Positions 1-64,000 of a stretch of 64,000 nt of DNA are shown in pieces. How positions within the stretch are numbered: the first letter of the stretch is position 1; the number at the start of each line of letters is the position of its first letter. The notes beneath the pieces were generated by a model. That model did not search any database and was not told the DNA's origin. It saw only the letters and a list, made by a program, of their open reading frames with translations. The stretch lies in IMG/VR virus record IMGVR_UViG_3300017991_000072, positions 1 through 64,000 of that record. The stretch is one strand, 5' to 3'. Source of the DNA: a virus. The position numbers were made by a program, and so were the translations under genes.

Positions 1-227
1 ATGGGGATGTATCTGTCCCTGTTGTCCAGCTCCTCCCCGCCGTCAATGACCCCCACGATGGGTTCAGAGACCACCAGGTCAAACCGATAATGGCCGCCGC
101 CCACTTCAGCTATGGTTGGGGGTGTGACATCCAGCCCTGTGGACGCCACCTTCAAGGACTCGAATTCTGGCGTCAAGCTTTCCCTTGGAACGCCAGCGTG
201 TTGGAAGTAGACTGTGTATTGGCTCAT
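1..227 (-). CDS. Hypothetical virion/tail-region protein, truncated by window edge
   Basis: ATG at 227 overlaps the stop of 224..544 (ATGA coupling); begins MSQYTVYFQHAGVPRESL and runs toward the window edge. Confidence 0.55.
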   Translation of the reverse strand, partial: MSQYTVYFQHAGVPRESLTPEFESLKVASTGLDVTPPTIAEVGGGHYRFDLVVSEPIVGVIDGGEELDNRDRYIP

Positions 228-544
228 GTGAAACCCCTTCTGGTTCTCCAAGGGCTACCGCCCTGGTTCGTTCCTTGTCCTTCCCAGGCCCCTGGTGGCT
301 TCCCAAGCCTGGACAGGGGGCCTCTGTAGCCGTTCACGTCAAAGCCAAGGATAGCGTGAACGTGTTGACGGTTCCCGAAGACCTCCCACTGGCCCATCAT
401 GGCCACCCTATACTTGGCCACTACCGCGTGGGTCCCTGTCAGGTGGACGTAGTATCTCCGCCCGGTCAAGAGGCCCAAGGGAGTCATGGTCTTCCCCGGA
501 ACCGTGGAGAACCCAAAAGGAGTCAGTGTGACTTGGTCTTCCAT
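224..544 (-). CDS. Hypothetical tail-region protein
   Basis: Abuts 545..2122 and is coupled to the next ORF. Confidence 0.6.
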   Translation of the reverse strand: MEDQVTLTPFGFSTVPGKTMTPLGLLTGRRYYVHLTGTHAVVAKYRVAMMGQWEVFGNRQHVHAILGFDVNGYRGPLSRLGKPPGAWEGQGTNQGGSPWRTRRGFT

Positions 545-2122
545 CTATCCCGCCATCCTTGGAATAGGGTCAATGTAGATGACCTTGGCCCCAGAGAAGG
601 CCGCCAAGATCAGCCTGATAGGGACGCGAAGGTTCACAGGGTCAGTGTGTATAGCCGGTAGTGGAGCGTAGAGGACAAAAGGCGTCAATGATCCCTGGTT
701 CTCCCAGGTTGATGTCAGATCGTCCTCCAAGGGGGTGATCTCCCAAGCGGGGTTCAGAACTGACCTGGTGGCGAAGGTGAACCGCTTACCTTGAAGACCA
801 AAGCCTGAAGCGTCCCCGCTGTCAGTCTCCGCCCATAGTGTCCTCTGGTTCAGCGTAGCTGAACTCCATCCTTCGTGAAGCCCGTGGATGGCAAAGAACC
901 CGAAGGAACTAGGCTCCTGGTCCACGTAGGTGACCTCCAGCCCCCACATGTTGACTACCAGCCGTGGACACCAGTTGGGTCCGAAGGTGTTAGGCTCCAG
1001 CTTGTAGGAGATGGGGTAGGACCCATGTCTGTAGATCGTTGTGTCCGCCGTGATCTGGCCGCCCCATTGCCAGGACTTGTAGGCCGTGGGGTCCCCGTTG
1101 TATTCAGACATGTTCAGCATAGGGAAGGAGTCAGGCAAGAAGCCCCCTGACACAGGGTCAAAGTGAACCGTTTCATGGCTCAGTTCCAGATGTCTACAGT
1201 TCACTATCCCCGCGCTGTGGACGCCGCCCCGTTCCCAGTCAACCCGAAGGTCCGCCGTTGATCCATTCAGCCAAGAGTCATCCAGGCTGACGGGTCCGGT
1301 ACAGTTGACCAGGTTCACTCCGTAGGCGTGGGTCCCTACTATCCCCACGTTGGCCATCTTGATCATGGAGCATCTGTCAAACTCTATCCCGGGAAGGTCT
1401 GACGCTGTCAGCTCTATAGCGCCGGACTCGCTGATCCAGAACGGATCCGCTCCTGATGGGCTGTAGCATCCATAGACGTAGACACCGTAGCTCCACTTGA
1501 TGGACAGGGACTTGTTAGCCCCTCCGTCATCCCGCTGAAAGGAGCAGAAATTGAACAGAAGGTCCCTGGCTCCGGTAACTTCCACAGGCCCGTAGAAGTC
1601 ACAATGTCTGAAGGTGTTCTGGTAGGGGGTCTGTCCTGGCGGATCTCCCAACAGCTCCAGGGTCCCTTCAAATCTACAGTTTTCAAAGTCAGCTCTGAAC
1701 TGGCCCCAGTCACCGTAGGCGTCCCCTGTGACGTTGATCCTGTGGAACCTCTGGTTGGACCCATAGGTCAGAAGGGCTATGTCAGCGTAGTCATAGGTCA
1801 GCGTGTCAGGGTCCCAGTCCGTCCTTGGATCAGGAGAAGGGCCGCCTGTCCCTGGCCGTGTGTCGTAGTATTCGTCCCCGCTTTCTGGCCACCCTATCCA
1901 GGCTACCTTCCCGTCATAGTATTGGAGGAGCATGGCGTTACCGGAGACCCCTGTTCCCACGCGCCTGATCCAGACCTTGTCTCCGCTGGACAAAGCGTTA
2001 ATGATCTCAGTTTCACGCCCCGTCACAGCGTTCCAACATCCTGGAGCGCCTTCTGAAGCCGCGTGGGTGTGGGCCGTCCCGTCACCGAATTCCGCCGCCG
2101 TGAAGTCTATGAAATAATCCAT
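545..2122 (-). CDS. Tail spike/fibre-like protein with right-handed beta-helix (pectin-lyase-like) repeats
   Basis: Repeated FENCRF/FRHCDF/FNFCSF/FDRCS rungs; GGAGA SD; position in distal tail module. Confidence 0.6.
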   Translation of the reverse strand: MDYFIDFTAAEFGDGTAHTHAASEGAPGCWNAVTGRETEIINALSSGDKVWIRRVGTGVSGNAMLLQYYDGKVAWIGWPESGDEYYDTRPGTGGPSPDPRTDWDPDTLTYDYADIALLTYGSNQRFHRINVTGDAYGDWGQFRADFENCRFEGTLELLGDPPGQTPYQNTFRHCDFYGPVEVTGARDLLFNFCSFQRDDGGANKSLSIKWSYGVYVYGCYSPSGADPFWISESGAIELTASDLPGIEFDRCSMIKMANVGIVGTHAYGVNLVNCTGPVSLDDSWLNGSTADLRVDWERGGVHSAGIVNCRHLELSHETVHFDPVSGGFLPDSFPMLNMSEYNGDPTAYKSWQWGGQITADTTIYRHGSYPISYKLEPNTFGPNWCPRLVVNMWGLEVTYVDQEPSSFGFFAIHGLHEGWSSATLNQRTLWAETDSGDASGFGLQGKRFTFATRSVLNPAWEITPLEDDLTSTWENQGSLTPFVLYAPLPAIHTDPVNLRVPIRLILAAFSGAKVIYIDPIPRMAG

Positions 2123-2130
2123 GGTCTCCC

Positions 2131-3144
2131 CTATGCGTCAAGGCCCAACCTGACCGTGAACTTCTGGGCCGTGATGGGCCTGGCGGAAGGATTGATGATC
2201 CGCTTGACCCATATTCCGTATTTGTTCGTGTCTACGTCAGGAGTCACAGGGTCCAGGTGGCCAAGGGACAGCTTGGTGGACTGGGTGGCGTAGGAGAAGG
2301 CTATCAGCGGAGATGATGGTGGCGCGTCCTCCGAAGGGATGATCTGAATGGCTCCGCCGCTGACAGGCTCTATCCCAATCTCCACAGGGGCTCTGTAGGT
2401 GATGGCGTGGCCCGCTATCCCCGCCGCCGGTGTGGTCCCCTTGGCCCCGCGCCCAACAGACGGAATGATCAGGTTGATCCCGTCTGAAGCCTTGGCCGCG
2501 AAGTAGAGCCATTCCCCTGTGACTTCGTTCTGGACAAAGCCGTTCAGGGGGTATTCAGCGGAGTCTCCCACGTTCAGGTAGAAAGCCCCAGAGGAGTCAT
2601 AGTCAACCCCAAGGACTGAAGAAGGAACGTCAGACGTGTCAATGTAGACTATCACGTTGGTCATGATGTCCACGCCCGTGTTCTTGACGATGAAGCCCCT
2701 ATACTCCGTGTCCCCTACTTCACTTTCATCCGCGTCCACATCGTCAAACAAGACGTTTGACAGGTAGGCCATGTTGATGTCCTGGTCCTCCGAAGCTATC
2801 GGAAGACTGGCCTCCACCACAGCCAGAAGGACGTATTTGGACTCCACGATCCCATCAGAGACCTTGTAGACTCCGTCCCCTGTCAGGGAGACCTCCAGCC
2901 CAAAGTCCCCGCCAGGAGCCTTCCACTGGACCGTGGGGGTGGCCGCGTAGTTATAGCGGAGCGTCCCATAGGGGTAGGTCTGAAGATCGTAGGCGTTCAG
3001 CGCCGCCACGTCCTGAAGCGTGATCCCAGAGATGGCTGAAGGGTCCCAGGAAATCATGTCCTGGTTTTCTATGGCTGTTGGGGTGATGGGTCCTCCCAAG
3101 CCGCCCGCCGTCCGATACAGAACAAGGTCTTCTGGCTGTGCCAT
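2131..3144 (-). CDS. Tail tip/minor tail protein
   Basis: GLGGPI, LFDDV..E..GDTEYR and GIWVKR motifs resemble phage minor tail proteins; AGGAGG SD. Confidence 0.6.
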   Translation of the reverse strand: MAQPEDLVLYRTAGGLGGPITPTAIENQDMISWDPSAISGITLQDVAALNAYDLQTYPYGTLRYNYAATPTVQWKAPGGDFGLEVSLTGDGVYKVSDGIVESKYVLLAVVEASLPIASEDQDINMAYLSNVLFDDVDADESEVGDTEYRGFIVKNTGVDIMTNVIVYIDTSDVPSSVLGVDYDSSGAFYLNVGDSAEYPLNGFVQNEVTGEWLYFAAKASDGINLIIPSVGRGAKGTTPAAGIAGHAITYRAPVEIGIEPVSGGAIQIIPSEDAPPSSPLIAFSYATQSTKLSLGHLDPVTPDVDTNKYGIWVKRIINPSARPITAQKFTVRLGLDA

Positions 3145-3153
3145 GATAGCCTC

Positions 3154-5652
3154 CTAAATTGTTCTAAGCTGTCCGCCTGTTTCGTCACAGTAGGACTGAA
3201 GCGTTGACTGGTGTCCTGACCAATACCTGTAGAGACAGTATAGCTTAATGTTCCCCGCTTTGGCTCTGGAGAACGGGCTCCAGTAGCCGTCCGTGTAGTA
3301 TTCTTGGTAGGCGTCCGTGTAGGCGTTGTCAATCCCCCAGTGTCCGTAGCCTTGCCCGAACGGAACTATCCAGGATATTGGGGTGATCCCAACACAGTAG
3401 CACTCCCCGTTGTAGGAACTGTATGGGATTTCATCCGTGAATTCATCGTTGATCGTCAGGCCCCTGACGTTGATCATGTCATGGAGGAACCCGCCTGGGG
3501 CCGTGTTCTCCCAGTAGAAGATGTTCATGTCTGGGGGGTCTGGGCCTGGCCTCTGGTATCCCCAGAAATTCTCTATCTTGTCCTGGATCTCTCCGCTGTT
3601 CCAGGTAGTCTTGGCGTAGTTATGGTAGCCATACCAGGGCTCCCCGAAGTAGGCCGCTATGAACACGTCTTCCTTCCCCTCCAGAAGGCTGTCCAAGTTA
3701 CTGATGGCGGAACTGACCAGCCAGTTGGCCACGTTGACGTTATCCTCCACATCCCGTAGTTCAGAGACCACGTAGCGGTAGACCATACAGTCAGGGGAAA
3801 AGTAGATCCTGATGTGGCTGTCATTCACGTTCATGGGGATCAGTTCATCAAAGGAGATGTCCCTGGGGCCGCTGATGATCCTGTGGTAGGTCTCCATCTC
3901 CCCGTAGCTGTTCTCCCATTCAAACGTCTGATGTTCTACGGCTGACCCTATCTCTTCCAAGGACTCCGCCCACCCTACTTCTTCTTCCTCTTCTTCCGCT
4001 TCTGGGTCCTCCTCCGCGTAGGGGTCAGAGATCTCCCTGTTGAATGGGACGCCTTCATCAGGGCTGATGTTCCCCCACAGCCGCCCGCTGTTGTATTTCC
4101 AGTCCAGGTATTCATGGAGAGAAGTGATGGTAGTGGCCTTCAGCGTGGTGGCGTAGTTAGGGCCAGCCATGGTCAGACACCCTTGGTCAATCATGTCCAA
4201 GATACATTCCCTGGCTTCCCTGAAGTAGTCTCTGAAGTTACACTGACACTGACGAAGATGGGGGACCCCCTCCCAAGATGAAGCCTGTGGTCCGTCAAAG
4301 GTGAAGTCCGTCTTGTCTCCGGTGAAGAACTCTACCTTCCTGGCCGCCCATCTGTCATGGGCTGGAGTGAAGCCGTGTCTGGCCCTGATCTTGACCTTGG
4401 AGAACCCGTCAGGGGCCATCACGATGTAGTGGGACAGAGGGTTGATCCCATAGTCTGACAGGATAGCGGGGTTTATCCCCTGGTTCTGGGAGATGGAGTA
4501 GCCGTCCAGCTCATATAGCGGGGTGGGTTCAAACCTGTACCATAAGGGGTGAACATCCGTGTCCCTACTGTTCTGGTTGAAGACAAAGTCATTGAAGGTT
4601 TCCGTGGAGAAGGTCTCCGCCAGGAACTCCCCGTTCTGTGGCATGTGGGGGTCATTCCCTACCACGCCTGAAAGGGGGTACTTTGGATCTTCCGTCAGCC
4701 TCCAGAACTGTCTCCGTTCTCCCTGGTACTTCTTGAACCCTACGTGGAAGATGAAGGTGTTCTGGCGTGGGGTGAACGGAAGCTTGAACACCAGCTTCTT
4801 CCCTGAATTCTGGCCTTCCAGCGTGTAGACGTTGACCCGCTGTTCCCCTTCAGTTATCTGGACCTCCTGGAAGTAGGCCGTCCTCCCTTCCACTAGGCCA
4901 TGGTAGCCTCCGCTGTAGCTTCCGCCCCAGTCCTTCCACATGGGGTCATCTTGAACAGGGCTACTGTAGGGGACGTAGCGTTCCGTCTCCACAAGGCTTC
5001 CCATAGTGTCCAGGTTGAACCGTTCAGACGCCGCCACAAAATGACGCCACTGTCCGTCAACCTTGGCCCGCGTGTAGAACACAAGCCCTTCCCAAATGTT
5101 AGGGAAGTCACCTTCCAGCCCAAGAACGTCCATTTCATAAGGAACGCCCATGGAAGCGTCAAAGAACTTAGGATGTCCGTTTCCTGGGTGGGCCACATAC
5201 TGGCAAAGGAACGGAACAGAGTAGACTTCCAGCCCTGGGGTGATGTAGCCGTAGGAAGGGCCTGACCCGTGTGTTGGGCTATGCTGAAAAGGGACCACTT
5301 CCAGAATGGCCAGCCTGGAGGAATTGAACCCTAAACCAAAGAAGTCACTGACGAACTTTGAAAAGGAGGACCGTTTACAGTAGTCTAGCCTCCCCGTCTT
5401 CCCCAGGTACAGATGGAAGTCCCAGTCTTCCAGGCCGTTGAAGAACCTGATGTCATTGTGGTAGGTGAAGATCTGGGCAAAATGGCCGTCCCACATGGGG
5501 ACGTTAGCCTGGCCCCACTTGTCGTTGATGTATTGCCAGGTGGTGTCTTCAGGTTCGTAGACCGTGGGAGCGTACCTGTTATCCGGCCAGAAATGGTCCT
5601 GGCGTTCGTTCCGCTTGAAGAAGATGTGATGTGGAAGGAAGACGTATCCCAT
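3154..5652 (-). CDS. Large hypothetical virion protein (832 aa, aromatic-rich)
   Basis: Long ORF, TGATG-coupled to upstream gene, within tail module. Confidence 0.65.
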   Translation of the reverse strand: MGYVFLPHHIFFKRNERQDHFWPDNRYAPTVYEPEDTTWQYINDKWGQANVPMWDGHFAQIFTYHNDIRFFNGLEDWDFHLYLGKTGRLDYCKRSSFSKFVSDFFGLGFNSSRLAILEVVPFQHSPTHGSGPSYGYITPGLEVYSVPFLCQYVAHPGNGHPKFFDASMGVPYEMDVLGLEGDFPNIWEGLVFYTRAKVDGQWRHFVAASERFNLDTMGSLVETERYVPYSSPVQDDPMWKDWGGSYSGGYHGLVEGRTAYFQEVQITEGEQRVNVYTLEGQNSGKKLVFKLPFTPRQNTFIFHVGFKKYQGERRQFWRLTEDPKYPLSGVVGNDPHMPQNGEFLAETFSTETFNDFVFNQNSRDTDVHPLWYRFEPTPLYELDGYSISQNQGINPAILSDYGINPLSHYIVMAPDGFSKVKIRARHGFTPAHDRWAARKVEFFTGDKTDFTFDGPQASSWEGVPHLRQCQCNFRDYFREARECILDMIDQGCLTMAGPNYATTLKATTITSLHEYLDWKYNSGRLWGNISPDEGVPFNREISDPYAEEDPEAEEEEEEVGWAESLEEIGSAVEHQTFEWENSYGEMETYHRIISGPRDISFDELIPMNVNDSHIRIYFSPDCMVYRYVVSELRDVEDNVNVANWLVSSAISNLDSLLEGKEDVFIAAYFGEPWYGYHNYAKTTWNSGEIQDKIENFWGYQRPGPDPPDMNIFYWENTAPGGFLHDMINVRGLTINDEFTDEIPYSSYNGECYCVGITPISWIVPFGQGYGHWGIDNAYTDAYQEYYTDGYWSPFSRAKAGNIKLYCLYRYWSGHQSTLQSYCDETGGQLRTI

Positions 5653-6452
5653 CAGGTGTCATCCAATTCTGTCCCGTAGGCCAAGAACCTGGGAACTCCA
5701 GCCTGTACGGACGCGCCAAGATGGATCAATAGCTGACCCCTGGCTTCTCCTTCAGGTGTCCTGTGAACTCCTATGGCTCCCAGGTTATTGGCACAATAGG
5801 CCGTCCCGCTGGTCTCTACCACAAACGTGTCAGGCTTTGGGTAGACTGACAGCCCCGCCTGAACATAGGACCCAGAGTCTCCCTCCGTCACTTCATCCGT
5901 ATAGGCGTAACACAGCCCTGTCAACTGGACAAGCCAGAGCCCGTTTTCAAGCTTCCCTGTCACTATCCCCATGGGTCTGTGAGTCGTCAAGAGATACTGA
6001 TGATATTCTCCGTCACTTTCAAAGTCTTCACGGTTCTGGAACTGGAACTGGGAACAGGAAGGGATCCCCTCCCCGCTGACCCCAAACCCCACCACCACAG
6101 CCGCGTAGGCTGGAAGCGTGGTTTCATCTCCCGCGTATTCACAGGCCGCGTAGACAGGGGGACCCCATCCGTGGTTATGCTTCCCGTATAGGTGGGGAAT
6201 GAACGGGAGCATGATCTGACCTTCCCGTCCAATCAGGTTCCCGCCCACCAGCTCCGTGGCCAGCTCTATGAACCCCTGGTCTGTGATGGCTACCGCTTTC
6301 CCGCCTTCATAGACCACCTGGGCCTCCGTGGTGGCCGGGTTCTTGGTGGCCCACTCTACCGCCTTGATCCCCCTCCCGAAATTCAGATTAGTCCGCCCCT
6401 TGGAGTCAGACTTTCCGGAGAACATGGCTATGATCCTGTCCCGTAACATCAT
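5652..6452 (-). CDS. Hypothetical tail protein
   Basis: AGGAGG SD, coupled to neighbours. Confidence 0.6.
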   Translation of the reverse strand: MMLRDRIIAMFSGKSDSKGRTNLNFGRGIKAVEWATKNPATTEAQVVYEGGKAVAITDQGFIELATELVGGNLIGREGQIMLPFIPHLYGKHNHGWGPPVYAACEYAGDETTLPAYAAVVVGFGVSGEGIPSCSQFQFQNREDFESDGEYHQYLLTTHRPMGIVTGKLENGLWLVQLTGLCYAYTDEVTEGDSGSYVQAGLSVYPKPDTFVVETSGTAYCANNLGAIGVHRTPEGEARGQLLIHLGASVQAGVPRFLAYGTELDDT

Positions 6453-6637
6453 GTCCTCCTTGTGATCTGTGGTGGCCTCCCAGTCTCTTCACTGGCCAAG
6501 ACCTTGACCACGGGGCCTTCCCTCTGGACCAGGATCTTCCCTGACATCTCCTCCTTGGAGATGATAACTGTGTTTCCGGTACAGATGAAAAGGCCGCGCT
6601 GTCCGTGCGTTGTGTGAACTTCAAACCTATCCTTCAA
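6449..6637 (-). CDS. Small hypothetical protein
   Basis: 4-bp overlaps on both sides. Confidence 0.45.
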   Translation of the reverse strand: MKDRFEVHTTHGQRGLFICTGNTVIISKEEMSGKILVQREGPVVKVLASEETGRPPQITRRT

Positions 6638-6831
6638 ATGATCACCATCTTGTGACCGCCCGCTATGGGGAGCGCCACACGATGGTTCCCCAGATGTCCC
6701 GCTTTTCCTGTTGGGCCAATGATCACAGCCATGTGACCGCCGCCTGTCAGGCCGTAGGACCTCTTCCGCTGAACAGTCATCCTTCTCTTCAGTGTTTCCG
6801 CTCTTGTGTCAAAAATGTGTCTTCTAGCCAT
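6634..6831 (-). CDS. Small basic hypothetical protein
   Basis: Fills the gap between tail genes with overlapping start/stop. Confidence 0.45.
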   Translation of the reverse strand: MARRHIFDTRAETLKRRMTVQRKRSYGLTGGGHMAVIIGPTGKAGHLGNHRVALPIAGGHKMVII

Positions 6832-8938
6832 CGTATCCCACTATGGTCAGCGTGGTGGTGGCGTTTCCTTCGCCATCGTACTGTTTAGACCACCCTTCCA
6901 CCTTGGCGTCATCTCCGTAGTCAATGGGTGGGAAGTCCCTCATGGCGTCCTGGATGGACCCAGTGATCTGGGTCCCCACAGGTACTTCATAGGCTCCCTT
7001 CAAGGTGACCGTGGTCCTGACTTCTATGGAGCCCTGGACCAAGCTGTTGGCCAGGTATTCCGCTATTTCATAGGCGTCATCCCAGTCTACCAATAACCCC
7101 AGGGAGACGGTAGCCATCCCCATGTCCGCGTCCCCTCCAGGAAGGTTCTGGTAGACCTTGATGGGCATGGTCCGCCGCTTGGACCAGGTGACTGGGACCT
7201 CCGCCGCCGGGATCTGGGTCAAGCTGGCCTGGGTCTTGAAGAGCGTGAAGACCTCCGTGTAGGCCCCTGTCTGGCCTGTTCTGTACGGGGGGACCAGATA
7301 CCTGGTGGGGTCCAGCTCTGACCTGTAGGTAGCCCTTTGGGCGTGTCTGTAGGACAGCTCCCTGTAGACATCCTGTTCTAGCCTGATCCTCCATAGGGGC
7401 TTGTCAGGTAGGAGCATGAACGGGACCGCCTCTGTCCTGTCTACGTCCTTCAGGGGGGTGAAGAAGATGGGTCCGCCCTGGTAGTTTGTGGTGAACCCTA
7501 GCTTCCCGTTTTCATCCCTCATGACTTGTTCCGTGAAGACCAGCCCCCATTCCTGGGTGACCACTTCCTGGAGCCGCCCGCCGTAGGTTTCGTCTTCATA
7601 GATGTGTTCTGTCTTCTCCAGGCTTCCTTTGTTCGTCCAGACTCCCGCATAGTTGAACTTCGTCCCTGGATCCACCAAGATGTCATCCGCTGACGTTCCT
7701 TCCGTGGGTATTTCATAGGCCATGGTCCTGGGGAACCCTGACGGAATGTAGAGGGTTTCGTCAGCCGCCGGGGCCGTGTCCGCGCTGAAGTATAGGTAGC
7801 GGAGCCGTTCCGTGTAGGTGGTGGTCAGTAGGGGCCTGTCAAACTCCACGCCCGTGTTCTGGTAGTTATTGACCACGAACTCCACGGACTCCAGCTTGTG
7901 TTTCTCCGGGCTGACGTTCAGCGTGGGCCTTGACGTGTAGACGTTGTATTGTAGGTTCTCCACGTCTCCTATGGAATTTACCGCCAGGGGTTCCCATCTC
8001 TTGTAGACCTCCGTCCACTGATACGTCAGATGGGACACGTCCCCAAAGGGGGTCTTGGCGAATAGCTGATAGACCAGGGTCAACTGGCTGTTGTCAGACG
8101 TGACGGACCACTTCTCTTCCCATCCGCCTGGGCTGGTCACTTGCCAGTATTTCCCGTAGAAGTAGACCTGTTTGGCGGAGGAGGCCCCGCCTTCCCATGG
8201 TCCGTCCCACTCCGTCTCCTTGAACTGTCCTTCTCCGCCCGTGACCTTCAGCTCTGAAGGATAGGCCACAAAGGCCCGCTGACTGGAGATGGTCTCCGCG
8301 TCCGTCAGACTAAGGGACCCTGAAGACGTAGCTGAAGACGCCTTCCCGTAGACGTAGATGGTGTTCCCGTTGACCGTGACCTGGGGGTCCAAGGCTGTCA
8401 GACCTGAAAAGATGTTCTGAAACAGGGGCTCCCCTTCTTGGATCTGGAACTGTTGGACCCAGAAATTGGGGAGGGAATACCAAAGGTTCAGCCCCAGAAC
8501 CTTGGAAAGGGCTGATCTAAGGATGTCCTTCATGGTCCAGCCGCCAACCCCAAAGTCATCCGCCTCCTTCAGGTAGATCTCCGTGTTGTCATCCGTGTCA
8601 TTCTTCATGTCTTCCCAGAACGTCCGTGGGGCTGACACATATAGGTAGTTCTGGGCTGGAGCCTTCAAGATCAGGTTGGACATCCAGTCACGGAAATTCA
8701 CCGTTGTGGATGGTTCGCCTTCTATCCCCTGGCTCTGAAGGTTGACATCTATGACCCGTCCACGGACGCCGTCCAGCGTGGTCTCTTCCCCCGCTTCGTA
8801 GCCCGTGTAGATCCCCTCCAGGTCCAGAGTGATCCGTTCAGACAGGTCTCCTACAGACCTGGCGAAGGTCACGGACTTGACGCGCCCTGACGCCCCTGGG
8901 CTGGCTGAAACTGACTTTTTAGTGTCTATGTATCTCAT
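6824..8938 (-). CDS. Tail tip/hub-like protein
   Basis: 704 aa immediately downstream of tape measure; beta-rich. Confidence 0.55.
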   Translation of the reverse strand: MRYIDTKKSVSASPGASGRVKSVTFARSVGDLSERITLDLEGIYTGYEAGEETTLDGVRGRVIDVNLQSQGIEGEPSTTVNFRDWMSNLILKAPAQNYLYVSAPRTFWEDMKNDTDDNTEIYLKEADDFGVGGWTMKDILRSALSKVLGLNLWYSLPNFWVQQFQIQEGEPLFQNIFSGLTALDPQVTVNGNTIYVYGKASSATSSGSLSLTDAETISSQRAFVAYPSELKVTGGEGQFKETEWDGPWEGGASSAKQVYFYGKYWQVTSPGGWEEKWSVTSDNSQLTLVYQLFAKTPFGDVSHLTYQWTEVYKRWEPLAVNSIGDVENLQYNVYTSRPTLNVSPEKHKLESVEFVVNNYQNTGVEFDRPLLTTTYTERLRYLYFSADTAPAADETLYIPSGFPRTMAYEIPTEGTSADDILVDPGTKFNYAGVWTNKGSLEKTEHIYEDETYGGRLQEVVTQEWGLVFTEQVMRDENGKLGFTTNYQGGPIFFTPLKDVDRTEAVPFMLLPDKPLWRIRLEQDVYRELSYRHAQRATYRSELDPTRYLVPPYRTGQTGAYTEVFTLFKTQASLTQIPAAEVPVTWSKRRTMPIKVYQNLPGGDADMGMATVSLGLLVDWDDAYEIAEYLANSLVQGSIEVRTTVTLKGAYEVPVGTQITGSIQDAMRDFPPIDYGDDAKVEGWSKQYDGEGNATTTLTIVGYDG

Positions 8939-8941
8939 GAC

Positions 8942-11440
8942 CTAGAACATGGGAAGGGTCTTCACTTGTCTGGTGAAGGCTTCCATATCGTCACTCTTGG
9001 ACGGGGACACCGGGTTCCTGGCTTCTTCCTTGGCCTCTGTCAGGGTTTCGTTGGTCTTCTTCTGTTCTTCAAGCTGTTGTTCCTGTAGCTCCAGGAGCCG
9101 CTGGTTGGGAGCGTACAGGCCGCCCTGGGCTCCTTCTCCGTATCTGTTGGTCCCCGCCCACAGCTCTGGAGACATCGTTGGCCCCTGGATGTTGGCCGCG
9201 CCAGCCGCCAGGGCTCCCATCCTGGAGATGGCGTCATTCACGTTGTCAAAGAAGATCCCCATGGTCTCCAGCTTGTCTTCATGAAGACCAAACCTGTCAA
9301 GGCTGGCGTTGAAGGTCTCCAACATCTTGGGGTTGAACTTCTCCCCCAGAAGGTAGGCGAATTCCCGCATAGCGTCCAGGGCGTTCTTCATCCCTTCCGC
9401 CTTGCTCTTCAGGTCCTCCTCCGCCTTCCCAACCTTGTCCACTATCTCCGCCTGGGCCAGTTCTCCCTGTTTCTTCAGGGCCTCCAAGACGCCGCCGTAG
9501 CCGCTGACTATCTCCTCTTCCAGGGACCCAAGATCACCAACACCAGCTTCTCCCCGCTCCTTCCGTAGCTCTTCCAGCCGCCTCCTGGCCTGGAAGGCTT
9601 CTCTGGGATCCTTCGCTTCCCTGATGGTCTTCTGAAGGTCCGCCTCCTCCTTCAACATCCCCTTGACTATGTCCGCCATCTTCTTGTAGGCGTCAGACTG
9701 GGCCTTCAGATCTTGGCGTTCCTGGGCCGCCGCCAGTAGCTCCTGTTGACGGGCCAGGCCCTTGGCGTTCTTCTCCTGGTCATCCAAGAGGCCCTTGGCC
9801 TCCCTGAACCCGTCAATCATGTCTTCCACACCATGGACTACGTTGATCTGTTCTTCCGCTATCTTCCGCCATTCCCCGCGTAGCTTCTCCAGGGCCTTGG
9901 CTGACTCTGATAGGGACTCAAACCCTTTGATGATGTTCTTCCTGTAGTCAATGTAGTCCGCCCGTTGGGCCGCCGTCAGGTCACTTGTCTCCGCCAGGTT
10001 CTCCGCCACCTGGTCCGTGGCCTCCGCCACGCCTTCAGCTTCTTCCTTCAGGCCGCCCATCAGGGACTTCATCATCTCCAGCCCTGACCCCTGGCGTTCC
10101 CAGTCTATGTCATCAAAGGCCCCCTTGTATTGGCCCACAGCGTCTATCAGTTCATTCCAGACAGACCCCGCCTCCTTCTCCTCCTCTGACATGTCCGTGA
10201 CTTCACCTGTGATGAAGGCCAGGTGTCTGTTCAGCTTCTCTATCAGCCCCGTGATGAAGCGTAGCTTCTCCATGGTGGCGTCAAATACCTGTTCCAGGAT
10301 CCTCCTGACCAGGCCAAGAAGACCCACGGACTCCTTGGTCCCCTTCGTGGCCACGTTGAAGCCCATGATCATCCGCTTGGTCAAGACTATGGACAGGTAG
10401 GTCATCCTGTAGAACGTGGAAGTCAGCTTGGCCGTCCATTTGTAGATCTCTCTGACAGGCTCCCCCATCCTCCAGAGGACCACAGCCGTCCTGACTGTGG
10501 CTGACAGGATCTTGGTGAACATGGACCAGATGGCCCCCAAGACCGCCTTCCCCAAGGGGGCCAGCCTGGACAGGTTCTCTATGATCAGCTTGAACGTGGC
10601 TCCTATGCTCTTGGCCCAAGCTTGGCCTGTCTCCCCCTGGAAGAAGCTTTGAAGGCCCTTCAACACCTTGTCCAGGACTCCCACCAGGGCGTCAGAGACC
10701 CCGCTGGTGTAGATCAGGTCCTTGAACTGGTTGAACTGGTCCCCTATGTTGGAGATCTTCACTTCCACAGTGTTGGCCATGGCCTCCATGGTCCCGCCAA
10801 ACTGTAGCTGGATGTATTTTCTGATGGTCTCCAAGGCTTTGGTGGGGTTGGACAGGTCAGGGGTGATGTTGGCCGCTTCCAAGGTGGACATGATCTGGTC
10901 CTTGGAGATACTGAACCGCATCATCAAGGAGCGCCAGTTTCCTTCAGCCGCCGCTTCCTTGATGGCCCACTGGGCGTCCTGAAGGGACCGCCCCATCCCG
11001 TAGGCCAGGTCCGCCATGTCCTCCATGACCACTTTTCCGTTCAACATGCTGGTGGGGTCCAGCCCCACAGCCTTGAACGCGCCGAACACATCCACCACAT
11101 CCTGGACCTTGAACGGGGTCCGCGCCGCTATCTCTATGGCTTCGTTCATGGCCTCCGTGGCCCGCGTGATGTCCTTGTAGAGCGCCTTGAACTTGGCCCT
11201 GAAGCCGTCAAAGGTCTGGCCCGTGGCCAGGATAGACTTTCCTATGCTCATGATGGCATAGGTCAGGCCAGCGAAGACCCCCGTCAAGGCTAGTCCGGCC
11301 GGAGCCATCTTCTTCATCCCTTGGCCAAGAGCGCCCAGGCCCTTCATCAGGCCACCGGCCGCCTTCCCAAGGCCAGCCAGGGCTCCCATGACTTTGGACG
11401 CCCCGCTGGTTAGAAAGCTAAGAATTACACTAGCCGCCAT
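8942..11440 (-). CDS. Tape measure protein
   Basis: 832 aa, Ala/Gly/Lys-rich and helical; AARTPFKVQDVVDVF resembles the tape-measure N-terminal domain; long coiled coil; follows the chaperone pair. Confidence 0.85.
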   Translation of the reverse strand: MAASVILSFLTSGASKVMGALAGLGKAAGGLMKGLGALGQGMKKMAPAGLALTGVFAGLTYAIMSIGKSILATGQTFDGFRAKFKALYKDITRATEAMNEAIEIAARTPFKVQDVVDVFGAFKAVGLDPTSMLNGKVVMEDMADLAYGMGRSLQDAQWAIKEAAAEGNWRSLMMRFSISKDQIMSTLEAANITPDLSNPTKALETIRKYIQLQFGGTMEAMANTVEVKISNIGDQFNQFKDLIYTSGVSDALVGVLDKVLKGLQSFFQGETGQAWAKSIGATFKLIIENLSRLAPLGKAVLGAIWSMFTKILSATVRTAVVLWRMGEPVREIYKWTAKLTSTFYRMTYLSIVLTKRMIMGFNVATKGTKESVGLLGLVRRILEQVFDATMEKLRFITGLIEKLNRHLAFITGEVTDMSEEEKEAGSVWNELIDAVGQYKGAFDDIDWERQGSGLEMMKSLMGGLKEEAEGVAEATDQVAENLAETSDLTAAQRADYIDYRKNIIKGFESLSESAKALEKLRGEWRKIAEEQINVVHGVEDMIDGFREAKGLLDDQEKNAKGLARQQELLAAAQERQDLKAQSDAYKKMADIVKGMLKEEADLQKTIREAKDPREAFQARRRLEELRKERGEAGVGDLGSLEEEIVSGYGGVLEALKKQGELAQAEIVDKVGKAEEDLKSKAEGMKNALDAMREFAYLLGEKFNPKMLETFNASLDRFGLHEDKLETMGIFFDNVNDAISRMGALAAGAANIQGPTMSPELWAGTNRYGEGAQGGLYAPNQRLLELQEQQLEEQKKTNETLTEAKEEARNPVSPSKSDDMEAFTRQVKTLPMF

Positions 11441-12552
11441 TATTCAGTTACCCCTTTGGTTGGCTTCCCGAAGATGTCAGTCACGTGAAGACCTGACACC
11501 GTGGTCTTGAACCCACAAGCCTGGTTGAATTCTTGTAGTAGTCCCTTTAGTCTCCCTTCGTTGAACAGGTTTTGGCCGTGCCACAATGGGACCGCCTCTG
11601 AACCCGCGTTCAATGGTGGCTCCTTGCTCTTGACGCCGTGTTTGATCTCCAGATCTTGGCGTCTACGGACTTCAGAGTCCGTTGGGAACAGGTTGAACGC
11701 CGCCCACCCGATACGGACACACCGTAGAAGAACTTCCTTGGTGGGTTCAACTCCATTCCTTTTCATCCTTTGGTAGATGGACCACAGCTCCTTGTTTATG
11801 GACGCCCGCTTGGCCAAGATGTCCTGACCTTCCAGCGCCGCTTTTCTCTCTGGGGTCCATAGCTTGTCCTTCTCCCTCTGTGTCAGGGGCTTCCCTATCC
11901 TGATGGCCTCCTCCGCCAGCCTGGCGTCCTGTTCTATCATCTTGTCAACGTCAGATGAAGACAGATGGGAGAAGTCCACGTCATAGGGGAAGTCCCTGAA
12001 CGGGTCTTCTATGTATCTCCTGGCTTCCGCCTCCTTGATCTTTCCGCGCCTGTCTAGGACAGGCTTGTTTCCTTCGTCAGGGTTTCCGCCGTGGACCCTG
12101 ACCTGGAAGTCTATTTCATCTATTCTACTCTCCACCATGGCCACGGAGTAGACCGTGAACAAGGTGAAGGTCAGTCCATAGATCCTTTCTGTGGCGTTGG
12201 GGAAGCCGCTGTCAGGGCCACATCCAACTCCTTCACAGAGTCCTGGCCTGTGGCCGCGCCAACAGCGTTCTCCTGTGATCCTACATTCGTGGAACTTGGT
12301 TCCTTGGATGTATTCTCTGGTCCAGCCGTAGCTTCTGGCGAAGGCTTCATAGACTCTGTAGCGTTGGAGGGAAGCTTGAAACCGCGCTTCAAAGCCGCCT
12401 TCTTCATCTTGTCCAGGGCTTCCTGGCGGGATGTCTTGTGGTCCTCCACTTCCGCCAGAGTCTCCAGAGTGATGTCCAACATCTCCTGACTGGGGTTCCT
12501 CCCCTTCCTGATGTTGATCCCAAACATCTCCAGGAAGCCCTCCAAATTTTTT
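11440..12552 (-). CDS. gpT-like part of tail assembly chaperone, reached by -1 frameshift
   Basis: Frame of ORF 11440..12162 stays open without start codons up to 12591; it is the -1 frame of 12171..12995 and encodes YEAFARSYGWTREYI, a gpT-like motif. Confidence 0.65.
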   Translation of the reverse strand, partial: KKFGGLPGDVWDQHQEGEEPQSGDVGHHSGDSGGSGGPQDIPPGSPGQDEEGGFEARFQASLQRYRVYEAFARSYGWTREYIQGTKFHECRITGERCWRGHRPGLCEGVGCGPDSGFPNATERIYGLTFTLFTVYSVAMVESRIDEIDFQVRVHGGNPDEGNKPVLDRRGKIKEAEARRYIEDPFRDFPYDVDFSHLSSSDVDKMIEQDARLAEEAIRIGKPLTQREKDKLWTPERKAALEGQDILAKRASINKELWSIYQRMKRNGVEPTKEVLLRCVRIGWAAFNLFPTDSEVRRRQDLEIKHGVKSKEPPLNAGSEAVPLWHGQNLFNEGRLKGLLQEFNQACGFKTTVSGLHVTDIFGKPTKGVTE

Positions 12553-12995
12553 CGGATGTCTTCCGGTAGGCCCTTCATGGAGAAATTCTGTTCATACAGG
12601 ACAGAGATGATGTGGACGCCTTGACGAAGGGTCATCTTCTTCCTGATGTCCTCCGCGTCCTGTTGTGTGGCTATCCCTATGATCTTGGCCACGCGCCCGC
12701 TAGAAAGCATTTCCTGGAGCGTTTCCTTGATCGTGGTGATCCCCACAGCGATAGGGTCAACGTCCACCTGTTCCTCCACGGACTTCCGCTTCCCGTCCCT
12801 GGACATCAGCGCCTCCGCGATAGCGGACGCCGCCCTGGCGAACATTTCACCTATTTCCACCCATAGCTGTTCAAACTCCCCTTCAGTCAAGGGGAGAATT
12901 TCATGGGCCTCTGTCCCTATCACTATGGTTCTCTTGTCAGTGTCAGGTAGGAGGAACCGGTATTCCTCCGGAACCTCCTTCAACTTCTGTGACAT
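12171..12995 (-). CDS. Tail assembly chaperone (gpG-like)
   Basis: Position before tape measure; slippery A AAA AAT at 12546-12552; AGGAGG SD. Confidence 0.7.
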   Translation of the reverse strand: MSQKLKEVPEEYRFLLPDTDKRTIVIGTEAHEILPLTEGEFEQLWVEIGEMFARAASAIAEALMSRDGKRKSVEEQVDVDPIAVGITTIKETLQEMLSSGRVAKIIGIATQQDAEDIRKKMTLRQGVHIISVLYEQNFSMKGLPEDIRKNLEGFLEMFGINIRKGRNPSQEMLDITLETLAEVEDHKTSRQEALDKMKKAALKRGFKLPSNATESMKPSPEATAGPENTSKEPSSTNVGSQENAVGAATGQDSVKELDVALTAASPTPQKGSMD

Positions 12996-13031
12996 CGTGT
13001 CCTCCTGGGTTCGTGTTTTCGTGCCAATTCA

Positions 13032-14009
13032 TCATGATGTGGTGACCATGACGGGTTCCGCTGGATCACTGGGGGTCCAGTTGTATTTATCCATGTAAAC
13101 GTAGGCCCCAAGGGGTCCTCCGCGCCTGGCCCTGGCCGTTATCGTGACCCAGTAGTCACCCGGAGCCGTTGACAAGGCGAACCCGCCCGCCTCATCTCCT
13201 CCGTTGAAGGTGGTAGCCACGGATGGGATGGCCGCGTCAGCCGCCGCTATGGTAGCGTCAGGGATCATGTCTGGCGTCAGGGCCGTGGGTTTCTCACTCC
13301 TGACCCAAATGTCATAGAACATGACCACTTCATCCTCCACGGGCTGGATGGTGAAGATGACTTCCCCGATACCTCCAGACACATCCGCGAAAGACGGAAC
13401 ACTGGGCTGTTCCAACTGGGTCTTCAGACCAAGCTGTCCTTCATCCCCAAGACAGGAGTCAGGCTTGAACTTGGACAGATTGATCACGATGGAGCCCAAA
13501 GGGAAGGCCGTGTCATTCAGTGTGAAGGTTGGCGGGCTCCCTGGAACAGGTATCTGGACGTTTACCAGGTAGGGCAGAGGAGGAGGCTGGTTAACTATTT
13601 CATGGACGAAGTAGAACCTGAAGCTGTCAACGTCAACTGTTGGATCTACGGAAAAGTCCCTGATGACTAGAAGAAAGTCACCTTCCTCTACTTGAAGGGC
13701 GTCCAGATCTGTGGGGTAGTATAGCGGAATGTATGCTTGGAGCGAAGGGAAAGCCTGTGGTTCTTCTTCTAGGATGGCGTAGGGGATCCTGTGGGACAGC
13801 GCCTTGGGCGTTCCTTCCAGAAGGTCCCTGACCAGGCCGGTGATCTCCTTGAAGTATTGACGCTGGCCCGCCACGCCCTTCAGAATAGGAACTTCAGCTA
13901 TCTGGTCTTCCTTGTCTACCCTGACGCTGTCAATGGACACAGAGACATTCTGTTCCTGTTGGGTGTTGTCACTGGCCCTTGTGTATCGTTGACCTATTTG
14001 GATGGCCAT
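13032..14009 (-). CDS. Virion structural protein, paralog B (tail tube/decoration candidate)
   Basis: Colinear similarity to 14023..14997 (IGQRYTRASD, DSVRVDK, PTDLDALQ, TPSDPAEPV). Confidence 0.7.
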   Translation of the reverse strand: MAIQIGQRYTRASDNTQQEQNVSVSIDSVRVDKEDQIAEVPILKGVAGQRQYFKEITGLVRDLLEGTPKALSHRIPYAILEEEPQAFPSLQAYIPLYYPTDLDALQVEEGDFLLVIRDFSVDPTVDVDSFRFYFVHEIVNQPPPLPYLVNVQIPVPGSPPTFTLNDTAFPLGSIVINLSKFKPDSCLGDEGQLGLKTQLEQPSVPSFADVSGGIGEVIFTIQPVEDEVVMFYDIWVRSEKPTALTPDMIPDATIAAADAAIPSVATTFNGGDEAGGFALSTAPGDYWVTITARARRGGPLGAYVYMDKYNWTPSDPAEPVMVTTS

Positions 14010-14022
14010 CTTCTCCTCCTTC

Positions 14023-14997
14023 TTATGATGTGGTGGTCACCAGAACGGGTTCAGCCGGATCACTTGGCGTCTTGGAGTATTTGCTGAAGTAGTTCAGGAT
14101 CCCTGAAGTAGTGTCAGCGTTCTTTACGTTGGCCGTGACCGTGACCCAGTAGTCATCCACGCTGATGTTCCCGCCACCAGCGAAACCTCCGCCCCCGTAG
14201 GTAGTTATGACCTGGGGAACGCCAACCTGGGAAACGTAGATAGACTCATCTGGGATCATGTCAGGAGTCACCGCCTGGATCTTCTCCTGTGTGACCCAGA
14301 TGTCAAAGGACTCCACAGCTTCATCATCATGTGGATCCACTGTGACCGTTATCTGGATCGTTCCTCCTTCCGCCGTAAAGGTGGGGGAGGCTGGCTGTTC
14401 AAGCCGTGACTTCATCCCAAACTGACCTTCATCTCCCAAGGTGGAGTCAAACTTGAGCTTGGACAGATTGACCAAGATGGAGCCCAGGTAGTAAGGAACA
14501 GGGATGTCCGTCCAGCCCGGGGTAGCGCCTGACACAGGGATCTTCACCGCCGCCTGGGCCGGTGCGGGAGGGGTCCCTGGCGTGATCTCATGACAGAACA
14601 GGTATTCAAAGGCCCCGGGGGTGGTGTCCGTCAAGGGGTCCACGGAAAAGTCCCGAAGAAGGAGGAGGAAGTCACCTACCTCCAACTGAAGGGCGTCCAA
14701 GTCCGTGGGGTTGTATAGTTCTATGTAGGTGTCCAGGGCTTCAATGGGGGCCGCCGTCAGGATGGCGTAGGGGATGTTCCTGGAGATCCCCTGGGGGCTT
14801 CCCTCCAGAAGGTCCCTGACCAGGCTTGTGACCTCCTTGAAGTAGGTCCTCTGGCCAACTGTTCCCTTGATAACGGGGACTTCAAGGATCTGGCCGCCCT
14901 TGTCCACCCTGACGCTGTCCATGGACACCGTGACGTTGTCCTCCTGTTGGGACTTATCGCTGGCCCTGGTATATCTCTGTCCTATCGTGATGGACAT
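14023..14997 (-). CDS. Virion structural protein, paralog A (tail tube/decoration candidate)
   Basis: Tandem duplicate of 13032..14009; strong SD. Confidence 0.7.
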   Translation of the reverse strand: MSITIGQRYTRASDKSQQEDNVTVSMDSVRVDKGGQILEVPVIKGTVGQRTYFKEVTSLVRDLLEGSPQGISRNIPYAILTAAPIEALDTYIELYNPTDLDALQLEVGDFLLLLRDFSVDPLTDTTPGAFEYLFCHEITPGTPPAPAQAAVKIPVSGATPGWTDIPVPYYLGSILVNLSKLKFDSTLGDEGQFGMKSRLEQPASPTFTAEGGTIQITVTVDPHDDEAVESFDIWVTQEKIQAVTPDMIPDESIYVSQVGVPQVITTYGGGGFAGGGNISVDDYWVTVTANVKNADTTSGILNYFSKYSKTPSDPAEPVLVTTTS

Positions 14998-15008
14998 TTT
15001 GTCCTCCT

Positions 15009-15305
15009 TTACACTGGGATCCTTCTCTTTCCCGTGGCTGAAATGTTGAACAGTTGAACGCCAGGCTCTACCTGGGTTATGTTTGGCTGACCGTCCATTG
15101 TGAAACCGCCTTCCCCTCCAGGGAAGACTTCATAGATCCGCTGAAGCCCGTATTCCAAGGTGGTCCAGTCTATGGTCCACTTCTTGACTTCTATCAGGGC
15201 GTTCCTGACAGCCACGCCTGTTCCCCTGACAGAACTTGAAATGTGGTTCTGGGGGTAGCGGTAGACCAACTCGTGTTCATAGTGTAGGGCTTCTCCGGCC
15301 GCCAT
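15009..15305 (-). CDS. Small tail-module protein, paralogous to 15305..15631
   Basis: FTMDGQPNITQVEPGVQLFNISATGK vs YAMDGEPDVSEISPQTRIYNVRVNGK. Confidence 0.6.
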   Translation of the reverse strand: MAAGEALHYEHELVYRYPQNHISSSVRGTGVAVRNALIEVKKWTIDWTTLEYGLQRIYEVFPGGEGGFTMDGQPNITQVEPGVQLFNISATGKRRIPV

Positions 15306-15631
15306 TATCCAGCGGGGACTATCACTGTCCCCGTCTCCTCTATTTCAGGCGTCAGGGGGGACGTTCCAAAGCCCTTCCCGTTCACCCTTACGTTGTAGAT
15401 CCTGGTCTGTGGGCTGATTTCACTGACATCCGGTTCCCCGTCCATGGCGTAGATCCCTTCTTCTTCGTTTATGGCTTCGTCTATGAAGTCCTGGATTTCA
15501 TCTTCATTCAGAAACAGTCCAGTCACCTGGATCATGTGGATGTAGCCTTTCAGCCGCCCCACGTTTGATCCTGGTGTAGTGGACGTGTTCTTGTAGACAG
15601 GGATGGAATACCGGAGCGTGTTTTTACCCAT
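15305..15631 (-). CDS. Small tail-module protein
   Basis: TAATG coupling; paralogy as above. Confidence 0.6.
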   Translation of the reverse strand: MGKNTLRYSIPVYKNTSTTPGSNVGRLKGYIHMIQVTGLFLNEDEIQDFIDEAINEEEGIYAMDGEPDVSEISPQTRIYNVRVNGKGFGTSPLTPEIEETGTVIVPAG

Positions 15632-15634
15632 TAG

Positions 15635-16369
15635 CTAGACCGTAGGAGGCCAAATACCGGCCTGATCGGATCCGTAGTGTTCCTCTATTGTGACTTCAGC
15701 CGTGGCCCAAGCTTCCGCGCTGAAGGTGGTGGTCCTGGAGATGGTGAAATTGGTGGCCAACACCTGGGCCGGAATGGACACACCTTGGACCAGGTGGAGC
15801 GCCCCTACACCGTCAGTCTGTGGAACCACCTTCCGTAGTTCAAACGTGAACTTGTGCCAGTCAGTGATGGACCTGTCCTGGCGTGGGTTGATCAGGATAG
15901 CGTCCTCTATGGTGACGCTGACCGCGCTGGCCGCCGGAATGGCCGTCCCTAGCGTCAAGGTGTATCCTGGGCTCCCGTGTTTGTTTTCTTCGTAGCCTAG
16001 ACCAGCGGTAGGGAGATCCCCAAACCCTGTCACCGTCATGGTGACTTCCTTGGACAAGATCAGAAAGCCGTCAATGAAGACCAGCTTGTCCAATGGCGGA
16101 AGGTTCCCGTCAATGTAGGCTTCATGGGTGGCCACGTTTTCAGACTCCGTCAACGTGACCGTCTCCAGCGTCCTCTGTAGGTCGTTTTCAGCCTGTGGGG
16201 CCAATCCCCAGGCCAGGTTTGTGATGTCTGTGGTGGTCTGTGAGACCGTCCCAGTCTCCGTCCTGTAGACCAGGTCAATGTCCAGGCCGTCCCTGAACTC
16301 TATCAGGTCCGTGGTCCTGGCCAGAGACAGGGAGTCGAAACCAACTGTTCCGAAACCAGGTAGTGGCAT
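15635..16369 (-). CDS. Major tail tube protein candidate
   Basis: Thr-rich, beta-rich, 244 aa, directly after the tail-terminator position. Confidence 0.5.
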   Translation of the reverse strand: MPLPGFGTVGFDSLSLARTTDLIEFRDGLDIDLVYRTETGTVSQTTTDITNLAWGLAPQAENDLQRTLETVTLTESENVATHEAYIDGNLPPLDKLVFIDGFLILSKEVTMTVTGFGDLPTAGLGYEENKHGSPGYTLTLGTAIPAASAVSVTIEDAILINPRQDRSITDWHKFTFELRKVVPQTDGVGALHLVQGVSIPAQVLATNFTISRTTTFSAEAWATAEVTIEEHYGSDQAGIWPPTV

Positions 16370-16381
16370 ACTATCCTCCTA

Positions 16382-16888
16382 TCAAAGAATTACATTTGGC
16401 CGTGGGACGTAGACGTAGTATGTCAGGGGGACAAACTCCACCCCGTCCATGGCTCCCTCATTTTCCGGTCTGGCCATCCCCGTGGCCGATTGTAGAGGAC
16501 CACGTTCTTCAAACCTGATAGCCATTTCCAGCTCTTCACCTTCAAACGTAACCGGGGCCGGGACTTTAGGGTCAACCGTGAAGTCCAAGAATGGGATGGA
16601 CCTGACGTTCAGGGCCTCCCGTAACCGTGTGATCAGTTCTTCCAGCCTCCGTCCCAGTCTATCGTTGACAGGTCTATTGAAACAGCGGAACATCACCGTG
16701 TTGGTAGTGTAGGGGCCGCGCCCAAATGAAATCCAGTTCACGTCCACCCACACGTCCATGGATGGGGTGACCTTGAAAGCCGCGTCCCCGTAGTTCACGG
16801 AATACCCATAGGTCTCCGTGATCCCTTCGTGGACCACTTTCTGGACACTAGCTTTGATGTTTAGGTCTACAGTATCTTCCAGACTCAT
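16382..16888 (-). CDS. Tail terminator-like protein
   Basis: Size and synteny after HK97-gp10-like gene. Confidence 0.5.
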   Translation of the reverse strand: MSLEDTVDLNIKASVQKVVHEGITETYGYSVNYGDAAFKVTPSMDVWVDVNWISFGRGPYTTNTVMFRCFNRPVNDRLGRRLEELITRLREALNVRSIPFLDFTVDPKVPAPVTFEGEELEMAIRFEERGPLQSATGMARPENEGAMDGVEFVPLTYYVYVPRPNVIL

Positions 16889-17364
16889 TTCAATGTCTTG
16901 GTTATCCCGTTTTTCAGGGCCAAGGGGATGGTGTATCTAGCCCTGGCTCTGGTTTCAGGGAGCGTTGATTTCACGATCCCCAAGGGTTTGGTCCCTGGGT
17001 GGTTCACCCAGGCCACCAGTGATATGTCAGACAAGGCTACCAGGGGACCCATCTGTTGGTCCGCCGGGAAGACCGTCAGAGCCTTCTTTGACCGTGGCCT
17101 GATGATGTGTGGCCTGGTCCCGTACTCCAGATAGTCCGCCACTTTGGACGTGTTGTAGACCCTGAACCCCTTTTCTGGGGGACGGTACATCCTGACCTTC
17201 CACTTGGATCTGGTGGTTCCCAGTCTCTTGGGGGTCTTGGATTTCACCCTAGCCAAGGTCCACTTGGACAAGTCCCTGACAGCTCCGCGTAGCTCCCGCC
17301 GTTCGTTCCGCTCCAGCTTCCCTACCCATTTGAAGCCCTTGATGATGTTCTTCATGGCTATCAT
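16885..17364 (-). CDS. HK97 gp10-like tail completion protein
   Basis: Basic; TPKRLG..R..W, YLEYGTRPH and HPGTKP motifs. Confidence 0.75.
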   Translation of the reverse strand: MIAMKNIIKGFKWVGKLERNERRELRGAVRDLSKWTLARVKSKTPKRLGTTRSKWKVRMYRPPEKGFRVYNTSKVADYLEYGTRPHIIRPRSKKALTVFPADQQMGPLVALSDISLVAWVNHPGTKPLGIVKSTLPETRARARYTIPLALKNGITKTLK

Positions 17365-17777
17365 CAGAACCCCGTCTTCTGTGGCCGTAGGTGTAGTTCA
17401 CACCGTCCGGACGGTTCGTGAAAGGTCTTCCGCTGGATGGACCAAAGGTTCCCAGATCCGGACACCATTTCAATGATGTCCGTCTCTTCAGGATCGTGGT
17501 CATAGATGACCACCAACTGATCCTTAGATTGGATCAGCCCCCCAGAATTGGCTATCTTGAACTCCGTGAAGTCCATGAAGGTACAGGGGAACGAACCAAT
17601 GACCACGTCAGTCACGGTCCCTTCAGAGCCCGCGTAGGGGACATCATCGTTCCGCTGATACCTGTGGACAGTCAAGAAGGGATGGCCAAGCCGTAGCCTG
17701 TCCGTCTCCCAGATGACATGTCTGTCCACGTCATGGATGTAGTCTACGTGGTGTTGGCTGATTGGGGTTCTGATCAT
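17364..17777 (-). CDS. Head closure/stopper-like protein
   Basis: Synteny and size. Confidence 0.5.
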   Translation of the reverse strand: MIRTPISQHHVDYIHDVDRHVIWETDRLRLGHPFLTVHRYQRNDDVPYAGSEGTVTDVVIGSFPCTFMDFTEFKIANSGGLIQSKDQLVVIYDHDPEETDIIEMVSGSGNLWSIQRKTFHEPSGRCELHLRPQKTGF

Positions 17778-18586
17778 AGGGGAGCCTCTACTTCATCTGA
17801 AACAGCTACTTTCCCATTGATGTCCTCCGTGACCACCACAAAGAACCAGGAACCTGGTGTCAGGTCACTGACTCTGATGGATGTCTTGTGACGTTCCTTG
17901 ATGGTCTTCAACAGCTCCGCGCTGTTCTTCACGCCCTTGTAGTCCGCGTCTGGATCGTTCAGCGTGGTGGCGTCAGCCAGCCCGCTGTTGGTGTCCGCGT
18001 AGACTTTGTAGGTGTAGAAGTCCGTGTCAGTGTTTTCAGACCAAACAAGATCACAGGAGTCAGGTGGGTTCAGCGCCGCTACAGACAAAGAAGAAGCTTC
18101 AGGCCCCTCTTGGACTGACAGGGGAGTGATGTGGTCCCACAGGTCATCATAGCTGACCAGAGTCCCCATGGTGACCGTCTCCCCTACCTTGGCCCCTATT
18201 TCCAGGTCTTCACAGACCTGGTCATATTCCATTCCTAGCGTCTCCACCAGCTTCATGATGTTGTCAAACCTGGCGGAAGGATCCGCTTCACCCTGTTGGC
18301 CCTTGACGGGAAACTGAAGGGAGACCTGGGTGGCCCTCCACATACAGACTTCCCTCCAGGCCAGGAGGATGACCGGGGCCTCCTCCGCCTTGGGTAGCGT
18401 GTCCCACGTGTAGTCAGGATTGTGGCGTAGAAGGGCTTCCTCCAGGAACGTGGACGCCTCCGCTGAAGAGATTTCAAATTCGTCCTGTTCCTTGATCCGT
18501 GAACGGGACACCAACCGGCTGGTCAAATTGACCAACCGGCTGGTCCCGATAACGGAGGAAACGTCAATCAGCTCCACTATGGGCAT
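17774..18586 (-). CDS. Head-tail adaptor with C-terminal fibronectin type III-like domain
   Basis: LVWS..TDFYTYKVY..VSDLTPGSWFFVVVTED..G..SDEV is Fn3-like; synteny after capsid gene. Confidence 0.55.
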   Translation of the reverse strand: MPIVELIDVSSVIGTSRLVNLTSRLVSRSRIKEQDEFEISSAEASTFLEEALLRHNPDYTWDTLPKAEEAPVILLAWREVCMWRATQVSLQFPVKGQQGEADPSARFDNIMKLVETLGMEYDQVCEDLEIGAKVGETVTMGTLVSYDDLWDHITPLSVQEGPEASSLSVAALNPPDSCDLVWSENTDTDFYTYKVYADTNSGLADATTLNDPDADYKGVKNSAELLKTIKERHKTSIRVSDLTPGSWFFVVVTEDINGKVAVSDEVEAPL

Positions 18587-18589
18587 GAT

Positions 18590-19153
18590 CTAGCCTCCGA
18601 ACGCTGAACCGTTTTCCACCAAGATGGCCGCCACGTTAGGCGGGACCAGGTAGATTTCTCCTTCTTTACAGTGTGGGAATTCCGAAATCCAGCGGAACCT
18701 GAAGCCCTTGGACTTCATCATGGGAGGGGTGTTCAGCGTCTTCAACAGCCGGATGGGGACTAGCCCCGCTTCCTTGGCCGCCTGTGGGGTCTTGGCGGAC
18801 CTGGGATAGTGGGGCTTCTGATTGGAAAGCTTCATCATGATCTCTCTGTTCAGAGAGTCACAGATTTCCTTTTCCGCCACCGGTTCTTCCGCCGCCGCGC
18901 TGTCCCGCCCGTCCTCCGTTTCTTCGTTGGTGGGCGTAGGCGCTGAAGGGGCTTCTTCCGGGGCTTCATCAGCTTCATCCTCCACGAACTCCGGGGGCTC
19001 CACAGCTTCAGCCTCTTCCGTGGCCTCTTCCGTGGTGGGCTCCTCTGGAGTCTCTTCTTCCGAAGGTTGGACCGCTTCTTCCTCCTCCACGGTTTCCACC
19101 GGGATCTGGTCTTCCTTCTCTGTCTTTTTCACTGGTCTCCTGGACTTCGCCAT
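18590..19153 (-). CDS. Acidic head-associated hypothetical protein
   Basis: Glu-rich N-half; directly downstream of capsid gene with AGGAGG SD. Confidence 0.6.
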   Translation of the reverse strand: MAKSRRPVKKTEKEDQIPVETVEEEEAVQPSEEETPEEPTTEEATEEAEAVEPPEFVEDEADEAPEEAPSAPTPTNEETEDGRDSAAAEEPVAEKEICDSLNREIMMKLSNQKPHYPRSAKTPQAAKEAGLVPIRLLKTLNTPPMMKSKGFRFRWISEFPHCKEGEIYLVPPNVAAILVENGSAFGG

Positions 19154-19200
19154 TAGCTGACCTCCTGTTGTGTCAAGTGATCAGGAAGGCCGCCTGTTCT

Positions 19201-20169
19201 TTAGGCGGACTCCCCAATGACCACGTGGCCACCTTCGATCAGCCCGACGCCCCAAATTCCGTACCACGCCAACTTATGACGCCTTCCGAAATCCTTCACG
19301 CCGTCATCTCTCAGTTCCGCCTCCAGGGAGACAGCCAAGCCAAGGGAGTGATCCCCCACCATGATGGCCCTGTAGACATCCACGGTAGGAATGTCAAGGG
19401 TATCTTCACCCGTGTCCAGGCCATCAGCCCAGATGTTCCCCGCGTCATCCACGTAGGGGATCATGGTGGTTTCGATGAACCTCACGTCCTCATACCTTCC
19501 GATTTCTCCACGGAAGATCTGGTCCGGGGCTCCGTAGTGGCTGGCGTCAACCCAGTGTTCATCATCCCGCAGACGCCGCGCCTGGTGGGGATGGATGAAA
19601 CACACGTAGGCGTCCCCGTTGATCTTGGGGGCCTTGTTCGTGGCCAAGATTTCAACCATGTCCTTGACCATCTCTGTGTCGAAATAGTCAGTCCCTCCGA
19701 TGGCCGCCCTGTTGGCCGCCGTCCCCGCGAAGACCACGTTGGACGCCGTCAACAGCTCATCACGGAGCATTCCGTCCCGATACTTGGCCATGTGGTGACC
19801 CAACATGGTGGCGGAGTCGGAAAGGATGTCCGTGAAGGCCGTCCGAAGGGCGAATTCGGTCACCTGAAGGGCTTTCCCGTGTTCAGACACAGTGATCTGG
19901 ATCTGGGAGGCCGTCAGGTTGTCCGTTTCCATGTCCACGTTCTCCTCCAGCGCCGCGTCACCCGTCAGGGCCGCGTAGCGGAGGAAATTGATGGTCCGCC
20001 CGGGAACAACAGACAGCTCTTCCTTCCTGGAGGCTATCTGTTCAAAGCGGAGGAGGGGTTGGGCCTGGAAAAGAATTTCCCGGCTGTAGATCTCCATGAT
20101 GGCCGGAGTGATGGGAACCGCGTTGGGGTCTCCCCCTGCTGCTACTGCTGAAGTAATGTTGTCAGGCAT
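19201..20169 (-). CDS. Major capsid protein (N4-gp56-like family, HK97 fold)
   Basis: PG.TINF.RY, EHG.A, YVCFIHPHQ..LR, GEIGRYEDVRFIET, DFGR.H.LAWY motifs. Confidence 0.9.
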   Translation of the reverse strand: MPDNITSAVAAGGDPNAVPITPAIMEIYSREILFQAQPLLRFEQIASRKEELSVVPGRTINFLRYAALTGDAALEENVDMETDNLTASQIQITVSEHGKALQVTEFALRTAFTDILSDSATMLGHHMAKYRDGMLRDELLTASNVVFAGTAANRAAIGGTDYFDTEMVKDMVEILATNKAPKINGDAYVCFIHPHQARRLRDDEHWVDASHYGAPDQIFRGEIGRYEDVRFIETTMIPYVDDAGNIWADGLDTGEDTLDIPTVDVYRAIMVGDHSLGLAVSLEAELRDDGVKDFGRRHKLAWYGIWGVGLIEGGHVVIGESA

Positions 20170-20221
20170 TTCCTAAACTCCTTCTTTGACAGGAGCCGCT
20201 GACCTCCGGCCGTCCTTCAAT

Positions 20222-21067
20222 CTATCGCTGGTTTGGATACTTCCGCGCCAGTTCCGCGTGAAGGTTCTTCCGTGAAGCCGCGAACTCTTCATCTGTCATT
20301 GACCGGACCTTGGCCGCCATGGCGGAGTCCGCGTCAGCCACCCCAGGCTGGAATTCTCCTCTTCCAGCTCCGTGACCGGCTGGCGGGGGTGTCCCACCAT
20401 TGGACTGACCTTGTCCAGCTTCTCCTTGTTCCTTGGTTCCAGGTTTCGCGCTGTCAACAGTTCTCTGCCACACAGACCGGGCTCTGGCGTAGGAGTCGTC
20501 AATCTCCTCTTCCGTGTTACCGGCTACCAGCTCTTCAATGATCTGGCCTCCAGCCTCCTGGATCTTCGCCGCCCGATACTCCGCCAAGTCCTTCTTCCGT
20601 AGTGTCTCCCGTAGTTCAGCCGTCTCTGAAGCGTGTTTCGTCTGGATGGCTTCAAGCTGTTGGTCAAACTGAACCTTCAGCTTGGTGGCCACTTCTTCAG
20701 TAGCCGCTTCGATCCGCTGGTCAATCTTTTCCGCCGTGGACTTCTTGGGCTTGGCTTCCTCCCCTTCCTTGGGGGTGGCCTGTTGACCGCTCTTTTCAAG
20801 GTCTGATAGACGGGCCTTCAAGGCTTCGTTCTCGCTTTGGATGGCCGCCGCTTTTTCCTCCACAGCCGCCGCCCTGTCTAGCTGGTTCTGAAGCTTCGTC
20901 CGCTCTTCCATCCTGACCTTATCCCTAAACTTGTCAATGTCCTGGGGAACCTTGGGCTCTTCCTGGCTCTTGGCCTCCTGGCCCGTGGTCTCCGTGGACT
21001 GTTCTTGGCCCTTCTGGGCCTCTTTTCCCTGGGCCTCCTGGCCCGCCTTTTCCTCTTGGCCTTCCAT
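20222..21067 (-). CDS. Capsid scaffolding protein
   Basis: Charged coiled coil ending in MTDEEFAASR helix, immediately upstream of capsid gene. Confidence 0.75.
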   Translation of the reverse strand: MEGQEEKAGQEAQGKEAQKGQEQSTETTGQEAKSQEEPKVPQDIDKFRDKVRMEERTKLQNQLDRAAAVEEKAAAIQSENEALKARLSDLEKSGQQATPKEGEEAKPKKSTAEKIDQRIEAATEEVATKLKVQFDQQLEAIQTKHASETAELRETLRKKDLAEYRAAKIQEAGGQIIEELVAGNTEEEIDDSYARARSVWQRTVDSAKPGTKEQGEAGQGQSNGGTPPPAGHGAGRGEFQPGVADADSAMAAKVRSMTDEEFAASRKNLHAELARKYPNQR

Positions 21068-21132
21068 TCCGTCTCCTTTTCAGTGTGAAGTAGTCAGAGG
21101 ATTTCAAGGGGTCACGTGACCCCTGGTTTCAC

Positions 21133-21375
21133 CTACCAGATCTTCTGTCCCTGGGGACCCACGGGCCTGTTGGACCAATAGGTTCCGCTACGGACGGGCT
21201 GGTTCATTCCCTTCCCCGTCATCTCCGAATGACGGACCGGCTGGTGTTTGGAACCCTTCATTCCCTGGTTCCTTCCCTTGGACTTGGAGAACTTCCCCGC
21301 CAAGGGGCCGGTGTTCTTGGGGTACTTTCCAGCCATTCCACGATCTCTTCCGTTTCCTAGCTTAGGCATTGTCAA
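21133..21375 (-). CDS. Small basic (K/R/G-rich) protein
   Basis: Between portal and scaffold, coupled to portal stop. Confidence 0.5.
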   Translation of the reverse strand: MTMPKLGNGRDRGMAGKYPKNTGPLAGKFSKSKGRNQGMKGSKHQPVRHSEMTGKGMNQPVRSGTYWSNRPVGPQGQKIW

Positions 21376-23105
21376 GCCTCCTGTTCTTCTTCTTCTTCAG
21401 GTTCCGCCTCTTCTTCCGCCGCTTCCTCTTGGGGGGTCTCCGTCTCTTCCGTTTCAGGTTCAGCTATAGCCGCCACCTGTTCTTCAATCTGGGAGACTGT
21501 GTCCGCGCTGTCCAGGACTATCTTGTCCAGGTCCGTCCACATTTCCATCAGGCCAGTCAAGAGGGACAAAGACCCAAGAGACAGCGCCCGAAGGTTGGGG
21601 ATGGCTCCGGCGGAAGCCTTGGCCCGTTCAACATCCGTCAGAAGTAGCTCCCTGGCGTCCGCCAGTAGCTCTATGGCCTTCTGTGGGATGTTCTCTACGC
21701 CAAGCTTCTCCAGGGCTCCAAGCTTGGACTCCAGACCCATGTCAAGGAGTCTCTGAAGGATGTCTAGCTTTTCGCCTTGGTCCGTGGGGAGGGGTGATGG
21801 GAATTCAACTGTGAACCGCGTGGCTTTGGCGGGATCTTCAATGTTTCGCGTGATGGGGATGTCAAGAAATCCCTCCGCTATCCGTATTATAGTACCAGCC
21901 GTCTCCACAAGTCCAGCCCCGTAGGTCAATTCCTTCCGCTTGGCCTTTTCAATAGAAGGTAGAAACAAGGTCTTCAGGGCCGCCTCTGACGTGTTGGCCA
22001 GCCCTGGGATCTCCGATAGCGCCGCCATGGGAGTGTTGGAGAATTCCCCCAAGGACAGCTTGATCATCTCCATGTATTGGTTGGCTATGGTCAGCTCCCC
22101 CTGTAGCTGTAGGTTCTCCACCCTGGCGTCCGCCGGGAGACACCACAGCCTGTAGGCCGCCTTCTCCAACTGGCTGGCCCTGGCCCCGAAGATCAGCGTG
22201 ACAGGCTTGGCGTGGTAGTCCATGATCTCCCTGACCGCCGTGGCCGCCGTGTTCAGGTCTTGGTTCAGCTCCTTGATGGGGTCAATGTCCGCGAACCCGA
22301 AGGCTGACGTGGCCAAGGGAAGGTTGGCGATATGGGCCACGCCAATCTCCCCCAGTTTATTGGGGTACGGGGACCCAGGAACTTCCGCCCTGTTCACCCA
22401 TTCCCTGATCTCTGTGGGGGTGATGTAAAGAGAATAGAGCGCCTTGTTCCGCTGGACCGCGTCAGGGTCCAGGGCCACCACCACAGGGCTGGCCGTGCTG
22501 ATGGGATACTGGATCAGACAGGCTTCCATCTTGGTGTAGTCAGGATTGTAGACAGGGTAGACGTAGGCTGAATTCAGGGACCTGACGCTGATGAACCATT
22601 CACTCTTGGGTAGCTCCCGCCGCTGTCCCGTGGTGGGATCCAGGACACCCGTGACCAAGGTGGTCTGGATGTAGGCGTCCCCAGACACAGAGCCCACCTG
22701 GAAAAGGTCATAGACCAGCCTGGGGTAGTCATTCATGTCAAGGACCAGGTTGACCACGTCCGCCGCGTATTCATTCCCTGGGATGGCCTTGATGATGGGA
22801 GGGGTGGCCGCCATCCAGTCCACGGACTTGTCCACCAGGGTCCTACAGTAGTTCAGGACCATCTTCTTCTTCCCGTCCTTCGTCATCTGTTGGAACTGGT
22901 CCCCACGGTAGAACGCCCAGTTCTCTCTGTAGCGGAAGAGCCGCTGGATGGCCGCGTTCCTCCAGTCCAGTTCCAAGAACCCGTCATACGGTTCAAAGAC
23001 AGCTTCCCCCATGATGGCGGAAGTCAGATAGGCGTCAGTCCTCCCCGCGAAGGTGGACCGCCTGATGTTCTGGACCAGAGAATTGACCGTAGACCTGACA
23101 GACAT
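21372..23105 (-). CDS. Portal protein (SPP1 gp6-like)
   Basis: FYRGDQ, LNYCRTLVDKS, GSVSGDAY, HIANLP..FG.ADI, TSEAAL motifs; follows terminase. Confidence 0.9.
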   Translation of the reverse strand: MSVRSTVNSLVQNIRRSTFAGRTDAYLTSAIMGEAVFEPYDGFLELDWRNAAIQRLFRYRENWAFYRGDQFQQMTKDGKKKMVLNYCRTLVDKSVDWMAATPPIIKAIPGNEYAADVVNLVLDMNDYPRLVYDLFQVGSVSGDAYIQTTLVTGVLDPTTGQRRELPKSEWFISVRSLNSAYVYPVYNPDYTKMEACLIQYPISTASPVVVALDPDAVQRNKALYSLYITPTEIREWVNRAEVPGSPYPNKLGEIGVAHIANLPLATSAFGFADIDPIKELNQDLNTAATAVREIMDYHAKPVTLIFGARASQLEKAAYRLWCLPADARVENLQLQGELTIANQYMEMIKLSLGEFSNTPMAALSEIPGLANTSEAALKTLFLPSIEKAKRKELTYGAGLVETAGTIIRIAEGFLDIPITRNIEDPAKATRFTVEFPSPLPTDQGEKLDILQRLLDMGLESKLGALEKLGVENIPQKAIELLADARELLLTDVERAKASAGAIPNLRALSLGSLSLLTGLMEMWTDLDKIVLDSADTVSQIEEQVAAIAEPETEETETPQEEAAEEEAEPEEEEEQEA

Positions 23106-23114
23106 GTGGTTCTC

Positions 23115-24815
23115 CTATGCGAACAAGAAATTCTCCTGGTGGACCTCCACCACAGACCCTACAGGGGGTGTGTTGGCCGCCAGGTTCGCCAACATGGCGC
23201 TGTCACAGTAGTCATCCCTGGCTGACTTTTCATCCGGACAATGACACTTCATCAGGTCTCCCGTATAGCTTTTCTGTAGATCCAACATTTGATGGACAAA
23301 CCGCTTCCATCTCTTGTCCTTCTGGGCCTCCTGGCCCGCCGGGAACTTGAAGCGGCCTGACACTATATCCGTGTGGAGTATCTTGTATCCTTCGCTTTTC
23401 CTTGGAGCCGTCAGGACAACACCTTCAACTTCAACCCTGTCCCCTATCTCCGTGATGAACCGGTCCAATAGAACAGCCCCCAGACCCGTGGCGTCTACAG
23501 AGATCTTCTGAAGGTTGGGGATCTTCAGAAGGTAGTCCACGATGGCCGCGAACTGGATTTCATAGTTATCCCCTTGGATCTCCAGCCAGTCTATGATGGA
23601 CTTGGTGTAGGCTTCAAAGTAGGCGTTCCCTTCGCTGGAGAAGGACTCCACAGCCTGACAGATCGTGGGGTCATCCCAGTCCACTTCCGCTACCGTGACC
23701 ACTGTGGAAGACTGGCCCTTTCCAAAGTCTATCCCCGCCGCCTGGTATAGGTTGGCGTCCGCCTTCCCCAGAAGGGAGTAGCGCCCTGCCTTCACACAGA
23801 CGATAGGAGCGAATAGCTGATCAGGGGTGACGAACTGGCCGCGTTCAAGGACCCATTCACACAGGTAGGACATCCTGAATTCATCGCTGTCCGCCCCGTA
23901 GTGGTCCATCTCCTGTTTGACGAAGTCTCCATAGAGGGAGTTATAGGCCGCCGCCGTCAGCCAGTTGTATTCAAAATGATCCTGTTTTCCGCCCTGAAGC
24001 CTCCGCTCCATGTTGGCCTTGATCATGTGGTGGAATTCACCCTTCTGGGTAGTGGCCGTTCCTACCGCCATGGTGGTTCCCTTTGTGGCCGCTATCATGG
24101 GACGGAGGGACTTCTTGATCTTCCTGGAGGAGATGTCCTGGGCCTCCTCCAGGGCCAGGATGTCATGGGTGGATCCTTCCACCTTGGACTGTTCGCTGGC
24201 CGAACAGGCCCGGATCTCTGATCCGTTGGTCAGCCTGACCGTGTCCCTGTTCCAGGTGTCACATTCAATCCCCAGTTCCTCCAGGATCTCCTTGGCTTCG
24301 TTCGTCTTCAGGTCCTTCATCAGACGCCTGAACTGGATCTGGGCCTGTTCCAGCTTGGGAGCGTAGATCCCCACTGAAATCCCGTTCTTGAAGCCTCTGT
24401 AGCGCCCTTGTTCGTCCGTCAGGTTGAACCGCCAGTCCCGTTCAAACTCCGGGTCATTGGCTATAACAGGAAGAAGGATGGCCATGGCCGCCAAGATGGC
24501 CGCCACCATCTCCGTCTTCCCGCTCTGGCGGGAGAAGAGCGCCGTGACCGTGGCCCCTTCGTGGAGTAGGACAGACTCCACCAGCCTGGCCGCTGGCGTG
24601 ATCTGGTAGGGGTAGAACTGGATCCCAGAGATCATCTGGGCTGTCTGAATGACTACAGACACCAGGTCCTTGGTGGGGACCTTGGCGTCCGCTTCAGACG
24701 TGTAGGGAGTACAGATGGGACACATGGCGTCAGCCGTCTGGCCGCCTGTAGCCCTCTTCCTCCGCGTCCTCCGCTTCTTAGCTGGTTTGACCTGTTCTAC
24801 CTGGATCTGGGACAT
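23115..24815 (-). CDS. terL: Terminase large subunit
   Basis: Walker A SRQSGKT, Walker B LALEEAQD, coupling motif VGT, nuclease motifs GIDFGK, DATGLG, DDYCDS. Confidence 0.95.
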   Translation of the reverse strand: MSQIQVEQVKPAKKRRTRRKRATGGQTADAMCPICTPYTSEADAKVPTKDLVSVVIQTAQMISGIQFYPYQITPAARLVESVLLHEGATVTALFSRQSGKTEMVAAILAAMAILLPVIANDPEFERDWRFNLTDEQGRYRGFKNGISVGIYAPKLEQAQIQFRRLMKDLKTNEAKEILEELGIECDTWNRDTVRLTNGSEIRACSASEQSKVEGSTHDILALEEAQDISSRKIKKSLRPMIAATKGTTMAVGTATTQKGEFHHMIKANMERRLQGGKQDHFEYNWLTAAAYNSLYGDFVKQEMDHYGADSDEFRMSYLCEWVLERGQFVTPDQLFAPIVCVKAGRYSLLGKADANLYQAAGIDFGKGQSSTVVTVAEVDWDDPTICQAVESFSSEGNAYFEAYTKSIIDWLEIQGDNYEIQFAAIVDYLLKIPNLQKISVDATGLGAVLLDRFITEIGDRVEVEGVVLTAPRKSEGYKILHTDIVSGRFKFPAGQEAQKDKRWKRFVHQMLDLQKSYTGDLMKCHCPDEKSARDDYCDSAMLANLAANTPPVGSVVEVHQENFLFA

Positions 24816-24963
24816 GTCCGCCTGGTTTCTTCCACCTGGCCTTGATGGCCAGGGCTTCAGAAGAACTTAGGCGTGTGGGGGGTGTGTCTGATGGGCGTGT
24901 TTTCGTGATGTTCTTCTTGATGGTGGCCCCCGTGGGGACCTCTTTTTTGATCTTCTGGGCCAT
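24778..24963 (-). CDS. Small basic protein
   Basis: TAATG coupling to upstream basic gene. Confidence 0.5.
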   Translation of the reverse strand: MAQKIKKEVPTGATIKKNITKTRPSDTPPTRLSSSEALAIKARWKKPGGHVPDPGRTGQTS

Positions 24964-25153
24964 TATCGCTTCTTCCTCTTCCGTAGCCTGGCCCGCGCCT
25001 TCTTGGGGGTGACCCCTGTCTTCTTGGCGAAGGTGGACAGAGCCACCTTCTTCCCTTTGACTATGGGCTTCTTTCCTTGGGCCACCCTACGAAGGTTCCG
25101 CCGCCTGGCCGCCCCAAGGGCCTTCAGAGACTTCCTCCGTCCTGGTGTACCCA

Positions 25154-25154
<1 letters not shown>
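24963..25154 (-). CDS. Highly basic protein MGTPGRRK..RLRKRKKR (63 aa)
   Basis: AGGAGG SD before ATG at 25154; start revised from ORF track. Confidence 0.6.
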
Positions 25155-25218
<64 letters not shown>

Positions 25219-25219
<1 letters not shown>

Positions 25220-25527
25220 CATGGACCTCCGTTCCCTTGGCGTTCAATATCGCGTTGGGCCTCTTCAAGCTGTTGGATCAGCTCCGTGACTTTGGACTGA
25301 AGGTCAGGAACCAGACATTGGCGCTGACTTAGGGCCGTGACCAAACTGACCACAGCCTGACCCAGGGTTACCACGGAGACGGAATTTTTATCCACAGCCC
25401 TGGCCATCACCTTCATGGCTTCGTTCTGGTCCTTCTGTTGATCTCTGGACCACTTCAACATGATGATGACAGCTACCAGGACGATCCCCGCCGTCCCAAG
25501 ATCAGCCAACCAAGATAGTTCATTCAA
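25219..25527 (-). CDS. Holin-like membrane protein (single N-terminal TM plus coiled coil, BhlA-like layout)
   Basis: LGTAGIVLVAVIIMLKW TM segment; TTG start with AGGAGG SD. Confidence 0.45.
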
Positions 25528-26731
25528 TGTAGCCTCCTGACCCTGTTTCTTCATCCGCCACGCCGCCAGTCAGGCCGTGACCTGAACCCGTGGAAGCCGA
25601 AGAAGCCCGGCTGGCGTAGACGCCCGCCTGTTCGTTGGTCAAAGTGATGGTCCCCGCGTTGTCAGGGGTGGTCACCTGACCGTTCCCATCTATGTCAAAG
25701 TAGTCAGCGCCGGTCCCCACCACCTGGTAGAGCCCGTCCGTGATCCCCGCGTTCCCCGTGATGTCAACCCAGACGCCGTAGTCCTGGTCATTCTGGGACA
25801 GAGCCCCACAGGTGATCCTCCAGACATCTCCGCCCTGGTCCGCCACGTTGGTGATGGTCTTTCCAGCCCCACAGGTCACGTCCGCCTTGATGGACACATA
25901 GCTGGAATGGCGTGTCTGGACCGCCCGTTTACAGGACTGGATCACCGTGTTCTCCACGGAGCCCTTGGAATTCCCCACCAGGTATATCCCCGCTTCCTCC
26001 CTGGCGATATAACAGCCCGTGACCACGATGTTCCCCGCTTCAATGACGTAGATCCCCGTCCTGTTGGCCGCGTAGGCGTCATCCGCTATCAGACAGTCCT
26101 TGACCGTCACGTCATCACATTGGGAGATGGCCACGCCGCCGCCGTTGTTCTCCATCCCGTAGACCTTCAGGCCGTCCAGGATGACTCCGTTGGACCTGGC
26201 CACGATGACCGCCACTGTGGCCGGAGCGCCAAGACTGGGGAAGACAGCGCCAAGGGGGTTCTCCGCCTTGATCCGTAGCTTCCCAGTTCCCTGACATTTC
26301 ACGCCGTCCACCCAGATCCACGCCGGAACGCTGACAGTCCCGTAGGGATGAACCGTCAGCTCCCTGGTGATGGGATTGGAAGCGTAGGTCCCGTCCGCCA
26401 ACTGGATGGTCACTTCACAGTTCTTGACGGACTTCCCCGCTACCAGCGCCAAGGCCGCGTTCACGGAAGCCAATGGGTTGACATCCGCGCCTGATCCCTC
26501 CGCGTCATCCCCTCCCGTGGGGTCCACGTAGATGGTCAGGGGCTTGGTGATGGTCTCTTCCTTCATCCTGATGGCCATATATTGGTCAGGCGTCAGGATC
26601 TTCAGTCCCCCGCCGCCATCCCTGACCACGTAGTCCCCAATGTCCCCGTGGACCGTGTAGCCAGGAGAAGGAAACACCTTCCCTATCTCCATGTCCACGG
26701 GAGCCGCCAGGACCTCAACTATTTCATACAT
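25520..26731 (-). CDS. Right-handed beta-helix protein 3
   Basis: IYVDPTGGDD..NPLASVNAAL..LADGTY cap followed by beta-helix rungs. Confidence 0.7.
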   Translation of the reverse strand: MYEIVEVLAAPVDMEIGKVFPSPGYTVHGDIGDYVVRDGGGGLKILTPDQYMAIRMKEETITKPLTIYVDPTGGDDAEGSGADVNPLASVNAALALVAGKSVKNCEVTIQLADGTYASNPITRELTVHPYGTVSVPAWIWVDGVKCQGTGKLRIKAENPLGAVFPSLGAPATVAVIVARSNGVILDGLKVYGMENNGGGVAISQCDDVTVKDCLIADDAYAANRTGIYVIEAGNIVVTGCYIAREEAGIYLVGNSKGSVENTVIQSCKRAVQTRHSSYVSIKADVTCGAGKTITNVADQGGDVWRITCGALSQNDQDYGVWVDITGNAGITDGLYQVVGTGADYFDIDGNGQVTTPDNAGTITLTNEQAGVYASRASSASTGSGHGLTGGVADEETGSGGYIE

Positions 26732-26740
26732 GGTGACCTC

Positions 26741-27997
26741 CTATGATCCCACCCTGATGACTCCGCCGTTGAATTCACTGTCCAAGCCTGAACCTTTAAT
26801 GGAAGATGTCCCTGATCTCCAGATCACGCCGTTGTCCTCCGCCCTGTGGGCCGCGTTTTTCTGGGAAGGCGTGGCCACACCTGTCTGTCCCAGGTTTTCC
26901 TCCATGGGCACTTCTGAAGCGTCCACGTCCAGGTAGTTAGGACCAGCGCCAGCGTTCAAGACCCGAAGGTTGGCGTTATTGACCAGGGGAGTCAGCCCCG
27001 TGGTCTTGACCCATCGTAGGAAGTCCTGTTCATCCTGGGTCAGAGTCTCCGAAATTAGAAGCCTGAAGACATCTCCACCCATGTCCTGGACGCCTGTGAC
27101 CGTCAAAGACCGTCCACTGGTACAGTCATTGTCAACCGTAAGGACTCCACAGCTTTCCGCTTTGACTCCGTACTTGTTACTGTGGACCGTACACTTGGAC
27201 AGCCCCACGAAAGAACCGAAGCCTGACACCGCCCCTTCACTGAAGCCCGCCAGATAACATTCCGTGGCCGTGACGTATTCGCTGTTCAGCGGAAAAATGG
27301 CCGGGAAGAATGGGGGGCTCAACAGACCAGGGGGGTCAGGGTAGGCGTCCGCCATGTAACAGTTGAAGAAATGGACAGACTTGGACTGGCTGATACCGGC
27401 CAGCCCGCGTATCTTCATTCTGTGGATCTGGATGTTCTCACACAAGAGAATAGCCAGACCATAGGTGTTCCACGTGAAGTATCCGGGGCCTTCACCCTGG
27501 ATGATGAACTGTCCACCGGCTACTCCAGAGATCCTTCTAGGGCAACAGTAGGATGTCCCTGGAACCGTGATCCACCCTACGTCCCTGGAGTAGATGTATT
27601 CAACCCCAGACCATTCATTCAGGGAGTAGTCACCGTCCGCCACATGAAGCGTGACGGTAGTGGCCTCTATGGTCTTCCCTTCCATCTGGCCCAAGACCTT
27701 CTCAAATGACCTCCAGGGGTTGGCCTCTGTCCCGTCCCCAACAGCATCATCCCCCGTTGGGGAGATGTAGATGTCCGTGGGCGTGTTGATCACAGACTGG
27801 GCCAGCCGCCAGGCCGTGAAGTCTTCGTCCTTCACTATGACCTGGTAGCCGTCTTCGTAAGTTATCAGCCAGTCCGGGTAGTCCCCGGAGATCTCCTCCG
27901 TGTAGATTGGGGTCCCACCTGGACCGTCCAAGGCTTCCCTTGGCGTGATGGTGGTAGGCCCCGTCAACTGAACCGCTGTGTATCTTGGCGCACTCAT
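26741..27997 (-). CDS. Right-handed beta-helix protein 2
   Basis: IYISPTGDD..GTEANPWRS..VADGDY cap. Confidence 0.7.
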   Translation of the reverse strand: MSAPRYTAVQLTGPTTITPREALDGPGGTPIYTEEISGDYPDWLITYEDGYQVIVKDEDFTAWRLAQSVINTPTDIYISPTGDDAVGDGTEANPWRSFEKVLGQMEGKTIEATTVTLHVADGDYSLNEWSGVEYIYSRDVGWITVPGTSYCCPRRISGVAGGQFIIQGEGPGYFTWNTYGLAILLCENIQIHRMKIRGLAGISQSKSVHFFNCYMADAYPDPPGLLSPPFFPAIFPLNSEYVTATECYLAGFSEGAVSGFGSFVGLSKCTVHSNKYGVKAESCGVLTVDNDCTSGRSLTVTGVQDMGGDVFRLLISETLTQDEQDFLRWVKTTGLTPLVNNANLRVLNAGAGPNYLDVDASEVPMEENLGQTGVATPSQKNAAHRAEDNGVIWRSGTSSIKGSGLDSEFNGGVIRVGS

Positions 27998-29457
27998 GAC
28001 AAAGCCTCCTCTATGAGATCATCAGGCCACTGTAGCGTGTTGGGGTTTCCGCGTAGGTGCCATTGGGTGATGTAGTAGGGGACGTAGACCGTCCCGCCGT
28101 ATCTGGAGTGAACCGCTGGTCCTATGTTGGAGATGTCCACGGACCCGGGGCTGGTGGCCTCATTTGCCGCTGTGGGGTTGTAGGCCCTGATGATGTTGTC
28201 CTCCCCCAAGGACTGGGGGGTGGCCAAGACATCAAAGAACCCGTTATTCTGGGACGCCGCGTCATAGACGTAGATCTGGTTGATCTCCTGGTCCCACCTG
28301 TGAAGGGTTCCCTCCAAGGTGATGACCATGTTGTCCCCGTCCTTCGCTATGCTAAGGATTTCATAGGGGTTATTGTAGCCTGACTTGGTGTTGGACCCTA
28401 GTTCAATGACTGATCCGTGAACGGCTGAAACGCCCAGAGTGTTTCCGTAGCTGTTGACGTATCTGGTACTGACCTGGGATCCAGCGTCAGCCAGTATTCC
28501 TTCACTACCTCCAAAGAACCAACAGTTGGTGAACAGGATCCCACGGCTATCCCTGACCCAGACCTTGGGCCAGTTCCGTGGAATGGAGGGAGCGTAGGTA
28601 TAGCCCATGATCATCCAGGCCAGGTGACAGTTTTCACACCTGTCTATCAGCCCGTAGAAGCTTCTGTGGCCTGAAACATAGATCCCCGAACACCTAGTCA
28701 TCCCAAATGTCCCGCCGTTGGCTGACCCGTAGGCGTCCACGCTAAGGAAGCCTCCAGCTCCGTCATGGGGTCCTATGAACACGTTGGCCCCGTTGATGGC
28801 GTGGGTGTCCGTCAGGGACAAGGAGACGTTCCCAAACAAGACTTCATTCCCTGTGTTTCTCCGGAGCCAGGGGTGAAGCTTCTTGATGACGCCGTTGTAG
28901 GCGTCCTCCGTTGGGCCTGGTTCAATGAAGATCCTGACCAGGACTCCCGGTCCCGTGACCGTCTTTCCCCTGATCTGATCCGCCGCCTTGTTAGGGCTGA
29001 ACCATGGGTTCCCTATCGTCCCGTCTCCTGTGACATCGTCCCCGCTGTAGTGAACGTAGTAGTCCACAGACTCCGTGATGAAGCCTGGTGACGGTCCCGC
29101 CGGTCCTTCTGGCCCTGGTGGCCCTGGGACGCCCCCGCCACCAATGGCAGAAACGCCCCTAGACGCGAAAGGGCCAGACATCACCCGAACTTCCACGGTT
29201 CCGGCTACCGCCCTGACCCCTATGACTTCAGGGGTTCCTTGGCCTTCTCCTCCGAAGGCCAGAGACTCCCCCAAGGACAGGATGGGACTGACCGATGGGT
29301 CCGCGTCTGGGACCTTCCCTTCAGTGATGTAGATCTCTCCGTCTATGGCCGTCACTACCAGGGGGTCCCTGGCGTTCTCTGTCCTGATCAGCGTTCCTGA
29401 CCCGTCATCAGAGAAATGGCCGCCTTTCTTGTTTTCAAGGATGAAATCAGCCATCAC
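27994..29457 (-). CDS. Right-handed beta-helix protein 1 with short collagen-like linker
   Basis: GPPGPEGPAGP followed by YYVHYSGDD..GTIGNPW cap. Confidence 0.7.
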   Translation of the reverse strand: MMADFILENKKGGHFSDDGSGTLIRTENARDPLVVTAIDGEIYITEGKVPDADPSVSPILSLGESLAFGGEGQGTPEVIGVRAVAGTVEVRVMSGPFASRGVSAIGGGGVPGPPGPEGPAGPSPGFITESVDYYVHYSGDDVTGDGTIGNPWFSPNKAADQIRGKTVTGPGVLVRIFIEPGPTEDAYNGVIKKLHPWLRRNTGNEVLFGNVSLSLTDTHAINGANVFIGPHDGAGGFLSVDAYGSANGGTFGMTRCSGIYVSGHRSFYGLIDRCENCHLAWMIMGYTYAPSIPRNWPKVWVRDSRGILFTNCWFFGGSEGILADAGSQVSTRYVNSYGNTLGVSAVHGSVIELGSNTKSGYNNPYEILSIAKDGDNMVITLEGTLHRWDQEINQIYVYDAASQNNGFFDVLATPQSLGEDNIIRAYNPTAANEATSPGSVDISNIGPAVHSRYGGTVYVPYYITQWHLRGNPNTLQWPDDLIEEALS

Positions 29458-29717
29458 ATCCTCCCTTCCTTCTCCAGGTCACTGACGTTCTTCCGCGTCA
29501 AGGTGGCCTGGCCTGTGATGACCTCCTGGGCCGTGGCCTTCATCCTGGCGTTCAAGGGGGACAGGGGCTTCATGAACTTGTCATTGTCCCCTGGCTTTCC
29601 CTTGCCAGGACGGAGACCCGTGTTGGTGGCCAGGGAGGACGTGGGCCGCTTGGGGGTCCGCTTTGCCCGTTCCTTCCGCGACAGAAACCGGCTGTTAATT
29701 CCCAACTGGTTAGCCAT
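29454..29717 (-). CDS. Small basic protein
   Basis: Coupled ORF with GGAGG SD. Confidence 0.5.
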   Translation of the reverse strand: MANQLGINSRFLSRKERAKRTPKRPTSSLATNTGLRPGKGKPGDNDKFMKPLSPLNARMKATAQEVITGQATLTRKNVSDLEKEGRM

Positions 29718-29985
29718 TGTCTTCCTCCGTCATTTGGTTGAAGAACCAGATCACGTCTGAAACAGTCATGTCCGCCAGGTCTTCCGTCTTGACTCCCATG
29801 GCCACCCCGTCCACGGAGATCTTGGTCATGGGGTTTCCAAAATGGATCTCCATGACGGACCCCACAGGAATAGGGACCAGCTCTGGCTGAAAGCGTTCAA
29901 CCCGTCCGCCACATCCTGGGCGTGGACAGGTGGTCAGCTTCCCTTGTAGGGCTTCATCCTCTGGTTGGGAGAAGACCTCCATCAC
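29710..29985 (-). CDS. Hypothetical protein
   Basis: Overlaps next gene; operon context. Confidence 0.45.
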   Translation of the reverse strand: MMEVFSQPEDEALQGKLTTCPRPGCGGRVERFQPELVPIPVGSVMEIHFGNPMTKISVDGVAMGVKTEDLADMTVSDVIWFFNQMTEEDNG

Positions 29986-30020
29986 GAAGTCACAGGGGTC
30001 CTTCAGACACCTATACTCCG

Positions 30021-30311
30021 CTACTGGTTCCTGTTCTGTTGGTCTCTGGTCTGTTTCGTTGATCTCTTTTCCCTTCCGCTACCGTATTTCAGCGTCCTGG
30101 CCGCTACCGCTTTGATGGAGGACGCCGAACCCTTCCGCCCTTCTCCGCGCCTGGGGGATGGGTCAATCTTCTCCCCCTGGGACGCCTGTTGAAGGGCTTC
30201 CCTATCCTGAACTGACTTCTCCGCCGTCTCCATAGTCCGCTCCAGGTCCCAGTCCGTGTAGAACTTGAACCCTTCCATGAACGTCTTCTTGGCTTCTTCT
30301 AGTTTCAGCAT
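30021..30311 (-). CDS. Hypothetical protein
   Basis: Operon context. Confidence 0.45.
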   Translation of the reverse strand: MLKLEEAKKTFMEGFKFYTDWDLERTMETAEKSVQDREALQQASQGEKIDPSPRRGEGRKGSASSIKAVAARTLKYGSGREKRSTKQTRDQQNRNQ

Positions 30312-30313
30312 AG

Positions 30314-30751
30314 TCAGGCCAGAACGATGGTCAAGACTTGGATCAGAGCGTAGAGCGTAGTCTTCCCAAGGGACTTCAGAAACTTCTTCCGCCTCTTGGC
30401 TTCGTCTATCAGCTCCAACATCTCCTCCGCGTTTGACGTTAGTGACTTGATGACCAGGGCCGCGTCCATGTGGTCAGCCGCCAGCTCCAAAGCCTCCTCC
30501 AGCTTTCCCTGGCGAAGCTTGAAGTAGATGACTTCCAACAGCTCCCGGCCAAAGGCCAGGAACAGGTCCGCGTTCTGGACAAGAACTTGAAGGTCCGTGG
30601 CTGTGAATAGATCTCCCACAGGGAGATCACCAAGGGAAAGATCACCCAAAGGGGTCTCTATGGTAGGTCCCGTGTCTTCCGTGTGACTTTCAAGAAGGTC
30701 TTTGACAGTGTCTACCGCTTTTTCCCAATCTTCACTTTTCAGTGTACCCAT
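30314..30751 (-). CDS. Helical protein with hydrophobic C-terminal tail
   Basis: Ends TLYALIQVLTIVLA. Confidence 0.55.
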   Translation of the reverse strand: MGTLKSEDWEKAVDTVKDLLESHTEDTGPTIETPLGDLSLGDLPVGDLFTATDLQVLVQNADLFLAFGRELLEVIYFKLRQGKLEEALELAADHMDAALVIKSLTSNAEEMLELIDEAKRRKKFLKSLGKTTLYALIQVLTIVLA

Positions 30752-30816
30752 TTTCTATACCCATTTCCAGTCCCCGGGGTCAAGACCCCCGGTTTCTGTT
30801 CCGCTGGCCTCCTATT

Positions 30817-31716
30817 TCAGGATACCAGGAACGTCTTCATGGAGTCCAAGGGGAGCCTGTGACAAGAAGAGACCGTCTCCCCAAGAGGAACACCAGCCTC
30901 CTTTCCTATCAGTTGGCCTACTTCCCAGATGGGCCTGGCCTCCTCCTCCACGCCTTCCTTCCCAGAGTAGACACAGAGCGTGTCCGTGGCGTGTTCTCCT
31001 CCGAAGGGGTCAAAGCCGTGGTCTCCACAGACCACCCAGAAATCAGGCTTCAACATCCAGACCAACAGGCTGAAGATCTGTTCCAGCCAGGAGTAGATCC
31101 CCAAGACCCCGTTGGAAGCTAGGTTGGGGTAGGCGTGGGACACCCTGTCCGCCGCCTTGGTCCCCACACAGACAATGTCACGCCGCCGTAGATCGTTAGC
31201 GTGGCGGAACAGGAACCCGCTGTGGTAGCCAAGAACCAGGACCAGCTTGTCCAGGATGGCCTCCGCGTGGTCCCCGCTGTTCATGTAGCCCCACGTGGTT
31301 CCCAGTCTTTCGTCCATGATGTCAAACAGGAATTCCTCCGGAAGATCAATCCCCTGGGCCACTTCCAGATCCGTGGGACAAGGGAAGCCTGGAATGATCC
31401 AGCTCTTCCCGTGGGCCTTTAGGCCCCACGTGAACGGGGCCAGGAAGGACGCTATGTTCTCTCCATCCAGCCAGGTGGAAGACCTGACATCCGCGAAGGT
31501 AGGCCCTGACAAGGACCTCCCGTTCATGATGACCCCGTGATCCACAGGAGCCAGGCCCGTGTAGACGCTGGCCCAGTTTGGCCCAGAGTAGGGCCGTCCC
31601 TCTATGATGTCTGTGACCACAGACTCCGCTCTGAAGAAGGTCCCCTGTCTGGTGAAGAATTCCTTTTCCTTGGCGTAGTGGTAGGACAGCCCGTCCACAG
31701 CGTAAACTAGGATCAT
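30817..31716 (-). CDS. Alkaline phosphatase superfamily / type I phosphodiesterase-like enzyme
   Basis: VDGL metal ligand, SGPNWASVYTG..P.DHGV nucleophile region, DRVSH and GDHGF motifs. Confidence 0.8.
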   Translation of the reverse strand: MILVYAVDGLSYHYAKEKEFFTRQGTFFRAESVVTDIIEGRPYSGPNWASVYTGLAPVDHGVIMNGRSLSGPTFADVRSSTWLDGENIASFLAPFTWGLKAHGKSWIIPGFPCPTDLEVAQGIDLPEEFLFDIMDERLGTTWGYMNSGDHAEAILDKLVLVLGYHSGFLFRHANDLRRRDIVCVGTKAADRVSHAYPNLASNGVLGIYSWLEQIFSLLVWMLKPDFWVVCGDHGFDPFGGEHATDTLCVYSGKEGVEEEARPIWEVGQLIGKEAGVPLGETVSSCHRLPLDSMKTFLVS

Positions 31717-31728
31717 GGCTCCTCCTCC

Positions 31729-34700
31729 TTAGATGTCATCCCCGAAGACTATGATCTGGTCTATTTCAATGGCGTCCCCAATGGTTGGGTCTTGGTTCTG
31801 GAACCTTATTCCAAAATTGGCGTTATTGTCACAGGCTCCGCCTGAATGGGTGGAGATGTTGAAGACGTGGGGTCCTGTCCACAGCGTTGGGCTTTGGAAG
31901 ACCGTTCCCCTGGTGGTGTAGGTGGACCCGTTGGTGGTGTAGAGAAGCGTGACATCCGCGTTGTCATCCGTAGTAGCCCAGAAGGAGACCCTGATGTTGT
32001 CCTTCCCCACTGTGGAGATGGGCATGGTGATATGGTGGTTAGCGCCTCCGTTCAGGACCACATAGCCCTTTCCAGTGAAGTCCGTGAAGCCGTAGCCCGG
32101 CTTCTGGTACACAGAGTAGCCTTCATCAGGGTTGAAGACCCAGGCTTTCCATTCAGCCCCTACGTGGGCCGTGGACCATTCATTGTGAGCCGTGTATACA
32201 TCGTAAGGAAAGCCGGGATCCGAGTCAGACGATGACCAAGGTGGGATCTCCACTGTGGGCTGACGGTAGTCCTCCCAGTCTTCGTAGAACAGGATACTGT
32301 CAGAGTCAGAGCGCATAGGATAGCCGTCACAGGCCACCAGTTGGATGTGGTCAACGTAGGACTGGCCTGAAGACACTGTTCCATCAGCCAGTTCAAACCT
32401 GATCAATAGCCGCGTGTTATGGCAGAAAGGACCCACGCCACACCAGCGCGTGTTCCCATCAGATATAGGGGGTGGCTCTTCAGCCCATTCATGAGCGCCC
32501 ACCAGGTTCATGGACACGTAGGTCCACGTGGACCCAATGTAGGGAGACTCCCATACTTGACTCTCTGTGGAAATGTTGTGGACCAGCCAGTTGTCCCCAT
32601 CGTTGGGGGAAACCTTGACCGTCAGGTAGCTAGGGCCGGAGTCTCCAACTGTGTGCCAGTTCTTGTACCAGAACCGGATGACAGGTTCATAGCGTCCCCT
32701 CATGTCCAGATGAACCGTGTGGTCCAGCCAGACCGCGTCATCAAAGGCGAACTTGTGGATCCGGCCTTCATAATTGCTCCCGTCCCTCCCATAGTCCGCC
32801 ACGGAGACTTCCGTGGGATCGTCAGCCGTCCAAGGAGGACTCTGGTCTGTCCAGTTCAGTCCATCTTCAAAACTTTCCGTGAACCTGACAAAGCCCGTAC
32901 AGGCCGTAGGCGTTGGGGTTGGCGTTGGCGTGTTCGTTGGCGTATCCGTTGGCGTGTTCGTTGGCGTGAAGGTTGGGGTATTGGTAGGCGTGTTCGTGGG
33001 TGTGTTCGTGGGGGTGGACGTGGGCGTAGGCGTTGGCGTGAACGTGGGGAGCGTGGGGTCATAACAGCCTATCAGCTTCACGTCATCTATGAAGACACAG
33101 GAGGAACTGTTGGTGGTGGGCTTGTCTATCCAGACCTTGAACGTCATGTCATGCTGGTGGGAGTAGACACTGTTGTCCAGGTGGTGTTCACTGTAGCCCC
33201 AAAAATTGTTCCCCGCGTGGCCAAACCCAAAGCTATCCAAAGTCTCCCAGGGACCCGTGGGACCAGGGGCCACCTGGATGTTCCCCTTGGCCGCCTGAAC
33301 TGTGATGGACGCCTTGGTCCAGTAGGAGATGACCAGGTCAACCTGGGACTGGGTGTTGTGGGTGTAGGTGACGTATTTGGCCCCCGTCCCCGTTCCAACT
33401 CCAACCCGTCCTTCACTGTCAGAGTCATCACGCCCGTAGTTCCCTACTTCATACCATGCGTCCTGAACATTCTGATACCAGTTGACCGTCCCTGGGACCG
33501 TGTTCAGTTGGTCAAAGTCACTTTCCAGTTCAAAGTCCTCTTCATAGAGAATTGGACAGGTGGTGGGCGTGGCCGTTGGCGTAGCCGTGGGAGTCAGCGT
33601 GGGCGTGTTCGTAGGAATAGGCGTGGGCGTTGGGGAACACTGGTAGGGTCTACACTTATACAGGTTCCACTGTTTGGCTTCGTTCTGGCGTTCATAGGCT
33701 ATCCATTCCTGGGCCGGGTCCCAGGTCAGGTAGGTGTGGTCATAGGGAGTGATGGTGACCACCTGGCCGCCTGTTCCCGGGGAAGACATGGCCTGGTCAA
33801 CGTCAATGACGAAGACTTGGAAGACTCCCGCGTTGGTCTGTCTCTGACAGGCTATTAACTGACCGTCAGGAGACCACAGGGGCCTGTAGTGGTGATATTG
33901 GCCCCTTGTTATGGAGTAGTCCTCCGCCGGGAAAGGCCCTGTCAGTAGGTCCAAGACACAGATCTGGAAGTAGCCGTCTTCGTCCCTCTTGGCGTATGCC
34001 AGCCCAGAATGTGGTCCCCAGTCAAGGTCTATTCTGTCTCCAGGGGAGGCCGTCAGCGGATCCTCCACAGCCATCCCCACGCCCGCCTTGGGATCCGTCA
34101 GGTCAGCCCTGTAGACGTTGAAATTCAGATCAATCCCGTCCTGTTTGATGTAGGCCGCTGTGTTATCATCTGGGCTGAAGCAAGGGAACCCGCGCCAGTT
34201 GGAGTAGTCCGTGACGTTCCTGAACCCTGGCCCCGCCTGGTATAACATGATCTGCCAATGGCCTGATCCCCGCTCTGGCTCCCTTCTACACATCAGCCAT
34301 AAGTTATCAGAAGAGTATTTGACCTGACCGTAGTCTATGGTGTCATCCCCAATCCCAAACCACATCTGGCCAAGACCCGCCACGCCTGTGAACGCCAGCT
34401 TGGTCCTCCCGGTGGTGTTGTTCATGACCTCCGCTATCCCCGCCATGGGTGGTCCTCCAAAGGACGCCCTGGGCCTGAAATGGCTGTAGTCCGCGTTGGC
34501 CGTGACAGGATAGTTCCGCTCCTCCGCCAGGTTCCAGGCTCCTGTCTGGAAGCCGTAGGTGGGGTCCAGGTAGCTGTGAAAGATCCAGTCCCCCGCTGGA
34601 GCCCAGTGTGGATGTCTATGGGTAGACGCTGACTTCTTGGCGCTGATCCTGATGTTGTCCACGTAGAAGGGAGAATTCATCCCAGGGACAGAGTCAGACT

Positions 34701-36192
34701 GGGACCTGAACCTGATGACCAGATCGTTCTGGTTATCACAGGCCGCTGGAAGCGTCTTGGTTTCGTTCTTCCACTCCATGGGGGTGGAGATCTCCATTCC
34801 GTCCATGAAGTCATGTTGAACCCACGGACCTCCTGGCCCGTCCACAGAGTAGTCCAGGTAGCCCTTGGTGTAGGGAGGAAAGATGTCTGTCCCCGTCCAG
34901 CGCCAAGAGACCGTCACGTCCTTCATGGACTGGGTGTTCAGTTGGATGTAGGCGTATTCCACAGCGCCTTCCAGGGAGTCAATCAGCCCTTCATAGGTAC
35001 TGTCCGCCGCGCCGTAGTCCGCCACTGTGACCTTGGCCTCCGTGGACTCCGTCCAGGCCGGGTCCTGGGAGTCCCAGTCCTGGCCGTCTTCAAAGTCTTC
35101 ATAGACCAGGTCCACCAGGTCAGGAACCGTGATCAGGATTTCAGGACACACCTGGGGAAGAGGGGTTGGCGTGGCCGTAGGCGTGGCCGTGGGGACCACG
35201 GGGGTAGGCGTGTTCGTTGGGCCTGGAATGGGCGTGGCCGTGGCTATGGGCCTGACACCTGGGGGTGGGTCCGTCTCTGGGTCAAAGTAGAGCCGGAGCG
35301 CGTAGCGTCCAAGGTAGGCCCCTGGGTCAGGATCCTCTGGCCCCTCCCAGGCTTCTCCATCTTGCCACTTCAGCCAGCCGTAGCCTCCTTCCCCCCAACC
35401 TAGCCCCCAGGAATTCTTGATCTTGAACGCTGATATACTGTCATCATAGCCCACAATGGCTACCGCGTGGGTCCCCAGATATTCTCCCCAAGCGTATTCA
35501 TAGACGCCCCCCGTGTAGTAGATGATGTCTTCATAGATGACCAGCGTGGCCTCCACGGGACCTCTGAAGACCGCCGCCTTGATGGCCTCCACGTTGACGG
35601 TTCCGTAGGATAACCAGGACCATTGATTGACCTTCCAGACTCTATCTTCCCAGTCTTCACACCGGTCAAAACAGTTGTTATCCACGCCAGAGTAGCGGAG
35701 ACAGGCGTCATCTGGGACGCCCGTGTTCTTGAATAACTGGGCCGCCGCTGAAATAGACATCCCTATTTCACAGTCTCCGCCTCCACAGGAGAAGACGAAC
35801 TGTTCAGACAGATCTATGGAGTAGTCCTGGAAGCCCGTGACGATCCTGACCACAGCTTCATAGACCGCCACCTGGCTGAAGGCCGAACAGGCCCCACAGC
35901 TTCCCTGTTGTTTGACGGAAGTCATCCACGGGGACCAGTCCCAGTAGGGAGGAAGAAGGGAGAAGGCCGTGGCTGGCGGATCGTCTCCGGCTGACGTGTC
36001 ATGGGGTGGTTCCGACGCCGGGAACATGGACTTCAGTTGGGCCGTTGACTTCTCTGACAGAGATGTGTGGCCCGCTGACCAGTTCAAGCCCTTGTCCTGG
36101 ATCTCCTGTTGGATCGTGGTCATCTTGACCGCGTCCCCCAGAGCCCACACAGTCACCAAACACATCCACGTCCACAGGATGGACTTCTTCAT
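31729..36192 (-). CDS. Secreted papain-family (C1A) cysteine peptidase with TolB-like propeller and beta-sandwich modules
   Basis: Signal peptide; [36 protein letters not shown]; PD40-like P.WSPDG repeats; Pro-Thr linkers. Confidence 0.9.
32905..33057. repeat. Coding tandem repeats of 6/12 bp (PT/PTNT linker)
   Basis: Repeated GGCGTGTTCGTT-type units; shorter linkers at about 33565-33632 and 35165-35245. Confidence 0.85.
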
Positions 36193-36959
36193 CCGCTGTC
36201 CTCCGCTTCACCCCCTGGAACGGGGGTCTCTGGTTCGCTGGTTCCGTTCGTGTTCCCGCCTTCTTCGTCCTCCCCCTCTTCTTCCTTTGGACGTTCCTTC
36301 CCGTTCAAGAGACAGTCAAAGGAAGTCCACAGCTCCGCGTTGATCTTGATGAACGCCTGTTCCTCTTCCCTGGTGGTCTTCTCTTCCTCCACCAGCTCCG
36401 CCATCCTCCTGGACAGGATGGCGTTCTGGGCCGTCATGGTCTTGGCCGCGAAGGGAACACAGCCGGTCAGAGTCAGCGCCAAGAGAAGGAGGCCCGTGGC
36501 CTGGGCCGCGAAGGCTGACGCCTTGGCCAGCTTCCTCTTCAGCCTTCTCTTCACCTTCGCCTCCTCCTTCTTCTTCAGCTTCTTGACCATCTCCCTGGTC
36601 AAGTCTCTGTATTCGTCGGGGGTTGAAACGTAGACTTCCTCCGGCGGAGAGTGATATTCACACCAGCCGTCTGACCCGTATTCTCTACAGATGTGGGTTC
36701 GTCGCTGTCTATGAATTGAACAGCGTCCCCGTTCAAGATACTGGCAAGGGATTCTGACGTAGAGCGTCCAGGCTCCTTCTTCTGGTCTTCCTCCATCAGT
36801 CTCCGGAGTGAATCCAATGACTGTCTGTCCGTTTCTATACAGATACCAGAGGCCATATTCCCATTCCTCCAAGGTGGTGGGCTTGTCCAGCTCCATTCCG
36901 AAATACTCACAACACCGTCCGCCACATTCAGGGGGACATCCACGGGGGTTCTGGGCCAT
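36189..36959 (-). CDS. YkgJ/CxxCxxCC-type cysteine-cluster domain joined to a lipoprotein-like C-terminal part
   Basis: C..ECGGRCC, CQYL..RCSIH.R..ICR.Y; internal basic stretch plus LLLLALTLTGC lipobox. Confidence 0.65.
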   Translation of the reverse strand: MAQNPRGCPPECGGRCCEYFGMELDKPTTLEEWEYGLWYLYRNGQTVIGFTPETDGGRPEEGAWTLYVRIPCQYLERGRCSIHRQRRTHICREYGSDGWCEYHSPPEEVYVSTPDEYRDLTREMVKKLKKKEEAKVKRRLKRKLAKASAFAAQATGLLLLALTLTGCVPFAAKTMTAQNAILSRRMAELVEEEKTTREEEQAFIKINAELWTSFDCLLNGKERPKEEEGEDEEGGNTNGTSEPETPVPGGEAEDSG

Positions 36960-37013
36960 CGTCTCCTCCTTGTCTTCGTGTAGGGATAGGTCTGGGGAAG
37001 TCTGTCAGGATCC

Positions 37014-37043
37014 ATAATACCCCAGAACAGTCCGGACCATCAA
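37014..37043 (-). promoter_or_regulatory. Possible leftward sigma70 promoter
   Basis: TTGATG-N18-TATTAT on the minus strand at the divergence point. Confidence 0.35.
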
Positions 37044-37162
37044 GCCGGGTTTGTCAAGGGGGTCCGGTTTCGCGTGTGGGATCCGGGGCCATGCTCCCCT
37101 CCCCTACCGTCCCGGACACACTATACTGTAGGCCGCGCCCACGGACGCCCCCACATCTTGGG

Positions 37163-37284
37163 CCTGAAAAAAAGTTCTCCCTGGGTCATTTTTTCTTCAT
37201 TTTTCTCTTGACAAATGGACGGGGATGGTTTAGACTATAGCCATGATGAACGAAGAAACAAACCCCAAACCCCAGGAGGCCAAG
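37163..37284 (+). promoter_or_regulatory. Promoter module 1
   Basis: T-rich tract, TTGACA(37208)-17-TAGACT, ATG 37243, shared leader plus SD. Confidence 0.85.
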
Positions 37285-37536
37285 ATGATCACCCTGACAG
37301 ACGAACAGATAGCCGTAGTGGCGGAAGCGGACAGCGTTCATGACTACGCCTGGTCCTACATCACCATCAGGAAACAGACCGCGTCCTTCCAGCGGGCCTT
37401 CTACCTGGTGGAGACGATGGTTCACAAGGCTGAACACATGGAACTGGCGGAGGACCAGGTGTCAGGGCTCCAGGTGGCCACGGAATGGCTGAAACATGAG
37501 ATCAAGAACGCGGGCCACCCAGTAGCCGGACTGTAG
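37243..37536 (+). CDS. Hypothetical early protein (second start 37285)
   Basis: Promoter module, two in-frame starts. Confidence 0.7.
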   Translation: MMNEETNPKPQEAKMITLTDEQIAVVAEADSVHDYAWSYITIRKQTASFQRAFYLVETMVHKAEHMELAEDQVSGLQVATEWLKHEIKNAGHPVAGL

Positions 37537-37595
37537 AACCCCACGGGCTCCCTGGGGATCACCCAGGGAGCCCAGAACCCCAGAAGGAGGACCCC

Positions 37596-37787
37596 ATGAT
37601 ACGGACGAAGAAAGCCAAGAAGGTTCTGACGAAGAAGGAACAGCGCCACCTGACAGAGTCCAACATACACACCATGGCCGCCATGGAGCGCCAGGTGGCC
37701 TTCCTGAAGACCTACGAAGGGAACCCCACCATCTATCCCTGTTGGGAGTGTAGGGCCATAGCCCGGAAGCTTGGTCTGATGGACTGA
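37596..37787 (+). CDS. Hypothetical protein (CWEC motif)
   Basis: Hairpin, leader and AGGAGG SD. Confidence 0.7.
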   Translation: MIRTKKAKKVLTKKEQRHLTESNIHTMAAMERQVAFLKTYEGNPTIYPCWECRAIARKLGLMD

Positions 37788-37802
37788 CGCCCAGGACCCC
37801 CG

Positions 37803-37931
37803 TGACCCCTGGAGAAAAAAATTCTCCAGGGGTCATTTTTTCTTCATTTTTCTCTTGACTTTTCTGGCTCCCTGGGTTACAATAAGATCATGGAAACACA
37901 GAAAACACCCCAAACCCCCAAGGAGGAGACG
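37803..37931 (+). promoter_or_regulatory. Terminator-promoter module 2
   Basis: TGACCCCTGGAGAA/TTCTCCAGGGGTCA stem, T tract, TTGACT(37855)-17-TACAAT. Confidence 0.9.
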
Positions 37932-38324
37932 ATGAACTGGACCAAAGAAATCAGCCAAGAGGCCGCTGACAAGGTGAAGAAGGCTGGCTACGTGGACCCC
38001 ACAGCCAACCATCACCTGATCTCTGAAGCCGCCGCTGAAGCCCACACGATCCTGGGCCAGGAGATCTTCCTGGCGAAGGACCACGCCTGTGAAGTCAGCG
38101 TCCAGATCCCCAAGACGATCACGGATGAATTCCAGGCCACCTATGACGCCTACAAGCTGATCATGATGGAGATGGAAGCCATCCACCCGGCCAACAAACC
38201 AGAACTGACGCCCCAAGGCTATGACCGCCTGATGGCTGGCCTTCAGGAAAAGGCCGCGCCCCTTCGTTCCAAGCTTTACTCCCTGGAGATGGTCCTGGTG
38301 TCCATCGTCCAGGCCCAGATCTGA
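37890..38324 (+). CDS. Hypothetical early protein (second start 37932)
   Basis: Module 2. Confidence 0.7.
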   Translation: METQKTPQTPKEETMNWTKEISQEAADKVKKAGYVDPTANHHLISEAAAEAHTILGQEIFLAKDHACEVSVQIPKTITDEFQATYDAYKLIMMEMEAIHPANKPELTPQGYDRLMAGLQEKAAPLRSKLYSLEMVLVSIVQAQI

Positions 38325-38391
38325 CGAACCACGGGGGAGGGACCACGGGGGTCCCTCCCCTTCCCCCAACCCCACAGAGGAGGACAAGAAG

Positions 38392-38826
38392 ATGAAAGCC
38401 ACCAAGGACCAGATCAGAGGAATAGTAGGAGTCTTCCAGGACATCCTGGCCAAGGCGGAAGACAAGCTGAACACCAAGGAGATGGAGATGACAGAGCCCT
38501 ACGCCCACTACACTCCCGCCAAGGACGGAGGGACCTACAGGGCTGTCTGTCTGAATGACCTTCCCAGTGAAGCCTTCCAGGCCATGGACTCCGCCACGGA
38601 GGCCGTCTCCCGCGCCAAGATGGTCATCAGGGAAGGACTCCGCTTCTGGGAATTGGGTCAGATCTCTGATGAAGACCTGGTCTTCAAGGCCGCCCAGGCC
38701 AACGTCAACCTGGCCATGGAGGCCGTGGACAAGGCCCTGGAAGCCCCCAACCCCAGGCCCAAGACCAGGCCCAGGCCCATCAAGGCCAGGTTTGGGGAGA
38801 CCAGGCCAGCGTTCCCCGTGTCATAG
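38392..38826 (+). CDS. Hypothetical protein
   Basis: Hairpin, leader and SD. Confidence 0.7.
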   Translation: MKATKDQIRGIVGVFQDILAKAEDKLNTKEMEMTEPYAHYTPAKDGGTYRAVCLNDLPSEAFQAMDSATEAVSRAKMVIREGLRFWELGQISDEDLVFKAAQANVNLAMEAVDKALEAPNPRPKTRPRPIKARFGETRPAFPVS

Positions 38827-38835
38827 TTGACACAG

Positions 38836-38972
38836 CCCCCTGGTGAAAAAAAATTCGCCAGGGGGTCTTTTTTCTTCACTTTTCTCTTGACAAATGGGGG
38901 ACCATGGTTTATAATAGAGCCATGATGAAGGAAGGAAACAAACCCCAAACCCCCCAAAAGGAGGAGGACCTG
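38836..38972 (+). promoter_or_regulatory. Terminator-promoter module 3
   Basis: Stem with a G-U pair, TTGACA(38887)-17-TATAAT. Confidence 0.9.
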
Positions 38973-39383
38973 ATGATGACCCTTCAAGAAGCTACCGCTG
39001 GACTGATCGCTGGAACCGTGACCACGGATGACCTGAAGGTCCAAGGGTTCACGGCTGATGAACTGATCGCTGTGGTGGAGGCCATCCCGCCGTTCACAGG
39101 CTGTCCCTGTTGTTCGGATGAAGAGCCCGGCGCTGACTACGCGGACTTCAACATGTCCCTGTCCCGTCAGTTGGCCTTGGCTGACGTGAAGGTCTGTGGG
39201 TCCTGTGGAGCCATCCACGGAACCGTGGAGACCTGGGAAGCGGCCCACATGGTCTACCACCCCACGATGGTGGCCAAGGCCACGGGGGAGGAGATCTACG
39301 TGGACCTGACGATCCGTTCAGAGAATGAACGGTTCCATGGCTGGATGGACTCCGCCACCAAGAACCTGACCCAGGTTGGCTAG
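38922..39383 (+). CDS. Hypothetical Zn-binding protein (CPCC..CGSC; second start 38973)
   Basis: Module 3. Confidence 0.7.
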   Translation: MMKEGNKPQTPQKEEDLMMTLQEATAGLIAGTVTTDDLKVQGFTADELIAVVEAIPPFTGCPCCSDEEPGADYADFNMSLSRQLALADVKVCGSCGAIHGTVETWEAAHMVYHPTMVAKATGEEIYVDLTIRSENERFHGWMDSATKNLTQVG

Positions 39384-39457
39384 GACCTGGGAGGAAGCCA
39401 GGGAGGGACCCGTGGGTCCCTCCCTTCTTCGTTCAACCCCAAACCCAGGAGGAGACG

Positions 39458-39664
39458 ATGACCAGAGAAGAGGCCCAACGGATGGACCCAGAGGAGGCCA
39501 AGCTGAAGGCCAAGAGACTGGCCCAGGAAGCTGATGAACTGATCTCCAAGATGGAACTGGCCCACCCCCATTCCCAACGCTACACTGAACTGTGGAACGA
39601 ACTGACAGCCGTGGAACAGGAACAGCTAGTTCTGACCTGGGCTCCAGGCTACGGAGCCTGGTGA
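39458..39664 (+). CDS. Hypothetical protein
   Basis: Hairpin, leader and SD. Confidence 0.7.
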   Translation: MTREEAQRMDPEEAKLKAKRLAQEADELISKMELAHPHSQRYTELWNELTAVEQEQLVLTWAPGYGAW

Positions 39665-39722
39665 CGGAATAGAGCCCAGGCCCTACCCCTGGCGAACGAT
39701 CCAGGGGAGGGACCTGGGACGG

Positions 39723-39755
39723 GAGCCCCGGCGTTCAGACCGGGGCTCTTTTTTT
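39723..39755 (+). terminator. Intrinsic terminator
   Basis: GAGCCCCGG..CCGGGGCTC followed by T7. Confidence 0.8.
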
Positions 39756-39859
39756 GTCTGGATCCCCTGGCCTATGCTCCGCCTCCGCACCGTCCCGGAT
39801 GTGGTATTATCCCACCACAATGTCAAGAGAAGAGTGAAAAAAATTTCGTCTGGTGTCAA

Positions 39860-40001
39860 GATTTCTTCATTTTTCTCTTGACTTTTAGGATTGACCTGGG
39901 GTATAATAGGGCCACAGTCAAGATAGTTGACTGGTTGAATTCGGATCTTTGACAACTGAATAACGGACACAGAAACCCCCAAACCCCAAGGAGGGAAACC
40001 C
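39860..40001 (+). promoter_or_regulatory. Promoter module 4 with hairpin and rrn-type boxA in the leader
   Basis: TTGACT(39878)-18-TATAAT; hairpin 39915-39933; GATCTTTGACAACTGAATA at 39944-39962. Confidence 0.75.
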
Positions 40002-40241
40002 ATGGACGTGTTCTCTGTTCTGATCATCGTGGCTGTGGTTCTGACCAAGGTGGAGGCCCTGGAGGACGCCCTGGAGGCTTCTGAAGCGGACTTCTTCCCC
40101 GCCCAGGTCCTTGTGGTCCTGGTGGCCAGGGACGCCCTGGTGGGAGCCCTGGCGGGCTTCCTGGAGACGGGAACGGGGCTCCAGGATCTCCTGGACGCGG
40201 CCCTGGACCTGGATGACGCCCTGGTCAAGCTGGCGAAGTAG
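40002..40241 (+). CDS. Hypothetical Leu/Ala-rich protein
   Basis: Leader and GGAGG SD. Confidence 0.6.
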   Translation: MDVFSVLIIVAVVLTKVEALEDALEASEADFFPAQVLVVLVARDALVGALAGFLETGTGLQDLLDAALDLDDALVKLAK

Positions 40242-40246
40242 AAACA

Positions 40247-40380
40247 GACCCCCAGAGAAAAAAATTCTCTGGGGGTCATTTTTTCTTCATTTTTCCCTTG
40301 ACTTTTAGGAATGGGTGGTTTATAATAGGGTCATGATGAACGAAGGAAACAAACCCCAAACCCCCAAGAAGGAGGAAACC
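40247..40380 (+). promoter_or_regulatory. Terminator-promoter module 5
   Basis: GACCCCCAGAGAA/TTCTCTGGGGGTC; TTGACT(40298)-17-TATAAT. Confidence 0.9.
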
Positions 40381-40638
40381 ATGAACCAGATGACAACGAA
40401 GAAGAACGCGGGAAGAGACATGGTCCGGAAGGTGAAGGCGGAACAGATGTCCTTTGTGACGGAGGACCAGTTGGCCGTTATCGCGGAGGACGATGAAACC
40501 AGGATGACCCCCATCCTTGTCCGCTGTGGGAATGGACGCTTCACGTGTCCCGCCCAGAACGCGGCCTGGTTCATTGACATCATCACCAAGGAAGGGACGG
40601 ACTACGTCAGGGACGCCTCCATCTACTCCAGCTACTAG
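40333..40638 (+). CDS. Hypothetical early protein (second start 40381)
   Basis: Module 5. Confidence 0.7.
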   Translation: MMNEGNKPQTPKKEETMNQMTTKKNAGRDMVRKVKAEQMSFVTEDQLAVIAEDDETRMTPILVRCGNGRFTCPAQNAAWFIDIITKEGTDYVRDASIYSSY

Positions 40639-40652
40639 CCTGAACCCCTCCA

Positions 40653-40786
40653 GCCCCCCAGAGAAAAAAATTCTCTGGGGGGCCTTTTTTCTTCACTTTT
40701 CTCTTGACTTTCTTGACGGGGTGGGCTATAATAAGATCATGGAAACAGCGAACAAACCCCAAACCCCCAAACCCCAGGAGGACAGA
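40653..40786 (+). promoter_or_regulatory. Terminator-promoter module 6
   Basis: Same stem; TTGACT(40704)-17-TATAAT. Confidence 0.9.
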
Positions 40787-41191
40787 ATGTCAGTCACACA
40801 GTTCAGCGCGGAAGCCGTTTCCCAGATGGCCCACAGCATAGCCGCCCACGCCCGTCTTGATGAAGAGTTGGCGGAGATCATCCTGGAGTCCAAGGCGGCC
40901 CACCACGCTGGCCGCGTGGAGTTCAACCTGGACACGGATGACGTTTCCTTCAAGCTGGTCCACTACATGAGGCTGTCCAACCTGGTGGCCTACTCCATCC
41001 AATACCAGGAGCCCATGGTTCCCGTCTACACCATTGATGACTACTACGGGGAACCCCTGGTGGCCAAGGAGCTGGCGGAGGAAATTGACCACTGGATCTA
41101 CAACGTCCAGACCAACGCGGGGACCGCCCTGGTGGACCCGCTCTGGTTTGAACTGTTCCAGGCTGTCAGGGACCACCTGGCCGCGAAGTAG
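40739..41191 (+). CDS. Hypothetical early protein (second start 40787)
   Basis: Module 6. Confidence 0.7.
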   Translation: METANKPQTPKPQEDRMSVTQFSAEAVSQMAHSIAAHARLDEELAEIILESKAAHHAGRVEFNLDTDDVSFKLVHYMRLSNLVAYSIQYQEPMVPVYTIDDYYGEPLVAKELAEEIDHWIYNVQTNAGTALVDPLWFELFQAVRDHLAAK

Positions 41192-41204
41192 CCCACGGCC
41201 TCCA

Positions 41205-41332
41205 GACCCCCAGAGAAAAAAATTCTCTGGGGGTCATTTTTTCTTCATTTTTCTCTTGACTTTTCCCCGGGGATGGGTTACAATAAGATCATGGAAACAG
41301 GAAATCAACCCCAAACCCCGAAGGAGCCCAAG
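41205..41332 (+). promoter_or_regulatory. Terminator-promoter module 7
   Basis: Same stem; TTGACT(41256)-17-TACAAT. Confidence 0.9.
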
Positions 41333-41563
41333 ATGAAGATGAACCCCAACGGATCAGTCAGTTTCAGCTATGAAGAGATCGTGGCGGCGGCGGAAGAGAC
41401 CAAGAAGGCGGAAGCGGCCCGCGCCAACGCGCCCATGATGGCCGTCAGCTATGAAACCCCCGTAGGGACCTTCAAGGACTGGATCAAGGCGGCGGAGCGC
41501 GTGGAGGCTTTGGACATGGACCCCGTGGAGGTCATCAAGGTAGTCAGAACCCCTATCAGCTAA
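41291..41563 (+). CDS. Hypothetical early protein (second start 41333)
   Basis: Module 7. Confidence 0.7.
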   Translation: METGNQPQTPKEPKMKMNPNGSVSFSYEEIVAAAEETKKAEAARANAPMMAVSYETPVGTFKDWIKAAERVEALDMDPVEVIKVVRTPIS

Positions 41564-41630
41564 GGACAGGAACCACGCCCCCCCAGGATCCCCTGGGGGG
41601 CCAACCCCAACCCCAACGAAGGAGGACACG

Positions 41631-42029
41631 ATGAACAGACAAGCCAAGATCCCCCAGGAGATGGCCACCTACCTGGTGGACGCGGAGGACAAAGGCTGGA
41701 CCGGTGGCCAGGTGACCAGGTGGGTCCGGAACTGGATGAAGGACCTAGTCTGGGATGACAAGGACCCCCTGGGGGAGTCCGTGGCCGTGACCGTCCCCTG
41801 TTCCCTGGTGGACCAATACGGGAAGCTGATGGCCAAGGAGGACGAAGTCAGGACCTTGATGGAGACCAGAGCCCAGACCCTTGGCCTGGTGTCCTGTGAC
41901 CCCAGGTCTGAAGAGTACAGGGAGACCAGGAGGAAACACCTGAACCTAGTCAACGCCCTGGACATGGTCAGGGAGTCCAGGAGGAACCTGGAAGACGCCA
42001 TGACCTGGGTCCTGTTGGCCCAACTGTAG
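41631..42029 (+). CDS. Hypothetical protein
   Basis: Hairpin, leader and SD. Confidence 0.7.
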   Translation: MNRQAKIPQEMATYLVDAEDKGWTGGQVTRWVRNWMKDLVWDDKDPLGESVAVTVPCSLVDQYGKLMAKEDEVRTLMETRAQTLGLVSCDPRSEEYRETRRKHLNLVNALDMVRESRRNLEDAMTWVLLAQL

Positions 42030-42080
42030 ACGAACCCAACGCGGCCCCCTGGGGAGACCTGGGGGGCCAAGGAGGACCCC

Positions 42081-42386
42081 ATGGAAGGACAAGAACCCAA
42101 GATGGTCTCCGTCATGGTGGCGGAGAAGCTTCTACAGGATTATGACACGGCCTTGATGGGAGCCAGGAACATGGAGGGACGCCTATTGAACGCTGAACAG
42201 TGTCTTCTCCAGTCCGTCCTGGACTGTGACCAGGAAGCCTATGAAGAGGCCCTGGCCCAGAGGGACAGGGTCCAGGCTTCTCTGGACCTGGCCAAGAACC
42301 AGGCGGCGGCCCTGTCCGTCACGATAGCCAAGAAGGCCCTTCAAGACTGGATGACCCCAGGGACTCCAGTCTTCCCAGAGGATTGA
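42081..42386 (+). CDS. Hypothetical coiled-coil protein
   Basis: Hairpin and AAGGAGG SD. Confidence 0.7.
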   Translation: MEGQEPKMVSVMVAEKLLQDYDTALMGARNMEGRLLNAEQCLLQSVLDCDQEAYEEALAQRDRVQASLDLAKNQAAALSVTIAKKALQDWMTPGTPVFPED

Positions 42387-42387
42387 A

Positions 42388-42446
42388 CCACGGGTCCTCC
42401 CGTGGGTTTGGGGTGGGGCTCCCCCAGGGGTGGGGGAGCCCCTTTC
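42388..42446 (+). ncRNA. 3'-end anti-leader element plus terminator
   Basis: GTCCTCCCGTGGGTTTGGGGT (antisense to shared leader), then GGGGCTCCCCCA/TGGGGGAGCCCC stem and TTT. Confidence 0.55.
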
Positions 42447-42448
42447 TA

Positions 42449-42477
42449 TTGACTTCAGGCGGACCATGGTCTACACT
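42449..42477 (+). promoter_or_regulatory. sigma70 promoter for sRNA-1
   Basis: TTGACT-17-TACACT. Confidence 0.7.
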
Positions 42478-42483
42478 GAAGCC

Positions 42484-42565
42484 TGATCCACAGGGAACGG
42501 CGGGGCTTCCCCGTCCTCCTTGGGGTTTGGGGTAGGGGTCCAGGAGGGGTCCTGGACCCCTCTTT
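42484..42565 (+). ncRNA. Putative anti-leader sRNA-1
   Basis: Own promoter and terminator, no ORF; 42513-42533 is the exact reverse complement of ACCCCAAACCCCAAGGAGGAC. Confidence 0.65.
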
Positions 42566-42615
42566 ATATTGTGGTTCTTCTTGAACAGCTCCCCCACATG
42601 TGGTATGGTGGAACC

Positions 42616-42705
42616 TGCTAGGGCTGACTTGGTGTCCGTACCAGCGCCGGGTCACTCTGTTTCCTCCTTTGGGCTCCCCACGCGCCACGGGGAGCCCTTC
42701 CCTTC
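42616..42705 (+). ncRNA. Putative anti-SD sRNA-2
   Basis: TTGAAC(42581)-17-TATGGT promoter, 10-bp stem with three G-U pairs, GTTTCCTCCTTTGGG, terminator-like stem 42671-42697. Confidence 0.5.
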
Positions 42706-42707
42706 TA

Positions 42708-42723
42708 TGTTCCACGTGAAACC
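42708..42723. promoter_or_regulatory. parS-like site
   Basis: TGTTCCACGTGAAACC, 15/16 match to TGTTNCACGTGAAACA; intergenic. Confidence 0.55.
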
Positions 42724-42863
42724 CTGACTCCCTGGACCCCCGGGCCATGCTCCGGCCGGAGACCGTCCCGGATGTGGTATTCATCCACCACAACGTCAAG
42801 TCCCCACTTGACACGCCCCCCTTCCTCCTCCCCCCTGGTTATGCTCCCCCCAGGAAATCCGGG

Positions 42864-42911
42864 ACACCACATGTGGTATACCCACGGCCACGGACCCCCT
42901 ACATTTTGTGG
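42864..42911. promoter_or_regulatory. Tandem NrdR-box-like operator pair (32 bp apart)
   Basis: ACACCACATGTGGTAT and CCCCTACATTTTGTGG. Confidence 0.5.
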
Positions 42912-42919
42912 TGTCATAT

Positions 42920-43029
42920 AGCGAATTTTTCTACACTGAACCCTTGACAACAGGGGGTCCCCTGGTGTATATTAGGGGTAGATAGTGAGAATGAAACGGA
43001 CCCCAGAACCCCAAACCAAGGAGGACAGG
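42920..43029 (+). promoter_or_regulatory. Promoter module 8 (divergent copy)
   Basis: TTGACA(42944)-18-TATATT with TG; leader and SD. Confidence 0.75.
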
Positions 43030-43416
43030 ATGAACGCAAGAACCAACGATGACTTCAGGAAGGAAGGAACCAGGAAGGCCACGCTGGCGTTCCTTTCCGC
43101 CCTGACAGAACAGGAGGAAAGCGGAGAACCCCCGGCCATGTTCATGATCTGTCAACAGAAGAACCCCATCACGGGACGGAGGAATGAAGTCAGGTTGACG
43201 GCCGGTGTTCAGGCCATGGGAGCCATAGCGGCCGGTCACGTCCTGAAAGCCGTTCATGACTTTGACACCTTCACAGAGGATAATGACCCCTACGGGGAAC
43301 ATGACTTTGGGATCGTCAGGATGGAAGGGGAAACCCTGAACTGGAAGATTGATGACTACCAGGGCTATGATGGGATTGAATTGGTCCTGACCATCATGAC
43401 GGCCATGGAATACTAG
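42991..43416 (+). CDS. DUF3768-like protein (second start 43030)
   Basis: FDTFTEDNDPYGEHDFG, WKIDDY, VLTIMTAMEY signature. Confidence 0.8.
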   Translation: MKRTPEPQTKEDRMNARTNDDFRKEGTRKATLAFLSALTEQEESGEPPAMFMICQQKNPITGRRNEVRLTAGVQAMGAIAAGHVLKAVHDFDTFTEDNDPYGEHDFGIVRMEGETLNWKIDDYQGYDGIELVLTIMTAMEY

Positions 43417-43477
43417 AAACCCCAGGGAGCCCGGCCACGGCCGGGCTCCCACCACCCCCCAAACCAAGGAGGACAGA

Positions 43478-43741
43478 ATGGACCCCATCACGAACCCAAG
43501 ACCCACCACCCACCAATGGAAGGAAGGGGACAGGGTAGCCTTTTCTAAAGCCTTCCTCCGCAACACTGGCCAGTGTGACTATGAAACGGCCAGAGGCCGG
43601 GGGACCATCATCAGCGTGGCCCCCGTGGGGGACCTGACCATAGCGTCTATCAGATGGGACGGGATAGGTCTGGTCACTAACGTCAACGTGTTGAACCTGT
43701 CCCTGGTCACCAGGGACGGGGTAGTTCAGGACAGGGACTAG
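43478..43741 (+). CDS. Small SH3-like beta-barrel hypothetical protein
   Basis: GDRVAFSK.FLR..RGTI..IRWD..NV..NL. Confidence 0.65.
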   Translation: MDPITNPRPTTHQWKEGDRVAFSKAFLRNTGQCDYETARGRGTIISVAPVGDLTIASIRWDGIGLVTNVNVLNLSLVTRDGVVQDRD

Positions 43742-43801
43742 GAAGTCACCAGGGAGCCCTGGCGCTGGCCGGGGCTCCCACCCCCACCCAAGGAGGACAG
43801 G

Positions 43802-44041
43802 ATGGATCTGGAACGCTACAGGGTCTTCACAGCCCAGAAATTCATGGCCATGACCACGGGGGAACGCCAGAGGACAAAGCCCACCATGATGTTCAGCCGG
43901 GAATACCTGGCCCTGGCCCTGGCGCTGGCCTCTGAAAAGGTCATCATCTATGACGCCCAGGAAGACCTGGCGTGGCATTGTGGGGACCTGGTCACGAAGG
44001 CGGGATGGTACGATGGGAGCGGACAGCTAGTCAACCCGTAG
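43802..44041 (+). CDS. Hypothetical protein
   Basis: Hairpin, leader and SD. Confidence 0.65.
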   Translation: MDLERYRVFTAQKFMAMTTGERQRTKPTMMFSREYLALALALASEKVIIYDAQEDLAWHCGDLVTKAGWYDGSGQLVNP

Positions 44042-44267
44042 CCCTTCACCGGGGACCTGGTGAAGGGGTCCCCTTGGTTAGCCGGTCCCGGGGAAACCCG
44101 GGGCCGGTCTTTTTATGCTCCCCTCTGGCCCCGTCCCGGATTGTGGTATACTGTATCCACAATGTCAAGCCCTGGCTTGACGGGCCGTCTGCTAATCCAC
44201 GAAAAGCCGGGACGGCCCCACATGTGGTAGGCCCCGTCCACCACCCCTATATTTTGTGGTGTCCGTG

Positions 44268-44382
44268 GGCGTCTTTTTCTTCACTTTTCTCTTGACAAAA
44301 GGGGAACGCCGGGCGTATAATAGACCTGTAAGCTGAACAAAGGGTTCAGCGAAACCCCAACCCCCAACCAAGGGAGGACAGA
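44268..44382 (+). promoter_or_regulatory. Promoter module 9
   Basis: TTGACA(44292)-18-TATAAT; 5' hairpin GCTGAAC/GTTCAGC in place of an upstream ATG. Confidence 0.85.
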
Positions 44383-44580
44383 ATGTTGGTAGCGTGTTAC
44401 AAGACCAAGAAGGCTTTGAAGGAAGCCGTGGGACAGGCTCTTCTATATGAAGAGACTTCCTTGTTCGGGGAGGAATACCGCCCGGACGGGACGTTCCCAG
44501 TGGTAGGCCCCGGGGCCTATGAGCGTAAATGGTACGCGGAAGTTACCATGAAGGGAGGGAAGATCCACAAGGTCAAGTAG
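44383..44580 (+). CDS. Small phage hypothetical protein
   Basis: YKTKKALKEAVG..ETSLFGEEY..RKWYAEVTM pattern; leader and SD. Confidence 0.75.
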   Translation: MLVACYKTKKALKEAVGQALLYEETSLFGEEYRPDGTFPVVGPGAYERKWYAEVTMKGGKIHKVK

Positions 44581-44639
44581 GAACCTGAACCGGCCCGGGG
44601 CTCCGGCCCCGGGCCATTCTTCCAACCAAGGGAGGAACC

Positions 44640-44924
44640 ATGAACACACAAGAGACCCTAGAATTCACTGGACACCAGATGGCCCGGGCCAATACGGTCC
44701 TGTCAAGCCTTGACGGAGCTGGCCCTATGTCCGTCTGTAAAGCCGCCGCCGTGGCCCAGAAGGCCAACCAAATAGCGGAAAGCCTACCAGCCCTTGACAA
44801 GCTGGCCGGACACCTTGAAAGCCATCCTGATGACCCCGTGGCCCTTCTGGCCGTTCAAGCCTATACCGTGGCCGTGGGCGTCCACCTTGACCTTCTGGAA
44901 CTGACCCTTCAAATGACCCTATAG
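44640..44924 (+). CDS. Hypothetical protein
   Basis: Hairpin, leader and SD. Confidence 0.65.
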   Translation: MNTQETLEFTGHQMARANTVLSSLDGAGPMSVCKAAAVAQKANQIAESLPALDKLAGHLESHPDDPVALLAVQAYTVAVGVHLDLLELTLQMTL

Positions 44925-45185
44925 CCTCCCCCCAGGGGGGAGGAATTCCCCCTTGGTTGGCCCCGGTCCCTTCTGGGACCGGGGCCTTTCTTTTGTCAAC
45001 CCCAGACTTGACATAGTGGTGTGCAAATGTCATTTTCCGTCCCGGACGTTGACCGTTTCCCAGGGCTCCCAGAGCGGAGCGGAGCGGAGCGGGTCCCCGT
45101 AGGGGACCACGGCCCCCGTCCCATCCGGGACGGGGGCCGGGAACCGCATAGAGAGAAGAGACCGGAACCGGACCCGGCCGGACCC

Positions 45186-45311
45186 ACCTGAAAAAAAATT
45201 CGCGGGAGGACGTTTTTTCTTCACTTTTCCCTTGACTTTCGTTCTGGGATGGTTTAGAATAGGGGTGTAATGAGGAAACGAAACACACCCCAAACCCCGA
45301 AGGAGGCCAAG
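45186..45311 (+). promoter_or_regulatory. Promoter module 10
   Basis: TTGACT(45232)-17-TAGAAT. Confidence 0.85.
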
Positions 45312-46226
45312 ATGGCAACACAGAGCGGACAGGACAAGGTTTTCCAGATCTTCACAGACCAGATCATGGACATGTTGGAAGAGGGGACGGTCCCCTGGCG
45401 TCAACCTTGGAAGGGCGGGAAGATCCCCATGTCCTTCCAGACCAAGCGGCCCTACCGTGGGATGAACGTCTGGTTCCTGAACAGCGTGGCCATTCATCGC
45501 GGCTACACATCCAACTGGTGGGTGTCCCTGAAGTCAGTGAAGAAGGCCAAGGGCTGGATCAAGGACGATGAATTCAAGAAGTCAGTGACCGTGATCTTCT
45601 GTAGGCCCAAGCGGTACGAAGTGGAGACGGACGAAGTGGACGAACAGGGCCAGCCGGTCAAGGAAGAGCGGATGTCCTTCATCTACTTCTACCACACGGT
45701 ATGGAACATGGACCAGGTGGAAGGGATGACGGCCCCTGACGCGGACCAGGACGCGGAGGAGCGGACCCCCAACCAGATCCTTGAAGAGGCCCAGGCCATC
45801 ATTGACGGCTACCAGAACGGCCCAGAGATCAGCCACGGCGGGACCAGGGCTTTCTATCGTCCCTCTGATGACTCCGTGACGGTCCCAGAGATGGAACTGT
45901 TCCAGGACAGCGAGAACTACTACCACGTGATGTATCATGAACTGGCACACTCCACGGGTCACGGTTCCCGCCTTGGGCGGAAGGGAGTCATGGACCTGAC
46001 CATGTTTGGATCCCATGACTACTCCAAGGAGGAACTGGTGGCGGAGATGGGAGCGGGCTTCCTGGGAGCCCTGGTGGGACTGACCCCCAGGACCATTGAC
46101 AACACGGCGGCCTACATCCAGTCCTGGCTGAAGGCCCTGAACGATGACAAGCGGCTCCTGGTCTACGCGGCCAGCAAAGGCCAGGCGGCGGCGGAACACA
46201 TCCTGGGCGTGACCTGGGAAGGATAA
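45270..46226 (+). CDS. ardC: ArdC-like ssDNA-binding anti-restriction protein (DUF1738 plus zincin-like domain; second start 45312)
   Basis: PWRQPW, RPYRGMN, VWN.DQ.EG, AFYRPS.D, HELAHSTGH..RL.R, YSKEELVAE, AAYIQSWL. Confidence 0.9.
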   Translation: MRKRNTPQTPKEAKMATQSGQDKVFQIFTDQIMDMLEEGTVPWRQPWKGGKIPMSFQTKRPYRGMNVWFLNSVAIHRGYTSNWWVSLKSVKKAKGWIKDDEFKKSVTVIFCRPKRYEVETDEVDEQGQPVKEERMSFIYFYHTVWNMDQVEGMTAPDADQDAEERTPNQILEEAQAIIDGYQNGPEISHGGTRAFYRPSDDSVTVPEMELFQDSENYYHVMYHELAHSTGHGSRLGRKGVMDLTMFGSHDYSKEELVAEMGAGFLGALVGLTPRTIDNTAAYIQSWLKALNDDKRLLVYAASKGQAAAEHILGVTWEG

Positions 46227-46301
46227 CAGGGAGGAAGCCTGGGAGTCCCACAGTGGGGCTCCCAGGCCCTTCAAACCCCAAACCAGAAGGAGGACAGAAC
46301 G

Positions 46302-46775
46302 ATGGAACAGACAGACTACACAGCGGACAGAGAACTGGCGGTCAAGGCCCTGGAACAGATGGACTACATCCACCTGGAACGCGGACAGGTGGCGGCCCTG
46401 GTGGACACCTACCGGGTCATCACCACCCATAACCCTGGCGCGGTCCCAGGCCATGAAGAGGAACTAGGGACCCTGGCCGGGCTCCTGGTCATGAGCGTAG
46501 GAACTGGCGTCAAGCTGATCCCAGAGGACGGACCCCCCAACGTCCGGGTGGGAGTCCCCAGGCTCCTGGTGGAAGCCATCAAGGACATCAACATCCAGAG
46601 GGACAAACTGGCGGCCTACAAGGAGGAACACAAGGACGGAGGAGGACCAATAGACCCCAAGTCCATGGAAGTCCTGGAGGCCCAACAGGCTACCCACAGG
46701 GCGGCCCTTTCCACGGCCCTGGTCAACGTCATCATCACGGACTTGGCTGGAATGGCGGACGCTGGAAGCTACTAG
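46302..46775 (+). CDS. Hypothetical protein
   Basis: Hairpin, leader and SD; terminator at about 46793-46832. Confidence 0.7.
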   Translation: MEQTDYTADRELAVKALEQMDYIHLERGQVAALVDTYRVITTHNPGAVPGHEEELGTLAGLLVMSVGTGVKLIPEDGPPNVRVGVPRLLVEAIKDINIQRDKLAAYKEEHKDGGGPIDPKSMEVLEAQQATHRAALSTALVNVIITDLAGMADAGSY

Positions 46776-46916
46776 ACTGACCCTCCCCCACAGAGCCCCG
46801 GCCCGGTTCGTCCGGTCCGGGGCTCTTCTTTTATGCGGGCCGGGACTAGCGTCCCGGATATACGCCATTTCCCACGGTCCCCATCACGTGGTAGACTATG
46901 GATGAAAGGAGATCCC

Positions 46917-47219
46917 ATGACCTACACTCTATCCCAGGCGGGGACGGCCTACGCTGAAGCGGCGGCCACGTGGGCCAGGGCTATGGAAGCGGAGGAGGCG
47001 GTCAGACAAGAAGGCCCTGACCTGAAGGTTGACAAGTTCCTCCACGTGACGGCCTTGTCCACAGTGATCCGCCAGGCTATGAACGGCCTGTCCCAGGCTG
47101 TCATGATCTTCATCTGGCGAAACAACGAAGGGAACCACGCGGTCCTGGAAGCGGCCATGGCGGAGACTATCCGCGTGACGGCGGACGCCAACGCCCTTAT
47201 GGACTCCTACGGATACTGA
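46917..47219 (+). CDS. Hypothetical Ala-rich protein
   Basis: AAGGAG SD; TGG-TAGACT extended -10 upstream. Confidence 0.6.
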   Translation: MTYTLSQAGTAYAEAAATWARAMEAEEAVRQEGPDLKVDKFLHVTALSTVIRQAMNGLSQAVMIFIWRNNEGNHAVLEAAMAETIRVTADANALMDSYGY

Positions 47220-47365
47220 ACCCCCTGGACCCCTGGGCCACCAATGACTGTTTATTAACCCTGAACTGTCATTCTGTTGTTACCGGTTATCAGGCCCAGG
47301 GGTCTTTTCTTTCCCCCACGCGGGCGCGGGCGGGCGCGTGGGCGCGTATACGCGGGCGCGGGGCT

Positions 47366-47490
47366 CCTGAAAAAAGTTCTCCCAGGGCGTTTTTTTCTTC
47401 ACTTTTCTCTTGACATCCGTGGACGGGTCCCCTATAATAAGGACCATGGACACAGCGACAAACCCCAAACCCCAAACCACGGAGGACAAC
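47366..47490 (+). promoter_or_regulatory. Promoter module 11
   Basis: TTGACA(47410)-17-TATAAT. Confidence 0.85.
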
Positions 47491-47829
47491 ATGTCCACAC
47501 TGAACGCCCTTGGAACCCTTCTCTACAGCCTCCCCGTTCCCACCCGTCACGCCTACACCATCACCATCTGTGACCAATACCAGGACACAGAGCCTACCAC
47601 CTGTGTGGTCAACGCGGAGACCCAGGGCGCGGCCCTGGCCAAGGCTGTGGAGGTCTACTCCACAGAATTCTACGGCCACGCGGTCACCCTGGACCCCCAG
47701 GTCCTTCATGACGCTGTCACCGTCATCTTCCATCCTGACGGCGGCGTGAACCCCGTGGGGTTCTTCGCCAGTGACCCCCAACCCATCCGCCTTCAGCGCC
47801 TTGGGGACCCTGTCCCCTTGTCCGCGTAA
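47446..47829 (+). CDS. Hypothetical protein (second start 47491)
   Basis: Module 11. Confidence 0.65.
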   Translation: MDTATNPKPQTTEDNMSTLNALGTLLYSLPVPTRHAYTITICDQYQDTEPTTCVVNAETQGAALAKAVEVYSTEFYGHAVTLDPQVLHDAVTVIFHPDGGVNPVGFFASDPQPIRLQRLGDPVPLSA

Positions 47830-47895
47830 GCGGACCCCCTGGGGGGTGGGAATTCTCCCACCCCCCGGCTGGAACCCCAAACCCAGGAGGACATC

Positions 47896-48096
47896 ATGGA
47901 CCAAGTCAAGAAGAGCCTGACCAAGAAAGCCCTGAAGGCCAAGCTGAACCAAGCCAGGGAAGAGCTGACCTACCTGGAGGACTTCCTGGCGGGACCCTGT
48001 TGTGTGTCCCACGCGGAGATTGACGCGGCCGGGGATGACACCTACAGGCTTCAGAAGGAGATCAGGGAGCTGAAGGAGGCCCTGGCGGCCCTGTGA
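47896..48096 (+). CDS. Small coiled-coil protein
   Basis: Hairpin, leader and SD. Confidence 0.7.
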   Translation: MDQVKKSLTKKALKAKLNQAREELTYLEDFLAGPCCVSHAEIDAAGDDTYRLQKEIRELKEALAAL

Positions 48097-48111
48097 TCTT
48101 TTTTTCGTCAG

Positions 48112-48210
48112 GCGGCGTTTTTTCTTCACTTTTCTCTTGACAAAGCCTGAAGGATGGTTTACACTTACACCATGGACACAGACCGCAAACCCCAGACCCA
48201 GGAGGACACG
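48112..48210 (+). promoter_or_regulatory. Promoter module 12
   Basis: TTGACA(48137)-17-TACACT. Confidence 0.85.
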
Positions 48211-48819
48211 ATGAACGAAGATCACATCACCCAAGAGGCCACGCGGCGGCTGGAAGCCCTTCACCCCTACCTGACCAGGGAGATCAAGCTGGCTCCCCCG
48301 TCTCCCCCAGAGAAGACGGCTGAAGAGTACAGGGAAGAAGCGGCCCGTCACGCGGCGGAGCGCCTACGGTCCCAACAGGAGTCAGACACGGACGGGTTCC
48401 TGTCCCAGTGGGCCAGCGGCCTGAACAGTTCCCTGGCGTCCAGGCGGGCGGAGATCAAGGAGAACGGCGGGAACTGGGAGTTCTGGGGACTCTACCGTAG
48501 GGCGGACGGGAAGCGGATCAGGGCCAAGATGATAGACGGGAAGTATGGCCTCTGTTGGGCCATCTGTGACGAACATTCCACCTTCACGGGTCAGTTCTTC
48601 TCCGTGGACGGGACGGGCTCCAAGAGGACCAAGCTGTGGAAGGCTGGCCTGGAAGAGCGGCGTGAAATGGCCCCGGCTTGGGCCAAGATGGACGGGAAGG
48701 GAACGGGCCTGTCAGGTCAGGCTTGGGTGTCCACCTACAGGATAGACGGCGGCTACCCCTTGGACGCGGTCAACCTGGACTCCCCCGTGGAGGACCCTGA
48801 CCCCACGCCGGACCCATAG
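48172..48819 (+). CDS. Phage hypothetical protein (SDTDGFLSQWASG motif; second start 48211)
   Basis: Module 12. Confidence 0.7.
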   Translation: MDTDRKPQTQEDTMNEDHITQEATRRLEALHPYLTREIKLAPPSPPEKTAEEYREEAARHAAERLRSQQESDTDGFLSQWASGLNSSLASRRAEIKENGGNWEFWGLYRRADGKRIRAKMIDGKYGLCWAICDEHSTFTGQFFSVDGTGSKRTKLWKAGLEERREMAPAWAKMDGKGTGLSGQAWVSTYRIDGGYPLDAVNLDSPVEDPDPTPDP

Positions 48820-48879
48820 CCTTCCCCCAAGAAGGCCAAGAGGACGGAAGCGGAACTACGGCGGGACCTTTCCGCCATC

Positions 48880-49011
48880 ATGAGGGGTCACAGAGTATGT
48901 CAGGACTGTGGCCAGGTCAGGCCCACGGCTGAAGTCCACGTCCCTGGACGTGGGATGGCTAGGGTCTGTCAGGACTGCTATGACGTGGCTGTCTATGAAC
49001 TGACGGCCTAA
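48880..49011 (+). CDS. Possible 43-aa zinc-ribbon peptide
   Basis: MRGHRVCQDC..VCQDCY; weak SD. Confidence 0.35.
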   Translation: MRGHRVCQDCGQVRPTAEVHVPGRGMARVCQDCYDVAVYELTA

Positions 49012-49041
49012 CCCCAACCCCCAGGACAGGAGGAAGGAACG

Positions 49042-50343
49042 ATGGACAAGGAGAAGATCAAGGAGCTGTGTGACAAGGTGGAACACCTGACTGAATGGGC
49101 TGAAATAGGCGCGGCCTGGACAAGGGACCAGGCCACGTCAGAGTCCACGGAGAAGGACGCCAGGGTCAACCTGGAACTGGCCCACCAGGAGGAGAAGGAA
49201 CTGTTGGACTTCCTGACGGGCCTGATCAAGGAGGAGGACACCAGGTCCCCGGAGATGGTGTCCCTGGATTGGATGTTTGACGCGGCGGAGGAACACCTTC
49301 TGGACGAAGACGGAGAAGTCACCTGTGAAGTGGAGGAACTACGGACCCACTACCAGGTAGTCCTGAACAACTTGAAGGAGCTGGCCCTTCTTCGTGAACG
49401 CTACCAGTCCTTGAAGATCAGGGCCTTCTCCGCCATGTATGGAACCTTCATTCCCGCCAGGGAGGACGGGCTGAACCACTACTTCCAGTCCATCACGGCG
49501 GAGCGGGAGGCCAAGGAAATGACGGAGGCCCTGGACGCCCTGGAACACCTGAACAAGGAGGCCAGGGAAGGGAACATAGCTGTCTACGATGGGGAAGAGA
49601 ACTGTGAAGCCCTTCTTCAGGACATCAAGGACGCCTACAGGATCCTGTGGGACTTCATCACGGGCTCCAACACCAGGAACATTCAGAACCTTCCCAGGAC
49701 GGTCACAGGACGGTTCACGGACTCCCCCAATTTCCAGGAGGTCCCCAAGACGGAGTCCACGGCGCGGCCCATCGTGAAGGCCCCTGGTCCCTCCCCCTAC
49801 GCCCAGATCTTCCAGGTCATTGGGAACGTGGTTCCCCAGGAAGCGGCGGAAGCTGTGGACCTGGCCATCCGTCAGTATGACGGATCCTTCAGCGGGACTC
49901 CCCTGAAGGACCTAGTGATGAAGACCTGGGGAGCCCTGGACGGGGACGCCAGGATGGCCCATGACAGGCTGTCAGGCCACATCCAGACCAGCGCGGACCC
50001 AGACATCAGGGAGGACAGGCTGAAGGACCTGGTGACCCTGGTGGGCTCCCTGAACGCTGAAGAGAAGGCCAGCTACTCCGTGGCTGTGGACATGTTCCTG
50101 AAGGCCAGGATCATCTCCACGTTTGAACGGGCCTTTGACATCAACCATACGGAAGCGGCGGAGATCTTTGACAGGGTCCAGGACGGGGAGCCCTTGGAGG
50201 CCATCCTGGTGGACATCCTGACCGTGGCGGAACGCCATGACCCCAACCAGTTCAGGGCGGGGATCTTGGCCATCCTGAAGAAGGGACATGGGATCTCCAA
50301 CGCCCAGAACAAGATTGGGGGTGATCCCAGTGATAAAGAGTGA
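49042..50343 (+). CDS. Hypothetical helical protein (433 aa)
   Basis: Leader and SD; typical codon usage. Confidence 0.75.
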   Translation: MDKEKIKELCDKVEHLTEWAEIGAAWTRDQATSESTEKDARVNLELAHQEEKELLDFLTGLIKEEDTRSPEMVSLDWMFDAAEEHLLDEDGEVTCEVEELRTHYQVVLNNLKELALLRERYQSLKIRAFSAMYGTFIPAREDGLNHYFQSITAEREAKEMTEALDALEHLNKEAREGNIAVYDGEENCEALLQDIKDAYRILWDFITGSNTRNIQNLPRTVTGRFTDSPNFQEVPKTESTARPIVKAPGPSPYAQIFQVIGNVVPQEAAEAVDLAIRQYDGSFSGTPLKDLVMKTWGALDGDARMAHDRLSGHIQTSADPDIREDRLKDLVTLVGSLNAEEKASYSVAVDMFLKARIISTFERAFDINHTEAAEIFDRVQDGEPLEAILVDILTVAERHDPNQFRAGILAILKKGHGISNAQNKIGGDPSDKE

Positions 50344-51262
50344 CATCCTGGACATGGTGGACAAGATGGTCCAGGCGGGCCAGCTACACACGGAAGTCCT
50401 GGAGGCCCTGGGACACCTGGCGGACGAACACACGGACCACATCCTGAAGGAGAAGCTGGACCACCAGGCGGCGGAACACGCCCGGCGCTGTGACCAGTTT
50501 GTTGACCAGATCGTTCAGACAGATCAGCGGTTCATGGACTTCCTGAAGATGGCCTACGCCATGGACGCGGACACGGCCAAGGAGACCCTGAAGCTGATCA
50601 AGCGGGGACTGTTCCCAAGCCAGATCCTACGGGACGCCCTGTCTGAAGGAGAACGCCAGAAGGCGGCCCTGGAACACGCGGGCCTGGGGGACGCCATGAA
50701 GGCGGCCGGGGATGTCTTCAGGGAGCTGGAAAGTGAGAAGCCCAAGCTGAAGGTCACCCTTCCTGACGGGTCCACGCGGGAGTCCGTCCCAGACAAACCC
50801 TGGGACCCTGACGGCTCCAGGCCAAACCACCAGCCCAAGTCTCCGTTCCCTCTGGTGGTGGATGTCAAGGTGGACCCAGAGAACGAAGAACACAGGGACT
50901 ATGTGATGGGCCTGATCTGTGAACATCTCCCTGACGGCCAGCTACAGGTCAGATGTGACCTGGACCCGGACACGGAGGACCTGGCCTTCATCTGGAGGAT
51001 TGAATGGTCCTTCCAGGAGAAGCGGACGGACGGGGAGATCCCTGTGACCCGTGGCGTGGCCCTGGAAATAGGCCACAAGGAAGGGACCCTGGTCAAGGAT
51101 CTCCCTGGGGTAGCCATGGGACTGGCCAGGACCCTGAAGGCCAAGAGGAAGCGGGCCTATGGAGACATAGAAGCCCCCTGTCTGGAATGTGAAGGAGCCT
51201 ACGCGGACGGAAACCCATGTCAAGACTGTGACGAAGGAGAAGGAAATGGCCATCAAGGATAG
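50330..51262 (+). CDS. Hypothetical protein with C-terminal CxxC..CxxC
   Basis: Overlapping GTG start with GGGGGTG SD. Confidence 0.7.
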   Translation: MIKSDILDMVDKMVQAGQLHTEVLEALGHLADEHTDHILKEKLDHQAAEHARRCDQFVDQIVQTDQRFMDFLKMAYAMDADTAKETLKLIKRGLFPSQILRDALSEGERQKAALEHAGLGDAMKAAGDVFRELESEKPKLKVTLPDGSTRESVPDKPWDPDGSRPNHQPKSPFPLVVDVKVDPENEEHRDYVMGLICEHLPDGQLQVRCDLDPDTEDLAFIWRIEWSFQEKRTDGEIPVTRGVALEIGHKEGTLVKDLPGVAMGLARTLKAKRKRAYGDIEAPCLECEGAYADGNPCQDCDEGEGNGHQG

Positions 51263-51470
51263 AGGAGAACTGGAAGAGCGCGGGATTGAAATTGATCTGT
51301 CAGGTCCCCAGGGGAACGGGTTTGTCCTGATTGGGTACGCCAGGAAATGGGCCAAACAGTTGGGGAAGGACGCGGACGCCATCACCAAGGACATGGAGTC
51401 AGGAGACTATGACCACCTGGTTGAAGTCCTGGAACGGGAGTTTGGGGACTACGTCACCATCTACAGGTAG
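51246..51470 (+). CDS. Small phage protein (IDLSGPQGNGF motif)
   Basis: Motif recognised from small phage proteins; SD present. Confidence 0.7.
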   Translation: MAIKDRGELEERGIEIDLSGPQGNGFVLIGYARKWAKQLGKDADAITKDMESGDYDHLVEVLEREFGDYVTIYR

Positions 51471-51479
51471 GAGCCCAAG

Positions 51480-51689
51480 ATGAAACACATCAGACTGGGA
51501 AGACCCCAGGTCTTCAACGTCCAGACAGGTGACGAAAGATGCTACTTCTGTGACAAGCCACCCACGGGGGCCTGTAGGAGCTGTGGAGCCCACGTCTGTG
51601 ACGATCATGACGAACACCAGGGACAGGACGGGAAGCCCTGTCCCACGGGGAGCGTCCACGGAGCCCCGAAGGAGGACGCTGATGGCTAA
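51480..51689 (+). CDS. Double zinc-finger family protein
   Basis: CYFC-x6-CRSC-x4-CDDH. Confidence 0.65.
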   Translation: MKHIRLGRPQVFNVQTGDERCYFCDKPPTGACRSCGAHVCDDHDEHQGQDGKPCPTGSVHGAPKEDADG

Positions 51690-52110
51690 GTTCACACGGC
51701 CACGGATCCATTGGGAGAAGTCAGGGGTGGAAGTGTGCTACTTTTGCCTGACTGAACTACCTGAACACGTCTGTCCACGATGTAGAGCCCACGTGTGTGA
51801 CCTACACTGGAAGAAGCGGCCCAAGATGTGTTCCCAGTGTCACCTTGGACACTACCCTGACCAATACACCAAGGAAAGGCTTCTGAAGAACCTGGACACC
51901 CTGGTGGCGGTCACGGCCAAGACGTGGGCGGAACAGACCCCCAACTGGCAAACCATACAGAGGAAGGAACGGATCACGGATGTCAGGCTGATGGGGGAGG
52001 CCATCCGCCACTACATCCTGTCAAGTGAAAAATGTTCCCAGGAAGAGGCCCAGAAGCCCCCAGAAGAAGAGCGGAGCGGGGGAAGGATACTACGGAGCCC
52101 GAAGAACTGA
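51682..52110 (+). CDS. Double zinc-finger family protein
   Basis: CYFC-x8-CPRC-x4-CDLH-x8-CSQC; AAGGAGG SD. Confidence 0.7.
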   Translation: MAKFTRPRIHWEKSGVEVCYFCLTELPEHVCPRCRAHVCDLHWKKRPKMCSQCHLGHYPDQYTKERLLKNLDTLVAVTAKTWAEQTPNWQTIQRKERITDVRLMGEAIRHYILSSEKCSQEEAQKPPEEERSGGRILRSPKN

Positions 52111-52125
52111 AGAGTCTACATGAAG

Positions 52126-52187
52126 CCCACAGGTCCTCCTGTGGGGTTTGGGGTGGGGAGCCCGGAGGGGTCCGGGCTCCCCTTTTC
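52126..52187 (+). ncRNA. 3'-end anti-leader element plus terminator
   Basis: CCCACAGG-TCCT-CCTGTGGG hairpin, GTTTGGGGT, then GGGGAGCCCGGA/TCCGGGCTCCCC stem and TTTT. Confidence 0.55.
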
Positions 52188-52303
52188 TATGGGGGCGGGG
52201 GTCTTGACGCTGGTGGCGTGAAGTGGATAGGCTGTCAACATTGGCGGGAAGACTGGGCCTGGCGGGGACATACTACCTGTGGGGGGTAGTGAAGGAGGAC
52301 AGG

Positions 52304-52714
52304 ATGAAGAAGATCCTGACTCTGGCCCTGTTGGCTGTCTTGGTGTGGAGCCTTGGCGGCTGTTCAACCATTGGCCAGGCTATGGTCCAGAAGAGCATGA
52401 ACGGCGCGGAGATAGCCAAAGCCTACTATGACCAAGGGAAGGACGGGAGGACCTACAACCCCGTCATCCTGGAGGCGGCGGAAGGGGAAACCATGTCCAT
52501 CACCATCAACGGGTTGGCCAAGGTGGCCCTGACTACGCCACATGAACCCCTTAGCGTATACCCAAGGGATCCTTCCACCCTGGGCCAACTGTTGGACGGT
52601 CTGTGGAAGATAGGGACCGTCATTGGGTCCACCATCGTAGGGGAGAAGATGGTGGAAGGTCTGTCACGCGGGCCTACCATCGTGGAGCCCAAGGTGGTCA
52701 CCGTCCCCAGATAG
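52304..52714 (+). CDS. Lipoprotein
   Basis: MKKILTLALLAVLVWSLGG-C signal; possible own promoter TTGACG-18-TAGGCT at about 52204. Confidence 0.75.
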   Translation: MKKILTLALLAVLVWSLGGCSTIGQAMVQKSMNGAEIAKAYYDQGKDGRTYNPVILEAAEGETMSITINGLAKVALTTPHEPLSVYPRDPSTLGQLLDGLWKIGTVIGSTIVGEKMVEGLSRGPTIVEPKVVTVPR

Positions 52715-52974
52715 AAAAGAGGAGCCCCTGGGGACATGTGCGAAACCCCAGGGACTCTACCATGGCTGGCGTGATGGGAAAAGAAATGGAGCCTCATGTC
52801 AGAGCCCCTAAAGAAACCCATCACAGGACCTATGATACGCGGCCCCTGGGGCTCCTGTCAAGAGAAAAATGTTCCCTGTGTTTCTTCCTGGGGACCCCCG
52901 GGCGCGGCGTAGCCAGGCGAACAGGCCAACGGGGGTCCAGACCCCCGTGGTCTACGTCTGTTCCTACCGTGCTA

Positions 52975-54693
52975 CTACTCCCAGAACGATTGAAGGTCAA
53001 CTTCATCCTGTGGCTCCTGTTCCTGTGGGGTAGCTGTCTTCAGATCCGTCAGCCCATCGTTCCCATCACTACCGTCCGTCAAGTCTTCATTGTCAAGTGA
53101 AGAATGTTCTTGGTCACCTTGGTCACTCACCAGTCCTCCAGAGGTCATTTCAGAGCCAGCGCCAAGATGTGAACGGTATGAGTCTTCGTGAAGTCTCCGT
53201 GAAGCCTCCTGGGGAGACATCCCTGGAAGGACTGACATGGAAGGTAGGAGGCCCCGCTTGGCCTTCTCTATCAGGACGGCCACCTGGCCGGTCCCATCTG
53301 ATAGGGTCAGGCTCCTCTTGACTTCCCCGCTGTCAGGGTCCAACAATTTCACCAGGTCCTTCAGCCTTTTGTGGACTTCCCCTACTAGAATGTCTGTTCT
53401 CTCTTCTGGAACCCCAGTGATAGCCTCCCTCAATAGGGCTTCTTCTATCCTGGCCAGATCCTTGGTAGCCAGGCCAGCCATGGCGGCCAGGGCGTCAAGG
53501 TGTGAGCCTATGACATGTCTGTCCAGTAGCCCCTGGTGTTTACAGTCATGGCCCTGGTCATAGTCTGGACACTTCCCCTTCAGAGGACACCTGTCACAGG
53601 TACGCTTCACAGCCCCACCAAATAGGCCACCCTCCAGTTGGATAGGCCCCATCTGTGTCCCTGGTGACCCACAGGTTCCGATAATATCAGTTATGTTAAC
53701 TTTTCCAGGGACCCCTGACCCCACAGGGACCCCTTCCTGACCCCCTTCTGTCAAGGTCCCACATGACAGGGGGTCCCCAGGAGCCCCCTGGCTATGCTCT
53801 TCTCCATCTCCGTCCCGGATCTCGCTTATATCTAGCCCATTCGTCAAGTTATTACTTGACAAAGTCTCCTTCACAACATCTTGTGGCGCTCCATCTTGTG
53901 GTACATTCCCTTGTGGTACTACATCTTGTGGCCCTAGATCTTGTGGCCCCTCTGCTAATCGTCGAAGATCCGGGACGGGAGAATGCGGCGGGACAGGAGA
54001 AACAGCCCCAATATCTTGTAGCACTACATCTTGTGGTACTACATCTGGCCCCCTACCGCTTGTACCACTAGATCTTGTACTACTAGATGTGGTGGCGTCC
54101 AGAAAACGCTCCAAGAGGGACCGGCGGACAGGAGGCCCTTGGGGTTCTTCCTTATTGACCCCTGTTTTCACCTGGGGTCCTTCCTCTGTAGGGTCCAATG
54201 TATCCCTGGCTTTCCCCTTTGTATTCTGGGGAACTTCCTTCTCTGTGTTCTGTTCTTCCGCTTTGGCTGACCCTCCACCCCGCGCCCTGGGTTTCCCCGT
54301 TCCCTGTTCTTGTCTGGACTCCAGTTCCTCCATCCCCTTCTTGGCTCTGTCCAATGGATCGTCTGACTGGTCTTCCTTGTAGCCTGTCAGGGCCTTCATC
54401 ATAGCTGTAGCCATGTCTGGACCCTTGGCTGGACCCTTCCCCGCCGCCTGGGGTTCCCCCTTCTCCGCCTTCTGACCCTGTACTGTGGGGACCTTCAGGA
54501 GCCTCTTCTTCTTGGCTCCCCCCTTTGTCCGCCGTGAAGTCCCATTTTCTGGGGTCTTTCCGCTGAAATCTTCGTTTTTGGGTGGGGGTGTTTCCGCTTT
54601 CAGCTTTCTTTTCTTGACAACAGGGGGTTCCCCACGCCCTGTCTTTTCCGCTGAATTCCGCTTCTTGGCCATGGTGGCCTCCTTCCTTGACAT
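52975..54693 (-). CDS. Large protein: disordered K-rich N-terminus, PQDVV repeats, C-terminal CxxC..C..C and helical domain
   Basis: 572-codon ORF; SD before MAKKRN at 54672; function unknown. Confidence 0.6.
   Translation of the reverse strand: MSRKEATMAKKRNSAEKTGRGEPPVVKKRKLKAETPPPKNEDFSGKTPENGTSRRTKGGAKKKRLLKVPTVQGQKAEKGEPQAAGKGPAKGPDMATAMMKALTGYKEDQSDDPLDRAKKGMEELESRQEQGTGKPRARGGGSAKAEEQNTEKEVPQNTKGKARDTLDPTEEGPQVKTGVNKEEPQGPPVRRSLLERFLDATTSSSTRSSGTSGRGPDVVPQDVVLQDIGAVSPVPPHSPVPDLRRLAEGPQDLGPQDVVPQGNVPQDGAPQDVVKETLSSNNLTNGLDISEIRDGDGEEHSQGAPGDPLSCGTLTEGGQEGVPVGSGVPGKVNITDIIGTCGSPGTQMGPIQLEGGLFGGAVKRTCDRCPLKGKCPDYDQGHDCKHQGLLDRHVIGSHLDALAAMAGLATKDLARIEEALLREAITGVPEERTDILVGEVHKRLKDLVKLLDPDSGEVKRSLTLSDGTGQVAVLIEKAKRGLLPSMSVLPGMSPQEASRRLHEDSYRSHLGAGSEMTSGGLVSDQGDQEHSSLDNEDLTDGSDGNDGLTDLKTATPQEQEPQDEVDLQSFWE
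53871..54095. repeat. Two clusters (5+6) of 15-bp-period repeats, consensus ACTACATCTTGTGG
   Basis: Units start at about 53871, 53886, 53901, 53916, 53931 and 54006, 54021, 54036, 54050, 54065, 54080. Confidence 0.9.
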
Positions 54694-54753
54694 TCAGTGA
54701 AGAGCCCCTTCTGGAGCCCGCGCCGTTTCTTGACTACCCCTCCATCATAGACC

Positions 54754-54800
54754 AAAAAAGAAGGGCTGACCAGGGGAGGACAGGAGCCCCCAGTCAGCCC
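54754..54800 (-). terminator. Intrinsic terminator (minus strand)
   Basis: GGGCTGAC..GTCAGCCC stem followed by TTCTTTTTT on the minus strand. Confidence 0.7.
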
Positions 54801-54828
54801 ATGGACGGACCAGACAGGAATTGGTCCG

Positions 54829-55287
54829 CTATATGTTCAGGGTCCCTCCTTCAACCTTTTCTCCGGCGTCAATCATGGACTCCACGCCAAGGTTCAGGTC
54901 CTCCACGTCAAAGGGCTCCACCTTCTCCAAGGCGCTTTCTGGGATGGCCAGGTTTTCCTTGTGGGACAGGATGTAGACCTTCCCGTCATTATGGGTTCTG
55001 AAGGCCAGACAAGGGACGAAGGCCGCCCCCATGGGATCAGTCATGAAATGGATGACCCCATAGTAGGAAACCCGCCGTCCAGTCTCCTTCTCCCAGGAGC
55101 GTAGGAACTCCGCCGCCAGTTCCGTCACTGTGGCCGCGTCTTCATAGAAGCCGCCCAGTTCGTGGTCTGGATTGTTGTTCTTCGCCATTCTACGTCCAAA
55201 ACACAGGTCAGGTTCAAGGCCGCCGAAGAAGGCTACCTTGACTTTCAGAGCGTACAAATACAGGGTCTTGATCATCATGTTCTCCAA
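54829..55287 (-). CDS. Hypothetical protein
   Basis: ORF track; followed by terminator. Confidence 0.6.
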   Translation of the reverse strand: MENMMIKTLYLYALKVKVAFFGGLEPDLCFGRRMAKNNNPDHELGGFYEDAATVTELAAEFLRSWEKETGRRVSYYGVIHFMTDPMGAAFVPCLAFRTHNDGKVYILSHKENLAIPESALEKVEPFDVEDLNLGVESMIDAGEKVEGGTLNI

Positions 55288-55330
55288 TTCAGGTTCCAGG
55301 TTTCAGTTCTTGGTCACAGTCCGCCGTGTG

Positions 55331-55423
55331 TCAACTCCTCCTTCCGCCAAACATCCAGACCAAGAACTGGGTGATCAGGGCCGTGAAGGCCACCATCAGG
55401 ACCGCTTGTAGCCTCCAATCCAT
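55331..55423 (-). CDS. 30-aa single-TM peptide MDWRLQAVLMVAFTALITQFLVWMFGGRRS
   Basis: AAGGAG SD; hydrophobic core. Confidence 0.5.
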   Translation of the reverse strand: MDWRLQAVLMVAFTALITQFLVWMFGGRRS

Positions 55424-55436
55424 CCCTGACTCCTTC

Positions 55437-55577
55437 CTAGTCATCCTTCCTTGGTTTCGCCTTCGCTTCCTCCGGTCCTTCTTCTCTCCAGCGCCGCCAC
55501 CATGTTCTGATCATGTCCAGGGCCAGGAGGACCAGGATGATGATCTTGATGATGATGGCCAGGAGAAGGTTCTTCAC
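55437..55577 (-). CDS. 46-aa single-TM peptide MKNLLLAIIIKIIILVLLALD..
   Basis: GTGA coupling to upstream ORF. Confidence 0.5.
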   Translation of the reverse strand: MKNLLLAIIIKIIILVLLALDMIRTWWRRWREEGPEEAKAKPRKDD

Positions 55578-55774
55578 TGATCCAGCCCCTTGAACTTGGT
55601 GGGGGAGATCTCCAGGTCCAATTCTTCAGGGCTCTGTTCGTTCTTGGTGACCAGGATGGCCTCCAGGGCCTTCAGCCGTTCTTCATGATCGGAGATGACC
55701 TCTTCCGCCTTGGTCAGCCTGGCCACGTATTCCTTGGCCTTTTCCATCAAGGCCGCCTTCACTCCGTTCAACAT
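55574..55774 (-). CDS. Small coiled-coil protein
   Basis: GAGGGG SD before MLNGVK. Confidence 0.6.
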   Translation of the reverse strand: MLNGVKAALMEKAKEYVARLTKAEEVISDHEERLKALEAILVTKNEQSPEELDLEISPTKFKGLDQ

Positions 55775-56037
55775 GTCAGTCCCCTCTGTTCCGCTATGGC
55801 CTCCAGGACCATGATGGCGTCTTTGGCCGTCTGGGCCGGGGCTCTGTTGATGGGGGCCAGGAGGACGGACACAGACGCCCTTTTCACGGAGGGGTTCCCT
55901 TTGGGGGTCTTCCACCCGCTGATGGTGACGTAGATCTTGGGGACCTTCGTCTTGGGTGGGTCCAATTCGTGGAACTCCACCCTGTCATCCCCAAAATGGT
56001 CCATGATCCTGTTCTTGAAGATCCCTAGCCTGTCCAT
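55768..56037 (-). CDS. Hypothetical protein
   Basis: Operon context. Confidence 0.6.
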   Translation of the reverse strand: MDRLGIFKNRIMDHFGDDRVEFHELDPPKTKVPKIYVTISGWKTPKGNPSVKRASVSVLLAPINRAPAQTAKDAIMVLEAIAEQRGLTC

Positions 56038-56047
56038 GTCCTACATT

Positions 56048-56164
56048 CTACCTTAATTTCACAGGGAACCTGACCGCTATGACCAGCCTGATGAAGGTTA
56101 TGGCCGCCAGGGCCACCAGGAGAACCAGCTTCAGGTTGGGTCCCACATCCAAGGTGACGTTCAT
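56048..56164 (-). CDS. 38-aa single-TM peptide
   Basis: MNVTLDVGPNLKLVLLVALAAITFIRLVIAVRFPVKLR; TGATG coupling. Confidence 0.5.
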   Translation of the reverse strand: MNVTLDVGPNLKLVLLVALAAITFIRLVIAVRFPVKLR

Positions 56165-56424
56165 CATGTCTTCCTCTTTTCTAGCCTTCTTCTGACCCGC
56201 CTGGTCAGCCATTTCCTGGCCGCCGCCATGGAGATCAGGGCCTCCATCTTGGCCTTGGCTTCATTGGCCTCCGCTACCGTGGGGAACCTGTCAAACAGGG
56301 GAGGGATAGGCTTCATCCTCTTGGCCGCCTCTTCCAGGGCCTCCCAGGAAGGCTCCTCCAGATGGCCTCCAGCTTCACCCAAGATCCACCCCATGTCCTT
56401 GGTGTTCCACACATGGTCAGCCAT
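56164..56424 (-). CDS. Hypothetical protein
   Basis: GGAGG SD, coupled. Confidence 0.55.
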   Translation of the reverse strand: MADHVWNTKDMGWILGEAGGHLEEPSWEALEEAAKRMKPIPPLFDRFPTVAEANEAKAKMEALISMAAARKWLTRRVRRRLEKRKT

Positions 56425-56755
56425 TCATCATCCTCCCAAAGGAGTCCCTGACGATCCTGGCCGCTTCATAGGCCGCTTCCATGACTCCAGAGCATAGTGG
56501 GCCGTATCTGGGGTCATCTTCAGTCATCCCTTGGAGACAGGTGGCGTGAACCGCTATGTCCACTGACATCCCATATCCTTCCCCATCCGTTTCAGGATAG
56601 CCCACGGAGACCTTGACCTTGGCCTTGTCCCGAAGAACCCGCCCCCCACACAGGGGACAGTTCAGGATAGACCCGGCCAGGGCCTCCGCTTCTTCCATGA
56701 TGATCTGGGGATCCCTGGGGGTGACTTCTGGGAAATCCTGGCTTTCCATCTTCAC
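56417..56755 (-). CDS. Hypothetical protein (CPLC..H..C)
   Basis: Coupled ORF. Confidence 0.6.
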   Translation of the reverse strand: MKMESQDFPEVTPRDPQIIMEEAEALAGSILNCPLCGGRVLRDKAKVKVSVGYPETDGEGYGMSVDIAVHATCLQGMTEDDPRYGPLCSGVMEAAYEAARIVRDSFGRMMNG

Positions 56756-57045
56756 CTGTTGTCCCTCCTCCAGTCACAGTGAAGATAGTGTGACAGTTGG
56801 TCCAGTTTGTTGTGTAGCTCCTCTACACTGACCGCCAGCTCCGCCAGAGCCTCCCTGTCAGACAGGGGATCCTGTAGCCTACGGATCCAGTCCTTCTTGA
56901 TGGCTTCCCGCTGTTCGTCCGTGAAGATACGCCTTCCTGGCTGACCATATCTAGGGTGAATTGGAAGCGTGACCACCCCGTTGGTCCAGTTCTGTCCTGT
57001 GAATTGGTGTTTCCTCAGTTTCTCCGCCTGGTCCGTTTCCGCCAT
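56752..57045 (-). CDS. Hypothetical protein
   Basis: GGAGG SD. Confidence 0.55.
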   Translation of the reverse strand: MAETDQAEKLRKHQFTGQNWTNGVVTLPIHPRYGQPGRRIFTDEQREAIKKDWIRRLQDPLSDREALAELAVSVEELHNKLDQLSHYLHCDWRRDNR

Positions 57046-57316
57046 CCGTTTCCTCCTCTTCTTCTATCCATTCCTGTTCACGCCACTTCCCATCAGGCCC
57101 CTTTTCATACCAGACCCCTTCCACCCAGATCATGGATGGGCCAGGGCCAGGGGATGGCTTGGTCAACTCTTCCACCATGTCCTTCAACATGTCCGTGGTG
57201 ATCCCTTCAGCCTCCAGGTCCTCCTGGGTCATCTGTTTCACGTCAATCCTGTGTTCCTTCCCTTCGTGTTCAAAGGTGAAGAAGGAATGATGGCCGTGGG
57301 ACCCTATCTTCTTCAT
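56951..57316 (-). CDS. Hypothetical acidic protein
   Basis: ATGA-coupled start MKKIGSHG. Confidence 0.55.
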   Translation of the reverse strand: MKKIGSHGHHSFFTFEHEGKEHRIDVKQMTQEDLEAEGITTDMLKDMVEELTKPSPGPGPSMIWVEGVWYEKGPDGKWREQEWIEEEEETDGGNGPGGETEETPIHRTELDQRGGHASNSP

Positions 57317-57738
57317 GACTTCTCCCTGGCCTTCTTGTAGTCCTTGTAGGAGTCCCAGGAGGCTTGAATTGGGGCCTCTGGTTTCAGCCCCCTGTCCATA
57401 GGGAGACATCCCAAAATGGGGACAGGAACGGGCTTGGAAGTAGGCCAGAAACAGACCATGGCCACGGGGACCGTGTTCTTGACCTCCATGTAGCCAGGGT
57501 CATAGTCATAGCCTGACCCTGTGGACATGTGGCTGAAGCCTTCCTGGAGCCACCTGACCCCACAGAACCAGCCCACCCTGGGACGATACTTCCCGCCCCA
57601 TCCCTTCAGATCTACCTGTTCCCAGGTGACCCTGTGACCCCGTTTCCCGGAGTCCCAGACCTGTTTCCTCTTCAGGATGAACTCCACCTTGACCTTCCGC
57701 CCCATGAACGGAAGTAGCGCCTTCAGATCAATCTTCAT
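57313..57738 (-). CDS. Hypothetical protein
   Basis: AGGAGG SD before MKIDLK. Confidence 0.65.
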   Translation of the reverse strand: MKIDLKALLPFMGRKVKVEFILKRKQVWDSGKRGHRVTWEQVDLKGWGGKYRPRVGWFCGVRWLQEGFSHMSTGSGYDYDPGYMEVKNTVPVAMVCFWPTSKPVPVPILGCLPMDRGLKPEAPIQASWDSYKDYKKAREKS

Positions 57739-58120
57739 CTGTCCTGTCCTCCTTGAAGGCCCGTCTCCCGTGTTCTTGGGCTCCCCACCTACAACCGGCC
57801 CAGGACTCCCTTGGGTTCTGAACGTAGATCCCACAGGTCTCCCAGGACCCACATTCACATGGGGGCTCCTTCAGGGGTTTCTGGTAGCCTCCGTCAGCGT
57901 GATAGTAGCAGGGCCGCCGGGGGAATAGGACCACGCCAAAGGTGGAACTTCCAATGGTCCCTGACTCCAGGTGGGCCTTCAGGTCTATGTCCCTGGCGTC
58001 AATCCAGACAGCCTTGGCCTTCTTCAGCCTGACCCTGGCTATGGCCAGGGCTTCATCCAGGTCATTGGTGACCCCCTGGTCCATGATGTCATTAGCCAGT
58101 TCATGTTCCTGGAACGTCAT
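57728..58120 (-). CDS. Hypothetical Cys-containing protein
   Basis: ATGA coupling. Confidence 0.55.
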   Translation of the reverse strand: MTFQEHELANDIMDQGVTNDLDEALAIARVRLKKAKAVWIDARDIDLKAHLESGTIGSSTFGVVLFPRRPCYYHADGGYQKPLKEPPCECGSWETCGIYVQNPRESWAGCRWGAQEHGRRAFKEDRTDED

Positions 58121-58386
58121 AGACCGCCCGCTTCTGACCACCTTGATGGATCCAGCTTGTCCTGAAGCCTCTTGATCAGGTCCTTGACCTCCGCCCTGGC
58201 TTCAGGAGTCCTGACGCTGTCCAGGGCCTCCACAGCCTCCTGAAGGGTACAGACAGAACAGACCATGAAGCATTCATGGCCAACTATGTGTTCTTCACAG
58301 GTTGGCCTCCCACAGCGCCCTTCACAGTTTCCGTCTCCGTAGCCTTCGCCTTCCTTCCCACAGATCCAACAGGTGACCTTCTTCAT
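58117..58386 (-). CDS. Double zinc-finger family protein
   Basis: CWIC..CEGRC-x4-CEEH..CSVC. Confidence 0.65.
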   Translation of the reverse strand: MKKVTCWICGKEGEGYGDGNCEGRCGRPTCEEHIVGHECFMVCSVCTLQEAVEALDSVRTPEARAEVKDLIKRLQDKLDPSRWSEAGGL

Positions 58387-58592
58387 GTCCCGTGTTTCCC
58401 TTCTTCCTCCGCCATCCACTTCTGTTCCTGGTAGTAGTCATTGACCGCCTGACAGATGTCCTCTTCTGGGCCAAGAGTCAGGAACAGCTCTTCATCCATC
58501 AGAGCCCGCTGACAGTTGGCCTTCTCTGGACATCCTGGCCTACAGGATTTCATGGCCTCCTTGACAGCCGCCTCCATCTCCACTCTGTTCAC
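58383..58592 (-). CDS. Small Cys-containing protein
   Basis: GTGA coupling; GGAGG SD. Confidence 0.5.
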   Translation of the reverse strand: MNRVEMEAAVKEAMKSCRPGCPEKANCQRALMDEELFLTLGPEEDICQAVNDYYQEQKWMAEEEGKHGT

Positions 58593-58900
58593 TTCTTCCC
58601 TCCGTGGGTGTTCTTGGGGAACGGGATGATCCACAGCCAGCCGTTTGGGGCCTTGTGGCGTCTGTTCTTCCAAGCCTTGATCATGTCTTGGGCCGTCTTT
58701 GCCAGGGCGTCTTGGTCCTTGGTGTCCCAGGCCGCCCTGTAGCTGTCCAAGAGCGCCTTGAACTTGGGGTCCCAGGTAGTAGCCCACATGAAATGTATTT
58801 CCCCGTATAGGGGACCGTTGAAACACAGTTCCCCACGTTCCTGGTGAATACACTTCTCTATGTGGTCCCTGTTGACGCCCTGGCAAGGAACAAACCGCAT
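58589..58900 (-). CDS. Hypothetical protein
   Basis: Operon context. Confidence 0.55.
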   Translation of the reverse strand: MRFVPCQGVNRDHIEKCIHQERGELCFNGPLYGEIHFMWATTWDPKFKALLDSYRAAWDTKDQDALAKTAQDMIKAWKNRRHKAPNGWLWIIPFPKNTHGGKK

Positions 58901-58901
58901 A

Positions 58902-59831
58902 TCAGGCCCCCGCCTCCTTCTTCTTCTTCCGCCTCTTGTTCTCCATGGATTTCTTGTAGCTGGCCTCCAACTCCGCCAACATCTGTCCTTCCATCCTTGC
59001 TCTGGTTTCTTCGTCAGGCCACTGGACGGGGGGCCAGTCCTCTTCCTCCAACTGTTTCTTGAACTGTTCTATCCCTGACTTGATGAATAGCCGCCCCATT
59101 TCACCCTGGTAGAGCGTTCTGGGAAAGTCTCCTTCATCCAGGTAGGCTTGGAGGATGTTGAAGTCCAGCATATCAGAGACCCCTACCCTGGCCGTGATAG
59201 TACAGAACTCCGTGGGGGCCTTTTCTGATGTGTCCACGGGAAACCCGTTGACGTGGCCAGGTCTAGGTGGGGCCTCCTTCGTCTCCTTGGGCCGCCTGGG
59301 AAGCAAGGATACAGGGTTCTCCTCCAGCGTGGTGATCCTGGCTTCCAGCCTGTTCAGGGCTCCAAGGATCTGGGCCAGGGCTCCTTCTTCTTGTTCTCCT
59401 GGATCGTCCAGTTCGTCCTCCTGTGTGTCAAGGTCCCCGTGTTCGTGTTCCATCGTGTTCTCCTTTCGTGGTTTCAGTGTGTCCATGAACCTATCAAAGG
59501 CCGCTTCTAGGTCTTCTTCTTCGTTCTGTTCGTCAAAGAAGACCTGTCTGAACCTGTCTATCATGTCATCTTCCACCATATACAAGGTCCTGTCCCCGTC
59601 ATATTCCACGGAAATGAAGCCGCGTTCCTTGTTCAATTCTTCGTAGGGAATGGCTTCTGTTCTCTCCAGGAAGTCCCCGTAGGCCAGCTCATACTTCATG
59701 ATCTCCTTGATGACCGCGTCAGACCCCAGACGGGTCAAGGTCATGTCTGGGATCCACCTGGCTATGGCCCTGAAGATCTTGTGACAGTGAATAGGGATCC
59801 GGATGGACAAGGATGTGTGTGTTCTTGGCAT
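58902..59831 (-). CDS. Putative transcription regulator with ribbon-helix-helix-like segments
   Basis: TSLSIRIP.. and CTITARVG.. strand-helix-helix patterns; AAGGAG SD before MPRTHT. Confidence 0.45.
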   Translation of the reverse strand: MPRTHTSLSIRIPIHCHKIFRAIARWIPDMTLTRLGSDAVIKEIMKYELAYGDFLERTEAIPYEELNKERGFISVEYDGDRTLYMVEDDMIDRFRQVFFDEQNEEEDLEAAFDRFMDTLKPRKENTMEHEHGDLDTQEDELDDPGEQEEGALAQILGALNRLEARITTLEENPVSLLPRRPKETKEAPPRPGHVNGFPVDTSEKAPTEFCTITARVGVSDMLDFNILQAYLDEGDFPRTLYQGEMGRLFIKSGIEQFKKQLEEEDWPPVQWPDEETRARMEGQMLAELEASYKKSMENKRRKKKKEAGA

Positions 59832-59866
59832 TGTATAGGCTCCTTTCGTGTGTTCGTGTTTTCGTG

Positions 59867-60439
59867 TCAGGGAGTCATAGCCTGGGCCTTGTCCCTCCAC
59901 TTCTTGGCTTCGTCTTCCCTGAAGAAATTGTAGTCTTCGTCTGGATCCAAGGTCAGGACAGCCACCACCAGCTTGGCCAAACAGGACGGACACAGCCCCA
60001 TGGGATGGTGTCTGTCCTGGATGTTCCAGTGTGCCACTGGATGGTAGGAACAGTGTTCTCTACAGACAGCCGTGTAGCAGACCTGACAGGCCCGGATGGC
60101 CTTCTGGTTACAGTAGACCGTGGGAGACCCTATGGAAGGCTTTCTGGCGTATTGACAGTTGGTCCCGCCGCTGTTGACCATCTGGCTCTTCACCATCCAG
60201 GGCTCCAACTGGCCTTCCCCAAGACGGACGGAGCCTGGCCTGGGTTGGGGTGACAGCTCCATGGTGGACATCCTGGTCAGGGCCGCTATCCGCTGGATCT
60301 GGCTGTTGAACTCCCTGGTGGTCCTGGCCGCCTCTACCAGAGCGCCAGTCATGGTCTTTCCAATCTCCACCAGACCACCACCCTTCTTCTTCATGTTGGC
60401 CCTTCCTCCTCTGATGATCCCATTCCTGGCCCGCGCCAT
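59867..60439 (-). CDS. Double zinc-finger family protein
   Basis: CQVC-x4-CREHC..CPSC. Confidence 0.65.
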   Translation of the reverse strand: MARARNGIIRGGRANMKKKGGGLVEIGKTMTGALVEAARTTREFNSQIQRIAALTRMSTMELSPQPRPGSVRLGEGQLEPWMVKSQMVNSGGTNCQYARKPSIGSPTVYCNQKAIRACQVCYTAVCREHCSYHPVAHWNIQDRHHPMGLCPSCLAKLVVAVLTLDPDEDYNFFREDEAKKWRDKAQAMTP

Positions 60440-60440
60440 T

Positions 60441-61001
60441 TTAGCCCCTTAGATATGGATAGATCTTCTCCAGCCTGGACATGGCCTCCTGGGCCACCTG
60501 GAACTCCCTGGCCTCCTTCTCCGCCTTCTTGGTCCAGGCCCCTATCTCCTCCATGACCCTCTTGTCCAAGACCCCTTCAATGGCCCTGATCAAGATCAGC
60601 CGCCAGAACTCCTTCAACCAACAGTCCCTACAGACGATCCACCAGAGCGTGATTTCAGGATCCATGACCTGGTAGGCCGGGTGTTCAACCTTGTGGAAGG
60701 ACATCATCTGGCAGAATTCACAGACTGGCTTCTGACAGGTCACACAAAGCTTGAAGGACCTGGCCTTCCCACAGCCCTGACACAGACCACGATCCTGGCC
60801 GCCCAGAACGGAGTCCATAGCGTAGACTCCGTTCTTGGGCTTGATGGCGTTCTTGGACAGGAAGTAGATGGCGTCCTTGATCTCCTTGGCCAACAGGTTG
60901 GCGTTGGACTTCCCCGCCTGTCTGGGGGCCAGGGTCTTGAACGTCACTGGCTTGTGGCCAGGGCCGTGGATCTGGATGGTGATGGGATCCTTGGGGCTCA
61001 C
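60441..61001 (-). CDS. Double zinc-finger family protein
   Basis: CQGC-x8-CVTC-x4-CEFC..CRDC. Confidence 0.7.
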   Translation of the reverse strand: MSPKDPITIQIHGPGHKPVTFKTLAPRQAGKSNANLLAKEIKDAIYFLSKNAIKPKNGVYAMDSVLGGQDRGLCQGCGKARSFKLCVTCQKPVCEFCQMMSFHKVEHPAYQVMDPEITLWWIVCRDCWLKEFWRLILIRAIEGVLDKRVMEEIGAWTKKAEKEAREFQVAQEAMSRLEKIYPYLRG

Positions 61002-61273
61002 AAGGAAACGTCCTTCAGCTTACCTTCACAGGCCGGACACAGGCCATCTTCTTCCACACAGTCTTCACAGAAGAACATCCGACAGGACAAACACAGGAAA
61101 TGATAGTCATCTACCCCACAGGTGAAACAGGGAAGATGTGGTCTTTCCCCCGTGTCCATCATCTCTTCCAGCTCTTCATCCTCCAGCGTGTCAGCCAGGG
61201 CGTCAGGATCTACCCATTCATCTTCATAGGAGGAGTCATCATCATAGAACTCTTCCATGTCAGTCCCTTTCAC
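60998..61273 (-). CDS. Double zinc-finger family protein with acidic N-terminus
   Basis: CFTC-x8-CLSC-x4-CEDC-x6-CPAC. Confidence 0.7.
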   Translation of the reverse strand: MKGTDMEEFYDDDSSYEDEWVDPDALADTLEDEELEEMMDTGERPHLPCFTCGVDDYHFLCLSCRMFFCEDCVEEDGLCPACEGKLKDVSL

Positions 61274-61577
61274 TGACTTCCAGGGCGTGGTCCTTCCGCC
61301 ACGCCAAGTCAGCCTCCACTTCTTCCAGTTTCCGCTTCAGCTCCTTGATCTCCAGCTTCAGCTCCCCGTTGACCCGCTCCTGGTGATGTAGGGCTGACTC
61401 CAGCTCTTGGATCCGCCGGGCCTGTTGTTTGGTCCCGCCGTCCCCTCCCAGGAAGTCAAAGGTGGCCTTCTTCAGGTCCTTGATCTGGCCTACCACCAAC
61501 TGGCCGCTGGACGCCAGGTCTTCCGCCTGGTCCCAGAGGACATCCAGGTGGCCGTCATTGATGGCTTCATCCATCAT
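61260..61577 (-). CDS. Coiled-coil protein, paralog of 61567..61983
   Basis: Shared LK..T..FLGGDGGTK.Q..I..L motif. Confidence 0.65.
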   Translation of the reverse strand: MMDEAINDGHLDVLWDQAEDLASSGQLVVGQIKDLKKATFDFLGGDGGTKQQARRIQELESALHHQERVNGELKLEIKELKRKLEEVEADLAWRKDHALEVSERD

Positions 61578-61983
61578 CTTCATCTTCCTCCTCTGGATCC
61601 TCCCCCAATTCCTCCTCCAGTTCTGCCACTTTGGCCACCAGCTCCCCGGAGACCTTCTCCAGCTCTGAAGCCCTGGCGTCCGCTTCGTTGGCCTTGGTGA
61701 CCTGTTGTTCAAGGGCTCCCTCCAGGTTCTCTACCCTTTCCTTCAGGGTCTTGTTCTCTTCCATGACCTTCTCCAGGGCCTCCTGGCCTTCCTCCAGCTT
61801 GGCCGTCAGGTCCACGATCTGGTCAGACTGGGCCTTGGTTCCGCCGTCTCCGCCAAGGAACTCCACAGTCTCCGCTTTCAGGGCTCCCAATTCAGCCGCC
61901 ACGGAAGCCCCGCCTCCCTTGGCTACCTTCTTCACGATGGCCGCCCACTTCCCTTCCAGTGTTGCGTCAGTGATCTCTACCAT
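61567..61983 (-). CDS. Coiled-coil protein
   Basis: FLGGDGGTK motif; SD present. Confidence 0.7.
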   Translation of the reverse strand: MVEITDATLEGKWAAIVKKVAKGGGASVAAELGALKAETVEFLGGDGGTKAQSDQIVDLTAKLEEGQEALEKVMEENKTLKERVENLEGALEQQVTKANEADARASELEKVSGELVAKVAELEEELGEDPEEEDEDDG

Positions 61984-62006
61984 TTCCTTCTCCTTTCATG
62001 GGTCTC

Positions 62007-62909
62007 CTACGGACGTTCAATGTCCATCCCACCATAGCCGTCAGGCTTGATGATCTGGACGGTTCTTCCTTCCTGGGTGATGTGAACCGTCTTTCCCTTG
62101 GCCACTTCCCGCCGGACTCTGGCCATGATGTCCATCATGGGGTCACCAGCGTCCTTCAGGCCCTTCAATAGCTCTGTGTCTGGTAGTTTGTACTGTTCCA
62201 GCTCTGGCGTCCCCTGGGGGCCGTCAGGGGGCTCTGGTGGCGTTTCTCCAAGGGCCAGGGCCTCCAGCCGCTTCTTCTCCTCTTCTTCCTTCCTGAAGAT
62301 CTCCAGAAGCGTCTTGTCCCGCTCCTTGGCCATGTGTTGTCCCAGTTCCGCCGCCTTGTTCAGAAGGTCAGCCTCTTCTGGTGTGACCGTCCGCCCACCA
62401 GGGAACAGGGGAAGCCTCTTCAGCCCGCCAGCCCCGTCCTGTTGGATGGGGATTGACATCTGTTTGATCATGTTGGCCATGGCCGTCTGTTTCAGGACCT
62501 CCATGATCATGTCATTCAATTCCTGAAGGTCCTGGCTGGTCTGGATGGCCGCCCTGGCCGTCTGGATCGTGGACAACATCTGAAGGACTTCAATGGACAG
62601 CTCCTCCCCGTCCAGAAGCCCCTTCAGTTGGAGCATGAAACAGTCAGGACAGACCCTAGCTTCCCATTCATTGGGCTGACGGTAGCTCACCAAGGAGCCA
62701 AAGGAGCAATCATGACAGAAGGACTGAAGACAGCCAGGACAGACTTCACCGTAGGCCCATTCACGGTCCATAGGGCTGGTTCCCGCTACCTGAATGACTC
62801 CGCCCTTCCTCTTGTCTACGCTGAACCCACAGCTCCTACAATGGGCCGCCTTCTTCGTCTGTCTCCACTTCTCTTCTGGGGTTTGGACGTTGGCCGCTGT
62901 CCCATTCAT
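62007..62909 (-). CDS. Double zinc-finger family protein with helical C-terminus
   Basis: CRSC..CPGC-x4-CHDC..CPDC. Confidence 0.7.
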   Translation of the reverse strand: MNGTAANVQTPEEKWRQTKKAAHCRSCGFSVDKRKGGVIQVAGTSPMDREWAYGEVCPGCLQSFCHDCSFGSLVSYRQPNEWEARVCPDCFMLQLKGLLDGEELSIEVLQMLSTIQTARAAIQTSQDLQELNDMIMEVLKQTAMANMIKQMSIPIQQDGAGGLKRLPLFPGGRTVTPEEADLLNKAAELGQHMAKERDKTLLEIFRKEEEEKKRLEALALGETPPEPPDGPQGTPELEQYKLPDTELLKGLKDAGDPMMDIMARVRREVAKGKTVHITQEGRTVQIIKPDGYGGMDIERP

Positions 62910-63244
62910 CCCAGGGTCCTCCTTAGTATCCCCGTGTCCTTGGGTTCACTCCTGGCCAGCTTCCGCTGGATCCGAACAAACCAGCCATTCAGGGCTGACA
63001 GGGCGTCAGGGTCTCCGTTCAGGGCCAACATGACCTCCCCGCACCAACAGGAGGAACAAATATACTGACTAGACCACAGGGAATTCATCCTGTGGGCCGG
63101 ACACACCTTCTTCCCACAGGCTCCACAGGATGTCATGTCTGACTGTCTGAACTCCCCGCAAACTACACAGCCTCCCCAAGGATCTCCCCTGGTAGCCGTG
63201 GCCGTGTAGCGCGTAGATGGTCCGCGTGGTGTTCGTGTTCTCAT
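62906..63244 (-). CDS. Double zinc-finger family protein
   Basis: CVVC-x10-CGAC-x4-CPAH..CSSC; ATGA coupling. Confidence 0.65.
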   Translation of the reverse strand: MRTRTPRGPSTRYTATATRGDPWGGCVVCGEFRQSDMTSCGACGKKVCPAHRMNSLWSSQYICSSCWCGEVMLALNGDPDALSALNGWFVRIQRKLARSEPKDTGILRRTLG

Positions 63245-63615
63245 TTGAACCGCTCCAGATCCGTGAAGTAGGTGTAGGTGACCAAGGGCTCCCCTGTGGC
63301 CCAGTCCACGCCCTGGGTGACTGTGACCTCCGCTATTTCTCCCTTCAGGATGGAGACCACTTCTTCCACCAGACAGGCTTGACACTGGGAGTGAATGATG
63401 TCAACCATGGGCCTGAAGAGAACTGGCCCCCTGTGTTCAGGACAGGTCAGCTTCCCACAGAAGTCACAGGTCATCATCAGTGACTTGGGTTCGTCAGGGC
63501 CTTTCCGGCCGTAGCCCACGCCACAGAAGTCACAGGGGTAGTTCTTCTGAACCATTTCCGCCTTGGCCAGGACCTTCTGTAGGCCCGTGGCTCTTCTTGG
63601 CCTAACTGGTGACAT
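63241..63615 (-). CDS. Double zinc-finger family protein
   Basis: CDFC..CDFC-x4-CPEH..CQAC. Confidence 0.7.
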   Translation of the reverse strand: MSPVRPRRATGLQKVLAKAEMVQKNYPCDFCGVGYGRKGPDEPKSLMMTCDFCGKLTCPEHRGPVLFRPMVDIIHSQCQACLVEEVVSILKGEIAEVTVTQGVDWATGEPLVTYTYFTDLERFK

Positions 63616-63985
63616 TGGCCTGTCTTTTCATCTTGTTCAACATTTGTCTGGTCAGCGTGTAGCTTCTAGCCTGGACCATCTCTTCTCCCGTGATCTCCAC
63701 AGACCCGTTCATCAGAATGACCTTGATCTCCAAGACCAAACAGTCAGGACAGATCCTCTTCATGACGCTGAACTGGGCCAGAGACGGGGCCACGTGGCTC
63801 CCACAGACTACCCTATGACACCTGGGACAGTTGGCCGTCCTGGGGTTCTTGTAGTAAACGTCAGCCCCACAGAAACAACAGGAGCCCTTCCCTGGGCCTG
63901 GTGGGTTCTGTAGCTGTGTCTTTAGGTTCTGGAGCCGTGGTGTCATCATAGCCGCGTCCGTGACGTGGTAGTCCGCCGTCATCAT
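63602..63985 (-). CDS. Double zinc-finger family protein (start uncertain near window edge)
   Basis: CCFC..CPRC-x4-CGSH..CPDC. Confidence 0.65.
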   Translation of the reverse strand: MMTADYHVTDAAMMTPRLQNLKTQLQNPPGPGKGSCCFCGADVYYKNPRTANCPRCHRVVCGSHVAPSLAQFSVMKRICPDCLVLEIKVILMNGSVEITGEEMVQARSYTLTRQMLNKMKRQANVTS

Positions 63986-64000
63986 GATGGGGGTGTTGAT

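Follow-up and report, generated by a model that had tools for sequence, protein, structure and literature searches.

The window, a 64,000-nucleotide (64-kb) stretch of a phage genome of 99,864 bp (99.9 kb; 57% G+C), contains 12 copies of a composite sequence of ~130 nt, all on the + strand, which split an 11-kb stretch into mini-operons. The composite runs from a hairpin through the T-rich block TCATTTTTTCTTCAYTTTTCTC and a TTGACW-17/18-TAnAnT promoter sequence to a C/A-rich leader and AGGAGG. The modules, their units and a non-coding hub are arranged as follows.

37161..37284, + strand: module 1, degenerate hairpin relic (GAAAAAAAGTTC), T-rich block, -35 at 37208, -10 TAGACT
37285..37787, + strand: unit 1, 37285-37536 (83 aa) and 37596-37787 (63 aa, basic, CxxC), both ORFans
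37802..37931, + strand: module 2, predicted terminator hairpin of -28 kcal/mol, T-rich block, -35 at 37855, -10 TACAAT, leader
37932..38826, + strand: unit 2, 37932-38324 (130 aa) and 38392-38826 (144 aa)
38834..38972, + strand: module 3, hairpin of -25.5 kcal/mol, promoter matching 12/12 consensus positions, -35 at 38887
38973..39664, + strand: unit 3, 38973-39383 (136 aa) and 39458-39664 (68 aa)
39831..40001, + strand: module 4, no good hairpin, separate predicted terminator at 39721-39750, -35 at 39878
40002..40241, + strand: unit 4, one gene, 79 aa, hydrophobic N-terminus
40245..40380, + strand: module 5, hairpin, -35 at 40298, -10 TATAAT
40381..40638, + strand: unit 5, one gene, 85 aa
40650..40786, + strand: module 6, hairpin of -27.5 kcal/mol, -35 at 40704
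40787..41191, + strand: unit 6, one gene, 134 aa, net charge -13
41202..41332, + strand: module 7, hairpin, -35 at 41256
41333..42386, + strand: unit 7, 41333-41563 (76 aa), 41631-42029 (132 aa) and 42081-42386 (101 aa)
42387..42890, + strand: long non-coding hub between unit 7 and module 8
42891..43029, + strand: module 8, the most diverged copy, -35 at 42944, spacer of 18, -10 TATATT, different upstream element
43030..44041, + strand: unit 8, 43030-43416 (DUF3768, 128 aa), 43478-43741 (87 aa) and 43802-44041 (79 aa)
44239..44382, + strand: module 9, promoter 12/12, -35 at 44292, no upstream AUG, separate predicted terminator at 44081-44108
44383..44924, + strand: unit 9, 44383-44580 (65 aa, phrog_37117) and 44640-44924 (94 aa), followed by a predicted terminator at 44959-44986
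45178..45311, + strand: module 10, hairpin relic only, -35 at 45232, -10 TAGAAT
45312..46226, + strand: unit 10, ArdC-type gene, 304 aa
46302..47219, + strand: unit 10, two further genes, 46302-46775 (157 aa) and 46917-47219 (100 aa)
47362..47490, + strand: module 11, promoter 12/12, -35 at 47410
47491..48096, + strand: unit 11, 47491-47829 (112 aa) and 47896-48096 (66 aa)
48085..48210, + strand: module 12, U-tract without a good hairpin, -35 at 48137, -10 TACACT

Searching for the motif TTTTTTCTTCAYTTTTCTC with at most 3 mismatches recovered 11 distinct sites from 37189 to 48136, all on the + strand, against a chance expectation of 0.02; the twelfth copy (-35 at 42944) is more diverged than the other 11. 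An nhmmer profile built from the 12 copies retrieved exactly these from the whole 99,864-bp genome at 78-124 bits, with no thirteenth copy and everything else at or below 17 bits, and a whole-genome pattern search agreed in confining the composite to 37.1-48.2 kb. TTGACA or TTGACT stands at all 12 positions where the original prediction had placed a -35 box, followed by a spacer of 17 nt (nine copies) or 18 nt (three) and a -10 of the form TAnAnT. Scored against the promoter consensus, each module reached 10-12 of 12, and the region as a whole held 23 promoter-like sites against 3.5 expected. Moreover, TCATTTTTTCTTCAYTTTTCTC directly abuts the -35 box in 11 of the 12 copies, at about -55 to -37, a geometry compatible with an UP element, and in a consensus of 31 distinct modules this 19-nt block was as conserved as the -35 box itself. 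AGGAGG lies 5-8 nt 5′ of the ATG in every module. The 12 related modules and their anatomy of stem, T-rich block, TTGAC(A/T), 17-18-nt spacer and -10 were thus borne out by the motif count, the nhmmer search and the promoter and pattern scans. The further claim of one to three small genes per module holds for 11 units (2, 2, 2, 1, 1, 1, 3, 3, 2, 3 and 2 genes by SD-based calls) and fails for module 12, which heads a longer operon (48211-52714) whose end is the predicted terminator at 52155-52182.

Folding energies agreed with the predicted distribution of the stem, which had been described as clear in modules 2, 3, 5, 6 and 7 and degenerate elsewhere. In those five copies the hairpin is strong, at -25.5 to -28 kcal/mol with z of -4.9 to -6.8. 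Modules 9 and 12 have one of intermediate strength, and modules 1, 4, 8, 10 and 11 a weak one or none. A good terminator hairpin is therefore missing from 7 of the 12 modules, and most of the hairpin-poor copies have a separate predicted terminator upstream. The full modules show a GC-rich stem of 13-15 bp, an A-rich loop and a U-tract. All 13 base pairs were retained across 13 full hairpins drawn from four genomes, with double-sided compensatory changes at four pairs, and a separate terminator scan independently labelled the full hairpins terminator-like. The module hairpin is thus a predicted strong intrinsic terminator in five copies.

Most copies carry an upstream AUG 6 nt past the -10 box, exceptions being module 9 and module 4, whose leader is atypical and contains the palindrome CAGTCAAGATAGTTGACTG. 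For 27 of 27 distinct modules, this AUG shares its reading frame with the SD-led start (in module 1, the AUG at 37243 with the ATG at 37285), the AUG-bearing leaders measuring 39, 42, 45, 48 or 51 nt; placed at the predicted transcript start, it is probably leaderless. Furthermore, a second kind of joint separates genes within units, in which the shared leader AACCCCAAACC-AGGAGGAC is preceded by a GC hairpin that lacks a U-tract, and there is no promoter. These joint hairpins vary in sequence and are kept in structure alone. Gene 46917-47219 is preceded by a terminator-like hairpin of its own (about 46792-46834) and by an extended -10-like site. From 5′ to 3′, the hub holds an anti-leader hairpin accompanied by a predicted terminator (42415-42442), a weak predicted promoter (42449), a stretch of 21 nt perfectly complementary to the shared leader/SD (42513-42533) and another predicted terminator (42534-42561); copies of a second promoter-like motif lie further 3′.

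The genes within the array had been called unrelated, in agreement with a BLASTP comparison of the array ORFs in which no pair matched at E<0.04. Family matches were absent for 20 of the 23 array ORFs; the matches were ArdC, one DUF3768 and one PHROG of unknown function (phrog_37117). All other array ORFs were blank in Pfam, as were ten ORFs found solely in relatives, and the searched subset of the remaining ORFs was likewise blank in PHROGs, PADLOC, PDB sequences and the ESM Atlas. The ArdC-type protein combines an N-terminal ArdcN ssDNA-binding domain (PF08401, 3e-24) with a C-terminal zincin metallopeptidase domain (PF18818, 3e-37), carries HELAH (an HExxH motif) and matches the solved ArdC structures 6i89 and 6sna over its full length (E 1.7e-39); gene 45312-46226 is accordingly an intact ArdC-type predicted anti-restriction gene. 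The proposal of an anti-defence or host-takeover island stands as a lead on the strength of this intact ArdC, the sole recognisable candidate, and goes no further, the other ORFs having no informative match.

The phage is an uncultured, siphovirus-like, lytic-type virus of roughly 100 kb that carries its own RecA gene. Its portal is SPP1-type, a tape-measure-like protein is encoded, and its TerL, 39% identical to that of Bacillus phage BCD7, has BCD7 and Streptomyces BRock-like siphoviruses as nearest neighbours. Membership among the T4-like myoviruses was rejected on the portal, the tape-measure-like protein and the TerL neighbours, all of which are non-T4.

We compared the array with nine related metagenome contigs (R1-R9), all from one sample series. 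R1 and R2 come from two different samples, agree with each other and share the same variant structure over 7.8 kb; the window is ~100% identical to them apart from gene-sized blocks. In three cases the edge of such a block falls at the SD/ATG, and the other edges are found at a stop codon or a short way upstream of modules 10 and 11; no clear-cut junction lies deep within any ORF. In both, 37932-38324 is replaced by an allele of 52% amino acid identity between flanks of 100% identity. In R1, R2 and R5, the 68-aa gene 39458-39664 is replaced by an unrelated 252-aa ORF, with one junction at the SD/ATG and the other exactly at the TGA. R2 further differs at 44640-44924 (82% amino acid identity, flanks 100% identical) and at 46302-46775 and 46917-47219 (69% and 74%), while its ArdC is 100% identical; the left junction is placed 2 nt ahead of the 46302 ATG. 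In R3, the 132-aa gene 41631-42029 is replaced by an unrelated 154-aa ORF.

Loss of whole cassettes left hybrid modules behind. R5 lacks the 40002 cassette and has in its place a module composed of the upstream half of module 4 and the leader of module 5; R3 lacks the 40787 cassette, and there the promoter of module 6 is joined to the leader end of module 7 ahead of the 41333 homologue, with the crossover within AAACCCCAAACCCC. R6 lacks 47896-48096, a single-gene indel beside module 12, and has a proper terminator hairpin in the gene's place. In the 72%-identical R4, the homologues are reordered and about eight genes differ, with collinear flanking structural genes. Many junctions fall in the promoter-less joint of hairpin and leader within units, outside the 12 promoter modules. 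Sharp junctions at gene borders could also be post-selection remnants of illegitimate recombination. The comparison of relatives for presence, absence and breakpoints, which the original prediction had proposed, thus found gene content and order variable and breakpoints at shared joints; cassette loss with hybrid modules, ORF-precise replacements, the single-gene indel and the reordered genes all support recombinational gain and loss of cassettes.

Collectively, these observations make it probable that this is a hyperplastic early-gene region cut by 12 composite modules into autonomous transcription units, with the joints acting as homology patches on the principle of the promoter-early stem-loops (PeSLs) of T4-type phages. 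A full module would halt transcription of the upstream unit at its intrinsic terminator, and transcription would restart ~25 nt further on from a near-consensus promoter of the host sigma-70 type, the terminator's U-tract region forming the T-rich block upstream of that promoter. The module would then provide the shared C/A-rich leader with its strong SD, to which most copies may add the probably leaderless AUG in frame with the SD-led start. Because the joints are the only sequence common to otherwise unrelated genes, they could serve as homology patches, and recombination at them would swap, delete, insert or reorder whole ORFs while leaving expression intact, possibly with participation of the phage-encoded RecA. 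Since several junctions fall in joints that have no promoter, or precisely at stop codons, exchange would not require the promoter module itself.

The similarity of the modules might instead reflect an array of regulator sites, in which the TCATTTTTTCTTCAYTTTTCTC block and a core, GAAAAAAATTC, bind a phage or host protein that switches the 12 promoters together, possibly from early to middle expression, the terminator and UP readings being secondary. The block is conserved base for base, far beyond what a generic A/T-rich UP element needs, the A-tract core persists in modules 1, 10 and 11, which lack the hairpin, and in the corresponding modules of relatives, and the second promoter-like motif class in the same region could take over later. 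However, no candidate regulator was identified, and the covariation reveals selection on the stem itself in the copies that have one; we regard such an array as unlikely. Its sites would be compatible with a role of the modules in recombination.

Alternatively, the modules could be a regulon and nothing else: 12 strong early promoters and terminators kept alike by selection, among which illegitimate recombination occurs and breaks at gene borders survive, so that the repeats mark the exchanges without driving them. Junctions also occur at stop codons and promoter-less joints; the modules do not cluster by genome, showing no clear within-genome homogenisation, and frequent gene conversion is therefore not evident; and the T-rich block is conserved as strictly as the -35 box in relatives sharing 72% identity, which points to functional constraint. 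Nevertheless, there are two independent hybrid modules with the crossover within shared sequence, and in three cases the left junction falls at the 3′ edge of the shared leader/SD. Homology-guided exchange predicts both features, which are improbable for random breaks and therefore count against this explanation, making it quite unlikely. Finally, it is very improbable that short-read assemblers, jumping between co-occurring strains or repeated modules, created the mosaics and reordering, for although contigs end at modules (R2 and R3 at module 11, R8 and R9 at module 1, with R5 beginning at module 3), which shows the assembly graph breaking at repeats and makes some strain mixing possible, R1 and R2 share their variant structure across samples, R8 bears out the left part of R4, different modules are exactly identical over only ~30-50 nt, less than the k-mers usual in assembly, the divergent alleles and additional ORFs are present regardless inside identical flanks, and the hybrid modules are continuous sequences.

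The relatives' swaps, hybrid modules and reordering therefore favour a PeSL-type hyperplastic early region in a siphovirus-like phage outside the T4 group. PeSLs are known from RB49/phi1, PST/T4 and nt-1/KVP40 (Arbiol et al. 2010, PMC2839356; Comeau et al. 2014, PMC4122927). Like the array, they are composite intergenic motifs of ~100 nt or more in which a promoter of the sigma-70 type is combined with A/T-rich sequence upstream and with an SD and start codon at the 3′ end, and their stem-loop terminator has a predicted counterpart in part of the array's copies; they are concentrated in a hyperplastic region before ORFans, and close relatives show indels and replacements at the motifs, with a chimeric motif where a cassette is missing. 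The parallel drawn in the original prediction is thus sustained by promoter, upstream block, SD/start, ORFan region and chimeric motifs. In contrast to the about 50 dispersed PeSLs, the array is one tandem set of 12 co-oriented copies that are far more alike, with an invariant 19-nt block, and those copies that have the stem-loop carry it 5′ of the T-rich block, as a canonical predicted terminator. Two details are new beyond PeSLs: the in-frame, probably leaderless AUG in the leader, and the promoter-less hairpin-plus-leader joint within units, which also serves exchange. The phage lineage is unrelated (SPP1-type portal, TerL nearest BCD7, 57% G+C), and the array would therefore work like a PeSL set without belonging to the T4-like set by descent.

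The second proposed parallel, to the host-takeover module of SPO1, holds in layout. As PMC6873191 describes it, that module likewise spans ~12 kb and packs about two dozen small early genes into numerous short operons, with strong host-type promoters, strong ribosome-binding sites and products mostly without homologues. There is no sequence relation, and host-shutoff roles have been shown for the SPO1 genes only (Stewart et al. 1998, via PMC6873191). The start-associated sequences (SAS/ESAS) of Cluster K mycobacteriophages (Pope et al. 2011, PMC3203893) resemble the array leader as short conserved RBS-containing sequences before many starts, often with an inverted repeat 5′. Their sequences differ, however; the ESAS inverted repeats are conserved in sequence, whereas the array hairpins are conserved in structure alone, and SAS elements, unlike the array, have not been linked to promoters or cassette exchange. 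Another PeSL-like proposal outside the T4-likes concerns the left-arm ORFs of the haloarchaeal virus HGTV-1, whose conserved motif of TATA box and inverted repeat, as described in PMC3950731, is set apart by archaeal promoter logic.

We tentatively extend the PeSL-type reading to a module that is a complete plug-in expression unit with dual initiation, accompanied by a candidate phage antisense RNA (42449-42565) that would be transcribed from mid-array and, through the 21-nt complement at 42513-42533, target the shared leader/SD. If this doubtful extension is true, every promoter-proximal gene could initiate in two ways, at the leaderless AUG and at the SD-led start, and the 20-30-nt leader would be translation signal, regulatory handle and recombination patch together. 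One small RNA could then silence translation of the whole early gene set, newly acquired cassettes included.

A series of twelve related terminator/promoter/leader modules (M1-M12, each heading the same-numbered unit of genes) had been placed by the original prediction at 37163-48210, with -35 boxes at 37208, 37855, 38887, 39878, 40298, 40704, 41256, 42944, 44292, 45232, 47410 and 48137, and motif search, profile search and consensus scan all recovered these sites. The 19-mer TTTTTTCTTCAYTTTTCTC, allowing up to 3 mismatches, recurred at 11 distinct sites between 37189 and 48136 on the plus strand only, against 0.02 expected by chance. A twelve-copy profile matched exactly the 12 sites genome-wide at 78-124 bits, all else scoring 17 bits or less. 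The twelve promoters each scored 10-12 of 12 in the consensus scan, which counted 23 promoter-like sites in 16.5 kb vs 3.5 in shuffles. Read at the twelve -35 positions, the common layout begins with a hairpin of the type GACCCCCAGAGAA-AAAAA-TTCTCTGGGGGTC, followed 1-2 bases later by a T-rich block, then by TTGACA or TTGACT, a spacer of 17 nt (nine copies) or 18 nt (three), and TAnAnT. The ensuing leader is free of T, contains AAACCCCAAACCCC and ends in AGGAGG about 5 bases before the ATG of the first gene. The leader of M4 (39908-39960) is atypical, containing the palindrome CAGTCAAGATAGTTGACTG plus additional GTCAAG/TTGAC words and lacking an upstream AUG; it may represent an operator.

Folding energies reproduced the predicted division into a clear stem in modules 2, 3, 5, 6 and 7 and degenerate copies elsewhere. 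The hairpins of M2, M3, M5, M6 and M7 are strong (-25.5 to -28 kcal/mol) and were all called terminator-like by the scan; M9 and M12 are intermediate, and M1, M4, M8, M10 and M11 are without a good stem. Modules with a poor stem are usually accompanied by a separate strong terminator in a longer upstream spacer (39721, 42415, 42534, 44081, 44959), and M1 has no upstream unit to terminate. In the set of 13 full hairpins taken from the window and from three relatives, every one of the 13 base pairs is retained, with both partners substituted at four pairs (C-G to T-A and A-T to G-C, among others), which argues that the module stem is selected as a structure. The 250-nt spacer between terminator 44959 and M10 also holds a short tandem run of GAGCG (four copies, ~45070-45095) and two further GC hairpins; a 49-aa ORF (44953-45102) overlapping this terminator is probably no gene.

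Beyond the modules, a second joint, that is, a sequence common to otherwise unrelated genes, lies between genes of the same unit.

Within-unit spacers of the array
Units 1-7, plus strand: 37537-37595, 38325-38391, 39384-39457, 41564-41630 and 42030-42080; GC hairpin, then leader
Units 8-11, plus strand: 43417-43477, 43742-43801, 44581-44639, 46227-46301 and 47830-47895; GC hairpin, then leader

All ten follow one plan: a 10-14-bp GC hairpin with no U-tract begins ~8-15 nt past the stop codon, and the C/A-rich module leader and AGGAGGAC come next. Whole-spacer folding energies range from -24 to -38 kcal/mol, and the hairpins vary in sequence while retaining their structure; at 44592-44620, paired changes between the window and R2, one of the related contigs described below, preserve the stem. 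Possible roles of this hairpin include transcript stabiliser, processing site or translational insulator.

The array resides in a genome of 99,864 bp rated complete by CheckV, of which the window covers bases 1-64000. Minus-strand virion genes at bases 1-36959 encode an SPP1-type portal, a large terminase, a capsid protein, a tape-measure-like protein and a beta-helix protein. They diverge, at 36960-37284, from the sole long plus-strand block within the window (37.2-52.7 kb), outside which the whole-genome ORF list includes few plus-strand ORFs. Elsewhere in the genome are genes for a family A DNA polymerase, a DnaB-type helicase, RecA, a DNA methylase and a MoxR-type ATPase.

Annotated genes outside the array
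31729-36192, minus strand: protein of 1487 aa whose N-terminus carries a papain-family cysteine protease domain (PF00112, 4e-31), located where the virion block ends
84645-85745 of the genome, minus strand: RecA homologue (PF00154, 2.7e-49)

The predicted phage-encoded RecA is relevant to recombination between short homologies. By terminase, the nearest cultured relatives are Bacillus phage BCD7 (39% identity) and Streptomyces BRock-like siphoviruses (33%); cultured phages yielded zero nucleotide matches to the genome, and no tRNA genes were found in the window.

Scanning public collections for the module core yielded nine contigs aligning to the region (R1-R9), all short-read contigs from one JGI metagenome series, Ga0180430-438; the remaining single-copy pattern matches did not align to the phage genome, and IMG/VR protein scans with flanking genes returned one close contig and no further relatives. 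R1 and R2, from two samples, are ~100% identical to the window outside gene-sized blocks. In both, 37932-38324 is swapped for an allele with 52% amino-acid identity, the nucleotide identity ending at the SD and returning ~15 nt before the stop codon, and an unrelated 252-aa ORF stands in place of 39458-39664 (68 aa), identity being lost at the SD/ATG and back exactly at the TGA. The proteins of 44640-44924 and 46302-47219 are 69-82% identical to their R1/R2 counterparts, with the intervening ArdC gene at 100%; in the latter block, identity is lost 2 nt ahead of the 46302 ATG and regained just upstream of M11. R5 lacks the 40002 cassette, and its lone module there combines the upstream half of M4 with the leader of M5, indicating a crossover within the shared promoter core. 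Similarly, R3 lacks 40787 and carries the M6 spacer and leader start joined to the M7 leader end inside AAACCCCAAACCCC; it also has an unrelated ORF where the window has 41631-42029. R6 is without 47896-48096 and has an intact terminator hairpin before M12. The more distant R4 (~72% identical in DNA) keeps its virion genes collinear, and its array has ten promoter-like sites, eight of them full modules and the other two weaker matches to the profile. There, the 41333 homologue precedes that of 37285, the 37596 homologue is relocated to another unit together with its own upstream hairpin-leader, and about eight ORFs are without a window counterpart. The relatives thus bore out the proposal that the repeats allow cassettes to be gained and lost: instead of fixed content and order, they display cassette loss, swaps and reordering with breakpoints at the joints, which supports gene turnover by putative recombination at these conserved sequences. 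Several exchange junctions fall in the promoter-less within-unit joints, so what is exchanged is often one ORF together with its 5′ leader and not a whole promoter cassette.

An origin of the cassette genes as paralogues from tandem duplication was rejected, since BLASTP among the array ORFs gave no related pair at E<0.04. Concerted evolution or homogenisation of the modules is not claimed, as nearest-neighbour identities of the module cores show no grouping by genome. Five related contigs begin or end within a module (M11, M1 or M3), which is consistent with either strain variation or repeats breaking the assemblies; an assembly artefact is argued against because two independent samples share the main variant arrangement and each hybrid module is continuous sequence.

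SD-based calls assign 2, 2, 2, 1, 1, 1, 3, 3, 2, 3 and 2 genes to the units behind M1-M11. The expectation of one to three unrelated small genes per module therefore holds for these units, and the lack of relatedness is upheld by BLASTP; the expected gene number fails for M12, which heads a longer operon extending to a terminator at 52155. The array ORFs are mostly small and acidic, and Pfam and PHROGs matched just three: ArdC (45312-46226), DUF3768 (43030-43416) and a PHROG of unknown function (44383-44580). The ArdC gene encodes both ArdC domains (ArdcN ssDNA-binding and zincin metallopeptidase) and an HELAH motif, and matches solved ArdC structures over its full length (E 1.7e-39). Searches of PADLOC, of the PDB by sequence (the DUF3768 protein and 38973) and of the literature on DUF3768 found nothing; Pfam gave zero matches to ten ORFs of the relatives (nine without a window homologue), and ESM Atlas, queried with 38392 and 46302, returned only weak helical look-alikes. 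The proposed anti-defence/host-takeover island is in keeping with an intact ArdC and with a setting typical of host-takeover and counter-defence genes (expression signals of early type, ORFans that are small and acidic, and rapid turnover); no other ORF was assigned by any tool used. That most array genes target host defence or serve host takeover is a tentative proposition, to which we give slightly less than even credence.

The leaders share a further property. In 27/27 distinct modules having an ATG soon after the -10, this ATG shares the frame of the SD-led ATG at a distance of 39, 42, 45, 48 or 51 nt, and no stop codon intervenes; in most copies the upstream ATG lies six bases past the -10, at the expected transcription start. 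The reading frame of AAACCCCAAACCCC varies between modules, which indicates that the constraint is on frame and not on peptide. The simplest reading would be that transcripts start at the upstream AUG and ribosomes initiate there. In addition, three copies of GGGTTTGGGGT occur at 42387-42565 and 52126-52187, each followed by a terminator hairpin. One of these copies, at 42513-42533, is a perfect 21-nt complement of the common leader/SD ACCCCAAACCCCAAGGAGGAC and is preceded by a weak promoter, TTGACT-17-TACACT, at 42449; RNA across this stretch is a candidate antisense RNA against the entire early leader set.

A second repeated motif is confined to the long array spacers and consists of ATGCTCC, ~10 nt, CGTCCCGGA, and then TGTGGTATTAT or TGTGGTATACT.

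Copies of the second motif
37091-37130
39774-39827
42747-42800
42841-42885
44115-44169
about 46840-46905

The end of this motif can be read as an extended -10 of the TRTGnTATAAT type lacking a -35, and CCACAATGTCAAG follows three copies; candidate roles for the motif are a second, perhaps middle, class of promoter and a regulator site. In reference genomes, the module 21-mer had 29 matches, 14 of them in Acidobacteriota. The Terriglobia MAG OY970291.1 has 14 dispersed copies of a ~200-nt intergenic repeat containing the phage-module 20-mer TTCTTCAYTTTTCTCTTGAC, preceded by TTTCCCATTTYGGGAAC. A host assignment on this basis was rejected, as 58/61 sampled Terriglobia genomes have no copy and the genes downstream are heterogeneous, with no rRNA or tRNA among them; the shared 20-mer is either coincidence or a common promoter type, and supports no host assignment. 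Two unrelated viral contigs also combine ArdC with repeat arrays of quite different sequence. One (IMGVR_UViG_3300042154_002686, 1-11000) has 13-14 terminator hairpins, each followed by a GAGGGTAGGTC + TTGACCGAAC-type site, every 0.3-1.8 kb upstream of its ArdC homologue, the repeat units after these terminator-like hairpins containing TTGACC; the other (L012, 11600-16900) has six TTATAAC-N5-GTTATAA palindrome units downstream of ArdC.

In layout and evolutionary behaviour, the array largely matches the definition of the promoter-early stem-loops (PeSLs) of T4-type phages (PMC2839356, PMC4122927), although it is no member of the T4-like set by descent and differs in its tandem regularity, invariant T-rich block, in-frame upstream AUG and second joint. 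PeSL-like motifs outside the T4-type group have been suggested earlier (HGTV-1, as cited in PMC3950731). Further parallels are the SPO1 host-takeover module (PMC6873191), to which the region is similar in size, gene number and expression signals, and the start-associated sequences of Cluster K mycobacteriophages (PMC3203893), of which the common leader is reminiscent. We propose that host RNA polymerase with the primary sigma factor would initiate from all twelve promoters as infection begins, the terminators holding the units short and insulated; the T-rich block (~-55 to -37) would serve as terminator U-tract and occupy the UP-element location at once. Because the same 20-130 nt precede every gene, homologous recombination, whether among co-infecting relatives or from module to module within a genome, could exchange ORFs with expression intact, possibly aided by the phage RecA.

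The array is an unusually clean example of such exchange, with identical flanks, ORF-precise swaps and two hybrid modules, and it adds testable details: a promoter-less second joint for single-gene exchange and an in-frame, putatively leaderless start. The module offers a predicted compact natural promoter-terminator-RBS part, and ~23 small, predicted early ORFs resident in the array, with at least 10 alternatives, form beside an intact ArdC a candidate set for takeover and counter-defence screens. Collectively, these findings extend the PeSL principle, in which regulatory joints double as recombination patches and accessory genes are exchanged ready to express, to a high-G+C siphovirus-like lineage distant from the T4-like phages.

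Follow-up and report, generated by a model that had tools for sequence, protein, structure and literature searches.

Naturally leaderless mRNAs, such as those of lambda cI transcribed from PRM and of tetR of Tn1721, each have a single start; the cI message is leaderless or SD-led depending on the promoter, with the same AUG in either case. Lambda holin S107/S105 is an in-frame dual-start gene. The use and importance of 5'-terminal AUGs on SD-led mRNAs are still argued mostly from reporters in E. coli, where 70S ribosomes bind such 5'-uAUGs and translate from them, in some cases with an effect on the gene downstream (Beck, Fleming and Janssen 2016, PMC4965119). In that work the leaderless cI and tetR mRNAs served as controls, and standby loading, for ptrB, and protection by ribosome binding were proposed as roles (PMC4965119). 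N-terminal proteoforms have been mapped by retapamulin Ribo-seq (10.1101/520783). In T4-type phages, small orphan early genes are preceded by PeSL (promoter-early stem-loop) cassettes, intergenic repeats that contain a G/C stem-loop terminator, an AT-rich stretch, a strong promoter of the sigma-70-like type, an SD and a start codon; recombination at these repeats shuffles genes (Arbiol et al. 2010, PMC2839356; Comeau et al. 2014, PMC4122927).

The window analysed here, a stretch of 64,000 nucleotides, belongs to an uncultured 100-kb phage that was examined together with its relatives. Its early region (37.2-48.2 kb, about 11 kb) contains twelve sigma-70-type promoter cassettes (Table 1), ordered as terminator hairpin, T-rich UP region, TTGACw, 17-18 nt spacer, TAnnnT, C/A-rich leader, GGAGG and ATG. 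The promoters are near-consensus, and a consensus scan returned 20 promoter-like sites where 2.9 are expected, with all twelve cassettes among the 20. The terminator hairpins adjoin the cassettes on the upstream side, and every cassette retains an SD-led start consisting of GGAGG, 5 nt and ATG at optimal spacing.

Table 1 Promoter cassettes and candidate antisense RNA of the early region (positions in the window; base numbers count from the end of the -10 box; distances run from the upstream to the SD-led ATG).
Feature	Position	Strand	-35 box	-10 box	Predicted +1	Upstream ATG	SD-led ATG	Distance (nt)	Remarks
Cassette 1	37208..37287	+	37208	TAGACT 37231-37236		37243 (7th base, tandem ATGATG)	37285	42	motif NPKPQ
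Cassette 2	37855..37934	+	37855	TACAAT 37878-37883		37890 (7th base)	37932	42	
Cassette 3	38887..38975	+	38887	TATAAT 38910-38915		38922 (7th base, ATGATG)	38973	51	
Cassette 4	39878..40004	+	39878		39914	none	40002		88-nt leader (not a multiple of three); stable hairpin from +2
Cassette 5	40298..40383	+	40298	40321-40326		40333 (7th base, ATGATG)	40381	48	
Cassette 6	40704..40789	+	40704	40727-40732		40739 (7th base)	40787	48	
Cassette 7	41256..41335	+	41256	41279-41284		41291 (7th base)	41333	42	
Cassette 8	42944..43032	+	42944		42980	42991 (18th base, not 5'-terminal)	43030	39	variant UP region
Cassette 9	44292..44385	+	44292		44328	none	44383		5' hairpin from +5; leader of L180 orthologue differs by 2 nt
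Cassette 10	45232..45314	+	45232		45267 (G)	45270 (10th base; 3-nt leader)	45312	42	ArdC-like gene
Cassette 11	47410..47493	+	47410	47433-47438		47446 (8th base)	47491	45	motif NPKPQ
Cassette 12	48137..48213	+	48137	TACACT 48160-48165		48172 (7th base)	48211	39	
Anti-leader sRNA candidate and promoter	42449..42568	+							about 84 nt; CCUCCUUGGGGUUUGGGGU segment complementary to shared leader and SD

Related metagenome contigs, with nucleotide identities of about 98%, 92-97%, 82%, 77% and 73%, brought the collection to 31 unique cassettes. Searching viral contigs with a promoter 20-mer yielded two related contigs only, both breaking at the first cassette, and a 20-mer search of species genomes found no phage relative. 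A pattern scan of viral contigs for the leader motif was unspecific, with single chance matches among those listed. Protein-based searches of viral contigs returned distant ArdC homologues (27-37% identity) or nothing; the second gene has a further relative, P0002 (61% identity), on a 97-kb contig. As with gene shuffling at PeSLs, one gene flanked by near-identical cassettes shares just 53% identity with its counterpart in contig L120. Megablast of the 12-kb region against deposited phages gave no nucleotide match, Rfam returned nothing at the gathering score across 36.9-49.0 kb, no tRNAs were found in the phage sequence, and a look-up in the terminase atlas gave the placement 'viruses' only. 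Among sequencing runs, no RNA data set was listed for this region, and four runs aligned to it consisted of DNA contigs and showed no transcription starts.

An earlier note on this DNA had described an upstream ATG in ten modules, and all of its numbers were reproduced: ten of the twelve cassettes in the window carry such an ATG, the exceptions being 39878 and 44292, and the distances listed in Table 1 are those that it gave, all multiples of three. The ATG is the 7th base after the -10 box in seven cassettes and the 8th, 10th and 18th in one each. The C-rich motif is indeed read in two frames, as NPKPQ in the cassettes at 37208 and 47410 and as KPQTP in the others. The base-18 ATG at 42991 is absent from the orthologous cassettes, of which that in L180 has none and that in L206 has its ATG at base 7; as a single case, its in-frame position could be a coincidence. 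Upstream of the near-terminal ATGs there is only the -10 box and a discriminator of 6-9 nt, with no SD. Every near-terminal start is ATG (24/24), and leaderless initiation reportedly requires an AUG codon, according to work on unleadered mRNAs from the Janssen laboratory.

From promoter geometry alone (17-nt spacer, 6 nt after the -10, pyrimidine/purine at -1/+1), transcription is predicted to start on the A of this ATG. A 17-nt spacer with the ATG as the 7th base after the -10 occurs in 20 of the 31 unique cassettes; positions -1/+1 are pyrimidine/purine in 28 and CA in 20. The ATG is embedded in a conserved block (CATGATGAA, GATCATGGAAACA, CCATGGACACA), which could be conserved for DNA-level reasons, making translation a side effect and not a purpose. 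In each cassette the core complementary to the candidate sRNA, made up of the motif and the SD, starts 17-21 nt downstream of the 5' AUG, just beyond the region occupied by an initiating ribosome.

The random frames in homologues that the earlier note had named as contrary evidence were not seen: with the relatives included, all 32 ATGs lying between the predicted +1 and the SD-led start are in frame with it, and no cassette has a stop in the frame of the upstream AUG before the gene. In 24 of the 31 cassettes the ATG is at base 7, 8 or 10 after the -10, and the distances are only 39, 42, 45, 48 or 51 nt. When the spacer was split at the common C-rich motif, 11 length classes resulted, with ATG-to-motif distances of 17, 18, 20 or 21 and motif-to-SD-led-ATG distances of 21, 22, 24, 27, 28, 30 or 31. 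All 11 combinations are (0,0) or (2,1) modulo 3, such that a change on one side that is not a multiple of three is always offset on the other. The covariation of the two halves has a Fisher p of 0.002 by class and 7e-6 by cassette, the cassettes being recombining paralogues in which independent events number well below 24 (about ten length-class changes and five orthologue-level events). Among orthologues, the first gene has (20,22) in the window versus (18,24) in L206, the third gene has (21,30) versus (20,28), and the ArdC gene has (18,24), (18,30) and (17,31). As controls, six cassettes devoid of any upstream ATG have leader lengths of 1, 1, 1, 0, 1 and 2 modulo 3, one orthologous pair lacking the ATG differs by 2 nt in the leader, and the motif-to-ATG distances of 14 internal-gene leaders split 6/5/3 over the three residues. 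The in-frame pattern exceeds chance. Given the 32 in-frame ATGs, the offset length changes and the lack of such a constraint in the controls, selection on the frame of the upstream ATG is real. The proposal that frame rather than peptide is conserved, making the upstream AUG a second start, is well supported by compensatory length changes in both paralogues and orthologues and by the freedom of leaders that have no ATG.

The early mRNAs probably begin at the 5' AUG, which would be read leaderless-style in frame with the SD-led start to give two forms of the first protein. As judged from promoter geometry, each such cassette would produce an mRNA starting at the AUG or within 1-3 nt of it, and the 5'-terminal AUG would be recognised by 70S binding with no SD. 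The next 39-51 nt form a nearly U-free C/A-rich leader, and as it is stop-free in the AUG frame, ribosomes would continue across the leader and the SD and on into the gene. Because of this read-through, selection would tolerate a 5' AUG only if it is in frame with the SD-led AUG, a tolerance seen as the pattern of compensatory length changes. Two products would then arise from the first gene of each operon: the SD-led protein and a form with 13-17 extra N-terminal residues, a tail rich in P, Q, T, K, N and E. The RNA leader, and not peptide function, would set the sequence of this tail; the leader also occurs, untranslated, before internal genes, and is the target of the candidate anti-leader sRNA. 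For the second gene, public annotation gives the short form that starts at the SD-led ATG. The AUG may be kept at +1 for additional ribosome recruitment or protection of the 5' end, as an initiation route insensitive to the sRNA, or through a constraint on the promoter or the initial transcript.

The first of these options also stands as an alternative, possible although on balance unlikely, in which a 70S ribosome bound at the 5' end loads ribosomes onto the nearby SD-led start by standby, or keeps 5'-end-dependent RNases away from that end, elongation being a by-product whose frame is kept to make it harmless. The same roles were proposed by Beck et al. for the E. coli 5'-uAUGs (PMC4965119). 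It overlaps with the preferred explanation, because frame matters only if the AUG is decoded. Leader structure bears on it in both directions. The first 45 nt of the AUG cassettes are all unstructured (MFE no lower than -4.1 kcal/mol), and four of the seven cassettes lacking a near-terminal AUG have instead a stable hairpin (-10 to -14 kcal/mol) that starts at +2 to +5, a stable 5' hairpin being the classic alternative 5' stabiliser. However, the remaining three (42944, L180:2524 and L206:10217) have neither AUG nor hairpin. Since these seven of the 31 cassettes work without it, the near-terminal AUG is dispensable.

More doubtful is a two-channel design, in which the putative phage sRNA would shut the SD-led start of all genes through the regulon-wide leader, and the first cistron of most operons would have a leaderless 70S entry outside the blocking range of the sRNA, so that its production from the 5' AUG continues or the sRNA is stripped off by the translating ribosome. 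A duplex is described as blocking initiation within a window of roughly five codons (Bouvier et al. 2008, via PMC7534054), and the core target at 17-21 nt from the 5' AUG would lie just outside it; moreover, the SD-led start is the sole start of internal genes. Yet the spacing could equally follow from other needs, and the sRNA is a candidate from sequence whose production and repression are predicted only. Nor do genes with and without a 5' AUG sort by visible function, as in the DUF3768 gene, where the ATG is at base 7 in L206, at base 18 in the window and absent in L180. If true, such a design would let one sRNA divide each operon, its first gene being insensitive and those further downstream sensitive.

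It is very unlikely that the ATG is not translated at all and belongs instead to a promoter, initial-transcript or DNA-site block that travels with the cassette as it is copied, its in-frame distances being inherited or coincidental. The cassettes are clearly paralogous and shuffled as units, and the ATG occurs in palindromic contexts (CATG, CCATGG and TCATGA, with GATC adjoining), but the frame is preserved in 11 length combinations, and likewise in orthologues, by paired changes that are not multiples of three flanking the motif, and leaders lacking the ATG vary freely. Genome-wide, the palindromic words are neither enriched nor avoided (observed/expected: CATG 488/558, CCATGG 90/93, TCATGA 52/55). 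Restriction or methylation acting on CATG at +1 as the cause of the frame was rejected, as such words are unbiased genome-wide. Less credible still is the 5' AUG as the main or only start of the first cistron, with the SD-led AUG serving internal genes only and the extension forming the true N-terminus, possibly a shared functional tag: the frame is open from the 5' AUG in all cases and the tail composition is similar in either reading frame of the motif, but the SD-led start is optimally spaced in every cassette, cassettes without a 5' AUG express orthologous genes from it alone, the alignment to the ArdC N-domain profile starts at residue 9 of the short form, and the tail is not conserved as a peptide, being read in two frames with whole-codon differences after M-E-T or M-M-N.

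With leaderless initiation at an in-frame 5' AUG as the preferred reading, this phage lineage offers an evolutionary read-out of about 30 cassettes in which no 5' AUG survives out of frame and paired indels restore the frame. Such survival is the outcome expected if ribosomes truly initiate at the 5' AUG, and strongly suggests that they do. For annotation it is a warning that two N-termini are possible for the first gene after a strong phage promoter. With their near-consensus sigma-70 promoters, the cassettes offer small, portable constructs for comparing leaderless with SD-led initiation; they are also suited to testing the effect of an antisense sRNA on the two kinds of start.

Compared with known systems, the cassettes resemble PeSLs as a repeated unit, with twelve copies in 11 kb and terminator hairpins upstream. 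However, PeSL descriptions mention neither an AUG at +1 that shares the frame of the SD-led start, nor a common C-rich leader, nor a matching antisense sRNA. PeSLs belong to hyperplastic regions of T4-type myoviruses; the terminase of this phage matches the T4-type N-terminal domain but its portal is SPP1-like. The cassettes do not group with leader-peptide or uORF attenuators, their leader being unstructured and free of stops from the 5' AUG to the gene. As in leaderless mRNAs, the predicted transcript begins with AUG right after a sigma-70 promoter and continues into unstructured A/C-rich RNA; unlike them, it has two AUGs, 39-51 nt apart, on one transcript. At the sequence level the first genes also qualify as dual-start genes, two in-frame start codons in one ORF that would lead to long and short forms. 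Dual starts, however, are a property of single genes, usually with both starts SD-dependent and with functionally distinct isoforms, whereas in the phage the upstream start, predicted to be SD-independent, is part of the promoter cassette rather than of the gene.

The E. coli 5'-uAUGs are the closest known case. Given the predicted +1, the likeness is one of sequence: a single mRNA carries a 5'-terminal AUG followed by a normal leader, SD and start. The E. coli AUGs open separate uORFs, 5-18 codons long, which either end ahead of the gene or run into it in another frame (PMC4965119), whereas the phage AUG opens no separate uORF and is always in frame and stop-free, which would give an N-terminal extension. 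Furthermore, the E. coli cases are scattered single genes, whereas the phage arrangement occurs in about three quarters of the early promoters of the lineage and is kept by compensatory indels.

Twelve near-identical regulatory cassettes, named here by the position of their -35 element, occupy the plus strand between 37.2 and 48.2 kb. Each begins with a G/C hairpin (A-run loop, T tail), followed by the T-rich stretch TTCTTCAYTTTTCYC and by TTGACw and TAnnnT boxes spaced 17 nt apart (18 nt in three cassettes). The 3' part comprises a C/A-rich, nearly U-free leader containing CCCCARACCC, then GGAGG, 5 nt and the SD-led ATG, behind which a real ORF of 65-304 codons is found in every cassette. A consensus scan of the region yielded 20 promoter-like sites, all 12 cassettes included, compared with 2.9 expected from shuffles, and the remainder of the genome contains no additional cassette. 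The full virus record is a single record of 99,864 bp with 57% G+C, the first 64 kb of which are covered by the window. A megablast search with 12 kb of the cassette region showed no nucleotide-level match to deposited phages. Among the promoter-proximal genes, one encodes an ArdC-like anti-restriction protein that contains a zincin metallopeptidase domain and another a DUF3768 protein, which fits an early anti-defence block.

Positions of features in the window, or on the contig whose working handle precedes the colon
Feature	Position	Strand	Remark
Upstream ATG, 7th base past -10	37243, 37890, 38922, 40333, 40739, 41291, 48172	plus	
Upstream ATG, 8th base past -10	47446	plus	
Upstream ATG, 10th base past -10	45270	plus	
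Upstream ATG, 18th base past -10	42991	plus	
Cassettes without upstream ATG	39878, 44292	plus	
5' hairpins	39914-39935, 44332-44350		also in cassettes L180:3894 and L206:12801
Spacer ATG (gATGGTTTA)	38904, 41273, 48154		directly before -10; equivalent place in other cassettes
ATGGAAACA class, GATC ending at -1	37886-37889, 40735-40738, 41287-41290		aaGATCATGg
ArdC-like gene	45312-46226		
DUF3768 gene	43030-43416		
Candidate sRNA	42485-42568		
Cassette-flanked gene	37932-38324		counterpart L120:3197-3592
Phage-encoded N6/N4 DNA methylase	L236:5513-7045		
Structural genes	1-36 kb	minus	
Terminase with T4-type N-domain, SPP1-like portal, capsid protein	among structural genes	minus	
1487-aa protein, N-terminal papain-family cysteine protease domain	31729-36192	minus	adjoins structural genes
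PolA, DnaB-like and RecA replication genes	further along the record, outside the window		

The earlier note had reported that ten of these cassettes carry an additional ATG past the -10 box, always in frame with the SD-led ATG, and its counts, positions and distances were all reproduced. The two ATGs are separated by 42, 42, 51, 48, 48, 42, 39, 42, 45 and 39 nt, and the shared leader motif is indeed read in different frames, giving NPKPQ in two cassettes and KPQTP in the rest. Given a 17-nt spacer and 6 nt past the -10 box, the seventh base is the predicted +1. A further ATG within the promoter spacer, which ORF finders choose as the ORF start, sits 18 nt ahead of the +1 ATG and is thus in frame too; it is uninformative because it precedes the predicted transcript at a fixed distance.

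Since the cassettes are paralogues, ten in-frame cases do not amount to ten independent trials. Relatives were therefore gathered from five related metagenome contigs of one sample series, at nucleotide identities of 86-98% (L120 and L166), 92-97% (L130), ~82% (L231), ~77% (L180) and ~73% (L206, the same as viral contig L004). The search pattern was located entirely upstream of the transcript, which kept the choice of contigs free of any bias toward in-frame ATGs. The window and its relatives together provided 31 unique cassettes, with the ATG at base 7 in 20, at base 8 in one and at base 10 in three; roughly three in four cassettes keep an AUG at +1. The distances between the two ATGs are 39, 42, 45, 48 or 51 nt only. 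Random frames among homologues, the outcome that the earlier note had set against its own proposal, were not found: all 32 ATGs between the predicted +1 and the SD-led ATG are in frame, although some are tandem ATGATG and hence not independent. The pattern thus extends beyond the window to its relatives.

The spacing was split at the C-rich motif in order to compare its two halves. The 5' ATG lies 17, 18, 20 or 21 nt from the motif, and the motif lies 21, 22, 24, 27, 28, 30 or 31 nt from the SD-led ATG. All 11 real combinations are (0,0) or (2,1) modulo 3, so that a shift of 1 or 2 nt on the 5' side is always offset by 2 or 1 nt on the 3' side; a would-be twelfth, (11,28) in L130, is an artefact, produced when a point change misled the motif calling. 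Fisher's exact test gave 0.002 by class (0.0022 for the 6 vs 6 table and the same value, 1/462, for the 6 vs 5 table without the artefact) and 7e-6 by cassette, and with internal genes as background the chance of all classes fitting is ~1e-5. The offset can be followed between orthologous cassettes: (20,22) in the window vs (18,24) in L206 for the first gene, (21,30) vs (20,28) for the third, and (18,24), (18,30) and (17,31) for the ArdC-like gene. A mutational bias toward 3n indels does not explain the result, as the insertions are leader units of 7 and 8 nt together with single-base changes.

The constraint is present only where there is an upstream ATG. Taken modulo 3, leader lengths in the six cassettes without any are 1, 1, 1, 0, 1 and 2, and the orthologues 44292 and L180:3894 have leaders 2 nt apart in length. 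The motif-to-ATG distances of 14 internal-gene leaders split 6/5/3 across the three residues. The missing in-frame stops are uninformative alone because the leader is nearly T-free.

Selection on the reading frame is well supported by these comparisons, and implies that the upstream AUG is decoded by ribosomes often enough to matter. Leaderless-type initiation at the predicted 5'-terminal AUG is the likely cause. In the simplest mechanism, the ribosome would initiate there and read the stop-free leader on into the gene, making a longer protein whose N-terminal tail of 13-17 residues has abundant P, Q, T, K, N and E. An out-of-frame 5' AUG would waste the message and overrun the SD-led start, so that in-frame copies alone would persist. 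The tail peptide sequence is not conserved and the same leader precedes internal genes, where it is untranslated, which places the primary constraint on the leader at the RNA level. Of the dual initiation proposed earlier, conservation of frame rather than peptide is thus upheld by the length compensation and the controls, while the leaderless start is likely, judged from sequence. As the promoters are consensus sigma-70, the cassettes are easily tested in E. coli reporters.

At the predicted 5' ends, -1/+1 is pyrimidine/purine in 28 of the 31 cassettes (CA in 20), and ATG-free cassettes retain the identical step. A look-up of RNA runs for this sequence gave no match. The base-10 class would have a 3-nt leader (GUA or AGA) ahead of the AUG. 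The first 45 nt are unstructured in all ATG cassettes (MFE at least -4.1 kcal/mol), and four of the seven cassettes lacking a near-terminal AUG have a stable hairpin of -10 to -14 kcal/mol starting from +2 to +5. A hairpin in place of the AUG fits a common role at the 5' end, of which the two may be alternative designs.

An exact match to the 20-base UP/-35 word of the cassettes, TTCTTCAYTTTTCYCTTGAC, precedes conserved promoters in many Acidobacteriota genomes (~20 of 53 matches, species genomes L238-L290). Eight copies occur in one chromosome (Terriglobia MAG; L252, L260, L271, L273-L275, L282, L289), with further matches in Terriglobus and Acidobacteriaceae (L240, L259, L278, L290); no relative of the phage is among the species-genome matches. 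As a pointer to the host, or to a strong-promoter design in wide use, the word is weak.

The 5' AUG had also been proposed to bypass a candidate anti-leader sRNA. The stretch complementary to this RNA starts 17-21 nt past the 5' AUG. This is slightly outside the first five codons, in which a duplex prevents initiation (PMC7534054), so that a bypass is geometrically possible. When the candidate sRNA is folded alone, its MFE structure pairs most of the anti-leader segment in a 5' stem before the terminator hairpin, and this stem may have to open before the segment becomes accessible.

As units, the cassettes are similar to PeSLs, the promoter/stem-loop cassettes found in T4-type phages; these contain an SD and a start codon and bring about gene shuffling (PMC2839356). 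One gene flanked by near-identical cassettes is just 53% identical to its L120 counterpart, compared with 86-98% elsewhere, which indicates a cassette-flanked replacement as in PeSLs. Recombination inside the shared leader would generate out-of-frame chimeras; none is present among the 31 unique cassettes. Among described systems, the 5'-uAUG class of Beck et al. (PMC4965119) comes closest. Such AUGs in E. coli are 70S-bound and translated, and some promote downstream initiation, with mRNA protection possible (PMC4965119). They open separate or out-of-frame uORFs, whereas the phage AUGs are in frame with the gene.

Follow-up and report, generated by a model that had tools for sequence, protein, structure and literature searches.

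Eighteen early genes of the phage described here share a leader that includes the SD sequence, and an inverted copy of this leader (element A) lies at the 3′ end of one early operon, between the stop codon of its last gene and a terminator. The question raised by this locus is what the complement of a ribosome-binding region does at the end of a message. The window, which is the whole stretch of DNA that was analyzed, corresponds to positions 1–64,000 of a 99,864-bp IMG/VR record from an uncultured marine-sediment phage. The sequencing runs listed as containing the phage are DNA runs labelled as sediment or seawater metagenomes, with no RNA run among them, and the TerL protein of the closest cultured phage, Bacillus phage BCD7, is 39% identical. 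The minus-strand genes at 1–37 kb include those for the portal, the large terminase and the tape-measure protein. The plus-strand genes, which extend from 37.2 to ∼52.7 kb, are mostly small ORFans and include one ArdC-like gene; from this gene layout we infer that they are early genes. PHROGs and Pfam gave no function for the early proteins near element A. The cassettes of the early region have the order terminator, T-rich stretch, TTGACx-17-TAxAAT promoter, leader and ATG, and the promoter/terminator scan returned 14 promoter-like sites (2.3 expected) and 29 terminator-like sites (11 expected). Around element A, the AT skew, the genes and the promoters are all those of the plus strand. The features on which the analysis is based are the following:

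37263 to 49033, plus strand: 18 leaders (CCCCAAACC..GGAGG, with the ATG 5–9 nt on), found with the loose leader pattern
42081 to 42386, plus strand: ORF of 101 aa with no family, the last of a three-gene early operon, ending with the stop codon TGA
42388 to 42405, plus strand: hairpin A, CCACGGG / UCCU / CCCGUGG, 7 bp, −12.6 kcal/mol alone (direct reading and RNAfold)
42394 to 42414, plus strand: anti-leader core of A (GTCCTCCCGTGGGTTTGGGGT), an inverted copy of the early leader together with its SD
42406 to 42414, plus strand: G/U linker GUUUGGGGU (DNA GTTTGGGGT) between the two hairpins
42415 to 42450, plus strand: intrinsic terminator A with 12 perfect pairs (10 G–C), a GGGG loop and the tail UUUCUAUU (terminator scan and RNAfold)
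42449 to 42477, plus strand: promoter of unit B, TTGACT-17-TACACT (promoter scan)
42484 to 42570, plus strand: unit B, ∼85 nt, no ORF, with its core at 42513–42533 and terminator at 42534–42561
42581 to 42710, plus strand: unit D, with promoter TTGAAC-17-TATGGT (42581–42609), a 5′ hairpin, GUUUCCUCCUUUGGG (42659–42673) and a terminator (42671–42697)
52126 to 52190, plus strand: copy C, 16 nt past the stop of ORF 51682..52110, with its core at 52133–52154 and terminator at 52155–52182

The leader CCCCAAACC..GGAGGAC is found upstream of 18 plus-strand early genes (37.2–49.0 kb), and the leader word is located 20–40 bp 3′ of the −10 boxes. In the whole 99,864-bp genome, the loose leader pattern occurs as 18 plus-strand copies and 3 inverted copies, where ∼1.9 chance matches are expected for both strands summed. 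Some cassettes (37243–48213) also contain a promoter-proximal ATG, which lies 6–17 nt past the −10 box and 39–51 nt from the SD-led ATG. The two ATGs are in frame, with no stop between them, in 10 of the 10 cassettes that have the first one; the eleventh cassette (44383) lacks it. Translation from the promoter-proximal ATG would read the leader as ..KPQTP.. or ..NPKP.., and the reading frame relative to the CCCCAAACC word varies among cassettes, which implies that the constraint acts on nucleotides. These in-frame upstream ATGs suggest dual initiation (leaderless and SD-led) or a guard against out-of-frame translation. Contigs of related strains from two public DNA runs seem to join cassettes inside the shared leaders (39441/41621, 40368/37290 and 41615/42095), which suggests that cassettes are shuffled through recombination at leaders; on one side, some of these joints are supported by just 21–34 matching letters. 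DNA contigs from four sequencing runs showed both strain variants and joints between leaders.

Element A is located directly after the end of ORF 42081..42386, in the operon with a promoter at 41256. The preliminary description had placed it there, followed by a linker and a terminator, and this was borne out: the TGA occupies positions 42384–42386, and the hairpin follows at 42388–42405 (5′ arm 42388–42394, loop TCCT 42395–42398, 3′ arm 42399–42405). The proposed CCACGG-GTCCTC-CCGTGG stem with the anti-SD displayed in its loop was half correct. The predicted stem has 7 pairs rather than 6, so the loop is UCCU, and the rest of the anti-SD lies in the stem. In line with the earlier reading, the reverse complement of the element, ACCCCAAACCCACGGGAGGAC, matches the leader pattern. 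RNAfold, which had been named as a check, returned the same two hairpins as the MFE and as the centroid structure of 42384–42450 (−47.1 kcal/mol, z = −4.6 versus shuffles). The UCCU loop has an unpaired probability of 1.0, the anti-SD heptamer GUCCUCC as a whole is ∼57% unpaired, and G42394 and C42399–42400 are located in the stem. The core of element A includes GGGUUUGGGG. The linker GUUUGGGGU, which is complementary to ACCCCAAAC of the leader, is a candidate seed or toehold; its unpaired probability in silico is just 0.2–0.4, and its possible partners within the RNA are the U tail and a leader-like CCCCAGGG in the conserved end of the coding sequence.

Terminator A is formed by a stem-loop at 42415–42442 and a tail (DNA TTTCTATT) at 42443–42450. 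It has the properties of a Rho-independent terminator on the plus strand, and the minus strand has no U-tract. The position of the element between a stop codon and this plus-strand-only terminator agrees with its original assignment to the plus strand. The promoter scan found no internal promoter for element A. As judged from the motif, GGAUU at 42380–42384 could be an RNase E-type site. The end of the ORF 42081 coding sequence (42320–42386) contains a hairpin of its own, AGACUGGA..UCCAGUCU, in addition to the leader-like CCCCAGGG. In comparison with the related contig L070, the last 22 codons of this ORF show one nucleotide difference, and the first 72 codons differ in 45. The conserved end may mark a boundary of recombination or reflect an RNA-level constraint that extends into the coding sequence.

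The strict 18-base pattern GTCCTCC-N1-4-GGGTTTGGGGT was found on the plus strand at 42394 (A), 42513 (B) and 52133 (C) only. The chance expectation is ∼1e-5 by our own estimate, which excludes a chance origin. Each of the three inverted leader copies adjoins a plus-strand terminator. Copy C follows the plan of A, with the hairpin CCCACAGG/UCCU/CCUGUGGG, the linker GUUUGGGGU, a 12-bp terminator and the tail UUUUCUAU, and its hairpin differs from that of A by one compensated pair (G–C to A–U) and one added pair. Unit B is predicted to be a stand-alone non-coding RNA gene. In unit D, GUUUCCUCCUUUGGG is single-stranded, with an unpaired probability of 1.0, and displays a free CCUCCUUU. The UCCUCC layout is present 5′ of 4 of the 13 strong plus-strand terminators of the region (those of A, B, C and D), and the other nine are without an anti-leader core. 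As a separate observation, CCUCCA, which may be a weak anti-SD or a chance occurrence, lies immediately 5′ of two of the cassette terminators with AAAAAAA loops, at 40653–40683 and 41205–41235.

The terminators of A, B and C each contain 12 perfect Watson–Crick pairs, with an A–U pair closing a GGGG loop. Between copies, 3–7 pairs of the stem differ, and all of these differences are compensated on both sides, with no one-sided change. As MAFFT misaligned the 3′ arms of A and C by one column, the stems were compared directly. The 18-nt core (GTCCTCC plus GGGTTTGGGGT) is identical in four distinct copies, i.e. A, A of L070, B and C. Judged by this common plan, A, B and C are paralogous modules. 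If the core changed at the rate of the stems (25–58% of positions), zero changes in 18 positions would have a probability of ∼7e-4 for the A–C pair by our own arithmetic. The invariant core points to selection on its sequence or to gene conversion with leaders. A conserved seed in a variable scaffold, which serves as a criterion for 3′UTR-derived sRNAs, is present in these modules.

A metagenome scan for the anti-leader-plus-terminator word yielded five useful relatives (L065, L066, L068, L070 and L072); L064, L067, L069 and L071 from the same scan were rejected as unrelated, their hits being chance or RBS matches. L068 and L072 represent a close strain in which element A is identical. Their unit B has an additional U and an additional G, together with a change of the 5′ arm from CCACAGGG to CCCAGGGG that restores a 9-bp helix with G–U pairs, and the outer helix of unit B is compensated in L072. 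L070 is more distant (ORF 42081 is 72% identical). In this contig, the stem of hairpin A is kept and the loop contains an extra C (UCCUC), and terminator A is shifted and has 3 compensated pairs. Both hexamers of promoter B and their 17-nt spacing are retained in L070 over a heavily diverged spacer, and the inner hairpin of B is re-registered from GGCGGGG-CUU-CCCCGUC to GGACGGG-GUCA-CCCGUCC. The 5′ hairpin of unit D has three different sequences in three strains (the window, L070 at 2160–2300, and L072), all of which fold and covary, and the helices of this unit hold G–U pairs that would be mismatches if read on the other strand. The open stretch of unit D, CUCUGUUUCCUCCUUU, is invariant; L070 and L072 read CCUCCUUUCU, which resembles a typical 16S rRNA 3′ tail. 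In their pattern of change, units B and D look like genuine plus-strand RNA genes.

In L065 and L066, the gene 5′ of C is unrelated (43% identity), and a mosaic boundary is located exactly at the start of copy C. At 52100–52304, C and the next intergenic DNA are 97–99% identical, and the next coding sequence is 78% identical. Between the window and L070, 13 of the 101 codons of ORF 42081 have synonymous-only differences, and the divergence is clustered in amino-acid-changing patches. Because the synonymous divergence of the relatives is low, plain conservation is weak evidence; the useful part of the comparison appears to be the pattern of change, namely the compensation and the hexamers retained over a diverged spacer. 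Among the relatives found, there was no lineage with a different leader word. A blastn search of 41000–44000 against the phage collection gave no match. The IMG/VR pattern scan returned 54 single-hit contigs, a number that is roughly estimated to be compatible with chance, and the leader system was not found in a second genome. Searches guided by the proteins of ORFs 42081, 41631, 49042 and 36189 found one near-identical fragment and no other relatives. The TerL relatives G002 and G003 (88% identical) stop short of the early region, and the TerL search of genome contigs found no prophage relative.

These comparisons bear on whether the modules are structural terminator modules with no antisense role. 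According to this explanation, an inverted leader was captured beside a terminator and then duplicated, the hairpins only secure termination or protect the 3′ end, and gene conversion with leaders, or a recent spread of the module, accounts for the identity of the core. As A, B and C are paralogous, their shared position beside a terminator may represent a single event, and the frequent recombination at leader words that is apparent in related strains (with the one-sided support of some joints given above), the mosaic boundary at the start of C and the low baseline divergence of the relatives are all consistent with it. However, the core is invariant next to stems that have changed at 25–58% of positions, unit B has gained a conserved promoter of its own, and the independent unit D likewise exposes an anti-SD, in a fully open stretch. 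The nine other terminators of the region, which lack the core, also argue against a purely structural role, and we consider such a role possible and rather doubtful.

The complementarity of A to the early leaders is reflected in the calculated energies. The duplexes of A with 27 early TIRs have a mean of −34 kcal/mol, compared with −22 kcal/mol for 70 minus-strand control TIRs. Once the cost of unfolding both partners is included, most leader-bearing genes retain a net energy of −12 to −18 kcal/mol, and leaderless-type TIRs retain one of about −2 to −6 kcal/mol. The pairing consists of an 11–12-bp block with (C)ACCCCAAACCC(A), a 2–3-nt bulge and a 7-bp block with GGAGGAC. At least 9 contiguous pairs with A are formed in 16 of the 27 early TIRs, and the longest unbroken leader match of A is 12 bp. 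Unit B is the most consensus-like, with 18 contiguous pairs with the leader of 40002 and the best energy per nt. Element A, at −1.52 kcal/mol per nt, is average among the reverse complements of single leaders and is the least consensus-like of A, B and C. The ‘master key’ argument, in which an anti-leader is nearer to the consensus than single leaders are, holds for B and was dropped for A.

Pairing of this kind could also be confined to cis, with the 3′UTR of A folding back on the leaders of its own operon alone and setting both the translation and the decay of that operon. The precedent is the icaR mRNA of Staphylococcus aureus, in which the 3′UTR anti-SD UCCCCUG pairs with the SD region, blocks ribosome binding and invites RNase III cleavage (PMC3868564). 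Element A resembles it as a pyrimidine anti-SD in an mRNA 3′UTR, 5′ of a terminator (PMC3868564). It lies between the stop codon and the terminator and complements the SD region of the mRNA that would carry it. Its pairing with the own-operon TIRs (41309, 41605 and the RBS at 42066) is favourable, with net energies of −15.1, −12.9 and −7.9 kcal/mol, respectively, and the ORF 42081 RBS, GGAGGACCC, matches GGGUCCUCC of A over 9 nt. However, the best matches of A are not the own-operon leaders, and units B and D stand alone without a leader of their own, which leaves only action in trans for them. The icaR element acts on its own single mRNA, whereas the complement in A runs 11–12 nt past the SD and covers part of a leader that 18 genes have in common. 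In addition, the system described here is phage-encoded, with three paralogous copies and stand-alone RNA genes, and has no homology to icaR. Exclusive action in cis is in our view unlikely.

At the level of DNA, the leader word might be an operator or a recombination linker whose orientation does not matter to the protein that reads it, and the inverted copies would then be no more than further sites. This would be in agreement with the distance of the word from the −10 boxes (20–40 bp) and with the mosaic joints of related strains, which fall within leaders. It is made quite improbable by the inverted copies themselves, which include the SD complement and always occur in an RNA hairpin/terminator context on the transcribed strand, and by the G–U pairs in the helices of B and D, which favour RNA.

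A switch between a G-quadruplex and the terminator would involve four tracts (GGG, GGGG, the GGGG of the terminator 5′ arm and the GGGG loop). A co-transcriptional RNA G-quadruplex would pre-empt the terminator, and the equilibrium would respond to free leader RNA or to ions. Three of the five canonical plus-strand G-quadruplex motifs (loops of ≤8 nt, 99.9-kb genome) coincide with modules A, B and C (42404–42430, 42522–42549 and 52143–52170), and the GGGG tetraloop and its A–U closing pair are invariant across the copies despite stem variation. However, G-tracts arise automatically when a C-tract leader is complemented, the 12-bp G–C hairpin is very stable, and the conserved anti-SD is left unexplained, so that we regard such a switch as very improbable. 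Finally, a true RBS for a minus-strand gene, the outcome that the preliminary description had named as its refutation, can be dismissed: the minus strand does read leader, GGAGGAC and GTG, but the GTG is just 2 nt after GGAGGAC, the ORF, antisense to a plus-strand coding sequence, is 16 aa long in the window, reaches 60 aa in L070 and comprises 4 aa at C, the start codon is missing at B, no conserved minus-strand ORF follows the inverted copies at A, B or C, and the promoter scan found no minus-strand promoter nearby.

The explanation that we favour, and to which we give an even chance, is that element A is a 3′UTR anti-leader RNA that would pair with early leaders and block ribosome binding, acting in trans with or without additional action in cis. 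Host RNA polymerase would transcribe the operon from the 41256 promoter and stop at the terminator at 42415–42450, so every operon transcript would end in hairpin A, GUUUGGGGU and the terminator hairpin. Pairing with early mRNAs, at their C/A-rich leader (ACCCCAAACCC) and SD (GGAGGAC), would be seeded by the G/U stretch together with the UCCU loop. The 7-bp hairpin A would then open, giving rise to a two-block duplex (11–12 bp and 7 bp) over the ribosome-binding site. This duplex would prevent 30S binding and, being long and GC-rich, would possibly also be a substrate of RNase III. The effector would be the operon transcript's 3′ end, either intact or after trimming. As units B and D would act only in trans, this is taken as the main mode for A and C too, and pairing with the own-operon leaders is possible in addition. 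Element A has the promoter class of its targets, and a delayed shut-off would therefore require a 3′ fragment that outlives the mRNAs. What counts against the anti-leader RNA is the predicted internal pairing of A, which takes up half of the anti-SD and a large share of the linker, together with its average fit to the leader consensus and the 12-bp length of its longest leader match. The preliminary description had interpreted the element as a 3′UTR-derived sRNA with feedback proportional to early transcription or as a fold-back within the same mRNA; its observation was confirmed, and its interpretation is partly supported.

Element A might, with its two paralogues (B and C) and the anti-SD RNA of unit D, constitute a regulon-wide RNA brake on early protein synthesis. 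We tentatively extend this to an RNA-only off-switch for early translation, a proposal that is more likely wrong than right in its full form. It would be composed of four anti-leader RNAs, of which A and C, in 3′UTRs, would have a dose that tracks early transcription, and B and D would be stand-alone. Each would be gated by a hairpin, which the leader would open from a G/U toehold, and the terminators might also switch via a G-quadruplex.

Phage early-to-late switching is known mainly to proceed via proteins, such as sigma and anti-sigma factors, repressors and RegA. The RegA protein of T4 is a translational repressor that acts on many early mRNAs, binding their initiation regions and thereby stopping their translation. 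The function proposed here is similar, and the difference lies in the effector, which is a protein for RegA and would be RNA for element A. Among RNAs, the c4 antisense RNA is excised from the same transcript that carries its target, and the Rsa sRNAs of S. aureus contain hairpins with UCCC loops. An Rfam cmscan of 36000–54000 (E ≤ 1) gave seven matches, all below the gathering scores and on terminator hairpins, and c4 (RF01695) was not among them. The c4 RNA of P1/P7 (Citron and Schuster, 1990, listed in the review PMC12197685), P22 sar and lambda OOP are, like the RNA proposed here, small phage RNAs that target the ribosome-binding regions of phage mRNAs by base pairing. They serve one gene or operon in lysogeny decisions, whereas element A is proposed to act on a whole early regulon.

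The cuckoo/CcsR (alpha-r14) sRNAs are chromosomal, alphaproteobacterial RNAs with CCUCCUCCC loops and 2–4 hairpins, each with a 9-nt loop motif (PMC4615179). The similarity consists in C-rich anti-SD words on hairpins, variable stems with a fixed word and many targets (PMC4615179). In contrast, the single hairpin of A has a UCCU(C) loop, and the G/U stretch outside this loop provides the larger part of the pairing. Membership of A in the cuckoo/CcsR family was rejected, as it has one hairpin, no CCUCCUCCC and no Rfam match. By analogy, element A would work like icaR, c4/sar/OOP and the cuckoo-type anti-SD RNAs, and it is a member of none of these groups. The SAS/ESAS of Cluster K mycobacteriophages is a 13-bp SD-containing word that is located 3–7 bp before many non-structural starts in one orientation; rare or single copies on the complementary strand were noted, and whether the reader is RNA or protein was left open (PMC3203893). 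Both systems have a private SD-containing word before many genes and rare inverted copies (PMC3203893). The word and the host are different, and the inverted SAS copies were given no role, whereas those described here are located in hairpin–terminator modules. A limited literature search found no description of a phage RNA aimed at a shared early leader.

If the anti-leader reading is true, a few short RNAs would silence some 18 genes at once through a private leader tag. This would provide a function for the ‘private leader words’ of several phage groups, e.g. the Cluster K SAS, and a simple, portable tag and anti-tag design for the synthetic control of gene sets. It would also be a testable case of a 3′UTR that measures the dose of the regulon to which it belongs. 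Its four units and its evident paralogy make the locus a good first experimental case.

The neighborhood of unit D contains further symmetrical sequences. The perfect palindrome CCACATGTGG occurs twice (42594–42603 and 42867–42876), and one copy overlies the −10 box of the unit D promoter. The sequence GTCAAG-N6-CTTGAC is found at 42797–42814, inside the same 500-bp non-coding island as the two palindromes. The CCACATGTGG palindromes and GTCAAG-N6-CTTGAC are possible operator sites.
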